Assembly (NCBI GenBank): GCA_003566775.1 | Contig: PXBW01000306.1 | Span: 1,359 to 65,358 of the forward strand | DNA from: a candidate division WS1 bacterium | Lineage (GTDB): Bacteria > Armatimonadota > Zipacnadia > Zipacnadales > UBA5352 | Length of the DNA: 64,000 nt | Direction of reading: 5' to 3' | Part shown: piece after piece, positions 1 to 64,000 of the stretch | How positions within the stretch are numbered: the stretch's first letter is position 1 | How the letters are laid out: every line of letters starts with the position of its first letter | Made by a program: the position numbers and the translations under genes | Notes under the pieces: model-generated | Databases searched by the model: none | Told to the model about the DNA's origin: nothing | What the model saw: the letters and a program-made list of their open reading frames with translations, nothing else

Positions 1-81
1 CTTGCGACCGAGTGTCACGAGGTCGCCATTCACCTCGAACTCATAGCCCTGCATCTCCCCGTTCAACACGCGCAACTGCAC
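1..81 (-). CDS. Partial CDS (N-terminal end only; gene continues beyond window start). GTG start preceded by GGAGGTGA; the N-terminus MQLRVLNGEMQGYEFEVNGDLVTLGRK is reminiscent of an FHA-domain start.
   Basis: Open frame on the minus strand running off the window. RBS-like GGAGGTGA sits 9 nt upstream of the GTG (reverse complement of positions 79-81). The family guess is weak, from a short motif only. Confidence 0.25.
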   Translation of the reverse strand, partial: MQLRVLNGEMQGYEFEVNGDLVTLGRK

Positions 82-186
82 CCTGACTTCACCTCCGCAG
101 GCGTCTCTAAGTCGTACATAGTTACTTCACTCGGCCTGTTCCAGGCCGGGAAACTGTGATTCAATAGATAGACAATTCTGATGCGA

Positions 187-1383
187 CTAACGTTCACCGG
201 CGGCTCGCCGGAAGAACTCCTCAAGCCCGTCGGCGAGACCGAGAGCGGCCGCCCTTGCGAACTCCTCGCTCTTCATTCGCTGCTCTTCGGCGGGGTTGCT
301 GACGAAGGCGCACTCGACAAGCACCCGCGGCATGTCACCGTGGCGCAACACGTAGAACGGACGCCACGAGATGAAGCGGTTGTGCGTTCCAAGCGCCGCG
401 CACTGATGGTCTTGAAGGATCCGTGCAGGTAGCGCGCTCATCGGCGTCCAGTAGTAAGTCTCGGTGCCCTGCACCGTTGCAGCCCTGCCCGATCCGACCG
501 CGTTGTTGTGAATAGAGAGGAAGAAATCCGCGTCAGGCTGCTCACTTGCGGCGAGGCGCGCTTCGAGTTCACCACGCCTCGAATACGGTCCCTCACCGAC
601 GGTCGTGTCACCCGTGCGCAGCATTCGTGGCACCGCGCCGCGTTGCTGGAGAATCGCTGCCAATTCGCGCGCGACGCGCAGATTCACGTCGCTCTCGCGC
701 ACCCCGGTCGGGCCGACAGCACCGCTGTCGGGGCCGCCGTGTCCCGGATCGATCACAATGACCTTACCCGCAAGCGATCCTCCCTCGTAGGGACGGCGAA
801 TCAACAGGCGCAGACTTCCATCCTGCTGGACCACCCTCCATCCCCGTTGCTGGTCGAAGTTGAGGTGGAAGGTGATCTGAGCCCAGCCATCCGCGATCTG
901 TTCCGCCTCGATGGTCGACGTGGCGAGGTCAGATGGAAACTGCCTGACGCCGTAACGTGCGAGTCGAACGCCGAAGAGATCGAGTATCAGTGCAGGGGGC
1001 TGGATTCGCTGCCTGACACGAAAGGGCACCGGCTCCGGGATATTGAGAGTGGCCACCGTCCCCTGATCGGTGCCCTGTACGGAAATGTCCCTCAGTGGTT
1101 GCACCGCGGGCGGCGGCTGCGAGGGGTCAAGCGCGCGTACCTGATCCTGCGCCACCCAGCCGTGGAGTAACGGGTTTAGCGGCACGCGATAGAAATCCTC
1201 TTCCGGACCTTCGGCCGGCAGAGTTATACCCGGCGGCAGCACGGTGATGCGATTGTACTCGGTGCCGGGACCGACGCGGAGGTCTGTGCGAGGATCAGCG
1301 GTTACCACTGCACGTGTGGCATCGACGGGTACCATGGAAGTTGCGAGCAATGCAGCGGCGATTCCGATCGATAACCGCATCAT
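187..1383 (-). CDS. N-acetylmuramoyl-L-alanine amidase (Amidase_3 family) with signal peptide
   Basis: VIVIDPGHGGPDSGAVGP...FLSIHNNA motifs are typical of Amidase_3. A signal-peptide-like MMRLSIGIAAALLATSMVPVDA is present. The ORF extends to 1491, but the start at 1383 (MM, upstream GGGAAGG) fits the signal peptide better. Confidence 0.8.
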   Translation of the reverse strand: MMRLSIGIAAALLATSMVPVDATRAVVTADPRTDLRVGPGTEYNRITVLPPGITLPAEGPEEDFYRVPLNPLLHGWVAQDQVRALDPSQPPPAVQPLRDISVQGTDQGTVATLNIPEPVPFRVRQRIQPPALILDLFGVRLARYGVRQFPSDLATSTIEAEQIADGWAQITFHLNFDQQRGWRVVQQDGSLRLLIRRPYEGGSLAGKVIVIDPGHGGPDSGAVGPTGVRESDVNLRVARELAAILQQRGAVPRMLRTGDTTVGEGPYSRRGELEARLAASEQPDADFFLSIHNNAVGSGRAATVQGTETYYWTPMSALPARILQDHQCAALGTHNRFISWRPFYVLRHGDMPRVLVECAFVSNPAEEQRMKSEEFARAAALGLADGLEEFFRRAAGER

Positions 1384-1665
1384 CGTTGACGGGCCTTCCC
1401 CGCGGGTATATACTCGATTCACCTTCATTCCACAGGCGACCTCCAGGGTGGTGCCGATCTTCCGTAAACGGGCAAGACGCGCAGACTTCACGGCTGCATA
1501 CGTCCTGTCGGTTACTCACATAGTGCCCGTTGCCGACAGTCGCGCGTTCGGCGGAGTGACCTCACAGGCTCACCGGGCGTGTTGACATTTCGCGGTCGGG
1601 CGGCACCCCTGACTTTGGTCACAATCCATCGGGAACCTGAATCATGATGGACCGCAATCCCGCTG

Positions 1666-3099
1666 GTGGCCGAATGCCGCTTGCACATGATTGCGGGGGC
1701 AATTTACTATTCACCCGTGGAGGCGTCAAGTGGCTGCCCACCAGTAGATCGGCGCGATACCCGCTGCCGACGGATCAGAGGTGAGGGCTTGGATGTAAGC
1801 GACCGGACAATTCGCCGAGCGACAGCGGGGCTGCTGATCGGCTACGTCGCACTTGCAATCGTATGGAGCTTCGTGGTGCCGCTGGGCGGCGGCATTGATG
1901 AGCCGCGCCACCTTCGGTACGTGCAGATAGTCGCCGAGGAGGGAAGACTCCCGACCCCGCCAGAGAAGGCGGAGGCCATCAGTCACCATCCTCCTCTGCA
2001 TTACATCTTGGCCGCCCCGGTTTACCTGGCCACCCGCCATCTGGGCGAGGAGATCGCGTGGCGCGCGCTGCGCGGGCTCTCGATTCTCATGGGCGCTGGT
2101 GCGGTGCTCGTGACGATCGCGACCATCAGGCGCATGGTCCCGGAGAGACCGTGGGCGTCCGTGGCAGGCGGAGCCTTCGTTGCCCTCCTCCCCCACTTTC
2201 AACTGATCACTGTGCTGCTGTCAAACGACGCCTCGGTTACACTTATGTGCTCTCTGATGCTCTACTTCGCGGTTCGCGCGCTGCTGGAGCCGCGACGGGC
2301 GCTGATGCTCTCAACCGCTGCAGGCCTCGCCGGGGGCCTGGCCGCGATGACGAAGATGAACGGTCTGATCCCGGTGCCTGCCGCGCTCGTGGCAGTGGGA
2401 GTCGCCGGATTGCTGAGAGCATCGAAAGTCGAACTCGACCGGTCCTCTCGCGTGTTACGTAACGTGGTAGGATTCTGCGCCGCCTTTTCGCTTACAGGAG
2501 GTCTCTGGATCGGTCGACATCTCGCAGTCTGGGGCACGCTGGAGTCGGATCCGCCCTGGCCTGAGTACATGTGGCCGGTTCACACCTTCGGCGCGAAGCT
2601 CTGGCGGGCGATCGAGGGGCTGTACCGCTCCACCTGGACACAGATGGGCTGGCTGCCGGGGCCGCACTCATCGCCCCCGCCGACACCGTCTGAACTCTGG
2701 CCGCGACCTGATCTCGAGACGCCGATCCTTGCCCTGACCCTGCCGCTTGCCGCGGTCGCGATCATCGGTGGCGCGACCCTTTGCATCCGATGGCTCCGAT
2801 CCGACGAGACGAGAGGGCGAGGAGCAGCAACGGCACTGTTGTTCGTTGCATTCTTCCTCGCCTATGCTGCGGTGGCGCACAGCGCGATCTATCTGCATCC
2901 CGGACGTCACGAGGCCGCGCGCTATGCCCTTCAGGTAGTGGGGGCCACCATGTCCCTTTTCGCAATCGGCCCCCTGGTGCTTTCGCGGCGATGGCGGGTG
3001 GTATGCTGGATTGCCCTCGGTGTGCTTCTGATCGTGATGAATGGGGTCTCATTCTGGGAGATGTACACTTACATGATCCCAACCTTCGCTCCAAGGTAG
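1666..3099 (+). CDS. Polytopic membrane glycosyltransferase, GT39/ArnT-like (dolichyl-phosphate-mannose-protein mannosyltransferase fold)
   Basis: About 12 predicted TM segments. The early periplasmic-loop motif GGGIDEPRHLRY is typical of ArnT/PMT_2-type transferases. The exact start is uncertain. Confidence 0.5.
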   Translation: MAECRLHMIAGAIYYSPVEASSGCPPVDRRDTRCRRIRGEGLDVSDRTIRRATAGLLIGYVALAIVWSFVVPLGGGIDEPRHLRYVQIVAEEGRLPTPPEKAEAISHHPPLHYILAAPVYLATRHLGEEIAWRALRGLSILMGAGAVLVTIATIRRMVPERPWASVAGGAFVALLPHFQLITVLLSNDASVTLMCSLMLYFAVRALLEPRRALMLSTAAGLAGGLAAMTKMNGLIPVPAALVAVGVAGLLRASKVELDRSSRVLRNVVGFCAAFSLTGGLWIGRHLAVWGTLESDPPWPEYMWPVHTFGAKLWRAIEGLYRSTWTQMGWLPGPHSSPPPTPSELWPRPDLETPILALTLPLAAVAIIGGATLCIRWLRSDETRGRGAATALLFVAFFLAYAAVAHSAIYLHPGRHEAARYALQVVGATMSLFAIGPLVLSRRWRVVCWIALGVLLIVMNGVSFWEMYTYMIPTFAPR

Positions 3100-3118
3100 C
3101 GCGGCAGGGGGAGATCAG

Positions 3119-3622
3119 ATGCCACTGTTGAGTGACTACGCCCGGCGCAAGAAGGTCGAGTTCTTCTTCGCCGAAATAAGCACGGATGAGCACATACTTG
3201 AGGTCGGTTGCGGAGACGGATGGCTGCGTGACTGGTGTGAGGAACACGAATATGAGCATTACCTGGGGCTTGATGTACGCTCTCCCGCCGACATTGTCGG
3301 TGACATTCGCCGGTGGCGCGAACTCGGGCTCAAGCCCGCCTCATTCGACGTCATAATCGCCTTCGAGGTGGTAGAACACGTCGATTGCTTTCAGGAATGC
3401 TATGACCTCCTCCGCGTCGGCGGACGGATGATGGTCACGACTCCGGTGCCGGAACGGGACTGGCTTCTCAGGATCCTCGAGGCGCTTGGGCTGAATCAGC
3501 CCCGGTCGACGCCGCATGATAACCTCGTCGATCTGCAGGATGTGGACGTGTTCGAACGGAAGGAGATAGTGAGGGTTGGAGGTCTGTCACAGTGGGCGGT
3601 CCTTCACAAGGAACCCGACTGA
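3119..3622 (+). CDS. Class I SAM-dependent methyltransferase
   Basis: ILEVGCGDGWL (motif I) and DVIIAFEVVEHV (motif II/III) are present. A GGGGGAG RBS precedes the ATG. Confidence 0.6.
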   Translation: MPLLSDYARRKKVEFFFAEISTDEHILEVGCGDGWLRDWCEEHEYEHYLGLDVRSPADIVGDIRRWRELGLKPASFDVIIAFEVVEHVDCFQECYDLLRVGGRMMVTTPVPERDWLLRILEALGLNQPRSTPHDNLVDLQDVDVFERKEIVRVGGLSQWAVLHKEPD

Positions 3623-3628
3623 CTGTCG

Positions 3629-5041
3629 ATGCGGAGGAACAGAGTGAAGAAGAGGACTACCGTGGTCGGCGCAGGCCCATCGGGTCTGGCGGCTGCGCGT
3701 GAGCTTGCACTGGCGCAAAGCCCGGTTACCGTGCTGGAACGTGATGACGTGGTCGGAGGACTGTCGCGAACAGTGCAGCACAACGGCTTCCGCTTCGATA
3801 TTGGAGGTCACCGTTTCTTCACTCGCATCGAGGAGATAGATGCTGTCTGGGATGAGATCATGGGCGATGATTTCCTCGTCCGCGAGCGCCTGTCCCGCAT
3901 CTTCTTCCGCGGGAAGTTGATGGACTACCCGCTCAAGATCGGCTCCACCCTGCGCGTATTGGGCTTCAAGGACTCATTGCTTGCCATGCTCAGCTATCTT
4001 CGCGTGCGTATCCGGCCCGTCCCCGGTGACAGCTTTGAGAGTTGGGTCACCAATCGTTTCGGCCGACGGCTCTACGAGCACTTCTTCAGGACATACACCG
4101 AGAAGGTATGGGGGATGCCCTGCAGCGAGATAAGCGCAGACTGGGCGGCTCAACGCATCAAGGGTCTTTCCCTCTGGGGCGCGTTCCGTGATGCAATCCT
4201 GAATCGCGGCGCGGATGAGGCAACATCGCTGTTGCGCCGGTTCAAGTATCCCCGCCTGGGGCCCGGGCAACTCTTCGAGCGCTACCGCGATCAGGTGATG
4301 GAGGCCGGCGGCAAATTCCTGCTCGAACGCGAAGTCATCGACATAGAACGCGATGGCAGTCGCATCGACCACCTGGTCAGTTGCGGCCCATCCGGTGAGG
4401 AGAGGCATGAGGCGGAGCAGTTTATCTCCAGCATGCCACTGAGAGATCTGATTGAGCGCATCACGCCACCACCCCCCGACGAGATCGTTGAGGCGGCGAC
4501 CGGCCTGCGTCAGCGGGGCTTTCTGACCGTTGCGCTGATAGTTGAGGAGCCCGATCCGTTCCCGGATCAGTGGATCTACGTTCACGAACCACAGGTGCGC
4601 CTCGGCCGGGTGCAGAACTATCGTAATTGGAGTCCGGCGATGGTCCCTGATCAGAGCTTCTGTTGCATCGGCGTGGAATACTTCGTGTGGCCGGGTGAAG
4701 AACTGTGGGAGAGGCCTGACGCAGAGATAGTAGAGTTGGCGAAGCGGGAGATGGACTACCTCGGACTCATCGATTCTTCAGCGGTCACCGAGGGAGTTGT
4801 CGTGCGGATGGCCAACGCGTATCCGGTTTACGATCCCGGCTACGCCGATCGGGTGCAGAAGGTGCGATCGTGGCTCAATACGCTGGAGAACCTGCAAACG
4901 ATCGGCCGCGCGGGGCAGCATAGGTACAACAACATGGATCACTCGGTGATGACCGGAATGCTCGCCGCTCGCAATATCCTCGGCGAGGAGAACGATGTTT
5001 GGGCGGTAAACATCGAGGAGACTTACCTCGAGCGGAAGTGA
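3629..5041 (+). CDS. FAD/NAD(P)-dependent oxidoreductase (amine-oxidase/HemY-like fold)
   Basis: N-terminal dinucleotide-binding motif VVGAGPSGLAAARELA followed by ERDDVVGGL. An alternative GTG start at 3644 has a better RBS (GGAGGAACAGA). Confidence 0.6.
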   Translation: MRRNRVKKRTTVVGAGPSGLAAARELALAQSPVTVLERDDVVGGLSRTVQHNGFRFDIGGHRFFTRIEEIDAVWDEIMGDDFLVRERLSRIFFRGKLMDYPLKIGSTLRVLGFKDSLLAMLSYLRVRIRPVPGDSFESWVTNRFGRRLYEHFFRTYTEKVWGMPCSEISADWAAQRIKGLSLWGAFRDAILNRGADEATSLLRRFKYPRLGPGQLFERYRDQVMEAGGKFLLEREVIDIERDGSRIDHLVSCGPSGEERHEAEQFISSMPLRDLIERITPPPPDEIVEAATGLRQRGFLTVALIVEEPDPFPDQWIYVHEPQVRLGRVQNYRNWSPAMVPDQSFCCIGVEYFVWPGEELWERPDAEIVELAKREMDYLGLIDSSAVTEGVVVRMANAYPVYDPGYADRVQKVRSWLNTLENLQTIGRAGQHRYNNMDHSVMTGMLAARNILGEENDVWAVNIEETYLERK

Positions 5042-5239
5042 TACGAACCAGTGCGGAATGCGTCGTGATGATGGCTTCATGAGCGGAGACAGCCCCCGCC
5101 ACCCGAGCGGCGCGGGCATCCAGAGCCAACGGAAATTCGCGACAATCCGAGATCATCTCGACAAAGTATGAAACTGTGGGGGGAGTTCAGGCGTCAAATG
5201 CAATAGCGTAGACGCATCGGAAATGCGGAGGTGGCCCTG

Positions 5240-5881
5240 ATGAAGAGGCCGATCGTATTATCACTGATGATCTTCGCCGCGCTACTGATGCTCACAGTCA
5301 TGCCCGCGGACGCCCAGCGCCGCGGCGAAACGATGAACCTGCTCGACGCAATGGAGAGCGGCAGAGTTCGGGCTGAATTCTACGGTAACGGCGATCAGTC
5401 CGTGCGCGGACGCATCAGCCGCAGCCCCAACGGACCGGACATCGTTCAGTTCCAACCGGGCACCCAGTTCCAGCCTACTACGCCCGGAAGACAGGGTATG
5501 GGCACCCTCGGCTCGGTCGAGGTGGACCTGTCGCGACGCCGGCTCGCCTGGGTGGAGATCCCCACTGCCTGCACCGACTACGATCTGCCTGCTCCGACCC
5601 CGATGGACAGGATGATTCCCGAACCACCGCTGAGTGTGCCTATGGCACGACTGGCCGGCACGATCGGACATCACTGGCCGGAGCGGGAGGTCTCGCAGAT
5701 CGCGGTCTGGGCGGTGGCCAACGATCCCGGCTGGGAGGATATCGAGGAGTGGGTGCACGAACGCACTCGTGTCTCGGAGCCGGAGCAGCGCGAGCGAATC
5801 GCTGCTGACTACCGGGACCAGGCGGCGCGTCTCGTCTGGGAGGCGGGGCTGAACCCGGCCCGCTACCGCATGTTCCAGTGA
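5240..5881 (+). CDS. Secreted hypothetical protein
   Basis: ATG at 5240 with a GGAGGT RBS. Signal peptide MKRPIVLSLMIFAALLMLTVMPADA is present. No recognisable domain. Confidence 0.45.
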   Translation: MKRPIVLSLMIFAALLMLTVMPADAQRRGETMNLLDAMESGRVRAEFYGNGDQSVRGRISRSPNGPDIVQFQPGTQFQPTTPGRQGMGTLGSVEVDLSRRRLAWVEIPTACTDYDLPAPTPMDRMIPEPPLSVPMARLAGTIGHHWPEREVSQIAVWAVANDPGWEDIEEWVHERTRVSEPEQRERIAADYRDQAARLVWEAGLNPARYRMFQ

Positions 5882-6094
5882 CGGGAGCAATCGTAGGGGC
5901 TACCGGACGGACGGAAACGGCCCTGATCCAAAGTCGCGCGTGAGCACAGAGGGGAAGTGGGGCTTTTTGTCGTGCCGCAGAAGCGGCTCACGGGCCTTAT
6001 CTCGAGCTTCTGATGTCACGAAGCCGCGTGGCAGGGTCCGAGTGGCGTCACGAGCGAACGTGTCGCTGCCCTCAAGCTGAATCCACGCAGGGCT

Positions 6095-7294
6095 TCACGC
6101 CTTCAAGACTTCTACCGGCTGCAGGCGAGCGGCGATCTCCCCGAGACCGTGTTCCACGCTCGACAGGATAATGCGTCGTCCCCGGTAGGCATAGGTCAGG
6201 TCTGTCGGTGTACCCAGTACGATTCGCACCCCACCCTCCATCGCCTCCAGTTCGTAATAGCGTCGGCCGTTGTGCTCGTGTACCTGCACCAGGTGCGAGA
6301 CGTCCGGCAACATGTAACCCGCGCCATGAGGGATGACGTTCGCGTTCCGAAGATGCTCCATCACGCCATGGCGCTCCGCTCGCTCGCGCCACCCGAGGAC
6401 GTTGATGATCCCATCGCTCAGATTCGGCCGCGCGTGAAACAGATAGCCCGGAGTACTCTCCCGCAGCATGACCGGAACGATCTCCCCACGCGAGGAATCC
6501 TGGCAGCCCAGCACTACCTCATTGGGGCCGACAAGGCCCTGATGGTGCAGGTTCGCGATGACGTCGAAATCATCGAAGAGGCGCTCGGCAGCCATAAGTC
6601 GCCGTCGGCGGATGAAGTCGTCGGCGAGTTGGAAGAACTCGTAGTATTCGCCCGCATCGCCTCCGAGTAGAGTGCGGCAGGGCCCCCAGGGCGTCTCAAA
6701 CACCTCCATCCGGGTCGCAAGCTCGCTGCTGGCATGCCAGTACAGGCCCATACCCAGCGGATTGTCGCCACGAAGCTCGCCACCGGCGAAATGCAGCACG
6801 AAGCACCACGGCGGCAGATCTACCTCAGGATCCACCGGCTCAACCGCCATCAGATCAACGAAGTGATTGCCGGTGCCGATGTCCCACTGGATCGGGACGC
6901 CGTCGAGCACTGCGTCATCGTCCAGCATCCCATCGAGTCGCCGTGTGATGGTGTGCAAATCGGGCCGCTGCTCAAGGCCACCAACCAGCATGCCGCAGCA
7001 GTTTGGCTTAACATCGAGGAATACTACTTCACGGTCGCCCGGGCCCCACGTTATCTTGCCCCCATACCCGATTCCGGCATTCCAGCGCGGCTTGTTGCGG
7101 GTGACAGTCAGATCCGGCGTGCCGATGAAGGTGGCGTCGGGATCGTAGCCGAGTTCTTTCAACACATGGTGAAACTTGGCCAGCCCGTAGCGCATGTTGT
7201 GAAGGCTCATCTGCGCCGCCACGTCTCCGAGACCCATCGAGAAAATATGTTCGGCTGCTCGTTCAAGGGCGGCATCCTTCTCCGACGTGTTCAT
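6095..7294 (-). CDS. rtcB: RtcB-family RNA ligase-like protein
   Basis: Metal- and GTP-site-like motifs in RtcB order: KPNCCGM (DIGCGM-like), IGTGNHFVDL (GNHF), IPHGAG (HGAGR-like). The C-terminus LQPVEVLKA is RtcB-like. Size (399 aa) is similar to E. coli RtcB. Confidence 0.5.
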   Translation of the reverse strand: MNTSEKDAALERAAEHIFSMGLGDVAAQMSLHNMRYGLAKFHHVLKELGYDPDATFIGTPDLTVTRNKPRWNAGIGYGGKITWGPGDREVVFLDVKPNCCGMLVGGLEQRPDLHTITRRLDGMLDDDAVLDGVPIQWDIGTGNHFVDLMAVEPVDPEVDLPPWCFVLHFAGGELRGDNPLGMGLYWHASSELATRMEVFETPWGPCRTLLGGDAGEYYEFFQLADDFIRRRRLMAAERLFDDFDVIANLHHQGLVGPNEVVLGCQDSSRGEIVPVMLRESTPGYLFHARPNLSDGIINVLGWRERAERHGVMEHLRNANVIPHGAGYMLPDVSHLVQVHEHNGRRYYELEAMEGGVRIVLGTPTDLTYAYRGRRIILSSVEHGLGEIAARLQPVEVLKA

Positions 7295-7520
7295 GGCGAC
7301 TTATCCCTTCAGGGCAAACTACCGATGATAGTTGCAGGTAAGATTTCCGCGTCGGTGCCAGATTACCTGTCTGCATCGGACTATTCCTCCAACGCAGACC
7401 ATTCGCAGCCGATCGCATCCCGGTGTGCATCCTGATTTCTATAGCTCGGCAGGAGAAGTCCGGTCAACGTCGTAATCATTAACCAGTTGAAGCCCTGCAG
7501 AAAAGGAGACACCGACCTCA

Positions 7521-8207
7521 ATGCGCACGGTGGAAGATCTGCCCGTCATGCCAATGAACTCCGTCCTGTTCCCGGGCGCGCCGGTGACGCTGCATATACA
7601 CGAAGAACGATACCAGACAATGCTCGAGGAGGCAATCGAGGATCGCGGGTTCTTCGGGGTGGCGCTCCTGCAGGGTGGAAACGAGGTCGGGGGGCCGGCT
7701 ATACCGCATGAGATCGGCACCATCGCGCAGATCTGCGAGGTCACCGGGCTTCCTGACGGTTCGAGTATGGTGCTCGCCGAGGGAGGCGATCGCTTCAGGA
7801 TATCCAGGGTCCGCAGCGCCATGCCTGTCCTGCGGGTGGATGCGGAACTCCTGGTGGAGAGATCCGGCATCAGCCCGGAGGCAGGGCCGGCGGTCAAACG
7901 AGCGCGAGAGAATCTCGAGGAACTGGTCGGGTTGGTCTTGCGCACGATGGGAGTGGAAAAGCCCGCTCCGGAGCTTCCCGAGGATCCGGTGCAACTGTCA
8001 TACGCGATCGCGGCGAATCTTCAGATTGGGCTGCAGAGTCAGCAGGACCTTCTCGAAGCAGAATCAGCGGCGGTGCGTCTGGGCAGAACCACACCGCTGG
8101 TGCAGAAGGAGATCGCGCACTATCGGGTGATGGCCCGCGCGCGAGAGAAGCTGGAAGCGCTGGGCCTCACTGAGGTAGACGACGAACTCCCTTTCTCGCA
8201 CAACTGA
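7521..8207 (+). CDS. LON N-terminal (substrate-binding) domain-only protein
   Basis: MPMNSVLFPGAPVTLHIHEERYQTMLEE...FGVALL matches the Lon N-domain signature (LFPg..lpL.IFEpRY). Confidence 0.6.
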   Translation: MRTVEDLPVMPMNSVLFPGAPVTLHIHEERYQTMLEEAIEDRGFFGVALLQGGNEVGGPAIPHEIGTIAQICEVTGLPDGSSMVLAEGGDRFRISRVRSAMPVLRVDAELLVERSGISPEAGPAVKRARENLEELVGLVLRTMGVEKPAPELPEDPVQLSYAIAANLQIGLQSQQDLLEAESAAVRLGRTTPLVQKEIAHYRVMARAREKLEALGLTEVDDELPFSHN

Positions 8208-8283
8208 TGATGAGCTGCCAACCACGAGGAGAGGCCTGAAGACTGCCGGCCGTCGTCACTTTCGTTACCGCCATCCTATAGCC

Positions 8284-9084
8284 TCAGGTGTCCATGCTGC
8301 CCGAGCGAATCCCCTCAATGTCCACGGTTATCCACGTAAAGCCGAGTTCACGCAGGCGCTCAGCAATCTTGCTCCTGAGCGGCTCTTCGATCAACTCGCC
8401 GACTCGCTCGCGGGGTACCTCTATTCTTGCAAGTCCCCCATGATCGCGGACTCTCAGCGTGCTAAAGCCCGCCTCGCGCAAGCACTGTTCCGCCGCCTCG
8501 ATCCGCACGAGGCGTTCCTCGGTGAGTTCCTCCCCGTAGGGGATCCTAGTGGCGAGGCATGCCATCGGCGGAAGGTCCCATGTCGGCAGGTTGCGCTCAC
8601 GTGAGAGTTCGCGCACATCAGCCTTGCTGAATTCGGCCTCAGCCAGTGGGGCCCTCAGCCCCAACTCCTCTGCAGCACGCGAACCTGGCCTGTGCGCAGA
8701 GGCATCATCGATCTGTTCGCCATGTGCGACCCACTCGAGCCCCTCCTCGCGGGCGATCTCGAGCAACTGCTCACCCAGAGCGCGCTTGCAGTGATAGCAG
8801 CGATCGCGGGGATTCGCGCGAACGCGCGCATCTTCAAGCTGGACTGATCTGATAACGCGATGGCGGATGCCGCAGCGCCCCGCTATCTCCCGGGCGCGGT
8901 CGATCTCCACCTGCGGGAACAGAGGCCCGTCCGCGGTTACCGCGAGCGCCCTGTCACCAAGCACTTCAGCGGCGACGTCGGCAAGCAGCGAACTGTCAAC
9001 CCCGCCGGATAACGCCACCACGATCCCGCCCATCTCGCTGAGTATCTCGCGAAGCCGTTCAAGCCTATTCTCGAGTTCTGACAT
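8284..9084 (-). CDS. PP-loop ATP pyrophosphatase, LarE/TIGR00268 family (sulfur-transferase-like)
   Basis: SGGVDSS PP-loop and a LarE-like C-terminus are present. ATG at 9084 (MSELENR) was verified in sequence. The 64-codon upstream extension of the ORF is probably spurious. Confidence 0.65.
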   Translation of the reverse strand: MSELENRLERLREILSEMGGIVVALSGGVDSSLLADVAAEVLGDRALAVTADGPLFPQVEIDRAREIAGRCGIRHRVIRSVQLEDARVRANPRDRCYHCKRALGEQLLEIAREEGLEWVAHGEQIDDASAHRPGSRAAEELGLRAPLAEAEFSKADVRELSRERNLPTWDLPPMACLATRIPYGEELTEERLVRIEAAEQCLREAGFSTLRVRDHGGLARIEVPRERVGELIEEPLRSKIAERLRELGFTWITVDIEGIRSGSMDT

Positions 9085-9226
9085 AAGAATCACCGGCGGT
9101 TTCTTCGACGTTCGGTGAGCCGCTTCCTCCGCGATACGAGATTGTGGGGAGGTGGCGGGTGATCGACGAGGAATTTGCCACTGTCCCATTTGCCGTAGAA
9201 CAAGCACACACCGAGGAGAAGCCATC

Positions 9227-10249
9227 ATGGACAAACTCAGGGTAGCGATGGTTGGGGCCGGAGGCCGCGGCGGCAATCACATTCGCGCGATCGCGGCGGC
9301 GCCCAACATCGAGTTCGTCGCTATCTGCGACATGATAGAAGAAGTCGCGGAGCCGGTTGTTCAAGAGTACGGCGTCCCGTGGGTTCCGAGCATTGATCAA
9401 CTCATCGCCGATTACGACTTCGACGGATGTGGGATCTGCGTTCAGACCCCATATCACTACGAGACCGCCATGCAGATCATCGAGGCCGGCAGGCACCTCG
9501 TTACGGAGAAGCCGATGGCGGGATCCATTACACAGGCGCGTGAGATGATGGAGGGTGTCGAAGAGCGCGGATTGGTTGCGGCCATCTCTTACCAACTGCG
9601 CTTCGGTCCCATCTATCTCAAGATGAAGGAACTCTGTGAGCAGATCGATCCGCTGCAGATTGTATTTGCCCGCCAGCGGGGCATGCTGCTCGACAAGTAC
9701 CTCAGCCCGGAGCCATTCGACGGCATTATGGACTTCATCAGCCACGATATCGACATGATACCCTTCCTTGCCGGGCGCGAGCCCAGGAAAGTCTACGCTA
9801 CGATGGGCCGGAGCGTATGGACCTCAACCGGCTCAGTCTCGTACATGACGTGTGACATAGAGCTGGGCGAGGGGCCGCACAGGACCGCGGGTGTCATCTC
9901 ATCATCGATGGGCGGATCAGGCATTCCACAGCGCTTCGATATAATGGGAAGAAACGGGATCGCGGTCGCTGAAGGTAACACGGTCAGCTATGCAGTCGGC
10001 GCCAATCCCATGCCCGGTGAGCCCGGCCGCGACTCCTGGACCGCCGCTTTCGACGGCGAGCGGCGTGATTTCACCGGCGATCTGTATCGACACTGGGCCG
10101 CCAGGTGCCTCGAAAACAGCGCAGATATTGCGCCCGCGGCGAGCTATCGTGAGGGGTATAACGCCCTGCTCATCTCGCTGGCCATGATTGAGTCGGGTGA
10201 AAGCGGGGAGGTCGTTGATCTCGCTGAGTTTGCGGAGGCGGCCGAATAG
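9227..10249 (+). CDS. Gfo/Idh/MocA family NAD(P)-dependent oxidoreductase
   Basis: MDKLRVAMVGAGGRGGNHIRA Rossmann N-terminus. GAGGAG RBS 7 nt upstream of the ATG at 9227. Confidence 0.75.
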   Translation: MDKLRVAMVGAGGRGGNHIRAIAAAPNIEFVAICDMIEEVAEPVVQEYGVPWVPSIDQLIADYDFDGCGICVQTPYHYETAMQIIEAGRHLVTEKPMAGSITQAREMMEGVEERGLVAAISYQLRFGPIYLKMKELCEQIDPLQIVFARQRGMLLDKYLSPEPFDGIMDFISHDIDMIPFLAGREPRKVYATMGRSVWTSTGSVSYMTCDIELGEGPHRTAGVISSSMGGSGIPQRFDIMGRNGIAVAEGNTVSYAVGANPMPGEPGRDSWTAAFDGERRDFTGDLYRHWAARCLENSADIAPAASYREGYNALLISLAMIESGESGEVVDLAEFAEAAE

Positions 10250-10443
10250 GGTCATCCTGCCGGGAACCTGCCGGTCTGCGTGCCGGACTTCCTTCAGACG
10301 GACAACTGCGGCTGGAGGCGTGAACAGGCGGGGGCGAGAGGTCGGGTGAGACCATCGCCTCTGCAGGACCTTCCGCCCCGTGCGGTGAATCATCGCAGCG
10401 CAACAATGACGGTTTCACGCAGAAGTCACGGGAGGCCACGAAG

Positions 10444-11478
10444 ATGTTCGACGACCGCAAGGCTCGACTGGCGTTCATCGGTGCAGGCGCATTCGCCACC
10501 AACTCGCTGTGTCCAAACCTGCATAAGGTACCGCAAATCGACCTTGTCGCGATCTGCGACCTCGATGAAGAGAAGGCCCGTCGCAATGCCCGCAACTTCG
10601 GCGCGCGCGAGGTCTACACCGACGCGGAGAAGATGCTTGACAAGCAGGAGCCGGACGGCGTTTTCGTCATCGGACCCGCGCCGATGCAGTACGAAGTCGC
10701 CCCCATCGTGCTCGACCGGGGCATACCAGTTTACGTCGAGAAGCCCTCGGCCAACACCTCATCTGAGGCAAAGGAACTCGCCGAGCTTGCGGAGGCAAAC
10801 GGTACATGGGGGCAGTGCGGCTTCATGAAGCGCTTCGCATACGTCTATCAGATGGCGCAGCAGATCATGCAGCGCGAGCAGTTCGGCGACCTCAACATGG
10901 TCACGATTCACTTCGGTCAGGGCCCCTACCCGCAGATCTGGGGTATCGACTCAGCAAAACGCGCGATGCTCATCGGGCAACTCTGTCACCTTTTTGATCT
11001 CACGAGATTCTTCGGCGGCGACGTAGCGAGGCTCTCCGCCCTCTACCGCGAGGTGACCGAGACGCAGTTCGCCTTCCTCGTGAACCTGCAGTTCGAGTCC
11101 GGGGCGATCGGGCAGCTTGACCTTAACGGTCTCGAGACAAAGCAGGGCTTTCGCGACATCCGCGAGTGGGTTAAGCTGGTCGGCGTTGAGTCACACATCA
11201 TCTGCGACGGCATGCAGTCCCTCCGCTGGCTGCCTGGCGAAGATTGGATCGACTTCCCGGAGCACACCGGGCGCTTCGAGTACTCCTTCGACCCGGCATG
11301 GACCGGAATCAGCAATTCACGCGCGAACTTCGGCTATCTCGGAGAGGTGCGGCATTTCGCACTGCGCTGTCTACGCGAGGCCGAGGGCGGCCCGGACCTT
11401 TGGGACAGCTACGAGGCCCTTCGTATCGGCGAAGCCATCTACGAAGCGACGGAGACCGGTGACGTGGTAGAGCTATAG
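10444..11478 (+). CDS. Gfo/Idh/MocA family NAD(P)-dependent oxidoreductase (paralog)
   Basis: LAFIGAGAFATNSLCPNL...ICDLDEEKAR. GGGAGG RBS. Second member of a tandem pair. Confidence 0.75.
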   Translation: MFDDRKARLAFIGAGAFATNSLCPNLHKVPQIDLVAICDLDEEKARRNARNFGAREVYTDAEKMLDKQEPDGVFVIGPAPMQYEVAPIVLDRGIPVYVEKPSANTSSEAKELAELAEANGTWGQCGFMKRFAYVYQMAQQIMQREQFGDLNMVTIHFGQGPYPQIWGIDSAKRAMLIGQLCHLFDLTRFFGGDVARLSALYREVTETQFAFLVNLQFESGAIGQLDLNGLETKQGFRDIREWVKLVGVESHIICDGMQSLRWLPGEDWIDFPEHTGRFEYSFDPAWTGISNSRANFGYLGEVRHFALRCLREAEGGPDLWDSYEALRIGEAIYEATETGDVVEL

Positions 11479-11630
11479 ACCGCGGGGCTTCGCTGCGCTG
11501 ATGTCATATGTAGTACTCGCAGAGGTGGGAGGCTCTCTCCCGCCTCTGCTTTCCTTCGTACGAACACTCTCATTCCCCCTGGAAGGATACCTTGTTACCT
11601 CCGGCGAACATGCGCGCAGGAGGTAACACG

Positions 11631-12167
11631 ATGATAAGCGTTGAGCTGGTCGTAAGTCTGAAGATACCTGATGTGACTGCTCTCACCGCCGCGAATGCGA
11701 TACGCCGCAGGCTCGGATATGAGGAGGCGCTGGAAAGCCTCGATCGCGCCGAATACTACCTTCTCGAGCTTGATGTGGGCGATCGCGCGGAGGCTGAGGA
11801 GCTTGCGCGAGATCTGGCCGAGAACACGAACCTCTTCGTTAATCCTAACAAGCATGCCTACGAGATTCGCCTGCCCGAGGATCGCAGCCCAGATGCGCGC
11901 GACGACGGCGCGTGGATCGTGAACGTGCTGGTAACCAATCCCGAAGATGCCTCGGCGGAGGGCATCGTCGCCGCCCTGCGCGACCGTCACGGATACGCGA
12001 GCGTCGTCGAAGCGAAGACCGGTCTGCTGTGGACCATGCGTCTCAATGCCGAAGATGAGAAGCAGGCGCGTGAGATCGCAGAGGACATCACCGTGACTCG
12101 TTCGCAGAGCCACGGCCTGCTGATGAACCCGCACTTCCAGGAGTACGAAGTCTGGATGGGTGCGTAG
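11631..12167 (+). CDS. Tandem-duplicated PurS-like protein (two PurS-fold repeats of about 85 aa)
   Basis: Both halves match the PurS pattern (V.V.V.LK..V.D..G.A....L.LGY...V.....Y.EL): ISVELVVSLKIPDVTALTAANAIRRRLGYEEALESLDRAEYYLLELD and AWIVNVLVTNPEDASAEGIVAALRDRHGYASVVEAKTGLLWTMRL. AGGAGG RBS 8 nt upstream of the ATG at 11631. No purQ or purL nearby. Confidence 0.5.
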   Translation: MISVELVVSLKIPDVTALTAANAIRRRLGYEEALESLDRAEYYLLELDVGDRAEAEELARDLAENTNLFVNPNKHAYEIRLPEDRSPDARDDGAWIVNVLVTNPEDASAEGIVAALRDRHGYASVVEAKTGLLWTMRLNAEDEKQAREIAEDITVTRSQSHGLLMNPHFQEYEVWMGA

Positions 12168-12202
12168 CAGATCGCAGGTTAGAAGCAGAGGAGTGCACCT
12201 CA

Positions 12203-12610
12203 ATGCATGCGTGTCGACTGTTCGGATGTGTGCTCGCAGCGGCGGCGGTACTTGCGCTCACGGGCTGTGGCGGTAGCGAGACGGATGACCCCGGAAGCTG
12301 GATCGTGGGGCAGTGGACGCTGGACGGAGTCTCTCAGACCATAGATGGCCCTCGCCAGAACCCGCAGGACCTCGGCGTGTCCCTGAACGCCGATGTGGCC
12401 GATGACGGCACATGGACCGGCACCGGCTCAGCCCCCGGGACCGCCCCGGAGCAGCGTGAGGGGACATGGCGCTATCTCGGAGGAGGCCGGTGGTTACTCA
12501 TCCACGACCCGGAGATGATGCCGGTGAGTCGGCGCGGCAATGAACTCCATATGAGCGGAGATTACGAGGCTATGGAGGGGCATCTGTGGTTCAGCCGGGT
12601 GGTGAACTGA
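12203..12610 (+). CDS. Hypothetical lipoprotein
   Basis: Signal peptide plus lipobox LALTGCGG. GAGGAG RBS. No recognised domain. Confidence 0.4.
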   Translation: MHACRLFGCVLAAAAVLALTGCGGSETDDPGSWIVGQWTLDGVSQTIDGPRQNPQDLGVSLNADVADDGTWTGTGSAPGTAPEQREGTWRYLGGGRWLLIHDPEMMPVSRRGNELHMSGDYEAMEGHLWFSRVVN

Positions 12611-12683
12611 CAGCGAGCACTCGCCAGCGATCCGCTTGAGACTCGCCCGCTGAAGCCAAACCGATAGAGGGGAGGCGGAAGCG

Positions 12684-14420
12684 ATGCTGCGGTGCTGCAT
12701 ATATACTTTCCTGCCTGCGGCAGCCATCCTGGTCGCCGCCAGCGCTGGGTGTCCGCGTGAGCGTCCAGACGAGTCCGCATCGCGTATCGCCGAGGTTAAC
12801 CTGCGTGGCGATCCTGTGGGCATTACTCCCCTTGATGCCGCAGCCCTGTATGGACAGGCCGATCTCGTCGCCCTGCTCCTCGAGGCGGGAGCCGACCTGC
12901 GCGCCGCGGATGAACACGGGAGAACCGCACTGCATCTCGCAGCCGAACATGGATGTACCGGTACCTCCCGCCTTCTCCTTGCGCATGGTGCCGGCCCCGA
13001 CACATTCCACAGATCCGACGGCACCCCCCTGCACCTTGCGGCCAGCAACGGGCACATGAAGACAGTTAAGCTACTGCTTGAGTACGGCGCCGACGCGTAT
13101 GCCGAGGACCCCTTCAGCGAAACTTCACTGCGACGGGCCCTGAGAAACGGTCACTCTGATATCGGCCGGCTGCTGCTTCAGCATTCGCCTGAAGTGCTCA
13201 CCCCCCACGATTTCGCCGCCCTCGGACCCGTTGACCATCTGCAGGCGCTTCTCGACGCGGGCGAGGCCGTAGATGCCTTTGATCGCGAGGGGTACACTCC
13301 TCTGCACTACGCAGCGGCGAACGGCAACATCCTGAGCATGGCCCTCCTCCTCGAACGCGGTGCCGACGCCGGAATGGTCACCGCTCGTGGCGATACACCG
13401 CTTTGTCTGGCCGCCCGCAAAGGCCATATCCGCGCCGTCGAGTCTCTGCTCTTTCGAGCGAATCAGCCGACTCTGCTCGACGAGGCCGGGCTCTCCGCGC
13501 TTACCGAGGCCGCCCGCCCGGGCCACACCAGTATCATCGAGTTGCTGCTGGCGGTGGGCGTGGATCCCAGTCTAAGCGCACGACCGCTGCAGACTGCAGC
13601 GGCCAATGGTCACACCAATATCGTCGAACTCCTGTTGGAAGCAGGCGCCCCGGTAGAGGCGCGATGTGAGCGCTTCGGCGATGCGGGCCTTCATTGGCTC
13701 GCCGTGGCCGACAACACTGAGATCGTCGCCCTGATGCTCCGCCATGGCGCTGACGTCAACGCGCGATACGATACGAGGATGGGCTCACTGCCGCTGCACA
13801 TTACGGCGCGCAACGGCTACACGCAGACCGCCGGACTCCTGCTGGAGTGGGGCGCCATCATCGATGCAAAGACCTCCGCCGGTGTCCGACCCCTGCAGGA
13901 GGCGCTGGCGAACGGACATGTCGAAACCGCCGAGTTGCTGATCGCATGGGGAGCGGCGCCCCGAGACGGCTTCGAACTCGCTGGTCTCGGACGACTCGAT
14001 GAACTCCGACGCTTCCTTGACGAGGGCTTGAGAGTAGATGCCCCCGGTGACCTTGGCCTCACCCTGCTGCATTACGCTGCCGCCAATGGCCAGGGCGAGA
14101 TCGCTTCCTACCTGCTCAATCGCGGGGCTTCGGTGGACCGCCCGGACATTGTCACCGGCCGAACACCGCTTCACTGGGCTACGCGGCGAAATTGTACCGA
14201 TACGATGCGGGTACTGCTCGCGCAGGGGGCCGACATCAACGCGACAGACGCAATGGGCCGGGCTGCCCTGCACCATGCGGCGGAGAAAGGCCATGCGGAG
14301 GCAGCCACGCTGCTGCTCAGACCCGCTCTGAAGATGCCCGACGCCAAGTATCCGGAAGGGACGGTCACAGGTTGGTTAAATCTCTCTTATATCGACACGG
14401 AGGAACCGTGCGCGTCGTGA
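12684..14420 (+). CDS. Ankyrin-repeat protein (at least 12 ANK repeats)
   Basis: Repeated G.TPLH.AA..GH...V..LL..GAD.N blocks throughout. N-terminal hydrophobic segment plus Cys (AASAGCP). GGGGAGG RBS. Confidence 0.8.
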   Translation: MLRCCIYTFLPAAAILVAASAGCPRERPDESASRIAEVNLRGDPVGITPLDAAALYGQADLVALLLEAGADLRAADEHGRTALHLAAEHGCTGTSRLLLAHGAGPDTFHRSDGTPLHLAASNGHMKTVKLLLEYGADAYAEDPFSETSLRRALRNGHSDIGRLLLQHSPEVLTPHDFAALGPVDHLQALLDAGEAVDAFDREGYTPLHYAAANGNILSMALLLERGADAGMVTARGDTPLCLAARKGHIRAVESLLFRANQPTLLDEAGLSALTEAARPGHTSIIELLLAVGVDPSLSARPLQTAAANGHTNIVELLLEAGAPVEARCERFGDAGLHWLAVADNTEIVALMLRHGADVNARYDTRMGSLPLHITARNGYTQTAGLLLEWGAIIDAKTSAGVRPLQEALANGHVETAELLIAWGAAPRDGFELAGLGRLDELRRFLDEGLRVDAPGDLGLTLLHYAAANGQGEIASYLLNRGASVDRPDIVTGRTPLHWATRRNCTDTMRVLLAQGADINATDAMGRAALHHAAEKGHAEAATLLLRPALKMPDAKYPEGTVTGWLNLSYIDTEEPCAS

Positions 14421-14459
14421 GTTCGCGCACAAGTCAGTTGAGGAGGGAAGGCACAAGTG

Positions 14460-14810
14460 ATGAACAGAAGAAGCGTTTACATTGTAATCTACATGGTTGC
14501 GCTTGTGGCGGTGCTTCAGGGCTGTGGCTACCGTGTCCCCGAGGGCATGACGCTCCACGACGCCGCCGAACAGGGCGACACCCGGGCAATCGAGGCGTTG
14601 CTTGACGAGGGCGCGGACATCAACGGGCATGATGAGGATGGCTGGACTCCGCTGCACTGGGCCGCCGGGAAAGGCCAGGAGGAGGCCGTGCAGATGCTGC
14701 TCGACCGCGGGGCACAACCGAACCTCGGTGGCGCGGGCTTCACACCTGGCTTTCTCGCCGCCCTTGCCGGCCACACCGAGATCGTCGAACTGCTGCGGCA
14801 GTACGATTGA
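14460..14810 (+). CDS. Small ankyrin-repeat lipoprotein
   Basis: Lipobox LQGCGY followed by 2-3 ANK repeats. The N-terminal 40 aa are paralogous to the 30441 ankyrin protein. GAGGAGGGAAGG RBS. Confidence 0.6.
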   Translation: MNRRSVYIVIYMVALVAVLQGCGYRVPEGMTLHDAAEQGDTRAIEALLDEGADINGHDEDGWTPLHWAAGKGQEEAVQMLLDRGAQPNLGGAGFTPGFLAALAGHTEIVELLRQYD

Positions 14811-14975
14811 GTGTCGTCTCGAATCGCCGATGCACTTCGTCGCCCTGACGCAGGATGCGCAGGGACTCACGGAGAAGGCAGCAGAGTTGCTTTCAGTGCG
14901 CAGTTTTTGCCCACCAGGCCGCGCGCGGAAGGTTGAGATGACTCGCGCACCGCAGGCGCACCCGGAGGTTCCGCA

Positions 14976-17900
14976 ATGAAGCGATGGCAGATCGTGTCGA
15001 TTCCCCTTGCGCTGCTGGTTGCCGTGCCGCTGCTGGGCCCGCTTGCCCTCGGCGCCAACGGTGAGGGGCCGGTGGCACTGTGGACGTTCAACGGCGAGTT
15101 CCGGCGACTCAGCCGCGATGTCGCCTCTGACACGCATCACGCGATAGCGATGGGCGACTACGAGCACACCGAAGCTCCGGGTCTGCGAGCGATCGTGCTC
15201 GACGGTGTGAGCGACTTTCTGCGCGTGCCCGACGACCCGGCGCTGGTCATGACCGACGCGCTGACGATCGATGTCTGGCTGAGGATCGACACCGATGAGG
15301 GCGGGCCTCACTGTGTCGTGGACAAGCGCGGTGAACGCTACCGCATTCACGTCTCCGGGGGCAGGCCGATGTTCGGTCTCAAGTCCGCCGACGAGCGCAT
15401 GGACCTCAGTGGCGGGGAGCTTCAGCCCGGCCGCTGGCACCGCGTCACGGGGGTCTTCGACCGACCCGAGGCGCGTCTCTACGTGGACGGGGAGCAGGTC
15501 GGGCGCACCACCTGGGATCACGAGATCAGTCCGGGCGGTGACCTGATCATCGGCTCCAAGGCCGGAGTTACCGACTTCTTCCCCGGGGCGATCGATGAAC
15601 TGCGCATCTACGACTACGCGCGGTCGCCCCACCCCGATGACGAACCATCCACCGAACCGATCGGAGTGATCGTCATAGACGCCGAACTCGCAGTGGAGGA
15701 GATCGCGGGCGGCGTGCGCGTGGACACCGGCGCCGCGGTCTATGAGCTTACCGATGACGCAGCGCTGCGCTCGCTCACCATCGGCGAGCACGCGGTGATG
15801 ACGGACAACGATCTGCCGCTGCTGGCCGCGTCGATCTTCGAGTCGGCGGAGTACGACGGCTGGCGCGACTACGCTCCCGGTGAGGTCACGGAGGCCACCT
15901 GGCGGGCGGGCGAACATGCCTACGAGACCGATGACGAGCGCTTCGTGGCCAGGTACACCGGAGCCCTCGACTTCGGCGGCGCCGACACGATCGACTGCGA
16001 GCTTTCCATGGAGGCCCTGCGAGGCAGCCCGTTCCTGACCGCCACGGTGGCGTTGACACGGGACGGGGAGTTCACGGACCGCTTCCTGCGCGATATTTCG
16101 CTGCGCCTCCCGCTGGCGCTCGACCGTCGCAAGCGCGTGGTGCAGGGTGGTGACCGGGGCATTCAGTGGAACACGCGGCATTTCTTCCAGTTCCACGTGA
16201 GCCCCACCCAGCGGCTTCTGAACGAGCCCGATCACAACATCTGGCGCAACTTCGCAATCGATCAGAACTCGCCCGCCGACTTCAACCTCTGGCGCTCCGA
16301 GAGCACGGCCACGCCCTCGCTCTCCATGCAGCGGGGCGAGCAGGCACCGGGATGGATGGCCGTCTACGATGAGCGCGCGGGCCTCATCTTCGGCTACCGC
16401 GATTTCGCCGAGCGCGCGCCAAAGTCCCTGCGCGTGCATGCCGACGGCCCCGGCGAGGCCCGCGTCTGCCTCTGGCACGAGGGCCTGCGCGCCCTCTCCC
16501 CGGCCTCCCCGCAGGCGGAGGTCATCTTCGGAGAGCCGCATGTCATCGACCTCGGGGTCTTCGCCGATGAGTTCACCTTCGCACAACCCGACCTCGCGCT
16601 CACGACGCACCGGGGCCTCGATTCGCTGGTGAGTGACCCGCCGAATCGCAACGAGGTGCCCTTCGACGGTATTAACCCGCTGGCCGAGGAGAGCGCGGAG
16701 ACGGAGGCGCCGCTGATCACCGGTGGAGTGCCTCTGCCCCGTGGCGCGGTGAGCGACCCCGCGAACGTCCGCCTCCAGCGCGAGGGCGCGGACGTCCCGC
16801 TGCAGGCGAAGCCGGTCGGCTACTGGCCCGACGGTTCGATCATGTGGCTGCTGCTGACTTTTCCTCCCGAAGGCGGCGAGGTCGCCGGAGCGGCGGGGAC
16901 CGGCGATGCGCTGCAGTTCGATGTGACGCGCCGCGATGGCTCCGCCGGGGCGTTCACCCTGCTCTACGGAGGCGACTGCGCCGCCGGGACGCCCGCCGAG
17001 GCGCTTGCCGCCGAGCAGGACGGTGACGTGGTGCGCATCGACACCGGTCGCCTGCAGCTTGAGCTTGCCGCCGACGAGGGCTGGCTGCGCAGCGCGGTGC
17101 TGGATGGCCGCGAGATGCTCTCTGCGCCCGGCGGCAGCTTCGTGGACTTCCTGCGCACCGACGTGATCTACCCGTCGATGACCGCCCACCCGGAGGGCGA
17201 ACTCGATCCGGGCGCATTCGTCCCGGGGACGATCGAGCTTGAGGAGGCCGGACCGTTGCGCGCGATGGTGAAGCTCACCGGCATGACCACCGCGCAGGAC
17301 TCCCCGCGCATGGTGCTGCGGCTGGAGGCGTACGCGGGCCGCAGTTGTGCGCGCATCGAGCAGAGCGTCGAGTTCCTCCACCCCGATCCGCGCGAGGCCT
17401 TCGTGCGGCGCATGGGGTTGGAGCTCCCGATCGTGGACGCGGGCGGTACCGTCACCGCCGGCGGGCAGGACGGCCCGGTCGCGCTGGAGGGCGGTCGGCG
17501 CGCGGGTCTTCGCCAGCACAGCCACCTCGGCTACACCGCGTGGAGCCAGCGCGCGGAGGAGCGCTTCCTGCGCATCGGCGAGGCGCAGAACCGCTCGCGC
17601 GGATGGCTCGACGTGAGCGGCGAGGACGGCGGCGTGGCGATGATGATCCGCGACGCGTGGCAGAACTTCCCCACCGAGATCGTCCTCGACGCCGGCGACG
17701 GGCGCATGACCGCGTACTTCTGGCCGGAGAGCGAGCCGCTGATGGATGTGCGCCGTTACTCCAACTACCCGCATCGCTCACAGGGCGAATCCACGCCCTC
17801 CGACAGTTCGTGGGTGTCCGACGTGTTCTACGAGAACGAGCCATTCGTCGGCGTGACGCGCACCCACGAGCTTCTGATAGCCTTCCACGGCCCGGAGGTT

Positions 17901-19292
17901 GACGCGGAGACAGTCGATGCGCTCGCGGGCGACTTCGACAGCCGGCCGCTGGTCTACTGCGGCGCCGAGTGGTACATCGACAACGAGGTCGTGCCGCCTC
18001 AACCCCCGCCCGGCGCGCCCGGCTTCGAGCGCATGGAGGCGAACCACGATCACTACGCGGACTTCTGGATCCACCATCAGAGGCTCTGGGGCTGGTACGG
18101 CTGCTGGGACTACGGTGACACCCAGCACTATTACAAAGGCGGCTACGGCTGGATCGTGCCGCCGGATCGCCTCGCTGAACTGCTGGTCGATCCCCCGGAC
18201 AACTACGAGGAGATCGACGTGAGACAGTGGCGCATCGGCGACTACGCCCCGGGCGCCGAGTGGGCGTTCGACAACGGGCGCTGGGGCTGGACCAACACCG
18301 AGGGTCTGCCCGGTCTGCTGATGCAGATTCACTACCTGCGCACCGGCGACCGTGACGCCTTCTTCTTCTCCGAGGCGATGGCGCGGCATGTGCGCGACGT
18401 GGACATGCGCCACGCCGGGCAGTGGTTCGGCCGCGGCACCCGCCACGGCGTCCAGCACTGGAGCTGCGGCAACCACGAGGAGCGGCAGACCACGAACTCG
18501 GAGTTCCGCTATCACTACTTCCTCACAGGTGAGCCACGCTCGCGCGACTTCGTGCAGCTTCTCTACGAAGATTACTACTCGCAGGAGAACATTCACAGGC
18601 ACGCCGGCCACAGCGGAAGATCGCAGGGACTGCTCACATGGTGGCTCATGACCGGCGATGACGAGGTGGGCTCGGTCGTCGAGCGGTACATGTCCTGCTT
18701 CCCTGTCGAGGAGGGCATCAGCATCTCGCCGGAGATACGCTTCCCCGAGGTGGAGTGCGTCTCACAGGACGACCGTAACAACGCCAGCATGTTCTTCTGG
18801 ACCTTCGGCGGCGCGCACGCGCTGCTCGAATACTTCTACCTCACCGGGCACGAGGGCCTGCGGCATGCGTTCATCGGGGCCGCCGACCACGCCATGCGGC
18901 AGGGCGACAATCCGGGCAACCTCCGTAAGGCCGTCGCCTTCGCCGCCCTTCACGCGGACGATCCGACCCCCTACCGGGAGTACCTGCAGAGTTACGTCCA
19001 TGCCGCGGACATCATGGTGCAGGTAGTGCCGCACAACCCCGACTTCTACGGCGGGGCGCGCGGGATGCTGCGCGGCTCGGTAGCAGGCTCGCTCTTCTGG
19101 CTCAACGACAAGCTTTACATGATGGCAGCGATCGACGGCGATCCTGAGCTTGACGAACGAAAGCGCGAGCAGATCGAGCGCGTTGACGCCGAGGGCGGCC
19201 GGCCTTACACGCCGTCGCTGCTTAGCTGGCAGTCCGAGTACGATCGCCCCGACCTCGAGGAGTACCTGCGCATCAAGCATCCGCAACCGTGA
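14976..19292 (+). CDS. Very large secreted protein with N-terminal LamG/concanavalin-A-like domain and uncharacterised aromatic-rich C-terminal region (putative polysaccharide-acting enzyme)
   Basis: Signal peptide MKRWQIVSIPLALLVAVPLLGPLALGA. LamG_3-like block (DALTIDVWLRID...GRWHRVTGVFD...ARLYVDGEQVG). GGAGG RBS. This strand was preferred over the 1,132-aa antisense ORF. Confidence 0.65.
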   Translation: MKRWQIVSIPLALLVAVPLLGPLALGANGEGPVALWTFNGEFRRLSRDVASDTHHAIAMGDYEHTEAPGLRAIVLDGVSDFLRVPDDPALVMTDALTIDVWLRIDTDEGGPHCVVDKRGERYRIHVSGGRPMFGLKSADERMDLSGGELQPGRWHRVTGVFDRPEARLYVDGEQVGRTTWDHEISPGGDLIIGSKAGVTDFFPGAIDELRIYDYARSPHPDDEPSTEPIGVIVIDAELAVEEIAGGVRVDTGAAVYELTDDAALRSLTIGEHAVMTDNDLPLLAASIFESAEYDGWRDYAPGEVTEATWRAGEHAYETDDERFVARYTGALDFGGADTIDCELSMEALRGSPFLTATVALTRDGEFTDRFLRDISLRLPLALDRRKRVVQGGDRGIQWNTRHFFQFHVSPTQRLLNEPDHNIWRNFAIDQNSPADFNLWRSESTATPSLSMQRGEQAPGWMAVYDERAGLIFGYRDFAERAPKSLRVHADGPGEARVCLWHEGLRALSPASPQAEVIFGEPHVIDLGVFADEFTFAQPDLALTTHRGLDSLVSDPPNRNEVPFDGINPLAEESAETEAPLITGGVPLPRGAVSDPANVRLQREGADVPLQAKPVGYWPDGSIMWLLLTFPPEGGEVAGAAGTGDALQFDVTRRDGSAGAFTLLYGGDCAAGTPAEALAAEQDGDVVRIDTGRLQLELAADEGWLRSAVLDGREMLSAPGGSFVDFLRTDVIYPSMTAHPEGELDPGAFVPGTIELEEAGPLRAMVKLTGMTTAQDSPRMVLRLEAYAGRSCARIEQSVEFLHPDPREAFVRRMGLELPIVDAGGTVTAGGQDGPVALEGGRRAGLRQHSHLGYTAWSQRAEERFLRIGEAQNRSRGWLDVSGEDGGVAMMIRDAWQNFPTEIVLDAGDGRMTAYFWPESEPLMDVRRYSNYPHRSQGESTPSDSSWVSDVFYENEPFVGVTRTHELLIAFHGPEVDAETVDALAGDFDSRPLVYCGAEWYIDNEVVPPQPPPGAPGFERMEANHDHYADFWIHHQRLWGWYGCWDYGDTQHYYKGGYGWIVPPDRLAELLVDPPDNYEEIDVRQWRIGDYAPGAEWAFDNGRWGWTNTEGLPGLLMQIHYLRTGDRDAFFFSEAMARHVRDVDMRHAGQWFGRGTRHGVQHWSCGNHEERQTTNSEFRYHYFLTGEPRSRDFVQLLYEDYYSQENIHRHAGHSGRSQGLLTWWLMTGDDEVGSVVERYMSCFPVEEGISISPEIRFPEVECVSQDDRNNASMFFWTFGGAHALLEYFYLTGHEGLRHAFIGAADHAMRQGDNPGNLRKAVAFAALHADDPTPYREYLQSYVHAADIMVQVVPHNPDFYGGARGMLRGSVAGSLFWLNDKLYMMAAIDGDPELDERKREQIERVDAEGGRPYTPSLLSWQSEYDRPDLEEYLRIKHPQP

Positions 19293-19305
19293 GGAGCATC
19301 CCGGC

Positions 19306-20295
19306 ATGATCACAGCAGAACAGGTCAAGCAGTGCGCGCTGGCATCGGGCGCGGATGTCGTCGGCATCGGCGACATCGAGCGCTTCGAGGGCGCGCCGCT
19401 GCAGAGCGATCCGCGCTACATCTTCCCCGAGGCGAAGTCGATCATCGGCCTCGGCTTCCGCATCCACCGAGGGCTGCTTCGCGGGATCGAGGAGGGCACC
19501 TTCTTCGCCGCCTATCCCTCGATGGGCTACGCCAACATCAACGACGTCTACGCGCCGATAGCCCTGCGCGAGATCGGCGACTTCCTCGAGGACAACCGCT
19601 ACGAGGCGGTGCTCTATCAGAACACTTCGGTCCGCCTCGGCACCGGCGTGGGCGAGCCCGTGCGTGAGGGCCTGCCGAAGCCGGATGTCTTCCTGCACTT
19701 TCGCATCGCCGCGTACCTGTGCGGGATGGGCGAGATCGGCTGGAGCAAGGTCTTCCTCACGCCGCGCTTCGGCCCGCGCCAGCGCTTCGCCTTCATCATC
19801 ACGGACGCCCCGCTGGAGCCCGATCCGATCTACGAGGGCGAGCCGCTGTGCGACCGCTGCCTGCGCTGCGTGGCCGAGTGTCCCGGCAACGCGATCGGCG
19901 ACGACGAGTCGGTGAAGGTGACGCTGGCAGGCCACGAGGTCGAGTGGGGCGCGCTCGATGAGGAACGCTGCGCGGCGGTCTATCAGGTCGGCACGCGCGA
20001 GTACTCGCCCTTCCTGCCCGAGCACGTCGCGGACTACGTGGACACGCTCATCAGCGAGGAGCGGGGCGAGGGGCGCAGCGAGATGCTCTCCTACGCCGGC
20101 TCGGGCGCATTCCGCTTCGCCAACACCGAGGTGCCCTACTCCACGCGGGCGTGGGAGAGCTACCACCATCCGTCGGCGATCTGCGGCAGCCGCGGTTGCA
20201 TGCGCGCGTGCATGATCCACCTCGAAGAGCGCGGCGCGCTGGAGAACGAGTTCGAGAATCGCTTCCGCATCCGCAAACCGTGGAGGCTGGACTGA
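19306..20295 (+). CDS. QueG-like iron-sulfur protein (epoxyqueuosine reductase / reductive-dehalogenase-like 4Fe-4S domain)
   Basis: QueG-like N-terminus (QVKQCALASGADVVGIGDIERF), CDRCLRCVAECPGNAI 4Fe-4S motif and a C-terminal Cys cluster CGSRGCMRACMIH. ATG at 19306, 14 nt after the upstream stop, with a GAGGAG RBS. Confidence 0.5.
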   Translation: MITAEQVKQCALASGADVVGIGDIERFEGAPLQSDPRYIFPEAKSIIGLGFRIHRGLLRGIEEGTFFAAYPSMGYANINDVYAPIALREIGDFLEDNRYEAVLYQNTSVRLGTGVGEPVREGLPKPDVFLHFRIAAYLCGMGEIGWSKVFLTPRFGPRQRFAFIITDAPLEPDPIYEGEPLCDRCLRCVAECPGNAIGDDESVKVTLAGHEVEWGALDEERCAAVYQVGTREYSPFLPEHVADYVDTLISEERGEGRSEMLSYAGSGAFRFANTEVPYSTRAWESYHHPSAICGSRGCMRACMIHLEERGALENEFENRFRIRKPWRLD

Positions 20296-20531
20296 GCGGC
20301 GCGCACGTCAGCCAGTAATCTCACCCTTCAGCAGCCGTTGGTCTTGCACAGCGCCGCATGGGAGAGGTGTTGAAGGAGGTATGGCGAAAGGAGATACGGT
20401 GAACCGATCGTATCTTCATCGCCCGGCTTGCCGACCTGACCTGATCTACGGAAGTAGATGAAGGCTAAGTGAGTTCGGACGGCGATTGCCTCTGGCGCGA
20501 TACGGTGCCTTGCAGAGGAGGAGATGTGGGG

Positions 20532-21146
20532 ATGGTTACCGTCAATCGAAGAGGTTTCACACTTATCGAATTGCTCGTGGTGATCGCCATCATTGCGATC
20601 CTCGCAGCGATCCTGTTCCCGGTGTTCTCAAGAGCCCGGGAGAGGGCACGTCAGATCTCATGTCTGTCGAACGTGAGACAACTCGCCGTCGGCACCCTGA
20701 TGTACGCGCAGGACTACGATGAGGTACTGCCTGTCGCCATCGGTGGTCTTCCCGACTGGAGCATGTTCTGGAGCACTGTGGAACTGCTCCAGCCGTACGT
20801 CAGGAACACTCAGATCAGCATGTGCCCCTCCGACCCGGAGGGGTCTGTGAACTTCACCGACTTCAGCGGCCTCGGCCGCTACAGCTACGTCTGGAACCGT
20901 GCCGCGTTCGCCTACATGGTCCCTGGTATGCCCGAAGGTACGGTTCGCAGCCTTGCGAGCATACCGCTACCAACTGAGACGCCCTGCTTTTTCGATGGAA
21001 CCATGGTGGGTATGGCGCTCTGGACGGAAGCTCGACATAATGAGGGCCTGAATGTCTCTTTCTTTGACGGGCATGCCAGATGGAACCACCGTGATCAGCC
21101 GCCCGAGGGCTGCACAAGCCAGGACTATCACGTGATCCCGCGGTAG
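20532..21146 (+). CDS. Prepilin-type N-terminal cleavage/methylation domain protein, DUF1559 (H-X9-DG) family
   Basis: [26 protein letters not shown]-terminus. C-terminal [19 protein letters not shown]. Confidence 0.75.
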
Positions 21147-21368
21147 CATTGTAGCGCAAACTTGATGATGTCTCGCGATCTAAGGATGGTGATGCGTGCC
21201 GATTGCACCAGACCGACGCCGGTATCTCGATAAGTGCACGCCGGACAATGCCTGGTTGATGGAAGGATGCCGTCTTCAGGGGTTATTGAGAACGCTGTTA
21301 GTATGGTCAACTGTCAACAGACCTCATTCAGGATCGCACAAGACGATCCGCGAAGGGAGAGCATCAAA

Positions 21369-22877
21369 GTGTCCAATGACAGGGAGAAGCTGACAACCGG
21401 CTCCGGAATGCCCGTTGACGACGATCAAAATTCAGCTACGGCGGGGCCTGACGGACCGGTCCTCATGCAGGATGTGCATCTGACTGAGAAACTGGCCCAC
21501 TTCGACAGGGAGCGCATCCCTGAGAGGGTGGTACACGCCAAAGGGGCGGGAGCACACGGATTCTTCGAAGTTAGCGCCGATGTGACCGAGTACACTCGAG
21601 CCAGTTTTCTGTCGGAGGTCGGTAAGCGGACGGACGTGTTCGTGCGCTTTTCCACAGTCGGCGGTGAGAAGGGATCGGCCGATTCCGAACGCGACCCGCG
21701 CGGCTTCGCGGTGAAGTTCTACACCGAAGAAGGCAACTACGACCTCGTCGGCAACAACACTCCGGTGTTCTTCATTCGCGATCCACTTAAGTTTCCGGAC
21801 TTCATCCATACACAGAAACGTGACCCGGCATCCAACCTGAAGGATCCGGACATGTTCTGGGACTTCCTCTCTCTGACCCCGGAATCTCTTCATCAGGTCA
21901 CCATCCTTTTCTCGGATCGCGGCACCCCGCGAACCTACCGTAACATGAACGGCTACAGCAGCCACACGTACATGTGGTACAACGAGTCCGGTGACTACGT
22001 GTGGGTACAGTACCACTTCAAGACCGAGCAGGGCATAGAGAACTTCACGGGTGAGGAAGCGGATGAGATGCGCGGCACCGATCCTGACCACGCCACCCGC
22101 GATCTCTACGAGGCCATCGAGCAGGGCGACTTCCCTTCATGGCGTCTCGAGATGCAGATCATGACCCCGGAAGAGGCCGAGAGCTATCGCTTTGATCCGT
22201 TCGACATCACCAAGGTCTGGCCACACGAGGACTTTCCGCCCATCGAGATCGGGCGGATGGTGCTGAACCGTAATCCGGAGAACTACTTCGCCGAGGTCGA
22301 GCAAGCTGCATTCGCTCCTGCGAACTTAGTGCCGGGTATCGGCCCATCCCCCGATAAGATGCTGCAGGGCCGCCTGTTCAGCTATCCCGACACCCAGCGC
22401 CATCGCCTCGGCCCCAACTACCATCTACTGCCCATCAACGCTCCGAAGTGCCCGATGCACAGCTATCAGCGTGACGGAGCGATGCGGCACGATGACAACG
22501 ATGGCGGCGGTCCGAACTACTGGCCCAACAGCTTCGGCGGGCCAGGCCCCGACCCGAGCTACGCGGTCCCGGCGATCGACGTCGCGGGCATGGCCGCGCG
22601 ACACGCCTACGAACTCGCTGACGTGGACTTCGTCCAGCCGGGCAACCTCTATCGCGACGTAATGACCGATCAGGATCGTGAGAACCTCGTCAGCAACATA
22701 GTGGATCATCTGAGCGGCGCACAGCAGCGCCTGCAGCTTCGGCAGTGCGCTCTGTTCTACAAGGCGGATGAAGACTACGGTACCCGCGTAGCCGAGGGAC
22801 TGGGACTGGATCTCGAGGAGGTCGCTGGTTTGGCGGAGATGTCACAGGAAGATCGCGTCAGCGCCACATCTGCCTGA
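21369..22877 (+). CDS. katA: Monofunctional heme catalase
   Basis: Canonical [31 protein letters not shown] and other catalase blocks along the full length. Start uncertain: GTG at 21369 (AAGGGAGA RBS) or ATG at 21304. Confidence 0.9.
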
Positions 22878-22933
22878 TCCACAGCGCCGCCACTGAGCCG
22901 ATGCACTGAAGCAGTTCACGGGCCGGACCGGTG

Positions 22934-23410
22934 TCACTCACCTGTCCGGCCCGGATCGTCTCTGAGGGGGCGGATCGACATGACGTGAACGGTGACCCCG
23001 ATGGCGATTATCAGCAGCAGTACTCGAATCAGCGTCATCTCCACCACGAATATGGCCGAAGTCGCTATGCTGAACCAGAGCAGAGAAATGGTGAATACCT
23101 TCGCACTTACAGGTATGCCCTCTCCACTCAGATAGGCTCCTACGTAGCGGCCGAGGACCCTGTGGTTGATCAGCCATTGGTAAAGCCGTCGCGAACTGCG
23201 TAAGTAGCAAGCCGCAGCCAGGAGGAGAAAAGGAGTGGTTGGCACAAGGGGCATTACCACTCCAATGGTTCCAAGTATCACGCACACGGAGCCTGCCGCA
23301 ATCAGGCCCCACTTCTTCGCTCCGGTGCTCCCCTCCCATCGCTCACTATCGGTATGTCGATTGTCATCCCAACTGGTTTTCGAGGCTATCAGTATTCGCC
23401 TCCACACCAT
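22934..23410 (-). CDS. YbaN/DUF454 family inner-membrane protein
   Basis: VVMPLVPTTPFLLLAAACYLRSSRRLYQWL is typical of DUF454. The start was chosen at the internal MVWRR to avoid overlap with the convergent heparinase gene; this is uncertain. Confidence 0.5.
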   Translation of the reverse strand: MVWRRILIASKTSWDDNRHTDSERWEGSTGAKKWGLIAAGSVCVILGTIGVVMPLVPTTPFLLLAAACYLRSSRRLYQWLINHRVLGRYVGAYLSGEGIPVSAKVFTISLLWFSIATSAIFVVEMTLIRVLLLIIAIGVTVHVMSIRPLRDDPGRTGE

Positions 23411-23414
23411 ACCA

Positions 23415-25817
23415 TTATCGGGCCGGCAGAGCCACGATCCGGCGTCCATCTTCGCCTCTGTGGGCGACCACACAGCTCGCGTCGGTTCTCAGTGTCTCGC
23501 CCCAGGGCGTCTCGAAGCTCATCTCGCCATTCTCACGGCGGAACGCGATGGCCACGTCCTCGGTCCGCAGGACATCGCAGTTTGAGCCGGATCCATGTGC
23601 GATTTCCGGGACAGTCTCATCGGCATCACTGATCTGCATGCTGACAAGGAACGTTGCCTGCTCCTGCGACGGGGTGACGAGGCTCAGCATGTTGATATCG
23701 GCTTCCCCTTCCGGAGTGGTGTCGTGCTCTCCGTGCCGGGTCTGCAGGGTGTAGACCGGACGGTAGGTCGTCGTGTGCGCCTCTATGGTGTCGGGCTTGT
23801 GCGCCCTAACAAGGAGGCGCGCGTCACCCCGAGCAATCGACCACATGGCCGCCTCGGCCGAGATCTCGCCGTAGTGATGGAGCAGCCAACTGAAGCTCGC
23901 TGCCGGGTCGGCCGCGAGGCGATCGTGCACGATCACCAGATCGCGCCCGATCATCGCCAGTGTCCGCTCGAATCGCGCCAGTCCCAACTCCTCGGGATAG
24001 GCTGAGGACGGGTCTGCGACGGTGATCAGCACGTCACCCTCACTGACGAAGTCGGTGATGTGCGCTCGTCCGGGATTTGGTTGCGGCCATGCCACGCCAT
24101 CGCCGAACTGTCCCTCGCCATTCACGAGAATGGTGTTGTGATCGCGCGTCCGCTTCTCGTAGGTGTGTCCAGGTTCATCGACCAGCGTTTCGCCACGACC
24201 GTGGATCAGAAAGTGTCCCTGGTGCGGATGACTGTGCCCGAGGCCGGAGACACGCCGATATCGCGCGCACAGTTCAGCATACTTGTGCCCGCCCATCGGC
24301 CGACTGACGAAGGCCAACCATGTGTCATCGTCATCCCACCCGGTGCGCGCGAAAACCGTCTCGACGTCCGGATAGTACCGCGCCGTCGGGAGAGCGTCCC
24401 GCGGATCAACACTCTCCAGTGTCTCATCAAGCCACAGCAGTTTGAACGACCATGGCTTGGGCTCCTCCCACATCAGATCGGCAATACCCATGACCACCGG
24501 ATCCTGATATCGTTTCGCCTCCCAGGCGATGACCCGCACCGCGGGCTTGCCCCACAGCCGCTGCGTGTCCTCAAGGGGCGCGGTGTGCTCGAGGCCGGGA
24601 AGCAGATGGCGAAAGCGAAACTCCGCCTGCCCGTGCAGGCCGTCATCGCCAGCGGGGATGGGCAGACCAGTGAAGCTCTCGTAGAGATCGACGAGCCTGT
24701 AGAGTGTGGGCATGGAGAAGTCCCAGTAGGCGGCACCCTCGTGAAACCCGCCATCAGGGCTGAATGACAGGAAGATCCTTTCGGCCCGATCGAGCGACCA
24801 GCCGAGCCACTCCTCGGCCTCGGGTACCTCACCGTAAACAGCAGCGGACCCAAGCATCAGTCCAAGAGCAGCAAACCAGGTGTGATTCTGCTGGAAGTTC
24901 CCTCCGCCGAAATCGCCTGCTTCGCGGATAATCCCCTCGTAAACCTGCCGGGAGAGCCTGACGATGAGGTCCCGGGTGCGCCGTCGGGTGTCATCGGGCA
25001 GGTCATGATAGAGCCAGTCATACGTGAGCGCGACACCTCTGAGAATGAACTCATACTGCAGATCGTTGTCAAAACCGGGACAGTCGGCTGCGGCGTCTAA
25101 CCATGCGACGATACCCTCGAGATGCTCGGGATCTTCGGTCAGGAGGTATGCCAATGCATGATGCTTCAAACCGCGGTACTGCCCGGCCTCTGCTGTCCCT
25201 ACGAATGCGGGCGGCTCAGCGCGGCGTGGACCGGGCACACGGTAGAAATGCTGTACGCGCGGATCCTCGACCCGTTCCCGCAGGCGCGGAATGTCCTCTT
25301 CGGTGATGAAGATGCGCGGCCGAGCCTCGGCAAGCTCGGGACGCATCGGTGGACGCGGAGGCGTGTATCGGAAGCTTCGCACAGTGAGGTCACTGACAAG
25401 GGCGTCGCCATCGAAGCCGAGGACGAGGTTATGGGTGCCGCGGCTTTCGACGCTGAATGCGATCGCATGCGTTGCCTCCTCGCCGCTGAGGACAACCGGC
25501 CGATGGATCCACGCAGGCTCTCCACCGACCTCAAGCGAGCACTCCGCTGCCTCTTCGGCCGCCCGCCCCGTGATCGACAAAGCATATGTGCCCGGTTCGA
25601 AATCCACCGACATTGACAGGTGGCCGCCGGCGTCAACGCGGGCGCTGCCGTCCGCCGACAGTTCAGCAGGGTCATCGACGAGATCCCGGCCGGCTGATGT
25701 GGCGACGACCTCAATCGATCGGTGTGGTGTTGCCACAAGATCATCGAGGTCTACACCGGAATACTGTGCTGTCTGTAGTGTGGCCATGGCTCCCGCAAGC
25801 AAAATACACTGGAACAT
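23415..25817 (-). CDS. Secreted heparinase II/III-like family protein (polysaccharide lyase-like)
   Basis: Signal peptide MFQCILLAGAMATLQTAQ. C-terminal heparinase II/III-type block GHSHPHQGHFLIHGRGETLVDEPG. AGGAGTG RBS. Confidence 0.7.
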   Translation of the reverse strand: MFQCILLAGAMATLQTAQYSGVDLDDLVATPHRSIEVVATSAGRDLVDDPAELSADGSARVDAGGHLSMSVDFEPGTYALSITGRAAEEAAECSLEVGGEPAWIHRPVVLSGEEATHAIAFSVESRGTHNLVLGFDGDALVSDLTVRSFRYTPPRPPMRPELAEARPRIFITEEDIPRLRERVEDPRVQHFYRVPGPRRAEPPAFVGTAEAGQYRGLKHHALAYLLTEDPEHLEGIVAWLDAAADCPGFDNDLQYEFILRGVALTYDWLYHDLPDDTRRRTRDLIVRLSRQVYEGIIREAGDFGGGNFQQNHTWFAALGLMLGSAAVYGEVPEAEEWLGWSLDRAERIFLSFSPDGGFHEGAAYWDFSMPTLYRLVDLYESFTGLPIPAGDDGLHGQAEFRFRHLLPGLEHTAPLEDTQRLWGKPAVRVIAWEAKRYQDPVVMGIADLMWEEPKPWSFKLLWLDETLESVDPRDALPTARYYPDVETVFARTGWDDDDTWLAFVSRPMGGHKYAELCARYRRVSGLGHSHPHQGHFLIHGRGETLVDEPGHTYEKRTRDHNTILVNGEGQFGDGVAWPQPNPGRAHITDFVSEGDVLITVADPSSAYPEELGLARFERTLAMIGRDLVIVHDRLAADPAASFSWLLHHYGEISAEAAMWSIARGDARLLVRAHKPDTIEAHTTTYRPVYTLQTRHGEHDTTPEGEADINMLSLVTPSQEQATFLVSMQISDADETVPEIAHGSGSNCDVLRTEDVAIAFRRENGEMSFETPWGETLRTDASCVVAHRGEDGRRIVALPAR

Positions 25818-26253
25818 CTATCGGCACTCCTACGGTTAGTGATATGCGGATCGGATGTCCGAGGCTGCTGGCAACTGCGTAGCTACTCAACTTACTACCT
25901 ATCTCATGGGTAGAGTGTATTCCCTCCCGCAGTATTGTCAAGGGCGCGATTGAACTCCTCATGCGCCAGTCCCAAGTCGGTGGTGAAGCCTGCGCTCGTC
26001 GCCATGATCGCAGGAGAACTGACAATCATGCAAATCGGAACCCGGGGAGATTTTCCGAGATATGACGCGAGAGAGCCATTCCTGTACCCCAGCGCCTTTT
26101 GCCGGCGAAGAGGCTGATTCGTGTGAATCCGGCCCGATCCCTGAGAGCTGAACGCTCCGGGGGGAGAAGTCGCCCGGGCGTCGAATCGACTCCATGACGA
26201 GCCTGCAAGCGGGTCCCCCATACGGGGGTGACTTCCATGAGGAGGCAGCGAGG

Positions 26254-26880
26254 ATGGAGATAGGGATCATCGGTACCGGAAACATGGGGCATGCTCTGGC
26301 GGAAGCACTCTCAAATGCGGGGCACAGCATAATGATAGGGTCACGCGACCCGCAGCGGGGGCAGAATACTGCAGAACAGTTCGGTCCCACCGTGTCGGGT
26401 GGCTCGAATGCTGAGGCGGCGGAGTTCTCGGACGTGATCGTTCTTGCGATACCCTTCGAAGGGTACGAGGAGGTAATCGACGAGTGCGGATCGCTCGCCG
26501 GTAAGACGATCATCGACGTCAGCAACCCGGTCGATTTCCGGAACCTTCAGATACAGGTCGGCAACGAGACATCCGGTGCTGAGGAGATCGCCGGACTGGC
26601 TCCGGATGCGTCGGTGGTCAAGGCCCTTAACGCGATCCACGCCGAGGTCATAGTTGAGCCCGAGTTCGATGACGATCGGCCGCCGGTCTTCTACTGTGGC
26701 GATGACGAGGATGCCAAAAGTATTGTAGCTGAGCTTATCGAGGACTGTGGGCTGGACGCGATAGACAGCGGCCCGCTGAAGGCAGCGCGCTATCTGGAGC
26801 CGATGGCGGGGCTGCTCGTGCAACTCTCGATGATGGAGGACCGTGGCGTCGACAACGCGTTCTTCTTCTTCGAGCGATAG
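26254..26880 (+). CDS. NADP oxidoreductase, coenzyme F420-dependent family (NpdG-like) / pyrroline-5-carboxylate-reductase-like dinucleotide-binding protein
   Basis: MEIGIIGTGNMGHALAEALSNAGHSIMIGSRDPQ Rossmann N-terminus typical of this family. GGAGG RBS. Confidence 0.55.
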   Translation: MEIGIIGTGNMGHALAEALSNAGHSIMIGSRDPQRGQNTAEQFGPTVSGGSNAEAAEFSDVIVLAIPFEGYEEVIDECGSLAGKTIIDVSNPVDFRNLQIQVGNETSGAEEIAGLAPDASVVKALNAIHAEVIVEPEFDDDRPPVFYCGDDEDAKSIVAELIEDCGLDAIDSGPLKAARYLEPMAGLLVQLSMMEDRGVDNAFFFFER

Positions 26881-27338
26881 AGCGTCGCCGCATTCCGCTA
26901 CGCCCGGCGCGCTGATCGACTTTCGGATCGATCGGCGCTTTGATGGGCCGACGGGAGGAACCTGCATGCCTCGAATTCCCGTGGGCCTTCAACGGAGTAG
27001 CTTTCGACGATTCGCTCATCGCCTGCATACGACGATCCACCAGCCACGGTGTGCCACTTATGGCTCTTGGGCAGACGCGTTATGGGACGAACTTCTCAAG
27101 TCAATGGTGGGCCCTGCACCCGGTCACGCTTCGGACCTGCGAATGACCAGGAAGCTGCACCTCCCCGCTGATGTGCACCGCACGATGGGACTGGAGCAGT
27201 CGAACTATCGCCCACCGTGGTGGTGGTTCCTTGCAGCAGACCCGCAGGGAGCGTGGCTGACCGAGTTGGCTGAGACCGCGACCATGCGGAGAGATCCGCT
27301 TGGCCTGAAGATGTGAAGAGGACGGGGAGGCGAGGGGG

Positions 27339-28718
27339 ATGGGGCAGGAATGGGACTTCATCGCAATGGGTGGCGGAGCCGCCGGTAACGGAGGAGGCCG
27401 CCACGCCGCCGAGCTTGGCTTCAAAGTGGCCGTAATCGAGCAGGATCGCCTCGGTGGCGCGTGCCAGTGGACGGCCTGTGTGCCCTCCAAGGCGCTGCTT
27501 CAGGCCGCAAAGTCCTGCTGGCGCTACAACACGGGTCCACGGTCAGGCAGCAGTGGTTACGGCGAACAGTCTGATCCGGCGAACGCGCTCGACTATGTTC
27601 GCGATCTGACGAACCGCCTCGGCTCGCGGACTACTCCCGAGAGCATGGCGGAGAAAGGTGTCGAGGTCATCCGGGGTACCGCCGGGTTTGAAGATGAGAA
27701 CACCCTGCGCGTCGGGGGGCGCCTGCTCCGCGCTCGGCGCATTCTCATCGCCACCGGCTCACGGCCCCGCGTGCCCGACATCCCCGGCATCGACGAGGTC
27801 GACTATCTGACCAACCTCAATCTCTTCGATCTGCCGGGGCCGCCGAAGTCGATGATCATCATGGGTGCGGGACCGGCCGGCATAGAGATGTGCCAGGCAT
27901 TCAACCGCCTCGACACCGAGGTCACGGTCCTCGAACAGACAGACCGCATACTCCCACGCACTGACGCTGAACTGGCCGAGAAGCTACGCAATCAACTCAC
28001 CGACGAAGGAGTGAACTTCATCCTCGGCGCCGATGTGCGCAAGGTTGAGCAGACGAACGATTCCTGCTGCGCCGTAACCTTAGCAACGGGCGATGGCGAG
28101 AGAGTGCTGGAGGCTGAGAAGCTGCTGATCGCGGTGGGCCGTGAGGTGGCAGTGGAGGAACTTGGTCTCGACCGCGCCGGGGTGCGCGGCGACACTGGCG
28201 GCATCTCGGTGAATGACCGGCTGCAGACAGACAACCCGAATGTCTACGCGGCGGGAGATGCGCTGGGCTGCTGGCAGTTCACGCACATGGCGACAATCGA
28301 GAGTAAACATGCCACCCGTAATGCCCTGCTCGACGCGGATGAACCGATGAGCTACGATGCGGCGGGGGGGTGTATGTTCACCGATCCGGAGTTGGCGTCG
28401 ATCGGATTGAGCGAAGCTGAGGCGAATGAGCGAGGTCTCGACTTCGAGGTGTATCGGATCGACCCCGCGATGCCCGACCGGGCTCAGATCGAAGGCCGTC
28501 CAGACGGCGGTGCGAAGATCATCGCCGAACCGCGCGGCGGGCGGATCTTCGGTGCGCAGATACTGGCGGCGCGGGCGGGAGAAATCATACAGGAGTTCAG
28601 CGCGGCGATACGCCACGGTATTCCATTCAGGGGACTTGCTGAAGACGTGCATCCCTACCCGACTCTGTCGATAGCCCACTATGTGTCGGGTCAGGTTGAG
28701 TGGATGCAGGGCGACTGA
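27339..28718 (+). CDS. Class I pyridine nucleotide-disulfide oxidoreductase (dihydrolipoyl dehydrogenase / mercuric-reductase-like)
   Basis: FAD motif DFIAMGGGAAG, redox-active disulfide GGACQWTACVPSK, NAD motif MIIMGAGPAGIEM and C-terminal dimerisation-region HP motif. Confidence 0.8.
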   Translation: MGQEWDFIAMGGGAAGNGGGRHAAELGFKVAVIEQDRLGGACQWTACVPSKALLQAAKSCWRYNTGPRSGSSGYGEQSDPANALDYVRDLTNRLGSRTTPESMAEKGVEVIRGTAGFEDENTLRVGGRLLRARRILIATGSRPRVPDIPGIDEVDYLTNLNLFDLPGPPKSMIIMGAGPAGIEMCQAFNRLDTEVTVLEQTDRILPRTDAELAEKLRNQLTDEGVNFILGADVRKVEQTNDSCCAVTLATGDGERVLEAEKLLIAVGREVAVEELGLDRAGVRGDTGGISVNDRLQTDNPNVYAAGDALGCWQFTHMATIESKHATRNALLDADEPMSYDAAGGCMFTDPELASIGLSEAEANERGLDFEVYRIDPAMPDRAQIEGRPDGGAKIIAEPRGGRIFGAQILAARAGEIIQEFSAAIRHGIPFRGLAEDVHPYPTLSIAHYVSGQVEWMQGD

Positions 28719-29542
28719 CTTTCAAGCACATAGACAGGATGGAGGCAGCAGGCCGACCTATGCTGGCGCGTCGCCGCAGTCTTCGCCGTGGCTCATCCCC
28801 ATCAGTGGAGACATCGGGCGGCAGGCCTTGGGCGACCCTGTTATGCGGGCCCCAGTCGCCGCGGTGGTTTACGACCGACGCCTCACGCAGGTCGATCTCC
28901 AGGCGCTGCGATGTTACGGACCGCTTCGAGGAAATACCGGTTATGAATGGTCTGACTCATCTGCCGGTGCAGTCCCGCATGTCGTTCTGTAAGTCGCCGC
29001 AGTCATGTGCGGCAATAGGTTACCACAAGAGGACCGAGTATGTCCCATTTTCAGTGTAACGTGAGGCGGTTCTCTCGTTCGAGCGTCAGGCGATTTTCGC
29101 CTCCTCTTCGTCGCTGTTAGCTTCATTGAGAGCGGCTTCAAGTATCCAAAGATCGCGGTATCCCATGATTCGTCGGAAGTTCTTCTCGGTATCCAGATAC
29201 GCCGCCGCGGCCCAGCGCAGCACCAACTGGCGTTGTTCCAGCTCCGTGATCGTCACTCGCTGCCACCGTCGTGAGGCCCTTTCTAACGCGCCAAACGCCA
29301 GCTTGAGGCCGCTTCGCTCGCAACGACAACGGCTGACGCATAACGACGGACGGCGGCAACGGCGGACGCGCTTACCCCCCCATCACAAAAAGCACATCGT
29401 TCAGGGACAAGAACAAGGACAAGCTTGACCCTGTGCCGAAGAACGTCGTGCAGAACACCTGGCGCTGCGGCGCCGACGATCCGCTCAATCGCGCCGGCAA
29501 ATAGGGGCCGCCTGTGCGAAGAACGCAGATACCGGCAGAGGA

Positions 29543-30364
29543 GTGTTGATGATGAGGTCAACCCGGACAATCCTGACGATCTTCGTGGTAGCGGTCTTCG
29601 TTGCCCCACATACCGCCCCCGTGGCAGCCCAGGAAACTCTCGAGGAGATGGCCCTCGACATCCTGCCCATGGACGTGCAACTGAACGTGAACTACATGGC
29701 CGAGAGCCGCTATCTCGTCGGCGATCCGCCGACAACGGCGAGAGGCTCGACCGAGATCAGCTTTACCGTGCGCGGCCTGTACACCTTCATCCGCTTCAGG
29801 CCGGGCCTCGGCATGGACTTCGCGGCGATTCCCGGCCGACTGAACGATCCGCAGTTCCCCGAGATCACCGGCCTCACCGTCGATCAGACACACACCTGCG
29901 TGGACGACCAGACGATGCCCATCGGGCGGGAAAGCCGGGACCTCTCCGCATCCGCCGAGGTGCATCCCGCGTCCGGCGGCATCATGCTCTCACGCGCTGA
30001 GGACGCGGAGGGGGACAGGGTGCGGATCGGCATCGGTAGCTGGGAGCTTGAGACGGATTTCGTGGACTGCCCGCGTGAGGGCTGCTTCATCTACAACTTC
30101 CACTTCAGCGGCGCGGTCGCCGAGGACGGCGATCAGTGGGTCGAGACCGAGGAGGGGCACCTGGAGTATCTCGGACTCGAACTGGCAGTGGTCGAGTGGA
30201 GCTTGGTTCGCTCGCTGTCCGAGGGTGGCGAACTGCCCCTATCGATCCCGGTGAGCGTCACCCGTACCGTGGAGACCGCCGGGGAAGATGAGACAATCAC
30301 CGAGATCTTCACCGTAACCGGCGCGATCTCGCCGGTCGATGCGCCGCCGGGAGAGACGGAGTGA
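29543..30364 (+). CDS. Secreted hypothetical protein
   Basis: Signal peptide MLMMRSTRTILTIFVVAVFVAPHTAPVAAQ. GAGGAG RBS. No recognised domain. Confidence 0.45.
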   Translation: MLMMRSTRTILTIFVVAVFVAPHTAPVAAQETLEEMALDILPMDVQLNVNYMAESRYLVGDPPTTARGSTEISFTVRGLYTFIRFRPGLGMDFAAIPGRLNDPQFPEITGLTVDQTHTCVDDQTMPIGRESRDLSASAEVHPASGGIMLSRAEDAEGDRVRIGIGSWELETDFVDCPREGCFIYNFHFSGAVAEDGDQWVETEEGHLEYLGLELAVVEWSLVRSLSEGGELPLSIPVSVTRTVETAGEDETITEIFTVTGAISPVDAPPGETE

Positions 30365-30440
30365 GGGCAGCGAATGACCACCCGCCTGCGCGGGTAGCAT
30401 ACCGCAGGCGGGAATCGACGAAACGGAAGGCAGAAGACCG

Positions 30441-31406
30441 ATGACCGGGCGAGGATCTTATGTCAAACTGGTGGTTATTGCGCTGGTGGCGTCCGCCATC
30501 TCCGGATGCGGTGAACGGTATCAGGTCCCCGAGGGCATGACACTGCACGAGGCTGCCAGGCAGGGCGACACACGGGCCATTGAGGCGTTCCTCGACGAGG
30601 GGGCCGACATAAACGAGCGGGGCGCGGGGTACCTGACGCCGCTGCAGGTCGCCGTCGGGGAGGGTTACACCGAGGCCGCGGTGCTGCTGCTGGAGCAGGG
30701 GGCCGACGTCAACGCGCGGGGTGCGTACGACCTCACCCCGCTGCACATCGCCGCCGGGAAAGGCCACAGCAAGGTCTGCGCGCTGCTGCTTGAGCACGGG
30801 GCCGACGTCAACGCGCCTAACGAGGACGGTAATGCGCCTCTGCACGGCGCCGCCATGTTCGGCCATACGGAGACCTGCGCGCTGCTGCTGGAGTGGTGGG
30901 CCGACGTCGACGCGCGGGGCGGGTACGGCGTCACGCCGCTGCACGGCGCCGCCATGGACGGCCAAACCGAGATCGCGGCGCTGCTACTGGAAGGCGGAGC
31001 CGACGTCAACTTGCGGGACGAGGACGGCAATACGCCGCTGCACCTCGCCGCAGCAGCAGGCCACCCCGAGATCGCAGCGCTACTGCTGGACCGGGGCGCC
31101 GACGTCAACGCGCGGGACAAGGGCGTCATGGCGCCTCTGCACTTCGCCGCTTTCAACGGGCACACCGAGATCTGTGTGCTTCTGCTGGAGTGGGGGGCTG
31201 ACATCGACGCGCGGGAGGAGGCCGAATGGACGCCGCTGCACTGGGGCGCCGTGGACGGCCAAACCGAGACCTGCGCGCTGCTTCTTGGGTATGGCGCCAA
31301 CGTCAACGCACAGAACGTGGCCGGCAATACGCCGCTTTACAAGGCTGCCGACAAAGGTCACACCGAGACCGCGGACTTGCTTCGGGAGCACGGCGGCGTG
31401 GAATGA
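30441..31406 (+). CDS. Ankyrin-repeat lipoprotein (about 9 near-identical ANK repeats)
   Basis: Lipobox ISGCGE. Repeated TPLH.AA..GH.E...LLLE.GADVNAR units. Confidence 0.8.
   Translation: MTGRGSYVKLVVIALVASAISGCGERYQVPEGMTLHEAARQGDTRAIEAFLDEGADINERGAGYLTPLQVAVGEGYTEAAVLLLEQGADVNARGAYDLTPLHIAAGKGHSKVCALLLEHGADVNAPNEDGNAPLHGAAMFGHTETCALLLEWWADVDARGGYGVTPLHGAAMDGQTEIAALLLEGGADVNLRDEDGNTPLHLAAAAGHPEIAALLLDRGADVNARDKGVMAPLHFAAFNGHTEICVLLLEWGADIDAREEAEWTPLHWGAVDGQTETCALLLGYGANVNAQNVAGNTPLYKAADKGHTETADLLREHGGVE
30650..31330 (+). repeat. Tandem 99-bp (33-codon) repeats with high nucleotide identity inside the ankyrin gene
   Basis: The string gggccgacgtcaacgcgcgg and following text recurs with a 99-nt period about seven times, with only sparse substitutions. 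Confidence 0.5.
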
Positions 31407-31486
31407 CCATCCGCAGGCAGGGGCGCTCCTCCTGTACGCGACGCGTGGTGAGCAAGGACCATAGATCGAGACAGGAAGCGATAACC

Positions 31487-32050
31487 ATGCCAAAGAAACT
31501 GATCGAGCGTCCGGGGAACCGGCATTTCTACCCGTGGCCGCTGATACTGGTAAGCTGCGTGGCCGAGGATGGCACGCCCAACATCATCACCATCGGGGCG
31601 TCCAGCGTCTGCTGCGCCCACCCGTGGGTGATCGGCTTCGCCATGGGCGTGAACCAGTACTCCTACGAACTGATCAAGCGCACCGGCGACTTCGGCGTGA
31701 ATATCCCCCACCGCGAGCAACTCGCCGGCACCGACTACTGCGGGCGCAACTCCGGCCGCGACACCAACAAGTTCGAGGACCTCGGCTGGACCGCGCAGCC
31801 CTCGCAGGAGATCGACTCACCGCTCATCGAGGAGTGCCCGGTGAGTATCGAGTGCCGCATCGTCGAGATCGCGCACCTTGGCAACCACGACTGGGTGATG
31901 GGCGAGGCGCAGGTGGCGTGGATCGACGAGGACCTTCTCGAAGGCGGCGGCACGCGCATCGCCTACGAGCGCACCGACCCGGTCTGGTCATTCTTCGGCG
32001 AATACTGGAGCATCGGCGAGAAGATCGCCGACTGGGGCGGGGCGCACTGA
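31487..32050 (+). CDS. Flavin reductase-like (FMN-binding split-barrel) domain protein
   Basis: PLILVSCVAEDGTPNIITIGASSVCCAHPWVIGFAMGVNQYSYELIKRTGDFGVNIP is typical of the flavin reductase-like domain. ATG at 31487 with an AGGAAG RBS. The longer ORF from 31226 runs through ankyrin-repeat DNA and was rejected. Confidence 0.65.
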   Translation: MPKKLIERPGNRHFYPWPLILVSCVAEDGTPNIITIGASSVCCAHPWVIGFAMGVNQYSYELIKRTGDFGVNIPHREQLAGTDYCGRNSGRDTNKFEDLGWTAQPSQEIDSPLIEECPVSIECRIVEIAHLGNHDWVMGEAQVAWIDEDLLEGGGTRIAYERTDPVWSFFGEYWSIGEKIADWGGAH

Positions 32051-32132
32051 GATTGCGGGGCGGTGCCCTGGCGTTCGGGGCCATACGGCCACAGAACACA
32101 GTGCGGAGAGGTGCCCGCGGGAGGCGCAGGAC

Positions 32133-33083
32133 GTGTCGGAAGTAACTGAAAGGCCGAATGAAGATAATGACACCATAGAAAGCGTATGCGGGCCGATACT
32201 GGATCCGGTACTGCTGTCGGTGGTGATCTGCTGGGGCGGCAACTTCGTGGCATTCAAGTACCTGATGGATTTCGTGGGGCCCACGGGACTGCTGCTGGTG
32301 CGCTATGCGCTGATCACCGTGCTGTTGCTGGCCGTGCTGGAACTGCGGGGACAGTTGCGGACGGGAAATTCGAAGACCATGTGGGTTCACCTGTCCGTTG
32401 CCGGGGCCCTCATCATGGGCGGACAGCAGATCGCCTTCGTCCTCGGCCTCAACCTGACCGCCGCGGGCCAGGGATCGCTGCTGTTCTCGACCGCGCCGAT
32501 ATTCACCGCGCTGATCGTTGCCGCGATTGGTCAGGAGCGCATCACCGCAGCCAACTGGGTGGGCATCGGCGCTGCAATGGCGGGCACCGCCATGGTTATC
32601 CTGGGCGGCGCGGGCGCCGAGCACGTCCCCGATACTCACCTGCTCGGAGACCTGACGATGCTGCTCTCGTCGCTTGGATACGCGATCTACATGGTGGTCA
32701 GCAAGCCGCTGATGGCCCGCTACGGGGCGTTGAAGGTCGTTACTCTGAGCTACCTTCTCGGCTTGATCGTGGTTACGCCGATTGGCGCCGGGGAGGCATT
32801 GGCCGCGGACTGGGCCGCTCTCGGCGCCGTGGAGTGGTTTGCCATGGTCTGGCTGGTGTTGTTTGCCGGCGCCTACGGTTTCGTCGCCTGGTACTGGCGC
32901 ATAGCCCGCACCAGCGCCTCACGCGTCGCCGTCTATCAGTACTTCGTGCCCGTGGTGGCGATGATTCTCGGGGCCATCCTATTGCATGAGCGCCCGGCTC
33001 CGGTACAGATCTTCGGGGCAGCGATCGTGCTGCTGGGACTCTACTTCGCCCGTCGCCGCGATCCGGCCATCTGTCCGACATAG
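32133..33083 (+). CDS. DMT-superfamily transporter (EamA domains)
   Basis: Ten TM segments with two EamA-like halves. GTG start with a GGGAGG RBS 8 nt upstream. Confidence 0.75.
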   Translation: MSEVTERPNEDNDTIESVCGPILDPVLLSVVICWGGNFVAFKYLMDFVGPTGLLLVRYALITVLLLAVLELRGQLRTGNSKTMWVHLSVAGALIMGGQQIAFVLGLNLTAAGQGSLLFSTAPIFTALIVAAIGQERITAANWVGIGAAMAGTAMVILGGAGAEHVPDTHLLGDLTMLLSSLGYAIYMVVSKPLMARYGALKVVTLSYLLGLIVVTPIGAGEALAADWAALGAVEWFAMVWLVLFAGAYGFVAWYWRIARTSASRVAVYQYFVPVVAMILGAILLHERPAPVQIFGAAIVLLGLYFARRRDPAICPT

Positions 33084-33406
33084 TTTGGTCATGTCAGCTC
33101 AAACGGGGACGTGCAGCGCGAGGCGACGTAATCGCGCTTTGCGCCGCTCGCAGGCCGCAGCGAGGCCAGAATCGCGCGCTCACAGTTGACAATTACTGTC
33201 ACATCGGGTATGTATTGCCTGAGCCTTTACGCTGAATGGCTATTGAGCACTTATTTCGGCTTTCCCGCCTGCTTGAGGGGAAGAACGAAGCTCATCTCGC
33301 AAAGCTATCACGGCAACGCCATCGGAGCAGACCAGTTCGCATTGCGATCATATACGGTGAAAATGCGGCCAACACGGCACCGATAGCACAACGGGAGGCG
33401 TTCCTG

Positions 33407-33613
33407 ATGGCGAACCGATCGTATCACGCGGTCCCCACGGACAAGGGCTGGGCGGTCAAGCGCGAGGGCAATCAGCGCGCTACCTCAGTACACAACACCC
33501 AGAAGGAAGCGTGGCACGTCGCGCGCGAGTGGGCAAAGAAGCACGAGACCAGCGCGGTGAAGCATGGGATGGATGGCTCCGTCAAAGAGGAGTCTTCCTA
33601 CGAGCCGAAGTAG
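33407..33613 (+). CDS. DUF2188 family small protein
   Basis: MANRSYHAVPTDKGWAVKREGNQRATSVHNTQKEAWHVAREWAKKHETSAVKHGMDG matches the DUF2188 pattern (Y.V.P...GW.V.......S..F..K.EA...AR). GGGAGG RBS 8 nt upstream of the ATG at 33407. Confidence 0.5.
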   Translation: MANRSYHAVPTDKGWAVKREGNQRATSVHNTQKEAWHVAREWAKKHETSAVKHGMDGSVKEESSYEPK

Positions 33614-33668
33614 GGGTATTGCGTGACGCCCATGCACCGATTCGGGCGGTCGGTCGCGCGATGCCGTG

Positions 33669-34754
33669 TCACGAGTTCTCCTCAATCCACCTGAGCGTGC
33701 GTTCGAGTTCAGTGCGGTCGGGTGCTGAGGTCTGATAGAAGAGCCTGTCGGGGCGCAGGCGCTCGTGGAACTGCGGCAGTTCATCGAGGGTGCAGTACAC
33801 CATCACGCTCTTACCCGCCTCCTGAATCTCGGCCAGCAGATCGAGCCATTCGATCAGCAGTGGAGCGCCCGCGCCCGGGACCCACTGGATGCAGTCGATG
33901 GCCTCGATTGCCATCAGATCGTCCATATGCACGAGAGCTGTCGGGCCATCCCAGTGGAAGATGCACGCGTCCACGTGTTCGGCCTCTGCCTGGAGGTCGG
34001 GCGTCGCAAAGCGGCGGAAGTGCTCGGGGCCGATCAGCGCCGCGAAATCGCACTGTATCGTGTTGCACTTCCCATCGCAATAGGCGCGAATCCACCCGCC
34101 CCCGGTTCCCGTGCGGTCCATCCTGCCATCTTCGTGTAGCGTGTCATAGATGGTGGCGTAAAGCTCGCGCACCTGGTCATTCGCTCGCTCGATCATCTCA
34201 GTCTGTGTATAGAGATCGACGCACAACTCCGTCGCACCGCGCAGGCTCTCCAGCGCATCGAGATTCGAGTGCAGGTCGAGGTGTGAGACCACCCAGTGCT
34301 CCTCCCCCACCTCCGCGAGGCGGCGGATCAGTTCCCGCATTCGTGTCCAGTAACCATTCTCGGCGATCTGCAGGGGCAGAACATCCTCCCAGTGCTCGAC
34401 GAAGGGCACCGCCCAACTCGTGTTGTCCTCCTGCTCGCGCGAGAACTCGATCTCTGCGCCGAGGAAAGCCGCGAAGGTGTCCGGACCGAAGCCGGGCGAG
34501 AACTGGGGCACCGCGTCCCCGCCCCAGTGGATCGAACGCACGTAGGCGTCGGCAGCGGCCACCACCTCGTCGAGCGGATCGAACAGCATCTGTCGGTAGG
34601 TAGGGCGAGGCGCTGGCTCCACTCCCTCAGCCGGGCAGGTGATGACCACCGGCGGGCGGTCGAGCATCTCCCCCGCCCAGAAAGCCCTCCAGCGCTCCGT
34701 GGCTACCGTAAGGTCCGGCTTCAGTGAGAGCCTGTCGGCCGGCGCGTTGCTCAT
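33669..34754 (-). CDS. Hypothetical protein, possibly uroporphyrinogen-decarboxylase (URO-D)-like fold
   Basis: N-terminus TERWRAFWAGEMLDRPPVV resembles the URO-D/MtaA-family start (ReR..l.ge..DR.Pv). ATG at 34754 with a GGAGAGGTGA RBS. Weak assignment. Confidence 0.35.
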   Translation of the reverse strand: MSNAPADRLSLKPDLTVATERWRAFWAGEMLDRPPVVITCPAEGVEPAPRPTYRQMLFDPLDEVVAAADAYVRSIHWGGDAVPQFSPGFGPDTFAAFLGAEIEFSREQEDNTSWAVPFVEHWEDVLPLQIAENGYWTRMRELIRRLAEVGEEHWVVSHLDLHSNLDALESLRGATELCVDLYTQTEMIERANDQVRELYATIYDTLHEDGRMDRTGTGGGWIRAYCDGKCNTIQCDFAALIGPEHFRRFATPDLQAEAEHVDACIFHWDGPTALVHMDDLMAIEAIDCIQWVPGAGAPLLIEWLDLLAEIQEAGKSVMVYCTLDELPQFHERLRPDRLFYQTSAPDRTELERTLRWIEENS

Positions 34755-35067
34755 GGTCGAATCACCTCTCCGATGTGTTACCTCCGTAGGCGAATTCGAC
34801 ATGGCACGTCTCAATGCCTTCAGATCGAGAAAGCAGAGAGTGTGTATTGCAGGAGGTAATTTCGTGTTCCCGTCAAACTACTGATTGAGTCCCGAGAACA
34901 AGCGTCGGCTTGGGGACGTCAGGCACCACTGATGCACCGCAAATCCGCCGAGATGTAGCTCCAGGCAGTGTGGTCGGCGGCGAATTCAGGACAACGCGGG
35001 AGGTATCGTCGTGGATATTGGTACAACTCATGCCGAGCACAGCTTCGGCAAAGGTGGGGATCGCGAG

Positions 35068-36096
35068 ATGAGCGACATATTCGAGGACGAGAATATCATG
35101 TTCTTCGAGACCGGCCCGTGGGATGAAGCAGGTGTCTCACCGGCCGATTGCCATGCGGGCAGCACCGAGCATCGCACCACTCAGGAGCATCTTCACGAAG
35201 TGGCTGATGAAGAGGTCGCAGACCTGACAATCGCATCGGTGTTCATCGGATGCACTGTGGATCAAGAGCAGTTGGATCGCATGCCCGATCTGAAGCTGGT
35301 CTGCACGCGATCAACGGGGTACGACCACATAGATCTCGAGGCATGCAGCGAGCGCGGCGTGACCGCATGTAACGTGCCTGCCTACGCCGAGCACACCGTT
35401 GCCGAGCACACTTTCGGACTGATGCTCTGTCTGTCGCGGAAGATACTGACCGCGTACGACCGTACCCGAGGGGGTGACTTCAGCCTCGAGGGACTTGCCG
35501 GGTTCGATCTTAAGGACCGAACCCTCGGAGTGGTCGGTGCGGGCGCAATCGGCCTGCGAGTGATCCGAATAGGGATCGCGATGGGAATGAATGTGCTGGC
35601 CTATGACGTGAATGAGCAGCCGCTTCTTTCCGATGTGATGGGTTTCGAGTACTGCTCGCTCGACGCTCTGCTGGGTCGGTCTGACGTAGTCTCGCTGCAT
35701 GTACCGCTGGTGCCCGCCACCCGCCACCTCATCGACAGAGAGGCGATAGATAAGATGAAGGACGGAGCGCTGCTAATTAACACGTCCCGTGGTGAGCTTG
35801 TGGAGACGAACGCGCTTCTCTCCGCTCTGTCGAGTGGCAAGCTCGGTGGAGCGGGCCTCGACGTAATCGAGGGTGAAGAGCAGCTTGGAGATGAGGAGCA
35901 GATGGTACTGCCCGACGCGTCGCGCGATGACCTGGCGGTGGCCGTGCAGCGCTATGCTCTGCTCAGGCGCGAGAATGTAGTGCTTACGCCGCACATGGCA
36001 TTCTACTCGCGGGAGGCGCTACACAGACTGATGGATGTCACCTGCAACAACATTGTCGCCTATATTGAAGGGGAGCCGCAGAACGTGGTCTCCTGA
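35068..36096 (+). CDS. D-isomer-specific 2-hydroxyacid dehydrogenase family protein
   Basis: NAD-binding GVVGAGAIGLRVIRIGIAMGMNVLAYD, catalytic-region TSRGELV and C-terminal VVLTPHMAF. AAGGTGGGGA RBS before the ATG at 35068. Confidence 0.75.
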   Translation: MSDIFEDENIMFFETGPWDEAGVSPADCHAGSTEHRTTQEHLHEVADEEVADLTIASVFIGCTVDQEQLDRMPDLKLVCTRSTGYDHIDLEACSERGVTACNVPAYAEHTVAEHTFGLMLCLSRKILTAYDRTRGGDFSLEGLAGFDLKDRTLGVVGAGAIGLRVIRIGIAMGMNVLAYDVNEQPLLSDVMGFEYCSLDALLGRSDVVSLHVPLVPATRHLIDREAIDKMKDGALLINTSRGELVETNALLSALSSGKLGGAGLDVIEGEEQLGDEEQMVLPDASRDDLAVAVQRYALLRRENVVLTPHMAFYSREALHRLMDVTCNNIVAYIEGEPQNVVS

Positions 36097-36117
36097 GGAC
36101 TGCAGGAAGGAGGAGGT

Positions 36118-36591
36118 ATGGATCAACTAAGCGTTGGCGACACTGCGCCGGACTTCGAGCTACCTGTCGGACCCGGAGAGAGCGTCCGCCTCTCGGATAA
36201 GCTCGCACACCACGAGCACGCGGTGATCGCATTCTTTCCAGCGGCGTGGAGTCCGGTGTGCGGCGACGCGGTACTTGTGCTTGAGGCGGTCGCAGATGAA
36301 CTGCGAAGACTGGGAGCGTGTATAGTCGGCATCTGTCCCGATAACTTCTGGTCAACCAGGGCGTGGGCGGAGCACCTGGGCCTCAGCTTTCCGCTCGCCT
36401 CTGACTTTGAGCCGAAAGGGAAGGTTGCACGAAGCTACGGCGTGTTCCATGATGAAGGAATCTGCCAGCCAGCCCAGTTCATCGTTGATGAAGCGCGCAG
36501 GGTGGAGATGGCGCATATTGTGCCCCTCGGCAAGAGTCCTGGTGCGCACATGATTCTGAAGCGACTCGAGGAGTTGAGATCCCGTGGCTGA
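36118..36591 (+). CDS. Peroxiredoxin (AhpC/TSA family, BCP/PrxQ-like)
   Basis: FFPAAWSPVCG peroxidatic-Cys motif. Typical length (157 aa). GGAAGGAGGAGG RBS. Confidence 0.8.
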   Translation: MDQLSVGDTAPDFELPVGPGESVRLSDKLAHHEHAVIAFFPAAWSPVCGDAVLVLEAVADELRRLGACIVGICPDNFWSTRAWAEHLGLSFPLASDFEPKGKVARSYGVFHDEGICQPAQFIVDEARRVEMAHIVPLGKSPGAHMILKRLEELRSRG

Positions 36592-37183
36592 GGCTGAGGT
36601 CGATGTTGATCCCGTCGAGCTTGAAGCGGAGATCACCGACGACGATCACATGCGCGGTCCCCGGGACGCTCCTCTGACCCTCGTCGAGTACGCGGACTAT
36701 CAGTGTGAGGCGTGTATAACGGGCTTTCACGCCGTTGAGAAGCTCATGGAGACGCATGGTGACCGTCTGCTCCTGGTATTCCGGCATTTCCCGCTGATGA
36801 GCTATCATCCGATGGCGATGCCGGGGGCGCTTGCAGCAGATGCAGCGGGCAAACAGGGCCGATTCTGGGAGATGCACGCGAATATATTCGACGCGGACGG
36901 TGAGTTTGACGACGACGATATTGTCCGTTGGGCGCATGAACTCGGGTTGGACGTCGATCAATTCGACGAGGATCGACACAGTGAGGAACTGGAGCAAGAG
37001 ATCCGTCAGGTACGTCTCGACGGTGCACGCTCCGGAGTTAACGGAACTCCGACTTTCTTCCTCAACAACCGGCGCATAGATATCCCGCCGGAGCACGAAT
37101 ACCTGGCCGGGTACGTGGAGCATTTCCTGACTCACATCGGGGATGGCGACTTACGGGGTCAGAGCCAGGCGCGTCCCTCTTAA
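36584..37183 (+). CDS. DsbA-like thioredoxin-fold protein (CxxC = CEAC)
   Basis: LVEYADYQCEACITGFHAV...GTPTFFLNN is DsbA-family. The GTG start overlaps the peroxiredoxin stop by 8 nt. An alternative ATG lies at 36650. Confidence 0.7.
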   Translation: MAEAEVDVDPVELEAEITDDDHMRGPRDAPLTLVEYADYQCEACITGFHAVEKLMETHGDRLLLVFRHFPLMSYHPMAMPGALAADAAGKQGRFWEMHANIFDADGEFDDDDIVRWAHELGLDVDQFDEDRHSEELEQEIRQVRLDGARSGVNGTPTFFLNNRRIDIPPEHEYLAGYVEHFLTHIGDGDLRGQSQARPS

Positions 37184-37387
37184 CCGCTCCGGATTGAGGT
37201 TCCAGATGGGGCTCGCGGTGAGAATGGATTGTGCGCGATTCGGTCGTGCGAAGACGCATGGATCCACTCAGCCCAGCAAACGAGCATTTCTGATTTGTCC
37301 GTACTGGCGATAGTCCACTTGCTCCCAGATTCGTCAATCACAATAATTGACCGGCGTCGGAGCCCGTGTTATAATTGTCCTCGCAGT

Positions 37388-37463
37388 GGGCCCGTAGCTC
37401 AGAGGTTAGAGCAACCGGCTCATAACCGGTTGGTCGCTGGTTCGATCCCAGCCGGGCCCACCA
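37388..37463 (+). tRNA. tRNA-Met (anticodon CAT); elongator-type, could alternatively be tRNA-Ile2 (LAU)
   Basis: Manual cloverleaf: acceptor GGGCCCG/CGGGCCC, D-stem GCTC/GAGC, anticodon stem ACCGG/CCGGT with loop CTCATAA, variable loop TGGTC, T-arm GCTGG-TTCGATC-CCAGC, discriminator A and an encoded CCA. G1:C72 pairs, so not an initiator tRNA. Confidence 0.85.
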
Positions 37464-37541
37464 CGAAAGGTCTATACCGTCTCGCCGTGCGAGCGGCGTA
37501 TCACAATGAATCGATGCATTGATCACTGAGCCCTAACCCAA

Positions 37542-37577
37542 GCGGGGCGGCTGCGTGCCGCCCCGTATGCCTTTTTC
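37542..37577 (+). terminator. Rho-independent terminator after the tRNA
   Basis: GCGGGGCGGC-tgcgt-GCCGCCCCG stem-loop followed by tatgccTTTTT. Confidence 0.55.
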
Positions 37578-37687
37578 GGAAGACTGTGTCAGTATCAGAC
37601 CTTCGCAGTGGCAGGCGCAGCACTCACTGCGGTCGAATGTCACATCTGAGATCGTGTTTCGAACGACAACAGGGCGGAGATGAACCG

Positions 37688-40600
37688 ATGCTTAGCCCAA
37701 TCGCGGATTACGTCAAGGCGCGCAGAAACGAACTTGGACGCCACGTGCTCTTCGTCGGGCACGCGATCCGCACGTCACCCGATGAGATAACAGTCGAGCG
37801 CCTTCTTCACAATATGGCTATCGACTGGGCCCGGGAGCACGAGATTGAACTACCGGAGGAAGACCCGGAAGAGGCCGCAATGCGGCTGATGGCTGAACGG
37901 ATACCGTCTCACCTTGAGCGCTGTCGCCTTCTCCGGGGGCTACTGGAGGAGCTCAGGCCCAGTGAGGCGCATATTCGTCTTGCTCGCATGATCTCCGACG
38001 GGTACTTCCCCGCGATCTTCACGACCGACCCCACGAATCTGCTCCAGCGCGCTCTGAACAGTCAGCACATGGAGCCGGAAAGTGACTACCATCTGCTGGT
38101 TGCCGGCGTCGATGACCCCGAGGAGATCGAGCTTGCCATCTCCGGCTCGACGCGTGTGGTCGTAGTCAAACTGGCCGGATCGATGACTGGTGACTTCCTC
38201 CCGCTCGCTCAGAGCGAAGTCGACGCGGCGATAGACGCCGTCGGCTCGGTGATCGAGCAGGCTTTTGGCACCCTTGCCCTGTTCGTGGCGTATACGGAGC
38301 GTGACCGTGCTCTCATCTCTCATCTGCCGGAGGACGGCGATCGTGCCTTCTGGATCAACCGCATCATCCCGATGGATGACGAGGACCTGTTCCAGGAACT
38401 GAAGATGGAGAGCCCCGACAGTGTTGAATATCACCGCCTGCAGCCGAAGGTGACGCGGATGCTGGAAAAGCGAGCCTCTGCTCGCCATCTTCTCTGCCGT
38501 GAACAGGGAGAGCCTAACGCATTCTTCAGCGGACTTGAGGATCGGGTCAGCCGCCACGACCGCTCCACCGGGAGGATGCGTAAGTCCGGCCCCACCCTCA
38601 GCGTGCTCACGGGAGGCCCCTACCGCTTTCTTGCGCCCTATCGCATGGAGGACGCCGAGCTATTCTATGGTCGAGAACAGGAGACCGAAGATGTCATCGA
38701 GATGATTCGCGAGAATCGCCTCAGTGTGCTCTTCGGAGGAATGGGGCGCGGCAAGACCTCTCTGCTGTGTGCCGGCGTCATGGCACGTATGCTCGACGAG
38801 GCGGAGGAGGCCGACACCGATCACGGAACCTTCTGGTTGCCCGTTTACGTGCGCTGTGGCATGGATCCACTCGAGAACACACGTGAGGCGATCGTGGAGG
38901 CTCTAAGCGAAATCGACATTGAAGACGTCGATCCTGAAGTATCGTTGCCCGAGTTGATAGAAGAGAGCATTGAGCGTTCCAAGCGTCCGATAGTGCTGCT
39001 CATCGATCAGTTCGAAGAATACTTCGTCCGTACAGGAGATCGGCTCCAGCAGCAGTTCGCCGCAGAACTCGCAGACGCGCTGGACAAATGTGACCGGTTG
39101 CGCGTGCTCATCAGTATTCGGGAGGACTACCTCGGTAAGCTCTACGAACTGCACGAACAGTTCCCCACGATTCTGCACAACGTATATCGGCTGCGCAAGC
39201 TCAGCTCGCGCCAGGCCAAGGTTGCGGCCATGAAGCCGGGAGCAAACTTCCATTTGACCGTTGAGGAGGAACTCGTGGACCGCGTCCTCGAAGATCTCTG
39301 CGACGATGATGGATGTGAGCCGACCGAACTTCAAATCGTGATGGATAGACTCTATCAGACGTTGTCCCCGCACCGGCATGTGATGGCTGCCACGGCATAC
39401 GAGCAGCTTGACGGCGCGGACAGGATCCTGCGTAACTATCTCGAACACGCCCTCCAACAGCTTCCGCCCTGGGAAAGGCGTCTCGTCCGGAACATACTCA
39501 AGCAGATGGTCCAATCCTCGGAGTTGAAGGCCATTCGCCCCGTGGAACGTCTTGCTTCAGAGGTCGGTCAATCCGAAGAAACCGTCGAGCGCATTCTCGC
39601 CCGTCTCGAGGATCTACGCCTCGTGCGTCGCGTCGGCAAGCCCGATCAGCATGAGTACGAGGTGGTTCACGAGTACGTGGCGCACAAGATCGATGAGTGG
39701 ATGACCGAGCGTCAGATCGAGGTCAAAGATGTTCAGGACCTGATCACCCGCGAATTGGGCAACTATCAGAAGTTCGGCCTGCGCATGCAGGAGAGTGCGC
39801 TCAGAGTAATCGAGAGCCATCGCAATGAGCTTACGATCTCGCCGGAAGAGATGGCCCTGATTATCCGCAGTGCGGTACATCACGAGGTTGATGTTGGATA
39901 CTGGCTGCGACGCGCCGATGAACTCGAGGATCTGCTCGAGCCCACCCTCAAGGACATGCTTCGTGCGGAAGAGGCGCATGTGCGCCGCTCCGCCCTTCGT
40001 GCACTGGGCCCTCACGTTTCGAGGTCCTATCTGCCCGAACTGGTCGATCTACTTGATGACGAACAGGAGGACGTCCGCACGCAGGCCGAGGAGTATCTGC
40101 GAGGGCTCGATCGCCAACTTGTCCACATGCTTGGACGCGGCAGTAAAGAAGAGAGGCATCTTGCCGCGTACGCTCTGGGAAGGATCGAGAGCCGTCGAGC
40201 GCTGCGACCTCTGACGCAGGCCCTGCGCGACGACGATGACGAGATGCGGGACGAGATCGCTGAGGCCCTCATGGAGATGGACAGCGATTCGACCACCCGC
40301 ATGCTGCTGCGCCGACTGCGCGAGAGTCCCGAAGCCCCGTGGGCGGTGGCATATGCACTCGGACGCGTGGCACAGGATTCCAGCGCGGTGGACGACATCG
40401 CGCAGGCGCGCCGCAACTCGCCACGTTCGGCCCAGATCACTTTCGCTCTGGCGATGGCTCTCGCCCAGCGCCGCGACTTCGAGGAGGCGCTGGAGTTACT
40501 CGATCAGGCGGAGAAGCTCGCGAGCACCGAGACCGGCCGCAAGAGCATAACGGAGATACGCAACGAGGTACTGGAGCAGCAGGAGCGGGCGAGCCGTTTC

Positions 40601-41653
40601 GAGGATTGGACCACATTTCATGGCAATCCGCGCAGAACCGGATACTCGAGCGAACGTGTTACACCACCCCTGCGAGTTCGCTGGAGATTTCAGACACGTG
40701 GTCCCGTAGTTGGCGGGCCAGCGGTCGGCAGAGGCATGGTGTGCGTCGGATCCAGAGACAGCTACGTGTACGCCCTCGATAGCAGTTCGGGCCATCTTCT
40801 CTGGGAGGTCCACACGGAAGACCGCGTTGAATCGACACCCACACTGGCAGGTGACCGCCTCTATCTCACCTCCCGCGATGGACACATCTACTGTCTCGCC
40901 ACCTCCGACGGCAGTGAGCACTGGTCCTACGATACAGGGGCGGCCAGTCGCTCCTCTCCCGCGGTGGCCGATGACGTTGTCTTCGCGGGCAATCAGCGCG
41001 GCAGCCTCATTGCGGTTGACCGAAAGAGCGGCACCCTCCGCTGGCAGGCGACTGCCCGGGATGAGATCTCAGCAGCCCCCACCATCGCTGATGATCTGGT
41101 GATAGTCGGCTCATGGGACGGTACCGTGCACGCATTCTCTCGCGAGGATGGTGAACAGGCCTGGGTGCGCGAGGTGGAGGAGCCGGTAGCAGCCGCAGGG
41201 GCATTCGCCGATGGGATCTACTACGTCGGCACCGATGCCCTCAGTATCCTCGCCCTCGATATCACCACCGGAGAGACAGTCTGGGAGACCGATATTGAGG
41301 ATCGAGTCCGTTGCTGCCCCGCCCTCACCGAAGACCTGGTTGTCTTCGGAGCAATGGATGGCCGCGTGTACGCAGTCGGCCGGGACGAAGGCCAGCTTGT
41401 GTGGAGCTTTGAGACCGAGGACGAGATTCTCGCATCCCCCGCTATCACCAATGACGTCGTCTATGTTGGCTCCAAAGACGGGGCGCTGTACACTCTATCT
41501 GTTGAGGATGGCCGCGAGATATGGCGGTACTCCACCTCTTACGCGGTGTACTCCTCTCCCGCCACCGCCGAGCAGATGGTGATCCTGGGGATGCAGTACT
41601 ACGATGTTGTTGCATTCGTCGGACAGGAGTTCAAACCGGGAGCACTGACATGA
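37688..41653 (+). CDS. Large multidomain protein: SIR2_2-like N-domain, P-loop NTPase (STAND/NACHT-like), HEAT-like repeats and a C-terminal PQQ-type beta-propeller; candidate immune/signalling STAND protein
   Basis: SIR2_2 blocks in order: HVLFVGHAIRTS, AIFTTDPTNLLQRAL, VVVKLAGSMTGDF, LFVAYTERDRALI. NTPase: FYGREQE...VLFGGMGRGKTSLL (Walker A), LLIDQFEE (Walker B), RVLISIRED. HEAT-like: HVRRSALRALG...EDVRTQAEEYL...ALRPLTQALRDDDDEMRDEIAEAL. Eight YxxD/G-xxG-xxxW propeller blades (VYALDSSSGHLLWE, IYCLATSDGSEHWS, LIAVDRKSGTLRWQ, VHAFSREDGEQAW, ILALDITTGETVWE, VYAVGRDEGQLVWS, LYTLSVEDGREIWR). No signal peptide. The start could be at 37586, 37637 or 37688; the last sits just before the SIR2 block. 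Confidence 0.7.
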   Translation: MLSPIADYVKARRNELGRHVLFVGHAIRTSPDEITVERLLHNMAIDWAREHEIELPEEDPEEAAMRLMAERIPSHLERCRLLRGLLEELRPSEAHIRLARMISDGYFPAIFTTDPTNLLQRALNSQHMEPESDYHLLVAGVDDPEEIELAISGSTRVVVVKLAGSMTGDFLPLAQSEVDAAIDAVGSVIEQAFGTLALFVAYTERDRALISHLPEDGDRAFWINRIIPMDDEDLFQELKMESPDSVEYHRLQPKVTRMLEKRASARHLLCREQGEPNAFFSGLEDRVSRHDRSTGRMRKSGPTLSVLTGGPYRFLAPYRMEDAELFYGREQETEDVIEMIRENRLSVLFGGMGRGKTSLLCAGVMARMLDEAEEADTDHGTFWLPVYVRCGMDPLENTREAIVEALSEIDIEDVDPEVSLPELIEESIERSKRPIVLLIDQFEEYFVRTGDRLQQQFAAELADALDKCDRLRVLISIREDYLGKLYELHEQFPTILHNVYRLRKLSSRQAKVAAMKPGANFHLTVEEELVDRVLEDLCDDDGCEPTELQIVMDRLYQTLSPHRHVMAATAYEQLDGADRILRNYLEHALQQLPPWERRLVRNILKQMVQSSELKAIRPVERLASEVGQSEETVERILARLEDLRLVRRVGKPDQHEYEVVHEYVAHKIDEWMTERQIEVKDVQDLITRELGNYQKFGLRMQESALRVIESHRNELTISPEEMALIIRSAVHHEVDVGYWLRRADELEDLLEPTLKDMLRAEEAHVRRSALRALGPHVSRSYLPELVDLLDDEQEDVRTQAEEYLRGLDRQLVHMLGRGSKEERHLAAYALGRIESRRALRPLTQALRDDDDEMRDEIAEALMEMDSDSTTRMLLRRLRESPEAPWAVAYALGRVAQDSSAVDDIAQARRNSPRSAQITFALAMALAQRRDFEEALELLDQAEKLASTETGRKSITEIRNEVLEQQERASRFEDWTTFHGNPRRTGYSSERVTPPLRVRWRFQTRGPVVGGPAVGRGMVCVGSRDSYVYALDSSSGHLLWEVHTEDRVESTPTLAGDRLYLTSRDGHIYCLATSDGSEHWSYDTGAASRSSPAVADDVVFAGNQRGSLIAVDRKSGTLRWQATARDEISAAPTIADDLVIVGSWDGTVHAFSREDGEQAWVREVEEPVAAAGAFADGIYYVGTDALSILALDITTGETVWETDIEDRVRCCPALTEDLVVFGAMDGRVYAVGRDEGQLVWSFETEDEILASPAITNDVVYVGSKDGALYTLSVEDGREIWRYSTSYAVYSSPATAEQMVILGMQYYDVVAFVGQEFKPGALT

Positions 41654-42543
41654 GGCGATTCCTCGTATTGGTGGTCGGCATCGCGACCGTGGCCTCAGCC
41701 GGCTGCGGGACAGTCGATCACATGCGTCGAGACTTCGTGGCCCCGCGCTACATTCAGCAGGCGGAGGCTAAGGTCCATCGCCTGCCGCGCGATCCCGGAG
41801 CGGCGGAGCGGGCGGCGGACCGTGCGCTGCGGCTCATGCCCGATGCACCAGAGCTTCAACTGAGGGCAGCACGCGTGTACGCGTCGGCTCGGGCGTGGGA
41901 GAAGGCCATCCGGCTGTTCGAAGCACAGGCGAACCTGGCCACCCTCGATCAGTTGACCTACGCACTGTGCCTGCTTGAAGCCGAACGGCGGGAACTTGGA
42001 GCGGAGATCTGCCTCCGTGTGATCAACCGGGCACACCGGGACCATCAGCAGGGCAGAATAGGCAGATTGCAGTGGGCACTACTGCTAAACAACGCCGGAT
42101 ACATCCTTGCAGATGCCGACATCGAGGTTGATCGCGCTTATGCGGCGGTCACGGAAGCAGTGGAGGCATTTCCGCTACAGGCCGCGTTCGTTGATAGCCG
42201 CGGCTGGGCCTTATATCGTCAGGGCAAGCTCAACGATGCAGCCTTCTACCTCGAAAGAGCCCGCCGACACGCGGAACGGGAGGATCCGGAAGTGCTGTAT
42301 CACCTCGGAGTCGTTTACGGTCGCCTCGAACGTTATGGAGAGGCCTACGACGTACTTACCAGAGCGCAAGAACTCGATCCGGACTGGGAGCCGATAACCG
42401 AGGAATTGCGGCGCCTGGGACGGATACTTCCTCCTCCGGCTCTCTGTAATCGCCACAGGCGGTCACCGTCAATGCCAATTCTCAGGGCTGCGCGGCAGAT
42501 GGACGGGGCCCTGACCTCTATGATCGGAGAGATTCAGCGATGA
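41650..42543 (+). CDS. TPR-repeat lipoprotein
   Basis: Signal peptide plus lipobox VASAGCG, then TPR-like helical repeats. Its ATG overlaps the stop of the upstream giant gene (ATGA). Confidence 0.55.
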   Translation: MRRFLVLVVGIATVASAGCGTVDHMRRDFVAPRYIQQAEAKVHRLPRDPGAAERAADRALRLMPDAPELQLRAARVYASARAWEKAIRLFEAQANLATLDQLTYALCLLEAERRELGAEICLRVINRAHRDHQQGRIGRLQWALLLNNAGYILADADIEVDRAYAAVTEAVEAFPLQAAFVDSRGWALYRQGKLNDAAFYLERARRHAEREDPEVLYHLGVVYGRLERYGEAYDVLTRAQELDPDWEPITEELRRLGRILPPPALCNRHRRSPSMPILRAARQMDGALTSMIGEIQR

Positions 42544-43724
42544 GGATAGCCCGCAGAATGGAAGCCATCAGCCCTTCTGCCACGATTGGAATGAAGGTCA
42601 AGGCGGATGAACTCAGAGCACAGGGCAGAGAGGTACTGTCTTTCGCCCTCGGCGAACCTGACTTCCCAACTCCGGACAACGTGATCGAGGCGGGAAAACG
42701 TGCTCTCGACGAGGGGGAAACGAAGTACACGGCCGCGACCGGGACCCTTGCGTTGAGACAGGCAATCGCCACCGCGACAGAACGCGACCTCGGTGTGCAG
42801 TATGATCCGGGACAAGTAGTCGTGTCCAACGGCGCCAAGCATTCACTATGCAACCTGGCGATGACAATGGTGCAGCCGGGTGACGAGATAATTGTGTTCT
42901 CACCATTCTGGGTTACCTATCCAGATCAACTCAGCCTCTGCGGCGGTCGACCGGTGGTGGTCGAGACTACTGACAAGGACGACTTCCAACCCGACCTCGA
43001 CCGAATACGCGCCGCTATCACTCCCTGGACCACCACGATCATGATCAATAGTCCCTCGAACCCCACCGGGGCGGTGTACCAGCGGGAGATTATCGAGGGC
43101 ATTGCGGAGATTGCGTTAGAACACGACCTGCTAATCGTTTCCGACGAGATCTACAAGCAGATCCGCTTTGATGGCAACGGGCACCTCAGCCCTGCCCAGC
43201 TTTGTGATGAGGTGAAAGAGCGCACCGTGATCGTGGATGGTGTTGCCAAGAGCTACGCAATGACCGGATGGCGTATCGGCTGGATCTGCGCGCCGCCGGA
43301 GATTGCCTCAGCCTGCGGCAGTCTGCAGGGCCAGAGCACGTCATGTCCGAACGCAATCGCTCAGGCAGCCACGATCGAGGCGCTCAACGGGCCTCAGGAT
43401 TCCGTCCAGACGATGCGCGAGCAGTTCGAGCGACGCCGTGACTTCGTCGTCGGGCGTCTCGCGGAGATACCCGAGGTCAGCTGCGCCACACCGCGTGGCG
43501 CCTTCTACGCATTCCCGAACGTCTCCGCGTACTACGGCCGCAAGTTCGGAGAGCACACCATCAACGGCTCCCTTGACATGGCTGAGTATCTGCTGACGGA
43601 GGGCCTTATCAGCCTCGTGCCGGGGGAAGCGTTCGGTGCGGATGACTACATTCGCCTGAGCTTCGCCGCGAGCATGGAGGAGATCGACGAGGGTCTCATG
43701 CGTTTCGCGCAGGCTCTCGCCTGA
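42540..43724 (+). CDS. aspC: Aspartate/aromatic aminotransferase (PLP-dependent, class I)
   Basis: [16 protein letters not shown] and [18 protein letters not shown] (PLP-Lys region), with full-length AspC-like similarity. ATGA overlap with the upstream gene. Confidence 0.85.
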
Positions 43725-43780
43725 ACTACGTACGAGGCTGAGAAATCAGTACATCATCACGAACGATTTTCACTCAACGC

Positions 43781-43803
43781 GAGCGGGGCGTGAGTCCCCG
43801 CTC
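43781..43803 (+). terminator. GC-rich hairpin downstream of aspC (possible terminator without U-tract)
   Basis: GAGCGGGG-cgtgagt-CCCCGCTC. Confidence 0.25.
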
Positions 43804-43827
43804 GGTTACCTGTCAGGAGGAGAGAAT

Positions 43828-44907
43828 GTGTACACAATCACGCTGATTCCGGGCGACGGAACCGGACCCGAGATCGTCGATGCGATGCGCCGCTGCGTGG
43901 AAGCCACCGGTGTCGACATTACCTGGGACGTACAACACGCGGGTATGACCGTGCTCGAAGAAGAGGGAACTCCGCTTCCCGACAGCGTCCTCGACTCGAT
44001 TCGAGAGAACAGGGTCGCCATCAAAGGACCGATCACAACGCCCGTGGGAGGCGGTTTCCGCAGCGTAAACGTAGCTCTGCGCAAACTGCTGGACCTCTAC
44101 GCCTGCCTGCGACCGAGCAAGTTCTACGAAGGGGTCAAGTCGCGCTATCCCGAGGCCGATCTCGTGGTCGTGCGGGAGAACACCGAGGATGTTTACGCGG
44201 GTATCGAATTCGAGCGCGGCACAGACGAGTGCGCCGAAATCATGGAGCAAATCGAGCGCCTCACAGGCGAGTCGATTTTGGACGACTCGGGCATCTCGAT
44301 AAAGCCGATTTCGGAGAGCGCTTCCGCCCGGATCGTACGCTTCGCGTTCGACTACGCAATCGAGAACGGCCGCACCAAGGTCACAGCGGTGCATAAGGCC
44401 AACATTCAGAAGTTTTCGGACGGACTGTTCCTCGAGACCGCACGGCGCGTCGCCGAGGAGTACGCCGACAGCGGTATCGAGTTCGAGGATCGCATCGTGG
44501 ACAACATGGCGATGCAACTGGTGCAAAAGCCGGACTGGTACGATGTGCTGGTGATGCCAAATCTGTATGGGGACGTGATCAGCGACCTCGCGTGCGGACT
44601 GATCGGGGGCCTGGGCGTCGCCCCGGGTGCCAATATCGGCGAGGAGATCGCGGTGTTCGAACCGACACACGGAAGCGCCCCGAAGTACGCGGGGCAGAAC
44701 CGGGTTAACCCGACTGCGACTATTCTCTCGGCAGTGATGATGTTGGATCATCTCAAGGAGCACGAAGCCGCCGATCGTCTCGAGAATGCCATCGCAGAGG
44801 TAATCGCGGAGGGTGACCGCGTCACCTACGATCTAAAGCCTGATCGCGATGATCCCAGCGCGGTGGGGACCTCCGAGATGGCGGATGCGATCATAGAGCG
44901 GCTCTGA
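43828..44907 (+). CDS. Isocitrate/isopropylmalate dehydrogenase family protein (likely NAD-dependent isocitrate dehydrogenase)
   Basis: [14 protein letters not shown]-terminus and [19 protein letters not shown] metal/substrate motif. GTG start with an AGGAGG RBS 7 nt upstream. Malate dehydrogenase lies 1 kb downstream. Confidence 0.7.
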
Positions 44908-45010
44908 ACGCTGCGGGGATATGAGGGCCGGTGTCACCGGAGCGGCGCTGCCTGGCCGACCGCCTCGGTCTGATATCTGCTCATCCTGCCGACAGGATGA
45001 ACGTCCTGCC

Positions 45011-45038
45011 GGGGGCGGGACAGGGCTGTCCGCCCCCC
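45011..45038. terminator. Hairpin between convergent genes (possible bidirectional terminator)
   Basis: GGGGCGGGACAG-ggc-TGTCCGCCCCC lies between the IDH stop (44907) and the minus-strand metalloprotease stop (45046). Confidence 0.3.
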
Positions 45039-45045
45039 AGCACAC

Positions 45046-45822
45046 CTACCGTCTTCTCCTCAGCGGCCAGGTCACAACCACCGCCGGAATACCCACCAGC
45101 AGGAGGGCCATTATTCCGAAGCTGAGCACCGAAGAGGCCCATGACATCGCCCAGCCTACATACACGTCGACCGCCGTGCGATAGGGCGCGAAGCGATCCA
45201 ACTCGAAGACCACCAGGATGCCGCCGATAGTCAACGTCGTCGCCACGGCCAATGCGGGCAGACTCGCCTTCAGATCTATGTCACTTGGCGCGAGTTCGAC
45301 GCCAATACTGAGCGCGAGGAGAAGAAACACCCATGTCCTTAGAGCATAATAGTCGAGGCTCAGCAGTAGATCAATCAGCCGCCGCCAGTCCGCGGTGATC
45401 GCAAGCTCTCGCGGGTCCTCCGGCACGCCGAGCGCCCATGAGATCAGCCATAGGGCGAGCGCGCCGGTGAACAGCGGCATGAGCGCCGCAAGGCCGGTCG
45501 CCAGCCATTGGACGGCCCACGGCGCCCATCTTCTCCCGGGCCTGCAGTAGCCACGCCCATTCGGGTCGATGAACGCGGGCACGAGCCTGCTTACTCCGTA
45601 TCCGCCGATGAGATAACCAAGCGCATGGCTCATCTCATGGAGGATGTTGCCCGGAGCACGCAGAATATCGACCACCAGCCTGCGGGCAGTGGATCTCCCC
45701 CACGCGGCCCGCAGCACCCACTCAAAGAGCAGGCGCGAGATAGCGTAGAGAAGAGCTGCCTCGCCCGCAACGAGGATCACGCGGCGTATGAGTTCGAATG
45801 CCGAGGGCATAACGCGACGCAT
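45046..45822 (-). CDS. Putative integral-membrane zinc metalloprotease (HExxH motif HEMSH)
   Basis: At least six TM segments with NILHEMSHALGY between them. Family unassigned; M50/DUF3267-like. Confidence 0.4.
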   Translation of the reverse strand: MRRVMPSAFELIRRVILVAGEAALLYAISRLLFEWVLRAAWGRSTARRLVVDILRAPGNILHEMSHALGYLIGGYGVSRLVPAFIDPNGRGYCRPGRRWAPWAVQWLATGLAALMPLFTGALALWLISWALGVPEDPRELAITADWRRLIDLLLSLDYYALRTWVFLLLALSIGVELAPSDIDLKASLPALAVATTLTIGGILVVFELDRFAPYRTAVDVYVGWAMSWASSVLSFGIMALLLVGIPAVVVTWPLRRRR

Positions 45823-45891
45823 TATAACACATGCGCGTCCCGTTGATTACCATCGGGGCCGTCTGCAGTCTAAGGATTTCGGGAGCGAACA

Positions 45892-46818
45892 ATGAAGGTA
45901 ACCGTAGTCGGAGCCGGACATGTTGGGGCAACCACCGCTCAGCGCATCGCGGAGCGCAGTATCGCGGACGTCTATCTTGTGGACATTGTGGAGGGGCTCG
46001 CCACTGGTAAGGCTCTGGACCTTGCAGAGGCCGCGCCTCTTGTCGGCCACAGCAGCGTCATCACCGGTGGCACCGAGTATGATCCCGCAGAAGGATCGGA
46101 TGTCGTGGTAGTCACAGCAGGCGTCGCCCGCAAGCCTGGAATGTCGCGCGACGATCTACTTACTACGAACGGCAGGATAGTATCCGGCATCATCGAGGAG
46201 ATCGCAAGAGTAGCGCCGAACGCGATCATCATCATGGTCACGAATCCGCTGGATGTGACCACACACATTGCGATGGAGGTCTCCGGTCATTCTCGCGAGC
46301 GAGTCATGGGAATGGCGGGCGCGCTTGACACGGCGCGTTTCCGCGCCTTCATCGGAATGGAACTCGGCTGCTCGCCGGTGGATGTGCAGGCGATGGTGCT
46401 GGGCGGACACGGCGACTCGATGGTCCCGCTCGCAAGCTCCGCGACCGTTGGCGGCGTGCCGATCACGCAATTGATCGATCCGGAGCGCCTCGAAGAGATC
46501 GTCCAGCGTACCCGTGACGGCGGTGCGGAAATCGTCGGACTTCTGAAGACGGGGAGCGCGTTCTACGCTCCCTCAGCGGGCGTGACAGACATGGTGGCGT
46601 CGATCCTGCGCGATGAGGGCCGAATCATGCCGGCCTCGGTCTTCCTGCAGGGAGAATACGGTATCGAAGACACCTTCGTCGGGGTCCCGGTGCGTCTCGG
46701 AAGAGGCGGCGTTGAGCATATCATCGAGGTCAAGCTCGCTGAGGCTGAGCTCACCGCCCTGCATGCCTCAGCCGCTCATGTGCGTGAGACCGTGGACACG
46801 TGGGAGAGGTTGTCCTGA
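45892..46818 (+). CDS. mdh: Malate dehydrogenase (LDH-like, NAD-dependent)
   Basis: MKVTVVGAGHVGATTA, VVVTAGVARKPGMSRDDLL and IIMVTNPLD are canonical LDH/MDH-family blocks. GGGAGC RBS. Confidence 0.9.
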   Translation: MKVTVVGAGHVGATTAQRIAERSIADVYLVDIVEGLATGKALDLAEAAPLVGHSSVITGGTEYDPAEGSDVVVVTAGVARKPGMSRDDLLTTNGRIVSGIIEEIARVAPNAIIIMVTNPLDVTTHIAMEVSGHSRERVMGMAGALDTARFRAFIGMELGCSPVDVQAMVLGGHGDSMVPLASSATVGGVPITQLIDPERLEEIVQRTRDGGAEIVGLLKTGSAFYAPSAGVTDMVASILRDEGRIMPASVFLQGEYGIEDTFVGVPVRLGRGGVEHIIEVKLAEAELTALHASAAHVRETVDTWERLS

Positions 46819-47030
46819 CTGATAGCTTCCCGGCGGCTCAATGGGGACCTCGCAGAAGCGGGGATACCATAGTCCCTCTGGAGCAGGACCCGTTTCTCGG
46901 CCAGCCTGCTGAAATTACTGAGCTTCTCAGGCGCCGGGGCTATGTCTTCTGCCGACAGGATCATGATGACGGCCGGCCCCCTGCTGCGATCGCGGCTTAG
47001 GTTCAGGTCGCTATGCTGCGGCCAACTCTA

Positions 47031-48077
47031 TCAAGTTCCGAAGGCCCGGCCATCGACAAGTCTCGCCTCGTGTCGTGTGATGGCGTTGAGTGGGCGCAGT
47101 AGCTCGCGCGTCACGAACTCCAGGCGTCCTGGCTCGTCGACCTTGCGACGCGCGGCATCTGCGCGACTGTACAGCCAGCGCGCGCGCATCAGGTCAGGAA
47201 GGGCCGCAAGCTCCTCCGGTATCGGCGTTACCATCCGCGTATATCCGCCACCGAACCGGCTGACTCTCCCGACGTCGAGGTCGAACGCCTCGGTTAGTGA
47301 CCAGATGTCACCACCGATCAGGGGCGTATCCCGTCTGCCGCAGAAGAACAGCAGGCCGTCCGCGAGATCCACCATCCTCGGCTGCGCGCTTGCCCAGTCC
47401 CAGTCGAATACGCCGACAACCTCGTCGCCGTGGAACTTCAGATTCGCAGGGTGGTAGTCGGCCTGCACGATTGTCCGAGGCAGACTCCAGTACATTGCGT
47501 CACTGAGACGTTCAGCAAGCTCTGCTGCCAGTTCACTCGCCTGCGCGAGGGTATCTCGCTCCTCCGCCAGGCCTTCGCGGTCGGCTATCTCCTTGAGTTC
47601 AGCGAGCCACCTCCAGGCCTCCTGTGGATCGTGGAACCGCCCCCACTCCTTCTCGACCGGAGGTTTGAATCCCTCAGTCGAAAGATGTATGCTGCCGAGT
47701 GTCTCCCCCGCCGCTTGAAGCTGCGCGGGATCGCCGGTACGATGTTGCTCACCATCGATAAAGGTGAAGAGTTCATAGATATGCCCACCCTCGGCGATCC
47801 ACGTCTTCCCCGTATCCGTCGGTACAACCTGCGGCACCGGGATCCCATCATCCGTCAGGTGCGCGAGCAGGGCATGGTCGAAGCGCACCCAGTCCTCTCT
47901 TGCGTAACCGGGATTTCTGCGCTTAAGGAAGAGGCGCGCGCCCCCCGTATCAATGATGGCGGCCGCATTCGCGGTGCCACTTCCGGACGTCATCGCTCCT
48001 TCCTCGATCGTAATTCCCCAGTATGCCAGGACGCGGGCCGCCTCTGCGACGTCGATCCGTGTATCAGTAAGCGCCAT
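47031..48077 (-). CDS. Phosphotransferase-family (APH/ChoK-like) kinase
   Basis: Brenner-type catalytic region HPANLKFHGDEVVGVFDWDWA (H.D....N + DFD/DWD). ATG at 48077 with a GGAGG RBS. The 132-codon upstream extension of the ORF was rejected. Confidence 0.6.
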   Translation of the reverse strand: MALTDTRIDVAEAARVLAYWGITIEEGAMTSGSGTANAAAIIDTGGARLFLKRRNPGYAREDWVRFDHALLAHLTDDGIPVPQVVPTDTGKTWIAEGGHIYELFTFIDGEQHRTGDPAQLQAAGETLGSIHLSTEGFKPPVEKEWGRFHDPQEAWRWLAELKEIADREGLAEERDTLAQASELAAELAERLSDAMYWSLPRTIVQADYHPANLKFHGDEVVGVFDWDWASAQPRMVDLADGLLFFCGRRDTPLIGGDIWSLTEAFDLDVGRVSRFGGGYTRMVTPIPEELAALPDLMRARWLYSRADAARRKVDEPGRLEFVTRELLRPLNAITRHEARLVDGRAFGT

Positions 48078-48251
48078 CCAATATCCTCCACATGGTTTCA
48101 GATGCTGTGCCTTGCGGCGCTTCTTTCTATGCAACTGCAATGCAGACCTTCTGCGGGAATCGTGGGTAGATGGCCAGTCGGGGGAGGTGCTGAAGCCCGT
48201 CACGTCGAAGCATTCAGTGGTTGGAAACACGAATTCAGGGAGGTAACACCT

Positions 48252-48440
48252 GTGAAGAAGCCTGTTGCTGATGAAGACCTTTGCACCGGTTGCGGACTCT
48301 GCCCCGATCTTGCACCGGGAACCTTCGAGATGAACGATGACAACATCGCCGTGATCATCGACCCGCAGGGTGATGACGAGGACGCAATCCAGGACGCAAT
48401 CGACTCCTGTCCGGTCGAGGCTATCGCCTGGGAGGAATAG
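48252..48440 (+). CDS. Small single-cluster [4Fe-4S]/[3Fe-4S] ferredoxin
   Basis: VKKPVADEDLCTGCGLCPDLAP...SCPVEAI (CxxCxxC...CP). GTG start with a GGGAGG RBS. This is the 3' end of an otherwise spurious 336-aa ORF. Confidence 0.6.
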   Translation: MKKPVADEDLCTGCGLCPDLAPGTFEMNDDNIAVIIDPQGDDEDAIQDAIDSCPVEAIAWEE

Positions 48441-48591
48441 GCAGTCGGCTGCAAACGCGCACGGGGCAGCCATCAGGCTGCCCCAACCTATGTACGAGTA
48501 GTGAGAGGAACAGCAAGCTGCGAGGCGAATACTGAAAGTACGATCAACCGCCGGGAGGACCTCTCATGGTGCCTGACAGGAGACATAGCAG

Positions 48592-49305
48592 ATGAAGGAG
48601 GCAACGGCATCTGGCGGAGGGAACTCAGACTCATGGTCCCAGGTAGGCGCACATCCCGGGATAAGAGATCCCCGCAGCGCACGCCCCGATGACTGGCCCC
48701 CGCCGGTAAACGCACTCATCATCGCTACCTGTGCTCTTGTCACCATAGTCGCTCTCGCCGCCGCATGGACGGCTCCACCGATCGAGGAGATCGAGCAGTG
48801 GCGGCGCTGGACCACCGAAGACGGCGCGTGGAGCTTTGAGTACCCCTCGGGCTGGAGCGTTCAGGAGTTTCCCGGACCAGGTGGGCGCACTCAACTGATG
48901 GTATTACGCTCCCGCTGGGTGCGCATTCATCTAATCGCCGATCCGGACATCGCACGGCTGACCCGGAACCACCGCGGCTATCGCTCGAGAGCGGGATCGG
49001 AGTACACTGCGGTCGAGCGCGCTCACGCACAGACCGCCGCGATCTGGGACATCCTGCTCGGTGAGATCGATGACGGCAGGCCCGGACGTACGACGATCGG
49101 CAATCACAGGGCCGTCTGGTCGGAATTCCGCTACCGCGGCGGACATCTGGAAGCGGGCGAGCCTATGAGCGGCTACCGCGCAACCGTAGTGGGCGATCGA
49201 AGCAGTGTCATAGTCGGTGCCGTCGCGCCGACTCGTTTCTGGCGACGCTTTCGGCCCATAGCCCTGCGCATGCTGCGCAGCATCACTCCCGGTGGGGGTA
49301 CGTAG
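48592..49305 (+). CDS. Hypothetical membrane-anchored protein
   Basis: Single N-terminal TM (ALIIATCALVTIVALAAAW). No recognised domain. Start uncertain. Confidence 0.35.
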   Translation: MKEATASGGGNSDSWSQVGAHPGIRDPRSARPDDWPPPVNALIIATCALVTIVALAAAWTAPPIEEIEQWRRWTTEDGAWSFEYPSGWSVQEFPGPGGRTQLMVLRSRWVRIHLIADPDIARLTRNHRGYRSRAGSEYTAVERAHAQTAAIWDILLGEIDDGRPGRTTIGNHRAVWSEFRYRGGHLEAGEPMSGYRATVVGDRSSVIVGAVAPTRFWRRFRPIALRMLRSITPGGGT

Positions 49306-49317
49306 CCACCTGGCCGG

Positions 49318-50316
49318 TCATTCAGATGCTGCGTCGCCCCGTGAATGCCGCTCCCTCAGCACGATCACTATCAGCGCCAATGCGAAGAGCAACACAGAGG
49401 CCGCCTGTCCAATGGTGAACACCGGCATGATCTGCAATACCTCTGCCGTGGCTTCCCGCCGGAATGCCTCTACCACGTAGCGCAGAACGGAATAGAGCGC
49501 AACGAAACCGAGAAAGCGGTTGAACGGCTTCTTCAGATAGGGTGTCAGCAGGAGCAGGAGAGGCAATACAAAGACCAACGCTCCCGCTGCGGCGTAGAAC
49601 TGCGTCGGATGGACAGAACTCTCGGGCATTCTGCCTCCGACCTGGGGGAATGTCACCGCCCACGGGTGAGTGGAGGGGATTCCGTAGCAGCAACCATTGA
49701 GATAGCATCCCACCCGTGCGACGGCGTAACCCACTGCCAGACCCGGAGCCGCGAGGTCGAAGCAGCGAGCGAAGCTAACCCCGATCAGAGGAGCAGCGAT
49801 GGCGATCGTGAGCAATCCCCCTGCGAGCCCTCCATGCCAGGACATTCCGCCCTGCCAGAGGTCCATGACGGCAGGCACTTCGGCTGCGTAGTCACTCCAG
49901 TTGAGCGCGACGAACCCAAGGCGCCCTCCGAGTATTCCACCCGCGAATCCCAATAGAGCGACCTGAAGCACCTGCAGGCGAGTGAAGTCATAGCGGTCAC
50001 GGTCGAGGTACATACATGTGAGGGCCGCCGCGAACGCGCCGAGCATCATCACCCCGTAGGATCTCACCTGGAGTGGGCCGATTCGGTTCACCAGCAGATA
50101 GACGATAATTGTTGGGATCGCCGCCTGCACCAGTATCTCAACTGCCAGCTTCCATCGTGAGGACCGGCGTCTTTCTTTGCTACGGCGCTCCAGCCAGGTC
50201 CAGACAGCGACAATTGCAAGGAAAACGAAGAATATCAATGGTAGATGAATCGGCCGCCAGGGCCCAAACCTGAGCAGCGTCGGATGCAAAGCGCGCTCAC
50301 ACTCCTCTACTATCAC
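49318..50316 (-). CDS. lgt: Prolipoprotein diacylglyceryl transferase
   Basis: LWQGGMSWHGGLAGGLL and RVGCYLNGCCYG...HPWAVTFPQ match Lgt signature regions (E. coli WEGGMSFHGGLIG; RIGNFINGELWGR...PWAMVFP). Extra N-terminal TM extension. Confidence 0.8.
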   Translation of the reverse strand: MIVEECERALHPTLLRFGPWRPIHLPLIFFVFLAIVAVWTWLERRSKERRRSSRWKLAVEILVQAAIPTIIVYLLVNRIGPLQVRSYGVMMLGAFAAALTCMYLDRDRYDFTRLQVLQVALLGFAGGILGGRLGFVALNWSDYAAEVPAVMDLWQGGMSWHGGLAGGLLTIAIAAPLIGVSFARCFDLAAPGLAVGYAVARVGCYLNGCCYGIPSTHPWAVTFPQVGGRMPESSVHPTQFYAAAGALVFVLPLLLLLTPYLKKPFNRFLGFVALYSVLRYVVEAFRREATAEVLQIMPVFTIGQAASVLLFALALIVIVLRERHSRGDAASE

Positions 50317-50548
50317 TCACAACGGGATCTCGCACAGGATCATTCACACATGAAAGCGAACCCTGCGGCTGGTTGAAGACTTCGCGGATCTGCCTGCGGT
50401 CTGAACGGCCACTGGACTCTTTTCTCACTTGATGCGCTCATGTGAGAGGGCCGTCTTAGCAACGACGGCCCTCGTAGGTAGATCTTCAAACAGACTGTTC
50501 CGACGCGTCGGTCGTTTGGTTTGTGGTGAGTACCGGCATTCTGACAGC

Positions 50549-50800
50549 TCAGTCAACCGCCCTTACGTCACTTACCTCCGGGACCTCCTGCCGCAGCACG
50601 CGTCCTATGCCCATGGTGAGTGTCATCTGCGACATCGGGCAGCCCCTGCATGCGCCCTGAAGACGAACCTCAACCACGTTGTCTTCGGTAATATCCACCA
50701 GCTCAACTCCACCACCATCTGCTTCAAGCGATGGCCGGACCTTCTCCAGCGCCGCCTCGACCTGCTCGCGTAACTCTTCGATATTCCTGTCCTCAGTCAT
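50549..50800 (-). CDS. NifU-like (Nfu) Fe-S cluster scaffold/carrier domain protein
   Basis: ADGGGVELVDI...ACRGCPMSQMTL is the Nfu C-terminal domain signature. Confidence 0.8.
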   Translation of the reverse strand: MTEDRNIEELREQVEAALEKVRPSLEADGGGVELVDITEDNVVEVRLQGACRGCPMSQMTLTMGIGRVLRQEVPEVSDVRAVD

Positions 50801-51656
50801 TGTCAGCCTCCTCGACTATTGTCTCCGTCGCATCGTCGTCCGAATCTATCTCTTGCGAGGTGAGTCCGCTGATTCTCCAGCCTCCGGGCTCCCGCGCGAA
50901 CTCGAAATGATGCATCTCCATCTCCCCGTCGGCATATCCGACAATGACTTCCGCCCAGCCGGTCTCGCCGCCGGCTTTCACATGGCCATCGAGTATTCTG
51001 ATACCGGAAACCGGCCGCTGGCGCTGTCGGCGCTGAATCACCCTGAACGCATCTTCACCCAGTTCGTCTTTGAGTTGCTGCTGCTTCTCCTCGCAGAACA
51101 GATCAAAATAGGCCGGACTGGTGACTTCAGCCTCTTCATCCGGAGGGAGCAGATCGTACCAGCGTTCGATGACCCGCCATATCTTCCCGAGGTGAGCGTC
51201 GGGATGAGGCGGGATCGCCAGAACTGTCTCACGTCCCTCCTGTGGCAGACTGAGCCGCATCTTCCGTCCATCCGACTCGACCCAGACACCGAAGCTCTCC
51301 GCGACGAATCGCAGTGGAACGAATGCCCTGCCGTTGATCAACTGGGGCGCTACGTGGAGCCGATAGTCTGCCTCCACAATCCTTGCATTCGTGCTGCCGA
51401 TCCAGAGCTCAACCTGAGGTGTCGTGGCGGCCTCAGATCGATAGGCACGAATGTGTCCGTCCTCGTAGCTCACCCTCGCGCCTAACCACTCGAAGATCGG
51501 ACGCAGCGGAACCAGCGCTCGCCCTTCCAGCGTCACCGGCTGGACGTCAAACAGAAGCTCTCGCGCTGCATATGCTTCGGACCTCAGCCCGAGCGTCAAC
51601 GCGATTATCAGCACCGCCACGACGCAGCCCCTGAGTCTGTTCATCGTCTTGTTCAC
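50793..51656 (-). CDS. Secreted protein with copper-amine-oxidase N-terminal-like (stalk) domains
   Basis: Signal peptide. Two blocks of type PV..EGR.LVPLR.I.E.LGA.V (Cu_amine_oxidN1-like). Overlaps nfu by 8 nt. Confidence 0.55.
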   Translation of the reverse strand: MNKTMNRLRGCVVAVLIIALTLGLRSEAYAARELLFDVQPVTLEGRALVPLRPIFEWLGARVSYEDGHIRAYRSEAATTPQVELWIGSTNARIVEADYRLHVAPQLINGRAFVPLRFVAESFGVWVESDGRKMRLSLPQEGRETVLAIPPHPDAHLGKIWRVIERWYDLLPPDEEAEVTSPAYFDLFCEEKQQQLKDELGEDAFRVIQRRQRQRPVSGIRILDGHVKAGGETGWAEVIVGYADGEMEMHHFEFAREPGGWRISGLTSQEIDSDDDATETIVEEADND

Positions 51657-51695
51657 TCCCGTAACGCCTTATCCTGTCCCTGCATGGGCCGTGTA

Positions 51696-52667
51696 TCAGA
51701 GTGCGATCTGCGTGGATAGCTCATGCCAACGGTCCCCCTCGCGTTCAGCGAGGAAGTCGATCGTCCCGTGAAAACCGCGCAGGCCGGTAGTGGTTCCGGC
51801 TGCAGTTACACACAGGGCGCCAACAGCATTTGCCATGCGCGCAACGTCTTCGAGGTCCCAGCCCGCCAGTGTCCCAAGTAGAAAGCCCGCCACGAACGCA
51901 TCACCTGATCCGGTACCGTCAACAACTTCGACCTCGTACGCCGGGACACGTATCTCCCGCTCAGCGTTGCGTACGTAGCAGCCCTCTTCGCCGAGTTTGA
52001 TCCCGACGGTCTTCACTCCGTGATCCATCAGTACCTCGGCGGCTTCCTCGGGGGTCTGCCGACCGGTGATCTCCACCGCCTCGGGGAAACTCGGCAGGAA
52101 GATGTCCGTGTGCGGCAGAACCGGTGCAAGTAACTCCATCCAGCGTCCCGTATCGTCCCAGACGACGTCAAGCGCAGTCCTGGTTCCCGCTTCCTGCGCG
52201 GCCTTCATGACACTTGCTGCTGGCTCTCCGTCGAAGCCGGGCATAACCAGGGCGCCCGCGAAATGCAGTATCTGCGCGTCGCCCACAAGCTTCATGTCGA
52301 TGTCCTCAGGCTGCATCGTCGCGTTGGCACCGATACAGTGCAGGAAGGTGCGCTCCCCCGCACCGTCGATCATTATCATCGTCGCGGAGGTGTTGGTCTC
52401 GTCTGTCACCTTTATTCCGCTCGTGTCGATGCCCTCCTCGGCCATCGACTCGCGGATGAAACGTCCGAACCCGTCATTGCCGATCTTTCCAACAATCGCG
52501 GTGTCCACCTCAAGCTTTGCCAGCCCGAGACCGGTGTTGGCAGCACAGCCGCCGATTCCCATTCCCATGTCATCGACGAGCATCAGACGACCGTGTTCAG
52601 GCTGATCATCGATCGGCCGCCCCCAGACATCCGCAACAACGATCCCCACGCACACGACCTGGCTCAT
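51696..52667 (-). CDS. PfkB-family carbohydrate kinase (ribokinase/KDG-kinase-like)
   Basis: N-terminal VVCVGIVVADV and C-terminal DGTGSGDAFVAGFL (the PfkB signature). Confidence 0.8.
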   Translation of the reverse strand: MSQVVCVGIVVADVWGRPIDDQPEHGRLMLVDDMGMGIGGCAANTGLGLAKLEVDTAIVGKIGNDGFGRFIRESMAEEGIDTSGIKVTDETNTSATMIMIDGAGERTFLHCIGANATMQPEDIDMKLVGDAQILHFAGALVMPGFDGEPAASVMKAAQEAGTRTALDVVWDDTGRWMELLAPVLPHTDIFLPSFPEAVEITGRQTPEEAAEVLMDHGVKTVGIKLGEEGCYVRNAEREIRVPAYEVEVVDGTGSGDAFVAGFLLGTLAGWDLEDVARMANAVGALCVTAAGTTTGLRGFHGTIDFLAEREGDRWHELSTQIAL

Positions 52668-52795
52668 ACATTACACCCTCCATCTGTGTACTCTCATATT
52701 GTACTATTCGCCGGATGCAGGGAGCCGACCTTCATATTGGGTCGAAGCAGATCATCCAATCAGGCCGGTCGCCACGTTCGACTCCAGGGGACACT

Positions 52796-53869
52796 TCACG
52801 CGACCGCCATGCGCCTGCTCACATCCACCATGCGGAGAAAGTTCTCCGCCCCGCGCTCGGTGAAGGTACCCGAGGTCGTGCCACCGAGCAGGTACCCATC
52901 CGGACCGGCCGCCTCGATGCACTCCGCCGCAAGCCGCTCGATCTCCTCACCTTCCACCTTCTCAATGACCTCCATGTCATCGAGGTTGCCAAGCAGGCAG
53001 ACGCGGTCGCCGATTCGCTGTTTGCACTCCGCAAGAGTTGTATCACCCCATGGCGGTCCCTCCAGCGGGTCGAGCGAGTCCACACCGATCTCTGCTATCA
53101 TCTCGAGGTAGCGATCCATCGGACCGTGGTTGTGGTAGTGTGCCAGCGCGCCGTTGCGGTGCATCAGGTCAACCAGCGGACGGTCGAAGCGGAGCATCGT
53201 CTTGCGAAAGCCCTCTGGACCCAGTTGTGTGGAGGCAAACTCGCCGCCAATGATCCGAAAGCAGTCAACGCCCTGTCGGCAGCACTCTTCCACCCACCGG
53301 CGACAGCGCTCTGCCGCCACCTCGCAGAGCCGCATGAACACCTCCTGTTCATCTATCCACAGAAGTGAGTAATCCCGCGGCGATAGGAAGCGAGCCGGTA
53401 TCCCACCGGGGTTCGTCATGCCCACGCCCACGAGGCCCTCCTCGCCGATCTCATCCCTCCGCTCGATGAATGGCGTCACGTCCACCTCAGGGGGATCCCA
53501 TGGAATCGCCAGCAGATTCTGCACATCCTCGGCGTTCTTGCAGAAGAACTCCACCTGAGCGGAGGTCTTTTCGGTACTCTGACTACGCGCCACCAGTTCG
53601 CCGGCAGGAGTCTCGATGGCAGAGTAAACCCGTCCATCGTGCTTCTCGCTGCGTGTCATTGCAGCGGCGCCAAGGAACCAGTCACCACCGCCGACACTCG
53701 CGCCGATGAACGGATCGCATTCGCGCAGAAGGCGCCTGCCCATCTCACCGGCCTCAGGCACGCGTCCGAAGCCGTAGGGCGTGACCGGCACTCGATCAGG
53801 CTTTCCGAGTTCCATGGCACAGAGTATGCGTTCTCGCGACGTCATATCTCTATCTTCACCATCTCTCAC
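52796..53869 (-). CDS. Uroporphyrinogen decarboxylase (URO-D) family protein (likely methyltransferase-associated MtaA/CmuA-like rather than heme HemE)
   Basis: MTSRERILCAMELGKPDRVPV N-terminus typical of the URO-D superfamily. No other tetrapyrrole genes nearby. Confidence 0.6.
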   Translation of the reverse strand: MRDGEDRDMTSRERILCAMELGKPDRVPVTPYGFGRVPEAGEMGRRLLRECDPFIGASVGGGDWFLGAAAMTRSEKHDGRVYSAIETPAGELVARSQSTEKTSAQVEFFCKNAEDVQNLLAIPWDPPEVDVTPFIERRDEIGEEGLVGVGMTNPGGIPARFLSPRDYSLLWIDEQEVFMRLCEVAAERCRRWVEECCRQGVDCFRIIGGEFASTQLGPEGFRKTMLRFDRPLVDLMHRNGALAHYHNHGPMDRYLEMIAEIGVDSLDPLEGPPWGDTTLAECKQRIGDRVCLLGNLDDMEVIEKVEGEEIERLAAECIEAAGPDGYLLGGTTSGTFTERGAENFLRMVDVSRRMAVA

Positions 53870-53878
53870 AGGAGGCCT

Positions 53879-54583
53879 TCACCGCTGAGGTGACCAAAGA
53901 CAGTCCGGATCCATTGTGGCCTCAGGTTTGAGCCAGCGCGTGTGTCCGTCGGCAAACGTGTAGTTCGCACCGCCACCGTGTCGGTAGATCGCCACTCGCT
54001 CCTGCCAGCCGGGAGCCCTGCGCACCCCGTGGGTTGCGAAACGTTCCCCGTTAAGCTCACACAGCAGAATGGTGCGAGTGGGATCTTCGATCATTCCCAT
54101 CGTAAGTGATGATCCCATGTATCCACCAACCTGGGCAAGATCAAGATTCATTCCGTAGCCATGGGGCAGGCAGAGCGCCCCGTGCACCTGTCGCGGATGC
54201 TCATCTCCGGGGCACAACACCAGCTTCTCATTCCTGATGTACGGTTGTATCGTGATGTCCCAGCAGATCCCCGCAACCATTGGATGAGGTAGCATTGCGG
54301 GTACGATTCGATCATCGTAGTCGTCACTGTAAAGGCGCATCCCCATTCCAAGGTTACGCATGTTGCTCAGACATGACGTGCTCTGAGCTTTGGCGAGCAC
54401 CACCTCGAAGACGGGGAAGATCATCGCAGCGAGAACAAGGATGATCGCGATGACCACCAGCATCTCCACGAGAGTAAAGCCTGTGCGCGGTTTCCCTCCG
54501 CGGGTCCTAATAGGACCCAACTCACGACGGGCGTCACCCGACAAGGTATCGTTCCCCCGAACGCTTTCAGGCGTCAACGACAT
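53879..54583 (-). CDS. Prepilin-type N-terminal cleavage/methylation domain protein, DUF1559 family
   Basis: GFTLVEMLVVIAIILVLAAMIFPVF and C-terminal NYTFADGHTRWL. The start was chosen at 54583 to avoid overlap with the divergent ABC gene; the ORF extends to 54811. Confidence 0.65.
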   Translation of the reverse strand: MSLTPESVRGNDTLSGDARRELGPIRTRGGKPRTGFTLVEMLVVIAIILVLAAMIFPVFEVVLAKAQSTSCLSNMRNLGMGMRLYSDDYDDRIVPAMLPHPMVAGICWDITIQPYIRNEKLVLCPGDEHPRQVHGALCLPHGYGMNLDLAQVGGYMGSSLTMGMIEDPTRTILLCELNGERFATHGVRRAPGWQERVAIYRHGGGANYTFADGHTRWLKPEATMDPDCLWSPQR

Positions 54584-54751
54584 GCCCGGTCGACTTCTCC
54601 GACTGCATCCAACAATCCTCCGCCCGAACATCTTCTTCGACAACTTGATTGCGAATCGGTTATCTCGGGAACATTTCGATGCGTCCTCTGCGTTGCACAA
54701 TATGAAGTGGCGTTTAGAAGTCGTGCCATGTGGCACGTCTATCAGTAATCG

Positions 54752-55738
54752 ATGTTTGTTTCGCACACTCGGGAGGTGGCGAACATAGCCCTTGCCATCC
54801 GGACTGAGCATCTGACGAAAATATACGACGTGGGCTGGGGGCGCCAGAATGTAGGAATAGATAATCTGACCCTCGAAGTTGAAGAGGGTCAGATCTTCGG
54901 CCTCGTCGGCCCCAACGGTTCAGGGAAGACAACAACGCTCAAGCTGCTGCTTGGTCTGATCTTCCCCACCTCCGGCAATGCCGAAGTTCTCGGCATGTCG
55001 CTCGATAGTGCCGCGTACAAGTCACGCATCGGATATCTGCCGGAAGGACCGTACTTCTACGAGCACCTCAACGCTCCGGAGCTCCTGCGCATGTACGGCA
55101 GTCTCTTTGGCCTCAGGGGCCCGGATTTCGAGAAACGCATCCAGGAGTTGCTTGAGCTTGTCGACATGTGGGATCGCCGCGAGTATCGCGTTGCGAACTA
55201 CTCGCGAGGAATGCGGCAGCGGGTGGGGGTGGCTCAAGCGCTGATCAACGAGCCCGACCTGCTGTTCTTCGATGAGCCAACCGCGGGGCTCGACCCGATC
55301 GGCGCCAAGCATATTCGCGAGGTCATTCTCGAGCTACGTGAGCGAGGCAAGACCGTCTTCCTGTGCTCTCACCTGCTCAAAGAGATGGAGCCGATCTGTG
55401 ATAATATTGCGATTCTCGAACGCGGCAAACTCATTACTCGCGGCTCGGTGGACGAATTGCTTGCCGGTGACGTAACACAGTACCGTGTTGAGGCTCGCGA
55501 CCTTGACGATGAGATAATCGAACAGCTTGGGGATGGGGTCGCTGAGATCATCCGGCTTGACGATTCCTGCCGCATACTGTTTGACAGCCGCGAGGATGCG
55601 TTCGAAGCAGCCACAAGACTCGAGGACGCGGGTGCTTACCTGATGACGGTCGGCCCCGACCGCAGGACCCTCGAGGAAGTGTTCATCGATGCTGTGGGAG
55701 AGGAGCCCAAAGATGCGAGCAGTGTACAGGGTAGCTAA
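54752..55738 (+). CDS. ABC transporter ATP-binding protein (ABC-2 exporter type)
   Basis: Walker A GPNGSGKTT, Q-loop, signature YSRGMRQRV, Walker B LLFFDEPTAGLD and H-loop. Confidence 0.85.
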   Translation: MFVSHTREVANIALAIRTEHLTKIYDVGWGRQNVGIDNLTLEVEEGQIFGLVGPNGSGKTTTLKLLLGLIFPTSGNAEVLGMSLDSAAYKSRIGYLPEGPYFYEHLNAPELLRMYGSLFGLRGPDFEKRIQELLELVDMWDRREYRVANYSRGMRQRVGVAQALINEPDLLFFDEPTAGLDPIGAKHIREVILELRERGKTVFLCSHLLKEMEPICDNIAILERGKLITRGSVDELLAGDVTQYRVEARDLDDEIIEQLGDGVAEIIRLDDSCRILFDSREDAFEAATRLEDAGAYLMTVGPDRRTLEEVFIDAVGEEPKDASSVQGS

Positions 55739-56531
55739 GGCTACCTACCATGAAGGATGGCGCCGGCGCTTTCTAAACGGCATCCTGGTCTTTGCAATTC
55801 TGATCATCGGCTCGTCCTGGGTCTTTACGTATCTGCAGCCCGGGGCTGAGTTGAAGATGTTGATTGACGTGGGCCTCGGATCGATCCGCTTCTTCGGTAT
55901 GCTAATAGCGGTATTCCTCGGTGTGAGGCTTATACCGGACGAGATCGAGAAACGAACGATATATACGCTGCTGTCAAAGCCGGTCAGTCGGGGGCAGTTC
56001 CTCGCGGGCAAGTTCTTCGGCGGTCTTGCGACCGTCATCAGCAACGTGGCGCTGATGGGTATTACCTTCTACGTGGTATTCGCCATAAAGGCGCCGCAGT
56101 TCGCCATTCCCACCGAGGAGGGAGCCCCCCAGTACTCAATGGAGTTCATGTACGCCAATGTGGCGAAAGCCATCCTCATGAGCTTCCTCGAACTGGCCGT
56201 CGTGATGGGCCTTGCAGTGGTGGCGTCGGTGGTCTTCTCGTGGATCCTGGCGGCGATATTCACTTTCTTCGTCTACTTCGTTGGTCAGATGAGCGAGTTC
56301 TTCGGGCATCTGGCCGATCCAGAGACCGGAGCATCACCCGCCGCCCGGGTGATTCTCGGGACGATCTACCGAATCATGCCCCACTTCGAGATCTTTGATG
56401 TGCGCGAGCCGATACTCACCGACGTTCCGATAGTATGGGGGTATATGGGACGCACCTTTGGGATGGCGCTCATATACATCGGTATAGTGCTCGCGCTGGG
56501 GTATCTGTTCTTCAACCGGCGCGAAGTATAA
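55713..56531 (+). CDS. ABC-2 family transporter permease
   Basis: Six TM segments immediately downstream of, and overlapping, the ABC ATPase gene. Confidence 0.6.
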   Translation: MRAVYRVAKATYHEGWRRRFLNGILVFAILIIGSSWVFTYLQPGAELKMLIDVGLGSIRFFGMLIAVFLGVRLIPDEIEKRTIYTLLSKPVSRGQFLAGKFFGGLATVISNVALMGITFYVVFAIKAPQFAIPTEEGAPQYSMEFMYANVAKAILMSFLELAVVMGLAVVASVVFSWILAAIFTFFVYFVGQMSEFFGHLADPETGASPAARVILGTIYRIMPHFEIFDVREPILTDVPIVWGYMGRTFGMALIYIGIVLALGYLFFNRREV

Positions 56532-56594
56532 CTCGGCGCGTGACCGGGCGGCGACATCCGTCCGGCCCACGCATCCGTTGATACGAGTGATATT

Positions 56595-57620
56595 ATGAGC
56601 CATACAACGAAGGTAGTCATAACATGGATCCTGCTAATAGGCATGGTCGCAGGCATGCAGCCGCTGTCCGAGACACTCAATACTGAGCGGCTGATACGTG
56701 GTTACGCCAGGCCGACGCAGGTCACCAAGATTCTGCAGTACGACGCTCCGGCGATGACGGGAGTGATTGTCGGCGCGATGCTCGGCGGCTTCCGTGAGGT
56801 CGCAGCATCGATGCTGTGGATGCGCACCCAGTCACTATGGTATGAGGGCCGCGGAACCTACTGGGACGCACTCTACCTCATGCGGATGACCACACTGCTT
56901 GATCCCCACTGGCTCGAGCCGTGGCGCATGACCGCATGGCACTGCGCATACAATCTGTACGTGGAGGCTGAGGGCGATCCCGAAGCTCAGGCCAGGATGC
57001 TCGAACTCGGCACGGACGTGCTCAGAGAGGGCATCTCCTGGAATCCGGACCGCTACGACCTTTACTTCGAGCTTGGCTGGACCTATTTCGACCGCATTCG
57101 CGACTATGATGAGGCGGCGAGATGGCTCGGAGCGGCCGTACAGTTCGAGCATCCCGAGTACATTGAGCGCCTGATCGCTCACGGCTACGAGCGTCTGCCA
57201 GATATTCCGAAGGCGCTGGAGTGGTACGACTACTGTCTGAAGCGCCGCCCCAGCGACGAAACGGCAAAAGGCGCAACCATCACTATCCGCGAGCGCTACC
57301 TGCCTGCATGGCGCATGATGGAAGAGGGACGGTATGACGAGGCGATCGCTCACCTCGACAGGTATCTGACCATCGAGCCAACCAGCACCATAGGGCTTCA
57401 TGTGAAAGCTCATATCTACGAAGAGGCAGGCGACCTCGTGCGGGCGCGCGAGCAGTGGCGTCTTGCCGCCGAGACGATGGCATTGAACCACCATGCCCGT
57501 TACAAGGTCGCAGAGCTTAGCTCGAAGCTCGGACTGCCGGTTCCGGAGCATCCGTCGTACATCTACGGTGAGCGAAGGCGACAGCGAATGGAGATCGAGC
57601 GACCGATCCCCGATTCGTGA
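56595..57620 (+). CDS. Membrane-anchored TPR-like repeat protein
   Basis: N-terminal TM (VVITWILLIGMVAGM), then helical repeats with TPR-like W/Y spacing. Same strand as and adjacent to the ABC genes. Confidence 0.4.
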   Translation: MSHTTKVVITWILLIGMVAGMQPLSETLNTERLIRGYARPTQVTKILQYDAPAMTGVIVGAMLGGFREVAASMLWMRTQSLWYEGRGTYWDALYLMRMTTLLDPHWLEPWRMTAWHCAYNLYVEAEGDPEAQARMLELGTDVLREGISWNPDRYDLYFELGWTYFDRIRDYDEAARWLGAAVQFEHPEYIERLIAHGYERLPDIPKALEWYDYCLKRRPSDETAKGATITIRERYLPAWRMMEEGRYDEAIAHLDRYLTIEPTSTIGLHVKAHIYEEAGDLVRAREQWRLAAETMALNHHARYKVAELSSKLGLPVPEHPSYIYGERRRQRMEIERPIPDS

Positions 57621-57693
57621 TCCCAGAGAAGAAGGAATCACACCTCCGCGAGGTCAAGAACCGAACCCACATCACATTCGCGGAGGTGTGTTC

Positions 57694-60255
57694 ATGTACC
57701 GAGAAACCATTGTTGCGCTTCTCGTAATCAGCGGCCTTCATCTCGCACTCTTCAGCGCGAAGGCTGAGCCTCTTGAGGCCATCTGGACCGAGCAACGTCG
57801 TGCCAGTATCGCCACGGGCGAGGCCGAATGGCTGGACGTTGACCGTGACTTCGCCCCCGACCGCGATGGTGTGGTGTACTTCAACCGCGGAAGTCTTCAT
57901 CACGCACGAATCGGCGCTACAATCGATGCTGACCTCTCACAGACCCCATGGCTGCAGATCATCGCTCACAGTTCCAGCGCCCAGTGGAGGCTGACTTCCC
58001 GCCTTAACGACGGCCCTGAACTGCTGGTGGCCGATCAGCAGCTTGCGGGCATCTGTCGGCGCAATCTTGCTGAGTTGCTCGGAACCACTGACTCCGGGGA
58101 ACTTCACCTTTATCTACACATCTGGGGCTGGGGCAGCGGGGCGGAGCATTACGTGCGCTTCACACCCTCGCTGCTGGCCGAGGGGGAGAAGAGCGATGCG
58201 CGCGAGATGCTCGGAGAGATGGCGGTGCTGCACGCGCGCAATGAGCGCTCGGCGCAGGACATTAGTCTGCGGGTGGAGAGCCATCCGCGCTTGCGCTTCA
58301 ACGAAGACAATCGCGATCACTGGCGTGACTTCGCCGCAGAGCATCCAAGGTACGCGCGCCCCTTCGTGGATATCCTGGCCGAACTCGATGAACGGAAGGC
58401 CGAGGCTCCCTACGTTCTCAGCGCCGAGACTTATCGGGAGAGACGTCCGGCATGGGGAGCGAATCTGCTGGCGATTCGCCCGCCGCAACCGCCGGAGAGG
58501 ATGCCTGGAGAGGGTGGTTACCCATTCCCGGGAATGAACCTGCAGACGATCTGGCGCCAGCTTTACTGGCACAACTTCTCCCACTGGCTGGTCGGCGACG
58601 CACTCTCGGATGATCCGGTGTTCCGCGAGCAGGCCCACCGCTGGGCGGTTACGCTTTCCGAGTGGTACTTCTGGCGCCATCCCGACTACGTGTACTTCGA
58701 CTTCTCCACCTCGTACCCACTGCAATGCCTCGCGTCGGCCTATGACATCGCGCGCACTGAGATGTCCCAGGATGAACGGGCGCTGGTTCGCGAGGCGATT
58801 GGAGCGCTTGCCCACGGTCTCTACCTGAATGCGCTCAGCGGCCATGGATCGATCTACAACGATCTGCGAGGCAATCACACAGCCGTCACCTTCTGTGGCC
58901 TCGGGATGGCAGGCGCGGTGCTGCTCGGCGAAGACGAACGCGCTCCCCTCTGGATCGCCCTCGCAGAGCGTTTCATGCTCGACGCATTCGAGGAGAACCA
59001 GAGCGGGGGGTGGCTCGAATCGCCGAGTTACGGCAGTTACGGCGTCAACGAGTGGTTCCGGCTCGCGGAAGTGCTCAATAATGTGACGGGGCGGAATCAC
59101 CTCGAACACCCCTTCCTTCACCGGTTCGCGGAATACCAGCTTCACGTTGCAGACTGGGAGGGCCGCGACCTTGGCTATAACCACGGCGGCGCGCGCTCGT
59201 ATTGGAATCAATGGGTGTATTTCGGCATAGCGCGCGAGTTTCAGGATCCGCGCTTCCAATGGCTCGCCAATCCGACCGAGGATGTGTCTCTCAACGGGGG
59301 CTACGGCGATCAGATCTGGTGGGTCGATCCAGATCTTGCTGCCGAGCGGCCGACGGAGACCAACACCGGACGCCATTTCGCGGACATCGGCCTGAGCGTA
59401 TGGCGCAGCGGGTGGTCTGATGATGCCACGATTCTGTTACATCAATGCGGGATGAAGGGCCAGCACAAGCAGGAGAACATGAACCACGTAACCCTCTACG
59501 CTCTCGGGGAGCGCATTCTCCCGGATGGCCTGGGAGGCAGTACAGAGGATCATAACGTCCCGATGATCGATGACCGCATTCAAAACAAATGGATGCCCGG
59601 CGCCACGCTCGCATATCACAGTGACCGCCGTTCGGGATACTCGCTCGGTGACACGCAGGCCGCCTATTCGGGTTCACGCCGACATGTGCTGTTCCTTCGA
59701 CCGGACGTGGTGGTACTGATAGACGAACTCAATCTTGGCGACCGGGAGGACCGAAATGTGCGCTTCCTTCTCCATCCGGCTGGCGAGACCACTGCCGAGG
59801 GTTCCCTGCTCAGCGTCGTATCTGAAGAGGTGAACCTTCAGGCGACTACCGTGCTACCGGACGGCACGGAACTTACGATGACCGCGGAGGAGCGTGAGGA
59901 CGAGGGGCCCGCGACTCACGATGCATGGGCGAGCTTCACCGGCAGCGGCGATCTGCGCGCGATCACCTTCCTGCTGATCTCCCCCACCGCCGACGTGCCC
60001 GCGCCGCAGATCGAGGCTGCGGATGGTCGCCTGACTGTCCGGCATCGGGGCCGGGAGATCGTGCTCGGTCTCAGCGACGGGGAGATCGCACCTGGCTTCT
60101 CCACGGACGCCGATCTCTGGCTGGCACGGATTGAGGACGGTGAGCCTCAGTCGATCCTTGTTCCCGGCGTCGAGCAGATGGGCGATGTTCGTTCGGAACT
60201 GACCACGCCAGCGGGCGTGATAAGTGGAAACCCGTCACTAAGTTGGGGACGCTGA
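57694..60255 (+). CDS. Secreted heparinase II/III-like family protein (second paralog-class member)
   Basis: Signal peptide MYRETIVALLVISGLHLALFSAKA with a GGAGG RBS. C-terminal heparinase-II/III-like region (GLSVWRSGWSDDATILLHQCGMKGQHKQENMNHVTLYALGE). Confidence 0.6.
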   Translation: MYRETIVALLVISGLHLALFSAKAEPLEAIWTEQRRASIATGEAEWLDVDRDFAPDRDGVVYFNRGSLHHARIGATIDADLSQTPWLQIIAHSSSAQWRLTSRLNDGPELLVADQQLAGICRRNLAELLGTTDSGELHLYLHIWGWGSGAEHYVRFTPSLLAEGEKSDAREMLGEMAVLHARNERSAQDISLRVESHPRLRFNEDNRDHWRDFAAEHPRYARPFVDILAELDERKAEAPYVLSAETYRERRPAWGANLLAIRPPQPPERMPGEGGYPFPGMNLQTIWRQLYWHNFSHWLVGDALSDDPVFREQAHRWAVTLSEWYFWRHPDYVYFDFSTSYPLQCLASAYDIARTEMSQDERALVREAIGALAHGLYLNALSGHGSIYNDLRGNHTAVTFCGLGMAGAVLLGEDERAPLWIALAERFMLDAFEENQSGGWLESPSYGSYGVNEWFRLAEVLNNVTGRNHLEHPFLHRFAEYQLHVADWEGRDLGYNHGGARSYWNQWVYFGIAREFQDPRFQWLANPTEDVSLNGGYGDQIWWVDPDLAAERPTETNTGRHFADIGLSVWRSGWSDDATILLHQCGMKGQHKQENMNHVTLYALGERILPDGLGGSTEDHNVPMIDDRIQNKWMPGATLAYHSDRRSGYSLGDTQAAYSGSRRHVLFLRPDVVVLIDELNLGDREDRNVRFLLHPAGETTAEGSLLSVVSEEVNLQATTVLPDGTELTMTAEEREDEGPATHDAWASFTGSGDLRAITFLLISPTADVPAPQIEAADGRLTVRHRGREIVLGLSDGEIAPGFSTDADLWLARIEDGEPQSILVPGVEQMGDVRSELTTPAGVISGNPSLSWGR

Positions 60256-60394
60256 GGGGGTTCGAACAGCCCTGCGGTGCGTCTCGCCTGGTGAGCGTGT
60301 CCCGGTAGATGGTGGCCCCCTCAACGACGCCACGATCTAAATCCTGCCTGTTGCCTATGTGCGATTATGGACGTGAGAACGCCGTTTCAGGCGA

Positions 60395-61681
60395 TCATAC
60401 CTCTCGGCGCCGCAAAACGACGATAACGGCGTCGTCGGCGAGGTCGCCACGACTGTGCTGCTCGATGGCGCGTGCTATCGCCGCCGCGATCTCGGAGGCA
60501 GAGCCGCCCCGCGTCTCTTCAAGTACCTTCAGCAGCCCCTCCTCGCCGAACATGACGCCCTCGGAGCCGCGCGCCTCATGCACACCGTCGGTGGCTATGA
60601 CCAGCACATCTCCAGACGCCATCTGGGTCGAAAGCTGAACGTACCCCGGCCTGAGTGTGACACCGACGAGCGGGGTATTGGTCTTCAGCCGTGTGATTGG
60701 CTCGGCCTGGTTTCTGTGGACAAGGAGCGGATAGGGATGGCCGCAGTTCGTGTAGGTGATCCGACCGTCGCACAGATGCAGCTCGGCGATGAAGGCCGAG
60801 GCGAAGCTTGAGGGTTGCATCGCGTCGTACACTCCGCGGTTGACGCGCTCGGCGATATCCCTCGGTGAAAGTCCCTCACGCCCGGCTGCATGTAGATGAG
60901 ATTGCATCATCGAGACGTGCATCATCCCGTGCACGCCTTTGCCCGCCACATCGGCCACCCACAGTAGCATTCTGTCGTCCTCGAGGCACATCGCGCCGTA
61001 GAGGTCGCCGCTGACAACACGAGCCACGGCAAGCCTTACCGCGAGTTCGTATCCTTCGATCTCAGGTAGCGTGTCGGGCAGCATCTGCCGCTGCATGCTG
61101 CGCGCGAGTTCAAGCTCGTGTCGAAGACGCAGTCCTCGCGCGCGCTCCCGCTCCCTCGCGCGAAGCACGTAGGACGCAACCAGCGCCAGTATCAGGAGAA
61201 CCGGGGCGCCATTATACCAGAGAAGCCAGAGGATCTCTGCAGAACCAAGTTGCCATCCTGCTACATGCTGCTCCGCAAATATATACGCACCCATGGAGAG
61301 CGCAGCGCTTATTACGGCCCCCCGGCGGCCAAACCACATTGCGGAGACGATGACAATGATGTAGTAAAGTTGAAAGAGGGCACGCGTTTCAGTTCCCCAC
61401 ACTACCACTGCCGTTGTGATCAGGTAGAGATCAACGAGCACCGCCAGCGGTCGCTGTAGAGGCAGCCAGCGATCCGCGAGTCGCGCCACGAAGAGCACAA
61501 GTGTGTAAGTCGCGGCGACAATCAGCGCGATCTGTAACTTCAGCGGCGTCTCGCGGAGAAGACCAAAGAACGGAAGCGTGGCAATACTAATGATGATGGC
61601 GCTTCGCACCAGCGCCACGAATATGTCCGACTCATCCGCGCGATCCCATGCTCCGCTGCGACTAAGGATATCGTCGGCCAA
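60395..61681 (-). CDS. PP2C/SpoIIE-type serine phosphatase with N-terminal multi-TM sensor region
   Basis: Five or six N-terminal TM helices. PPM block LAVARVVSGDLY...WVADVAGKGVHG...VLVIATDGVHEA. TTG start with a GGAGGT RBS 8 nt upstream. Confidence 0.75.
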   Translation of the reverse strand: MADDILSRSGAWDRADESDIFVALVRSAIIISIATLPFFGLLRETPLKLQIALIVAATYTLVLFVARLADRWLPLQRPLAVLVDLYLITTAVVVWGTETRALFQLYYIIVIVSAMWFGRRGAVISAALSMGAYIFAEQHVAGWQLGSAEILWLLWYNGAPVLLILALVASYVLRARERERARGLRLRHELELARSMQRQMLPDTLPEIEGYELAVRLAVARVVSGDLYGAMCLEDDRMLLWVADVAGKGVHGMMHVSMMQSHLHAAGREGLSPRDIAERVNRGVYDAMQPSSFASAFIAELHLCDGRITYTNCGHPYPLLVHRNQAEPITRLKTNTPLVGVTLRPGYVQLSTQMASGDVLVIATDGVHEARGSEGVMFGEEGLLKVLEETRGGSASEIAAAIARAIEQHSRGDLADDAVIVVLRRREV

Positions 61682-61870
61682 CTACTTTCACCTCCCTTCG
61701 ACACACGATCCTGGCTGCGGCCAATTCTCCATGCCCGGCTTCAAACGAGGTCTTCTACGTCTTTCCAGCGAATACCTGCCGTAAGAGCGGGTGCTCCAGA
61801 GCACGAAGTTGAGGCAATTCGAATGGAGGGCTACCCCCGCTGTTGTTTCTCCCGGAGGTACCGGCCAAAC

Positions 61871-62533
61871 ATGAACGGAAATTGCGAGGATAGTCAGGAC
61901 AGGTACGCTGCACTGCGTGAACGGATGGTGGAGGCGCAGCTCGAGGCGCGAGGCATCCGCGATCGGCGCGTGCTCGAAGCAATGCGTCGCGTGCCTCGCG
62001 AACGCTTCGTCCCGTCTAACGCTCGCCGGCAGGCTTACGCCGACCGTCCTCTTCCCATCGGTGGCGGACAGACTATCTCGCAGCCGTACATGGTGGCCGC
62101 GATGCTCGAGGCACTCGACTGCGCAGCCGAGCATAGGGCACTGGAAATCGGGGCGGGCTCGGGCTACCAGGCGGCGCTGTTAGGTGAGCTTTGCACCGAG
62201 GTCCGGGCGGTCGAGATAGTGGAGGACCTTGCGCACAGAGCCCGTGAGATACTAATGGATCTCGACTACGAAAACGTGCACATCGAGGTCGGAGATGGCA
62301 CACAGGGCCTCCCCGAGTATGCGCCTTACGACCGCATAATCGTCGCCGCCGCCGCACCCGAGGTGCCCGAACCGCTGATCGAGCAACTCGCAGATGGAGG
62401 ACGCGTGGTCATACCGGTGGGAGGACGTCTCAGCCAGCGCCTGACCATAATCGACCGCGAGGACGACGAGTTGAAGCGATCGGAGCAGATGCCCTGCATG
62501 TTCGTGCCGCTTGTCGGCAAACATGGCTGGTAA
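61871..62533 (+). CDS. pcm: Protein-L-isoaspartate O-methyltransferase
   Basis: VPRERFVP, TISQPYMVAAMLEAL and LEIGAGSGYQAALL are Pcm signature blocks. The ATG at 61871 gives the typical length (221 aa); the ORF extends to 61823. Confidence 0.8.
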   Translation: MNGNCEDSQDRYAALRERMVEAQLEARGIRDRRVLEAMRRVPRERFVPSNARRQAYADRPLPIGGGQTISQPYMVAAMLEALDCAAEHRALEIGAGSGYQAALLGELCTEVRAVEIVEDLAHRAREILMDLDYENVHIEVGDGTQGLPEYAPYDRIIVAAAAPEVPEPLIEQLADGGRVVIPVGGRLSQRLTIIDREDDELKRSEQMPCMFVPLVGKHGW

Positions 62534-62934
62534 CGCTGATCCGACCTCACTCTCCACTACTGTCCATTTGCGGCCACCCCGCGATGTCGGGGGTTGCCCG
62601 AGCACAATGCCCAATTCCGGGTGCGGCACGTTCGCCTCTGCGTAGTGATTGCTTCCCCGGTGCTCCGCGCATATTGCACCCCGCGCACAATTCTGACTTT
62701 GCAACTCCGGCCGTCCCATCGAGGGCGAGATAGGCTGGGCGTTACGGATCTACTGATGCCCACATCGTCACGTCGCTCCAACCCACATTCTCCTTGTATC
62801 CAATGATGATTTTCGAGAACATATCATTCGCAAGCTCCAATCCCGGTAGTTGCTTGAAACTTAACTTGTATTGGGCGATGCAATCCGATATGGTCCCTCC
62901 ATGGTAAATATACTGGTGTAAGGAGGCAAAAAAG

Positions 62935-63639
62935 ATGAGAAGTGATTACGGAGGTTTCACGCTCATTGAATTGCTGGTGGTCATCGCGATTATTGCGATC
63001 CTCGCAGCAATTCTATTTCCAGTCTTCGCGCGAGCAAGAGAGGCCGCGCGTACTACGAACTGTGCGAGTAACGTGAGACAGTTGATGCTGGGCGTACTAA
63101 TGTACGCGCAGGACTACAACGAGTTGTTACCTGACGAGCAGTATAACCTGGGCGGCGGCGGAAACGAGCCCCTTGTTGACGCGTCGTGGCGGGGGGCCAT
63201 ATTTCCCTACATCGCGAACGCCCAGCTCTTCATCTGCCCAAGTCACAGCCCGACCGGCGGTAATCATGGTATCTTCGACGGCAGGTACGCGGATCAGAAG
63301 ATGACGGCAAGTTACGCGATCAACGACTGGCATCAGGGAAGCTCAAGTGACTCGACGACCAACACGGGGAGGTCTCCCAAGGGACAGCCCCTCGCTCGTG
63401 TGTCGGACGCCTCGAGCGTCATCTTCATAGTTGAAAGTCACGGCCCACCCGATGACATCTGCCCTTCGACCCGCGAGTCGCACGGACTTCAATTCACGAG
63501 TTCCGCTGCCCGCGATGCGGCCAGGAGACACAATGATGGTGCCAACTACGCCTTCGTCGATGGGCATGTCCGGCGCCTGGTCCCAACCGAACTTTGTCCC
63601 GGGGGTGGCAGCAACGCTGATTGTCTGATGTGCATGTAG
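62935..63639 (+). CDS. Prepilin-type N-terminal cleavage/methylation domain protein, DUF1559 family
   Basis: [25 protein letters not shown] and C-terminal NYAFVDGHVRRL. Strong AAGGAGG RBS. AT-rich upstream region. Confidence 0.8.
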   Translation: MRSDYGGFTLIELLVVIAIIAILAAILFPVFARAREAARTTNCASNVRQLMLGVLMYAQDYNELLPDEQYNLGGGGNEPLVDASWRGAIFPYIANAQLFICPSHSPTGGNHGIFDGRYADQKMTASYAINDWHQGSSSDSTTNTGRSPKGQPLARVSDASSVIFIVESHGPPDDICPSTRESHGLQFTSSAARDAARRHNDGANYAFVDGHVRRLVPTELCPGGGSNADCLMCM

Positions 63640-63677
63640 ACTCGCGACGCAGCAGTCGGATGTCCATCCCTTACAGG

Positions 63678-63708
63678 GGCCGTGTGCCAACCGGCACGGC
63701 CTCTGCTC
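63678..63708 (+). terminator. Hairpin downstream of the DUF1559 gene (weak terminator candidate)
   Basis: GGCCGTG-tgccaaccgg-CACGGCC followed by ctctgctcc. Confidence 0.2.
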
Positions 63709-63887
63709 CATGTACGCGTAACCGTGCCGCACCTGAGCATATTTCCGATTCGGTATATCGAGACCGACACCGCGACACAAAGGTCGCAACCATCAGAGAA
63801 GAGCCCTCTTAGGCCCAATACTGTTCACTTAGAGTGATATGGTATACTTCCGACGTGGACTATTCTGTCGCCGGAGGTGGAGTGAAG

Positions 63888-64000
63888 ATGGCGCGGACGC
63901 CCGCCACGTTGGCGGAGGCAGTGCGCCTTACCGACCACATCAGCCTGGGAGTGATCGCGAAGACATTTCCTCGCGAGACGATCGACGAGGTGCTGGAAGA
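63888..64000 (+). mobile_element. 5' end of an IS4-family transposase gene (N-terminal Nterm_IS4-like region), truncated by the window end
   Basis: MARTPATLAEAVRLTDHISLGVIAKTFPRETIDEVLE matches the conserved IS4 transposase N-terminal motif (L.D.isiGvL.r.fP.elvdevl). GGAGGTGGAG RBS. IS boundaries cannot be seen. Confidence 0.4.

Follow-up and report, generated by a model that had tools for sequence, protein, structure and literature searches.

The gene analyzed here occupies positions 37688..41653 of a 64,000-nucleotide window, the whole stretch of Armatimonadota DNA under study, and lies, like all features described below, on the forward (+) strand. It runs from an ATG start to a TGA stop within a frame that is open without interruption over 37586-41653. 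A GGAG motif precedes the ATG at 37688 by ~9 nt, and the corresponding Met1 is invariant in all orthologues, giving a product of 1,321 aa. The homologue search retrieved a protein identical to this product (P0001) and ~90 orthologues. The product is a tripartite STAND protein, composed of a domain in the effector position, an NTPase, and a repeat sensor. A preliminary description had proposed this reading frame and domain order, and both were confirmed, with a caveat concerning the SIR2 domain. It had also noted the absence of a signal peptide, and direct reading of the N-terminus likewise found no signal-peptide-like hydrophobic stretch.

The central module (38618..39727, residues 311-680) is an nSTAND1 P-loop NTPase with helical and winged-helix subdomains, matched by Pfam PF20703 at E=2.3e-53 (182.6 bits against a cut-off of 27.1 bits, 353/379 model positions covered). 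The motifs quoted earlier for this region are all found in the sequence: Walker A, FYGRE...GGMGRGKTS, at 38735-38761 (residues 350-358); Walker B, LLIDQFEE, at 38993-39019 (residues 437-444); and ISIRED (residues 475-480), containing the R478-E-D sensor at 39119-39127. G350, G355, K356, S358, D440, R478, and E479 are invariant across 84 orthologues, and T357 is Thr in 81 of the 84; E444, the GxP-like P517, and H661 of the winged helix are invariant in a 16-sequence alignment. Weak HTH matches at residues 613-659 (CasR/Csa3, HTH_Crp_2) mark the winged helix. The proposed STAND NTPase is borne out by the PF20703 match and the invariant motifs, and, judging by its residues, the P-loop switch module is intact, winged helix included.

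Downstream of the NTPase, residues ~700-970 (39785..40597) form an alpha-solenoid arm of 17 helices, in which PBS-type HEAT repeats are followed by TPR-like helices. The arm was matched by Pfam HEAT_2 (E=3.7e-18), HEAT_PBS, and TPR_16, and by profiles of alphaRep proteins. An eight-blade PQQ/BamB-type beta-propeller follows (40670..41623, residues ~995-1312; Pfam PQQ_2, E=1.4e-58). In the AF2 model of residues 700-1321 (pLDDT 91), 17 helices precede 32 strands, and the propeller strands recur with a strict 40-residue period, equivalent to eight blades. Its best structural matches in Foldseek were the 8-blade Cake8 design (TMt 0.94), BamB, and YxaL. The HEAT_2 and PQQ_2 matches and the model uphold the earlier reading of HEAT helices leading into an eight-blade PQQ/BamB-type propeller. 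Column conservation was 0.57 in the propeller and 0.52 in the HEAT region, with 0.61 in the NTPase; at the sequence level, the sensor region is not hypervariable. The suggestion that a PQQ-type propeller would be an undescribed sensor on a STAND protein agrees with the literature: no description of such a sensor was found, the 2026 survey of STAND proteins (PMC12803255) contains no instance of 'PQQ', and no indexed paper joining 'STAND NTPase', 'PQQ', and 'SIR2' was found. Among the homologues retrieved, the combination of a PQQ_2 (PF13360) propeller with nSTAND1 was confined to this orthologue family.

The N-terminus (37688..38587, residues 1-~300) was identified by profile-profile comparison and AF2/Foldseek as a degenerate SIR2-fold domain. 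It had been described as 'SIR2_2-like'; the fold is supported, but Pfam SIR2_2 gave no match even at E<=10. Alignment with SIR2_2-positive relatives by hhalign reached 92.7% probability (E=4.4e-7), and the AF2 model (pLDDT 83) matched ThsA, DSR2, KomC, SPARSA-SIR2, and EfAvs5 in Foldseek (E 1e-8 to 1e-5), its closest structural matches all being defence NADases. The window protein has G24-H25-A26 at the GAGxS loop, with D114 where the catalytic Asn would be and A163 where the His would be. Neither catalytic residue was seen at its position in any of 84 full-length orthologues, the His position being occupied by G (42), A (34), S (3), C (2), T (2), or V (1) and the Asn position mostly by E (48), D (24), or S (7). 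Divergent family members of ~1,300 aa all lack both residues as well. Among ~150 related SIR2 domains, His is kept in 112 and Asn in 116. The nearest non-family relatives retain GAGAS/TTNFD/KLHGDL. The closest proteins in which both Asn and His are preserved have the architectures SIR2_2-nSTAND3-HEAT and SIR2_2-NACHT; the His is also missing from several SIR2_2-nSTAND1 relatives whose sensor is an FGE-sulfatase domain. The pocket is remodelled, with TTNFD turned into T-x-E/D-P-D and KLHG into KC[G/A]G; where an aromatic residue would follow the Asn, there is Pro115, almost invariant in the 84 orthologues.

In EfAvs5, the single substitution N141A abolishes defence (PMC11897194). PDB entries of mutated characterised homologues include DSR2 H171A and KomC H146N, counted among mutations that kill function. 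With catalytic Asn and His gone in 84/84 orthologues and in the divergent members, the SIR2 NADase effector logic originally put forward for this protein fails. The domain lacks the canonical SIR2 NAD-cleavage chemistry, and its output is therefore most likely other than NAD+ depletion. Mean column conservation is 0.63 in the N-domain versus 0.61 in the NTPase. Its 27 invariant positions include several Arg, Lys, Glu, or Asp, and polar residues such as R13, R78, E93, Y106, Y134, R156, K161, E177, R205, D231, and H249 are invariant in the family. On sequence grounds the N-domain is a pseudo-sirtuin still under constraint and, many polar residues being family-invariant, it may hold a non-canonical active site.

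Upstream of the STAND gene, ARAGORN called a tRNA-Met with a CAT anticodon (37388..37463), which is not an initiator because it has G1:C72. A candidate sigma-70-like promoter, TTGACC-17-TATAAT with TG, precedes it by consensus match (37347..37375; 11/12 hexamer positions, with a mean of 0.2 sites in shuffles of the region). Between the tRNA and STAND genes lies an intrinsic-terminator-like hairpin with a T-run (37542..37576, -24.6 kcal/mol; 10 bp stem, 9 GC pairs). The window and the orthologous locus L010 have it, but most loci do not, so it falls outside the conserved unit. Directly downstream, a 297-aa exported TPR lipoprotein is encoded at 41650..42543, its ATG overlapping the STAND TGA (ATGA) and its signal peptide, MRRFLVLVVGIATVASAG, ending before C. 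A TPR homologue immediately follows the STAND gene in 30/31 loci with enough downstream sequence and has a lipobox or signal-anchor helix wherever the N-terminus was read. Since this conserved partner is exported, it is unlikely to contact the cytoplasmic STAND protein directly. The start of a class I/II, aspartate-aminotransferase-like gene (42540..43724; Pfam E=1e-66, below the cut-offs of the NCBIfam aspartate aminotransferase models) overlaps the TPR gene's stop, and this gene is syntenic across the orthologous loci. An isocitrate-dehydrogenase-like gene (43828..44907) and a malate dehydrogenase gene (45892..46818; TIGR01763, 418.9 bits versus a cut-off of 351.85) are frequently syntenic.

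The order tRNA-Met(CAT), STAND, TPR lipoprotein, aminotransferase, often with isocitrate and malate dehydrogenase, is near-invariant, and dnaG-rpoD is sometimes found upstream of the STAND gene. At 33/36 orthologous loci, the STAND gene is preceded by the same tRNA at a distance of 66-224 bp. Its adjacency, previously taken as a sign of a defence locus, is better described as conserved synteny than as an integration hotspot; the tRNA 3' end has no att-like repeat, and there is no shift in GC content. No defence genes were found near the orthologues, and no neighbour matches PADLOC. The surroundings of the orthologues are conserved and of housekeeping type, which runs counter to a defence-island association. 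One divergent family member (L089) has a type II restriction-modification pair 2.8 kb away.

The STAND gene was detected in ~29 species-representative genomes, all Armatimonadota and many labelled class Zipacnadia, with one match per assembly; all carriers are MAGs, so that 'single copy' and 'always present' should not be taken strictly. Orthologues are 1,305-1,334 aa long and share 35-74% identity. No copy of the family was found on plasmids, phages, or viral contigs, the best plasmid matches to residues 973-1314 being haloarchaeal and Streptomyces kinase or PQQ-repeat proteins. This distribution suggests a vertically inherited, non-mobile gene.

Among known systems, Avs5 (AVAST type 5; EfAvs5, PDB 9jap) shares the succession of SIR2-fold N-domain, STAND NTPase, and C-terminal repeat sensor, and Foldseek aligns the N-domain model with 9jap_A (E=8e-6). 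In contrast to EfAvs5, which requires its SIR2 active site, the Armatimonadota protein has lost Asn and His, carries an nSTAND1 NTPase unmatched by PADLOC Avs models and a HEAT plus PQQ propeller sensor, and is encoded by a vertically inherited gene in a housekeeping context, not in a defence island. The nSTAND1 clade was first described in counter-invader/conflict systems (PMC8195603; Kaur, Iyer, Burroughs and Aravind 2021), and relatives join nSTAND1 to SIR2_2, TIR, kinase, HEAT, WD40, or FGE-sulfatase domains; described members are conflict proteins of multicellular bacteria, whereas here the gene is fixed and single-copy in Armatimonadota. The N-domain shares its fold with ThsA, DSR2, KomC, and SPARSA SIR2-APAZ (Foldseek E 1e-8 to 1e-6, TM ~0.5-0.6), and the motif scaffolds align (GAG-loop G, hhTTxxD, K-h-x-G-D). 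It differs from these defence SIR2 NADases in its replaced catalytic residues, Pro115, and unmatched Pfam SIR2_2, and in its fusion to a STAND NTPase without a SLOG, pAgo, or DSR2-type C-terminal domain. AfsK-type Ser/Thr kinases, which use cytoplasmic PQQ propellers in signalling, BamB, and YxaL have a similar eight-blade propeller, and the NCBIfam AfsK model aligns to residues 1064-1275 (E=1.7e-31). However, the Armatimonadota propeller is borne by a STAND ATPase and not by a kinase or a secreted lipoprotein, and the protein misses all equivalog cut-offs.

An Avs/bNACHT-like antiviral role, in which the PQQ/HEAT module senses a phage protein and the oligomerised SIR2 domains deplete NAD+ in abortive infection, would fit the effector, NTPase, and sensor layout, the resemblance to ThsA, DSR2, KomC, and EfAvs5, and the conflict-system background of nSTAND1 (PMC8195603). 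It is nevertheless very unlikely, given a catalytic pair missing from every family member when loss of the Asn alone disables EfAvs5 (PMC11897194), no SIR2_2 match in Pfam, a fixed, housekeeping-like locus over ~29 species with neighbours unmatched by PADLOC, and no trace of the family on plasmids, phages, or viral contigs. Nor does any Avs, bNACHT, or Thoeris model in PADLOC match the protein; of the Avs/bNACHT-type interpretation, the tripartite layout and nSTAND1 membership stand, and the NADase effector and defence locus do not. A lineage-fixed immune STAND protein with another output deserves more weight, although we consider it unlikely. Here the dead SIR2 domain would only hold filaments or oligomers together, or would bring in an effector encoded elsewhere, and assembly itself might cause cell arrest. 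Such a structural role has precedent in EfAvs5, whose SIR2 domain takes part in dimer and filament contacts (PMC11897194), and defence and non-defence STAND clades are intermingled in the 2026 survey (PMC12803255). The loss of His in several relatives with FGE-sulfatase, a recognised defence-type sensor, and the restriction-modification pair near L089 point the same way. Against it, the locus offers no linked conserved effector candidate, only the exported TPR protein and metabolic enzymes. Defence genes turn over rapidly and are not typically inherited vertically across a class, at a single locus and with uniform length, as this gene is; the sensor region is also no more variable than the remaining protein.

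Database names suggest two further identities. JGI and NCBI call orthologues 'outer membrane protein assembly factor BamB' or 'PQQ-binding-like beta-propeller repeat protein', the propeller resembles BamB, and the TPR lipoprotein is superficially like BamD. An outer-membrane assembly factor or PQQ-dependent enzyme is, however, extremely improbable: ~970 cytoplasmic-type residues with an intact P-loop precede the propeller, and the TPR partner matches no BamD model. Failed equivalog thresholds (TIGR03300 BamB, 192 versus 285; PQQ alcohol dehydrogenase, 98.5 versus 480) and the lack of a signal peptide or lipobox effectively refute this identity. The name of one orthologue at JGI includes 'predicted transcriptional regulator', which, with the weak HTH matches, would suit a MalT/AfsR-like STAND regulator acting through its winged helix. 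We regard this as highly improbable, as the HTH segment falls within the span of the nSTAND1 model (311-680), where it is the standard STAND winged-helix subdomain, and Pfam identified no LuxR- or SARP-type DNA-binding domain in addition to it.

The explanation we favour, and consider somewhat probable, is a vertically inherited single-copy nSTAND1 ATPase switch, not an NADase, domesticated for signalling in the Armatimonadota lineage. By analogy with other STAND proteins, it would rest as an ADP-bound autoinhibited monomer until the propeller/HEAT module engages a ligand, which is probably a protein. This would allow ADP-to-ATP exchange and oligomerisation, clustering the N-domains, which would most likely act through induced proximity, as scaffolds, or by binding an anionic ligand, NAD-related or otherwise; both ligand and output are what we infer throughout. 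The family would have arisen from SIR2-STAND-HEAT conflict-type proteins and later been domesticated for a lineage-specific cellular signalling role, presumably co-expressed with the exported TPR lipoprotein beside central-metabolism genes. The gene is characteristic of an Armatimonadota lineage including class Zipacnadia (GTDB UBA5377), and its dead SIR2 domain and fixed housekeeping-type locus argue for a domesticated relative of immune receptors rather than a mobile anti-phage NADase.

The STAND gene lies on the + strand within a single uninterrupted reading frame (37586-41653), in which the ATG at 37688, with GGAG about 9 nt upstream, aligns with a Met1 that is invariant in all orthologues. 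The coordinates 37688-41653 assigned in the preliminary description were exact, the product is 1,321 aa long, and every sequence motif quoted there was found in the protein. A Pfam search placed nSTAND1 (PF20703) at residues 311-680 (E=2.3e-53), followed by HEAT_2, HEAT_PBS and HEAT_EZ at about 750-885, TPR-like repeats at about 899-945 and PQQ_2/Beta-prop_ACSF4 at about 970-1300. The proposed effector–NTPase–sensor layout was recovered as a SIR2-fold domain, nSTAND1, and HEAT repeats with a propeller, and the N-terminus, MLSPIADYVKARRNELG, carries no signal peptide, as had also been noted.

To resolve the C-terminal sensor, residues 700-1321 were modeled with AlphaFold2 from 16 orthologues, yielding 17 helices followed by 32 strands (pLDDT 91); the strict 40-residue period over these strands corresponds to eight four-stranded blades. 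In a Foldseek search, the closest structure was the designed eight-blade propeller Cake8 (TMt 0.94, rmsd 1.2 Å), with BamB and YxaL next, and the sequence profile also matched alphaRep (PBS-HEAT) proteins and PQQ propellers among the matches listed (60 of 147). A BamB identity was rejected on scores of 192.3 against a cut-off of 285.2 (TIGR03300) and 147 against 423 (NF008351) and on the missing export signal, as was a PQQ-dependent dehydrogenase (TIGR03075, 98.5 against 480). The database names ‘BamB’ and ‘PQQ-binding-like repeat protein’ are wrong or uninformative for the family. A 2026 survey of defence STAND proteins (PMC12803255) describes sensors of the TPR-like, WD40 and FGE-sulfatase types, with no mention of PQQ; together with our finding no indexed paper that combines a STAND NTPase, PQQ and SIR2, this agrees with the earlier suggestion that a PQQ-propeller sensor is undescribed.

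The central domain scored 182.6 bits against PF20703, for which the gathering cut-off is 27.1 bits, and displays all nSTAND1 features tested; the NACHT, nSTAND3 and AAA_16 matches are weak echoes of nSTAND1, with NACHT borderline at 27.2 versus 26.7 bits. Across 84 orthologues, G350, G355, K356 and S358 of Walker A, D440 of Walker B and R478-E479 are invariant, and T357 and E444 nearly so (T in 81/84 and E in 79/84, respectively). P517 and the winged-helix H661, which we take to be the STAND GxP and the MHD-like element, are invariant in a 16-sequence alignment. With Walker A, the Walker B Asp/Glu and the sensor Arg intact, the P-loop STAND NTPase reported initially is upheld, and judged by these residues it looks functional. 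A full-length profile compared with PDB sequences gave no STAND NTPase among the matches listed (60 of 147), so the NTPase assignment rests on Pfam.

Identification of the N-terminal domain required profile and structure methods, since residues 1-321 matched no Pfam family, SIR2_2 (PF13289) included, even at E<=10, and a single-sequence PDB search returned nothing useful. An N-domain profile run against PDB gave SIR2 matches that were all sub-threshold (E 0.6-1.3), a lead rather than evidence, and in PADLOC a pAgo-associated SIR2 model matched weakly (E=1.3e-6). By hhalign, 12 orthologous N-domains aligned over 175 columns with the SIR2_2-positive N-domains of six nSTAND1 relatives (92.7% probability, E=4.4e-7). 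The AF2 model of the domain (pLDDT 83, pTM 0.83) retrieved ThsA by Foldseek at E=1.1e-8, as well as SPARSA-SIR2, DSR2, KomC and EfAvs5, itself a SIR2-STAND protein. An HMM search run exhaustively over 1.84 billion representative proteins returned 1,106 N-domain relatives at E<=0.001 (261 at E<=1e-10), and the canonical SIR2 signature is present in the non-family members among the 150 best matches. Aligned to the family profile, these outside relatives read GAGAS ... TTN[FY]D ... KLHGDL, with the His in 112 and the Asn in 116 of about 150. By prediction from sequence and model, the N-domain is therefore a diverged SIR2 domain on three independent lines: hhalign, the structure model and the HMM relatives.

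At the same motifs the window protein reads VGHAIR, TTDPTN and KLAGS. The catalytic Asn is replaced by D114 (mostly E48/D24/S7 among the 84 orthologues, never Asn) and the catalytic His by A163 (G42/A34/S3/C2/T2/V1, never His), and every family member of about 1,300 aa lacks both. The aromatic residue following the Asn has become a near-invariant Pro115, and K161 and G164, which flank the former His site, are invariant in the 84 orthologues. Characterised homologues show the importance of these sites: in EfAvs5, defence is abolished by N141A (PMC11897194), and deposited structures include the variants DSR2 H171A and KomC H146N. The lost Asn/His pair is the decisive evidence on the domain, which, as predicted from these positions, keeps the SIR2 fold without being a SIR2 enzyme. 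Of the initial ‘SIR2_2-like’ label, the fold stands, by Foldseek against defence SIR2 NADases and by hhalign against SIR2_2-positive relatives, but the Pfam SIR2_2 match and both catalytic residues are missing. Mean column conservation is 0.63 in the N-domain versus 0.61 in the NTPase, and 27 N-domain positions, several of them charged, are invariant, which argues for a constrained pseudo-enzyme rather than a decaying remnant. Residues invariant in the family include R13, R78, E93, Y106, Y134, R156, K161, E177, R205, D231, H249 and R262.

The His is also missing from nSTAND1 relatives that do match SIR2_2 and that carry FGE-sulfatase, HEAT or kinase domains: P0091, P0095, P0097, P0098 and P0099 have R, A, V, Y or F at the position, and solely P0093 among these relatives keeps the His. 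SIR2 inactivation may therefore recur among nSTAND1 proteins and not be unique to the family.

To assess the distribution of the family, a word-indexed protein search was used, which recovered about 90 orthologues; 84 exceed 1,290 aa. Full-length orthologues span 1,305-1,334 aa and are 35-74% identical, and all source names given for them are Armatimonadota. When a single genome was scanned for each GTDB species, about 29 assemblies had a full-length copy, one each, under the labels Armatimonadota, Armatimonadia or Candidatus Zipacnadia, with one WS1 and two ‘bacterium’; outside this Armatimonadota-type group, the scan matched the NTPase core only. Zipacnadia corresponds to GTDB class UBA5377 (PMC10290634). 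No full-length relative was found on 72,556 plasmids, 50,697 phages or IMG/VR contigs.

In the window, the gene order is 2-hydroxyacid dehydrogenase, AhpC/TSA, DsbA-like, tRNA, STAND, TPR lipoprotein, aminotransferase, isocitrate dehydrogenase, malate dehydrogenase, APH-family kinase and Lgt. A tRNA with a CAT anticodon lies 66-224 bp upstream of the STAND gene in 33/36 orthologous loci; of the three without it, two have less than 200 bp of upstream sequence and one (L033) is divergent and matched only in part. A TPR gene homologue follows immediately in 30 of the 31 loci with enough sequence, then a class I/II aminotransferase and, often, isocitrate and malate dehydrogenase genes across the 36 loci. 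The corresponding window stretch, 42540-46818, holds aspartate-aminotransferase-like, isocitrate-dehydrogenase-like and malate dehydrogenase genes, a conserved central-metabolism cluster linked in many orthologous loci. Upstream genes differ among loci (dnaG-rpoD, thioredoxin-like, hisG) and are all housekeeping; six loci from five distinct orthologues likewise have metabolic or housekeeping neighbours.

The association with defence islands that the preliminary description asked to check was not observed. PADLOC matched none of 10 ORFs tested in the window, namely the TPR partner and nine neighbours lying within about 14 kb, a search of the window for an att repeat of the tRNA 3' end returned the tRNA itself only, and GC content runs through the locus with no step or anomaly. 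Relative to L001, an orthologous locus, identity is 42% for the STAND protein, 37% for the TPR protein, 51% for the aminotransferase and 78% for isocitrate dehydrogenase, a relative divergence that fits orthology; at distances of this order synonymous sites are probably saturated. Inheritance of the STAND gene is shown to be vertical, syntenic and non-mobile; it behaves like a core gene.

Two elements mark the tRNA region of the window (37347-37576): a promoter-like site close to consensus (TTGACC-17-TATAAT with TG) and a hairpin resembling a strong terminator (-24.6 kcal/mol). The G1:C72 pair argues against an initiator tRNA, with elongator Met or tRNA-Ile2 as candidates. A conserved tRNA–terminator–gene arrangement was rejected, the strong terminator being present only in the window and in the orthologous locus L010. 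Most orthologous loci lack the hairpin and have only 66-224 nt between the tRNA and the start of the STAND gene, so co-transcription with the tRNA is plausible there and less so in the window genome.

The start of the TPR partner gene (41650-42543, + strand) overlaps the STAND stop codon as ATGA, with its ATG at 41650. Its product begins with MRRFLVLVVGIATVASAG followed directly by Cys, a lipoprotein signal peptide, and continues into TPR repeats; a BamD-like identity was rejected, as only generic TPR models matched. A lipobox heuristic was positive in only about half of the orthologous partner genes, and manual inspection of the remainder revealed, in most, signal-anchor helices or an unrecognised lipobox; the partner is accordingly generalised as exported or membrane-anchored rather than as a lipoprotein. 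Where readable, partner N-termini consist of a lipobox or signal-anchor helix with a conserved MRRDF(V/L)ALRY motif after it, a start that places the partner outside the cytoplasm.

Two more divergent members, P0130 and P0133, have the four-domain architecture and dead SIR2 of the family and no tRNA. In them the next gene encodes not a TPR lipoprotein but a PQQ propeller protein of 439-457 aa with a signal peptide (12053-13372 in locus L088 and 12152-13525 in L089). In both clades, a cytoplasmic STAND protein stays paired with an exported repeat protein. Four further divergent members share the nSTAND1–HEAT–PQQ layout in a Pfam scan. L089 also carries a type II restriction-modification pair (RE_SacI and a D12 methyltransferase) on the opposite strand, 1.6-3.8 kb upstream, with dnaN-dnaA nearby.

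The window protein has the layout of Avs5. The reading advanced initially was an antiviral Avs/bNACHT-like STAND protein with a SIR2 NADase effector. In PADLOC at E<=1, neither an Avs nor an NLR-like model matched the protein, which drew only weak pAgo-associated SIR2, HEAT-ARM and HTH matches, so that no described Avs or bNACHT family was matched. With neither a catalytic effector, nor an Avs/bNACHT model match, nor a defence context, an immune NADase is very improbable. Defence and non-defence STAND clades are intermingled (PMC12803255). A role in conflict through an output other than NAD+ cleavage we consider unlikely, if less so than an immune NADase.

The reading we favour, with moderate confidence, is a vertically inherited, non-mobile STAND switch of immune-type origin with a non-immune role, in which the pseudo-sirtuin output would be scaffolding or ligand binding instead of NAD+ cleavage; its anatomy is much more certain than the non-immune role. 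Ligand binding to the propeller/HEAT module would drive nucleotide exchange, after which the protein would oligomerise. An immune-type SIR2-STAND-HEAT ancestor is suggested by the closest relatives that retain both Asn and His, which are SIR2_2-nSTAND3-HEAT and SIR2_2-NACHT proteins. More tentatively, and with the odds leaning against it, we hypothesize a ‘domesticated NLR’ found throughout the class: a SIR2-STAND receptor of immune type, with its sirtuin turned into a pseudo-enzyme and co-opted for a core non-immune function. That function could be the sensing of an NAD-related or other cytosolic metabolite, or the coupling of cytosolic state to the envelope, an idea prompted by the exported repeat protein with which the receptor is invariably predicted to be co-expressed (a TPR lipoprotein in the main clade, a PQQ propeller in the divergent one).

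Several other features of the window were recorded. Two + strand genes encode ankyrin-repeat proteins, at 12684-14420 (578 aa, Ank_2 1e-86) and 30441-31406 (321 aa, Ank_2 2e-96), the second where GC content is locally high (0.664); ankyrin proteins with many repeats are uncommon among free-living bacteria. The GC peak of the window (16-18 kb, 0.698) falls inside a 1,438-aa ORF (14976-19292, + strand) with Laminin_G_3 and PcRGLX-like lyase domains, and an antisense ORF at 14376-17774 (1,132 aa) is probably a GC artefact. A 381-aa ORF at 33669-34814 (- strand) had no Pfam or PADLOC match and overlaps a + strand ORF, so it is uncertain as a real gene. At 50000-54000, GC skew falls to about -0.13 over a run of minus-strand genes that includes a Cu_amine_oxidN1-domain protein and a PfkB kinase, probably a strand effect.

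Together, our results give a clear instance, in an uncultured lineage, of an NLR-like receptor that bears a pseudo-sirtuin and has become fixed as a core gene; the kind of system is not new. Current work on bacterial STAND/NLR-like proteins treats them almost wholly as phage sensors and reads their SIR2 fusions as NAD+-depleting effectors. The family shows that architecture alone can mislead, as a full immune-receptor layout coexists with a degenerate effector and core-gene behaviour, a warning to annotation pipelines that domain composition is insufficient for calling defence systems. If confirmed, it would be a clear bacterial example of a domesticated NLR-like receptor and sirtuin, and the PQQ propeller would join the STAND sensor folds. 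Should the ‘domesticated NLR’ proposal prove true, these proteins would be a bacterial counterpart of the eukaryotic non-immune STAND proteins and the first STAND described with a PQQ-propeller sensor.

Follow-up and report, generated by a model that had tools for sequence, protein, structure and literature searches.

Fusions of a SIR2 domain to a STAND NTPase are treated by pipelines and defence predictors as NAD+-depleting abortive-infection effectors. In a window of 64,000 nt (the whole stretch of DNA that was analysed) from a candidate division WS1 bacterium, one gene encodes a STAND protein whose N-terminal SIR2-like domain had been described, from the sequence alone, as degenerate at its catalytic positions. 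The locus raises the question of whether such a domain is an NADase effector, a non-catalytic NAD+/nucleotide binder or a regulatory module.

The domains of the encoded protein are arranged in the order pseudo-SIR2, nSTAND1 NTPase, HEAT/TPR-like repeats and PQQ/BamB-like beta-propeller, and residues are numbered here with the Met encoded by the ATG at 37688 as residue 1:

37688..41653, + strand: whole STAND gene, 1,321 aa (ORF and Pfam, with the start set by orthologs)
37688..38575, + strand: SIR2-fold domain, aa 1-296, catalytically degenerate (AF2, Foldseek, hhalign)
38618..39727, + strand: nSTAND1 NTPase module (PF20703, 182.5 bits; cut-off 27.1)
39938..40642, + strand: HEAT/TPR-like helical repeats (HEAT_2, HEAT, HEAT_EZ, HEAT_PBS and TPR matches)
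40643..41650, + strand: PQQ/BamB-like beta-propeller (Beta-prop_ACSF4, 204 bits; PQQ_2, 198 bits)

The mechanical ORF that contains the gene spans 37586..41653 (+). A longer product initiated at the GTG at 37586 was rejected because the orthologs, including fragments, begin at the ATG at 37688 (ML/MI...), which is the start in nine of nine species-level orthologs and in every database relative, and because comparison of the ortholog loci revealed no conservation of the DNA 5′ of this codon. The start coordinate adopted in the sequence-only reading (37688) is therefore right; the end that it gave for the domain, 38500, was too short, as the SIR2 fold reaches approximately residue 296 (38575). 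No second SIR2-like gene was found within the window.

Assignment of residues 1-296 to the SIR2 superfamily needed transitive and structural evidence, because a direct Pfam scan of the domain gives no match even at E 10. The gathering cut-off of Pfam SIR2_2 (PF13289), 24.5 bits, is not reached by the domain (ortholog P0015 attains 22.8 bits), and neither phmmer nor a shallow profile, run with the domain directly against the PDB, returned anything but noise. The link to SIR2 was instead built through exhaustive profile search. The protein falls in a clade, represented by about 20 proteins of ~1,300 aa, that is monophyletic, and hhalign comparison of a profile of 18 clade sequences with one of 29 canonical relatives, all of those tested matching SIR2_2 above its cut-off, gave a probability of 100% and an E-value of 1.1e-54 over 271 columns, the motifs aligning column for column. 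A mixed profile matches GsSir2, ThsA, KomC and DSR2 in the PDB, and the same columns align with GsSir2 N142/H186, KomC H146 and the TTNYD and KMHGD motifs of ThsA. The clade-only profile set against three reconstructed PDB segments gave marginal matches (E 0.02-0.05) in an identical register, which support the register only.

Structural modelling led to the same assignment. The AF2 model of the domain (pLDDT 93.6, pTM 0.90) was obtained from a 36-sequence run, an earlier model built with six fragmentary homologs (pLDDT 43) having been discarded. The best 50 Foldseek matches listed are all of the SIR2 family (probability 1.0, TM 0.5-0.6), nearly all of them immune NADases (KomC, ThsA, SPARSA, DSR2, SIR2/HerA, EfAvs5), with human FAM118B also among them. 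In the model the Rossmann-like fold that defines the superfamily is present with the four motifs at strand-loop positions, each preceded, as in SIR2, by a beta-strand (E19-23, E109-112, E157-161 and E196-200). Residues 1-296 are a genuine SIR2-fold domain. The four collinear SIR2_2 blocks that had been picked out by eye are borne out by the hhalign alignment, the mixed profile and the modelled strands, and their register was correct, since hhalign places the motifs in identical columns.

The four motif positions are occupied in the WS1 protein as follows:

37757..37771, + strand: degenerate Gly-rich NAD loop, G24-H-A-I-R28 for GAGxS (clade alignment)
38021..38035, + strand: degenerate TTNxD, T112-T-D114-P-T116 (ortholog and clade alignments, hhalign)
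38168..38182, + strand: K161-L-A163-G-S165 for KxHGD (ortholog and clade alignments)
38288..38305, + strand: A201-Y-T203-E-R-D206 for GYSxRD (clade alignment, hhalign)

Active SIR2 NADases are recognised by GAGxS, TTNxD and HG (or NG, as in PaAvs5), none of which is present in the domain. Across the clade, G24 alone is kept in the Gly-rich loop, the Ser column (28) being filled by P, R, K, V, L, A or S. In the TTDPT form of TTNxD the catalytic Asn is now Asp (D114) and the motif Asp is now Thr (T116); position 114 is acidic in all of the closest orthologs and, in the 18 clade members used for motif counts, is E in five, G in five, D in three, S in three, N in one and T in one. The catalytic His column holds Ala (A163) in the WS1 protein, between an invariant K161 and an invariant G164, and in the same 18 sequences is G (10), L (4), A (2), M (1) or Y (1), never H or N. 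The Gly of GYS is missing in 12 of 18 clade members, and D206 is conserved both in the clade and in canonical relatives. Overall, the motif Asn, Asp and His are found in 25, 29 and 27 of the 29 canonical relatives, respectively, as opposed to 1, 10 and 0 of the 18 clade members.

The substitutions of GAGVS by GHAIRTS, of the KLHGS His by Ala and of GYS by AYT proposed in the sequence-only reading were all recovered, the loop reading GHAIR in register, and to that list can be added the loss of the motif Asp. The Asn of TTNYD had been described as shifted or replaced. It is replaced, by Asp; the suggestion of a shift falls, as N117, the candidate for a displaced catalytic Asn, is D in six of nine orthologs. 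H25 was likewise rejected as a displaced catalytic residue, being S or Q in several orthologs. Proper alignment brought out no conserved Asn/His pair, and the catalytic residues are not restored in species-level orthologs: neither the Asn nor the His occurs in any of the 10, all of which also have the motif Asp and the Gly-rich loop replaced.

These replacements bear on whether an NADase or ADP-ribosyltransferase could still be active with non-canonical residues, for example with D114 in place of the Asn. In PaAvs5-1, NADase activity persists with an Asn (NG) replacing the His of HG, although immunity is lost with any one of the substitutions N110A, D112A and N153A (PMC12931631); the WS1 protein naturally has D, T and A at the equivalents of N110, D112 and N153. 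Such tolerance of NG for HG, together with the acidic residue at 114 in all of the closest orthologs, would favour residual activity, but three essential positions (Asn, motif Asp and the His/Asn position) have changed together, the Ala of the WS1 protein is the residue with which PaAvs5-1 lost protection, no replacement is conserved clade-wide at the Asn, Asp or His columns, and the Gly-rich loop is degenerate too, so that continued catalysis is considered very unlikely. The earlier proposal that the degenerate positions make the domain something other than an NADase effector, with a changed mechanism for the whole protein, is thus supported by the alignments of orthologs and of the clade.

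All 50 NJ bootstrap replicates recovered the pseudo-SIR2 clade as monophyletic, and it is nested inside canonical SIR2 (SIR2-STAND) sequences; catalytic loss was therefore a single old event. The columns equivalent to NAD contacts lie at the 1st-17th percentile of entropy in canonical relatives and at the 39th-77th in the clade, even though the clade is the more conserved overall (mean entropy 1.82 versus 2.21); such drift looks like pocket decay rather than re-use. It also tells against the possibility that NAD+, ADPR or another nucleotide is still bound without being hydrolysed and that the domain serves as an allosteric sensor regulating the STAND switch. Ligand binding is kept by many pseudo-enzymes, the domain is under selection (see below), and several residues lining the canonical site are still conserved in the clade, namely K161, G164, D165 (S165 in the WS1 protein) and R205-D206, which with the retained G24 would be compatible with some residual ligand binding. 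However, the equivalents of the sirtuin NAD contacts (the GAGxS Ser, the Thr, Thr, Asn and Asp of TTNxD, the His and the GYS Gly) are variable in the clade, and a conserved ligand site should keep a conserved lining instead of losing its conservation rank. A nucleotide sensor is thus unlikely, and the non-catalytic NAD+/nucleotide binder offered as an alternative in the sequence-only reading is disfavoured by the same drift.

Purifying selection acts on the pseudo-SIR2 domain taken as a whole. Ortholog comparisons gave a dN/dS of 0.14 in the SIR2 fold, against 0.16 in the NTPase and 0.21 in the propeller, values that are approximate because dS between orthologs is ~1.1, close to saturation. 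Amino-acid identity among the orthologs is 78%, and ~20 residues are invariant or near-invariant across a divergence of 25-60% identity. A decaying relic without a function of its own, carried along by the need for the rest of the protein, would account for the clearly decayed active site but not for a dN/dS as low as that of the NTPase, for this level of identity and residue conservation, or for the preserved length and secondary structure and the confident model; no ortholog with the domain deleted was found, and a relic is accordingly the most improbable of the alternatives. A regulatory module, the other alternative raised in the sequence-only reading, would fit best with a dN/dS equal to that of the NTPase.

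Part of what has been conserved is specific to the clade:

38390..38446, + strand: clade-specific insert of ~17 aa (aa ~235-253, ...LKMESPDSVEYHRLQP; hhalign gap against canonical relatives)

One residue of the insert, H249, never varies in the clade, and two prolines, P243 and P253, hardly do. With E93, S154, R262 and R271, these residues could mark a new catalytic or ligand site unrelated to NAD+, as clade members show little or no variation at them, whereas canonical relatives either lack them or vary at these positions. R262 and R271, however, are conserved in canonical relatives as well, and conserved Pro/His-rich inserts are equally typical of protein-protein interfaces; a new site of this kind is considered quite improbable.

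The reading preferred here, to which a probability of about 0.6 is given, is that the SIR2 domain has become a pseudo-enzyme and is retained for assembly or as an adaptor, with no NADase activity and probably no binding of NAD+. Its ancestors would have been SIR2 effectors that hydrolysed NAD+ in STAND immune proteins of the NLR-like type, one ancestral event having deprived the clade of both catalytic residues (Asn and His), of the motif Asp and of most of the Gly-rich NAD loop. The old NAD pocket would then have drifted freely, from which it follows that the domain, judged from its aligned sequences, most likely can neither hydrolyse NAD+ nor bind it specifically, and purifying selection maintains the fold, the insert particular to the clade and the remainder of the protein.

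Beyond the SIR2 fold, both NTPase motifs are intact, Walker A as GGMGRGKTS (K356 at 38753-38755) and Walker B as LLIDQFEE (D440 at 39005-39007); G350, G355, K356, S358 and D440 are invariant in the relatives aligned, and the winged-helix His, H661, is nearly so. The STAND ATPase switch is thus intact. The propeller, the fastest-evolving domain by dN/dS, is presumably the sensor domain. In the mechanism proposed for the pseudo-enzyme, the C-terminal HEAT and beta-propeller repeats would sense a signal, the NTPase would exchange nucleotide and oligomerise, and the clustered dead-SIR2 domains would form an assembly, autoinhibition or adaptor surface, such that the output would be protein-protein in nature and not NAD+ depletion.

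Whether such a protein belongs to a defence system can be judged in part from its neighbours:

37388..37463, + strand: tRNA-Met (CAT), upstream neighbour of the STAND gene (ARAGORN)
37544..37564, + strand: GC-rich hairpin GGGGCGGC-N5-GCCGCCCC, followed by T-rich DNA (unique in the window, 0 expected by chance)
41650..42543, + strand: TPR protein with signal peptide and lipobox (…VASAGC), downstream of the STAND gene

The tRNA-Met gene is found at the same position in nine of nine orthologous loci and the same hairpin upstream of nine of nine orthologs; standing between the tRNA and the STAND gene, the hairpin is probably the tRNA terminator. The ATG of the TPR gene and the stop codon of the STAND gene overlap within ATGA. 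An orthologous TPR gene comes after the STAND gene in loci L001-L010, L014 and L015, and an Rce1-like gene lies between the two in locus L017; the TPR neighbour persists even where identity falls to 28-44%, in every case surrounded by housekeeping genes. The possibility that it represents BamD, paired with the BamB-like propeller, was rejected, since it gave generic TPR matches and no BamD/YfiO match. The conserved order is tRNA-Met, hairpin, STAND gene, TPR lipoprotein, AspAT and IDH. At the WS1 locus an AhpC/DsbA pair lies upstream and the TPR/AspAT pair downstream; a link to oxidative stress through AhpC/DsbA was set aside, this context being absent in the nine closest orthologs.

These nine orthologs (70-74% identity) all derive from Armatimonadota, WS1 or Zipacnadia metagenome-assembled genomes, and the gene occurs only in Armatimonadota and WS1. 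In the 15 loci examined the context is housekeeping and syntenic rather than that of a defence island, which is circumstantial evidence against a typical defence locus. PADLOC Avs models gave no match to the STAND protein at E up to 1, and other defence HMMs yielded only weak SIR2 similarity, to Aga_SIR2-PNTD in the SIR2 region (25-28 bits), and a small number of equally unconvincing matches to models of unrelated systems. In Armatimonadota/WS1 the STAND gene behaves as a core gene, present at a single locus and passed on vertically, and is co-transcribed with an exported TPR lipoprotein; for this reason a domesticated signalling protein is more likely than an abortive-infection defence gene. 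We infer a scaffold or adaptor role outside defence, although direct contact of the TPR protein with the cytoplasmic dead-SIR2 domain is unlikely because the former appears to be exported.

A more specific history can be put forward tentatively, as one that is possible rather than probable. An Avs5-type SIR2-STAND immune receptor may have been domesticated at the root of an Armatimonadota/WS1 clade and fixed there, in single copy, among the core genes, its suicide NADase becoming a non-enzymatic adaptor that relays a propeller-sensed signal to a partner, which the co-transcribed TPR lipoprotein might tie to the envelope. If true, this history would parallel, in prokaryotes, the shift from enzyme to scaffold seen for TIR domains in animal immunity, and also the SAMD9/9L SIR2-like domain.

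The family matters for annotation in that its SIR2-STAND architecture has long endured in a conserved core gene even though the SIR2 is dead, and domain-level annotation would therefore give the wrong mechanism; public records name its members BamB or PQQ-propeller proteins, overlooking the N-terminal two-thirds. It offers a clean natural case of an immune NADase fold that would have become a pseudo-enzyme, with active sister sequences that allow ancestral reconstruction and resurrection, and it raises the question of what a STAND oligomer uses to signal when its effector is inert. In kind the phenomenon is already known, from pseudo-enzymes and from non-enzymatic SIR2-like domains beside STAND NTPases (SAMD9/9L).

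Among characterized systems, Avs5 (AVAST type 5; EfAvs5, PDB 9JAP, and PaAvs5-1) shares with the WS1 protein an N-terminal SIR2 fold joined directly to a STAND NTPase, with C-terminal sensor/repeats after it, and the nearest canonical sequence relatives are likewise SIR2-STAND proteins, with NTPases that match Avs2, NACHT or nSTAND3 models. The SIR2 of Avs5, however, is an NADase effector with essential motif residues that the WS1 protein has lost. Unlike EfAvs5 and PaAvs5, the WS1 protein has an nSTAND1 NTPase and a HEAT plus PQQ-like propeller sensor, and it is encoded by a syntenic core gene among housekeeping genes and not by a mobile gene of a defence island. ThsA, SPARSA SIR2-APAZ, DSR2, KomC and SIR2/HerA have the same fold, give the best structural and profile matches and carry the four motif blocks collinearly, but they are active NADases with GAGxS, TTNxD and HG. 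The partners of immune SIR2 proteins (SLOG, APAZ/pAgo, HerA, KomAB) are absent from the WS1 protein and locus. As regards Thoeris ThsA, no SLOG or TIR is found in the protein or its neighbours, and as regards SPARSA, there is no APAZ domain and no adjacent short pAgo gene, the neighbours being AhpC/DsbA and TPR/AspAT.

The central NTPase is a clear member of nSTAND1 (PF20703), scoring above the cut-off with both Walker motifs intact, and so resembles the nSTAND1 conflict-system NTPases, which are described as having effector or adaptor domains at the N terminus and sensor repeats at the C terminus (Kaur, Burroughs, Iyer, Aravind 2021, eLife; PMC8195603). In the part of that paper drawn on here, SIR2 is mentioned once, as the effector of another system, and no dead SIR2 on an nSTAND1 protein is described; the WS1 family differs from these conflict systems in that it behaves as a core gene passed on vertically.

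SAMD9/SAMD9L and bacterial Avs9-like proteins have a SIR2-like domain without reported activity directly N-terminal to a STAND NTPase, together with helical repeats, and the SIR2-like domain of SAMD9L contributes dimer interfaces and has been proposed to be regulatory or scaffolding (bioRxiv 10.64898/2026.02.01.703102). The likeness of the SAMD9/9L domain to that of the WS1 protein is at the superfamily level, and SAMD9/9L differ in having a separate effector (the AlbA tRNase) as well as SAM and OB domains, the WS1 protein being without another recognisable effector. The TIR domain provides a parallel in a different fold, by analogy only and without homology: it is an NADase fold and a bacterial and plant immune effector, of which most animal versions may be inactive scaffolds (PMC12700824), and the transition from enzyme to scaffold would be of the same kind. 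Within the SIR2 fold itself, ThsA, Avs5 and FAM118 form filaments or oligomers, providing a precedent for SIR2 as an assembly scaffold (PMC12700824).

The SIR2-like region forms the 5′ end of a long plus-strand open reading frame that, in a mechanical ORF listing, extends from a GTG codon at 37586 to 41653 (1,355 aa). In all database fragments and all nine species-level orthologs, however, the first residue is the Met of the ATG at 37688, and the DNA 5′ of this codon lacks conservation except for a tRNA-Met and a hairpin; judged from these alignments, the true STAND protein is therefore 1,321 aa long, and residues are numbered here from that Met. The 34-codon GTG-start extension (37586-37687, MSVSDLRSGRRSTHCGRMSHLRSCFERQQGGDEP) has a counterpart in no ortholog and is thus probably 5′ untranslated DNA. 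Directly 5′ of the STAND gene (37388-37564), the hairpin GGGGCGGC-N5-GCCGCCCC and T-rich DNA come after the tRNA-Met, an arrangement identical in 10/10 genomes (the window and orthologous loci L001-L009). This hairpin probably serves as terminator for the tRNA; the STAND gene should accordingly possess its own promoter, expected in the ∼120 nt after the hairpin.

The first ∼300 residues returned zero Pfam matches even at E 10, and the protein showed a weak PADLOC match to pAgo-associated SIR2 (E 1e-6 to 1e-7), so the SIR2 identity assumed in the sequence-only reading needed testing first. A word-indexed search yielded only five relatives, all fragmentary. When a HMMER profile was run exhaustively against 1.84 billion cluster representatives, it detected ∼20 proteins (E < 1e-30), mostly full length (1,305-1,349 aa) and of the same architecture, hereafter the clade, and a distant tail (E 1e-10 to 1e-3) with textbook GAGAS, TTNFD, KLHGD, and GYSxRD motifs. 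The Pfam SIR2_2 cut-off was exceeded by nine of nine distant proteins tested, and the same-architecture ortholog P0015 scored 22.8 bits, slightly below the cut-off of 24.5. Profile-profile comparison of the clade (n = 18) with canonical relatives carrying standard motifs (n = 29) gave a probability of 100% (E 1.1e-54, 271 columns), and a mixed profile matched solved immune SIR2 proteins, with GsSir2 of SPARSA (E 4e-12) followed by ThsA, KomC, and DSR2. AlphaFold2 modeling of the domain on a 36-sequence alignment gave pLDDT 93.6 and pTM 0.90, and the best 50 Foldseek matches listed against the PDB were SIR2-family proteins, nearly all immune NADases (probability 1.0, TM 0.5-0.6), among them KomC, SeThsA, BcThsA, SPARSA, DSR2, SIR2/HerA, EfAvs5, and human FAM118B. 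On these profiles and the predicted structure the N-terminal region is a SIR2 domain, as had been proposed.

The remainder of the protein was assigned by Pfam to nSTAND1 (182.5 bits vs a cut-off of 27.1), followed by C-terminal HEAT repeats and a PQQ/BamB-like beta-propeller (204 bits); domain searches detected no further effector-type domain. The Walker A (GGMGRGKTS), Walker B (LLIDQFEE), and winged-helix His are retained and invariant or nearly so in the clade, so the STAND switch should be functional. Clade proteins (P0008, P0025, P0072-P0076) are publicly named 'outer membrane protein assembly factor BamB' or 'PQQ-binding-like beta-propeller repeat protein,' names that derive only from the C-terminal quarter, the SIR2-like and STAND parts lacking annotation in public records. 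BamB is almost certainly a misnomer, because the STAND protein has no signal peptide.

Replacement of the SIR2 motifs in the STAND protein (window coordinates, strand, change):
37757-37771, plus: GAGxS replaced by G24-H-A-I-R28
38021-38035, plus: TTNxD replaced by T112-T-D114-P-T116
38168-38182, plus: KxHGD replaced by K161-L-A163-G-S165
38288-38305, plus: GYSxRD replaced by A201-Y-T-E-R-D206

The sequence-only reading had placed these four substituted blocks by eye, a register upheld by profile-profile and PDB alignments and by the AlphaFold2 model, in which a predicted beta-strand precedes each motif as in SIR2. A numbering check on the PDB alignment recovered GsSir2 N142/H186 and KomC H146, the latter in agreement with the deposited 'KomC(H146N)' entry. 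With the alignment thus in register, the catalytic positions are replaced outright. The Asn had been described as shifted or replaced; replacement (by D114) holds and a shift does not, since the candidate N117 is Asp in 6/9 orthologs. H25, considered as a displaced catalytic residue, is Ser or Gln in several orthologs. Overlooked earlier, the motif Asp of TTNxD is likewise lost (T116). In PaAvs5-1, immunity is abolished by N110A and by D112A, and the natural motif is NG instead of HG, so His loss alone is no proof of inactivity; N153A at that site nevertheless abolishes protection (PMC12931631). The residues of the STAND protein at the sites of these three substitutions are D, T, and A, and we consider the domain a catalytically dead pseudo-enzyme with a probability of about 0.85.

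Nine full-length species-level orthologs (70-74% identity), all from metagenome-assembled genomes of Armatimonadota, WS1, or 'Ca. Zipacnadia,' share the motifs G[HSQ]A[IVL]RTS, [TIAS]DP, K[LC]AGS, and [AG][YH]TER[DE] (9/9), and none has the catalytic residues restored. Among the 18 clade representatives (25-60% identity), the His column contains no His (G10 L4 A2 M1 Y1) and the Asn column a single Asn (E5 G5 D3 S3 N1 T1), whereas canonical relatives have H in 27/29, N in 25/29, and D in 29/29. The clade was monophyletic in 50/50 NJ bootstraps and nested among canonical sequences, which indicates that the residues were lost in one ancestral event; its named members belong to Armatimonadota or WS1 only, bar one partial Acidobacteriota record. 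Outside the clade, partly eroded motifs were seen in several otherwise canonical SIR2-STAND relatives, for example P0035 (KLYGD), P0039 (KLLGD), P0042 and P0060 (TTCYD or TVCYD with GNSGV or GTRGS), and P0036 (TTTFD with GSGAM), and catalytic-residue loss may have been repeated in this subfamily.

The sequence-only reading had offered a non-catalytic domain that either binds NAD+ or a nucleotide or is regulatory, of which the loss of catalysis is supported. Columns contacting NAD (S28, G32, T112, T113, N114, D116, L162, H163, G201) lie at the 1st-17th entropy percentile in canonical relatives, among the most conserved, and at the 39th-77th in the clade, although the clade is more conserved overall (mean column entropy 1.82 vs 2.21). 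Constraint by this measure is relaxed specifically at the NAD pocket, so that a conserved site for NAD+ or a nucleotide, and hence a sensor of such ligands, is disfavored. That the domain is instead a relic conflicts with a dN/dS among ten orthologs of 0.14, compared with 0.16 for the NTPase, 0.16 for HEAT, and 0.21 for the propeller (approximate values, dS ∼1.1), and with ∼20 residues invariant or nearly so throughout the clade. Clade-specific conserved residues (E93, S154, P243, H249, P253) fall partly inside a ∼17-residue insert missing from canonical relatives. Purifying selection and these invariant residues indicate that the dead SIR2 domain is functional and, given the decay of the pocket, not via its old active site.

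The STAND gene is preceded by 2-hydroxyacid dehydrogenase, AhpC/TSA, DsbA, and tRNA-Met genes and followed by genes for a TPR protein, aspartate aminotransferase (AspAT), and isocitrate dehydrogenase (IDH); the order tRNA-Met, hairpin, STAND, TPR, AspAT, IDH is kept in 9/9 orthologous loci. The TPR gene begins on the STAND stop codon (ATGA), and its product has a signal peptide and lipobox and thus appears to be exported, unlike the cytoplasmic STAND protein.

TPR gene in the window and in numbered orthologous loci:
Window 41650-42543, plus
L010 9962-10906
L014 9914-10792
L017 (locus of P0021) 7639-8430

This neighbor is still found downstream when STAND identity has fallen to 28-44%; the TPR proteins are homologous to one another (27-35% identity) and gave generic TPR matches only, with no BamD match.

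Surroundings of more distant clade members (STAND identity):
P0008 (44%): followed by the orthologous TPR gene, AspAT, IDH
P0015 (36%): flanked by dnaG-rpoD and TPR-AspAT
P0018 (30%): amid pyrD, ychF, mreC
P0021 (28%): AhpC, ferritin, rubrerythrin before; Rce1-like, TPR, rhomboid after
P0025 (25%): flanked by dprA and a secreted PQQ-propeller protein

None of the loci examined (window, nine orthologs, distant clade members) resembles a defense island, and the STAND gene appears to be vertically inherited, paired with the TPR lipoprotein gene. In the window, the stretch shortly before the STAND gene (36118-37183, plus) encodes a peroxiredoxin (AhpC/TSA) and a DsbA-like protein, and L017 has AhpC, ferritin, rubrerythrin, and rubredoxin genes upstream (643-2625); this peroxiredoxin-type context may be coincidence because it is absent from the nine closest orthologs. 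Two window ORFs, of 381 aa (33669-34814, minus) and 258 aa (45046-45822, minus), matched no Pfam (E ≤ 1e-5) or NCBIfam (E ≤ 0.01) model; in four orthologous loci the latter is likewise kept beside the gene for IDH, and in L014 a gene of the URO-D family lies a little way 5′ of the STAND gene, a few genes off, at about the position of the former in the window. A 321-aa protein (30441-31406, plus) is almost all ankyrin repeat (Ank_2, 317 bits); near-pure ankyrin-repeat proteins are uncommon among bacteria. G+C reaches 0.70 at 16001-18000 (∼0.61 elsewhere), and GC skew falls to about -0.13 at 50001-54000.

A scaffold or adaptor role for the dead SIR2 domain can be put forward tentatively, at somewhat under even odds. 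The NTPase would oligomerize on a signal and bring the dead SIR2 domains together; once clustered, these would offer a surface for assembly, autoinhibition, or adaptor contacts, and signaling would proceed by protein-protein interaction and not NAD+ depletion. Such a role is plausible because the SIR2 domains of ThsA, Avs5, and FAM118 operate via oligomers or filaments (PMC12700824; PDB titles), the SAMD9L SIR2-like domain adjoins a STAND NTPase, makes dimer interfaces, and is proposed to be regulatory/scaffolding and non-enzymatic (bioRxiv 10.64898/2026.02.01.703102), and most animal TIR domains may be catalytically inactive scaffolds (PMC12700824). In the literature searched, neither this STAND family nor an N-terminal dead SIR2 domain on a bacterial STAND protein is described, which is absence of evidence only, and the term-matched passages of the nSTAND1-defining paper (PMC8195603) describe no dead SIR2 on nSTAND1. 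By Pfam, the STAND protein is a clear member of nSTAND1. It is most alike in working to Avs5-type SIR2-STAND proteins, with which it shares a common ancestral stock, but it lacks the defining catalytic features of Avs5 and is not recognized by Avs models. SAMD9/9L and Avs9 differ in carrying a separate effector, none being visible in the STAND protein, and their variant SIR2-like domain is the closest conceptual precedent.
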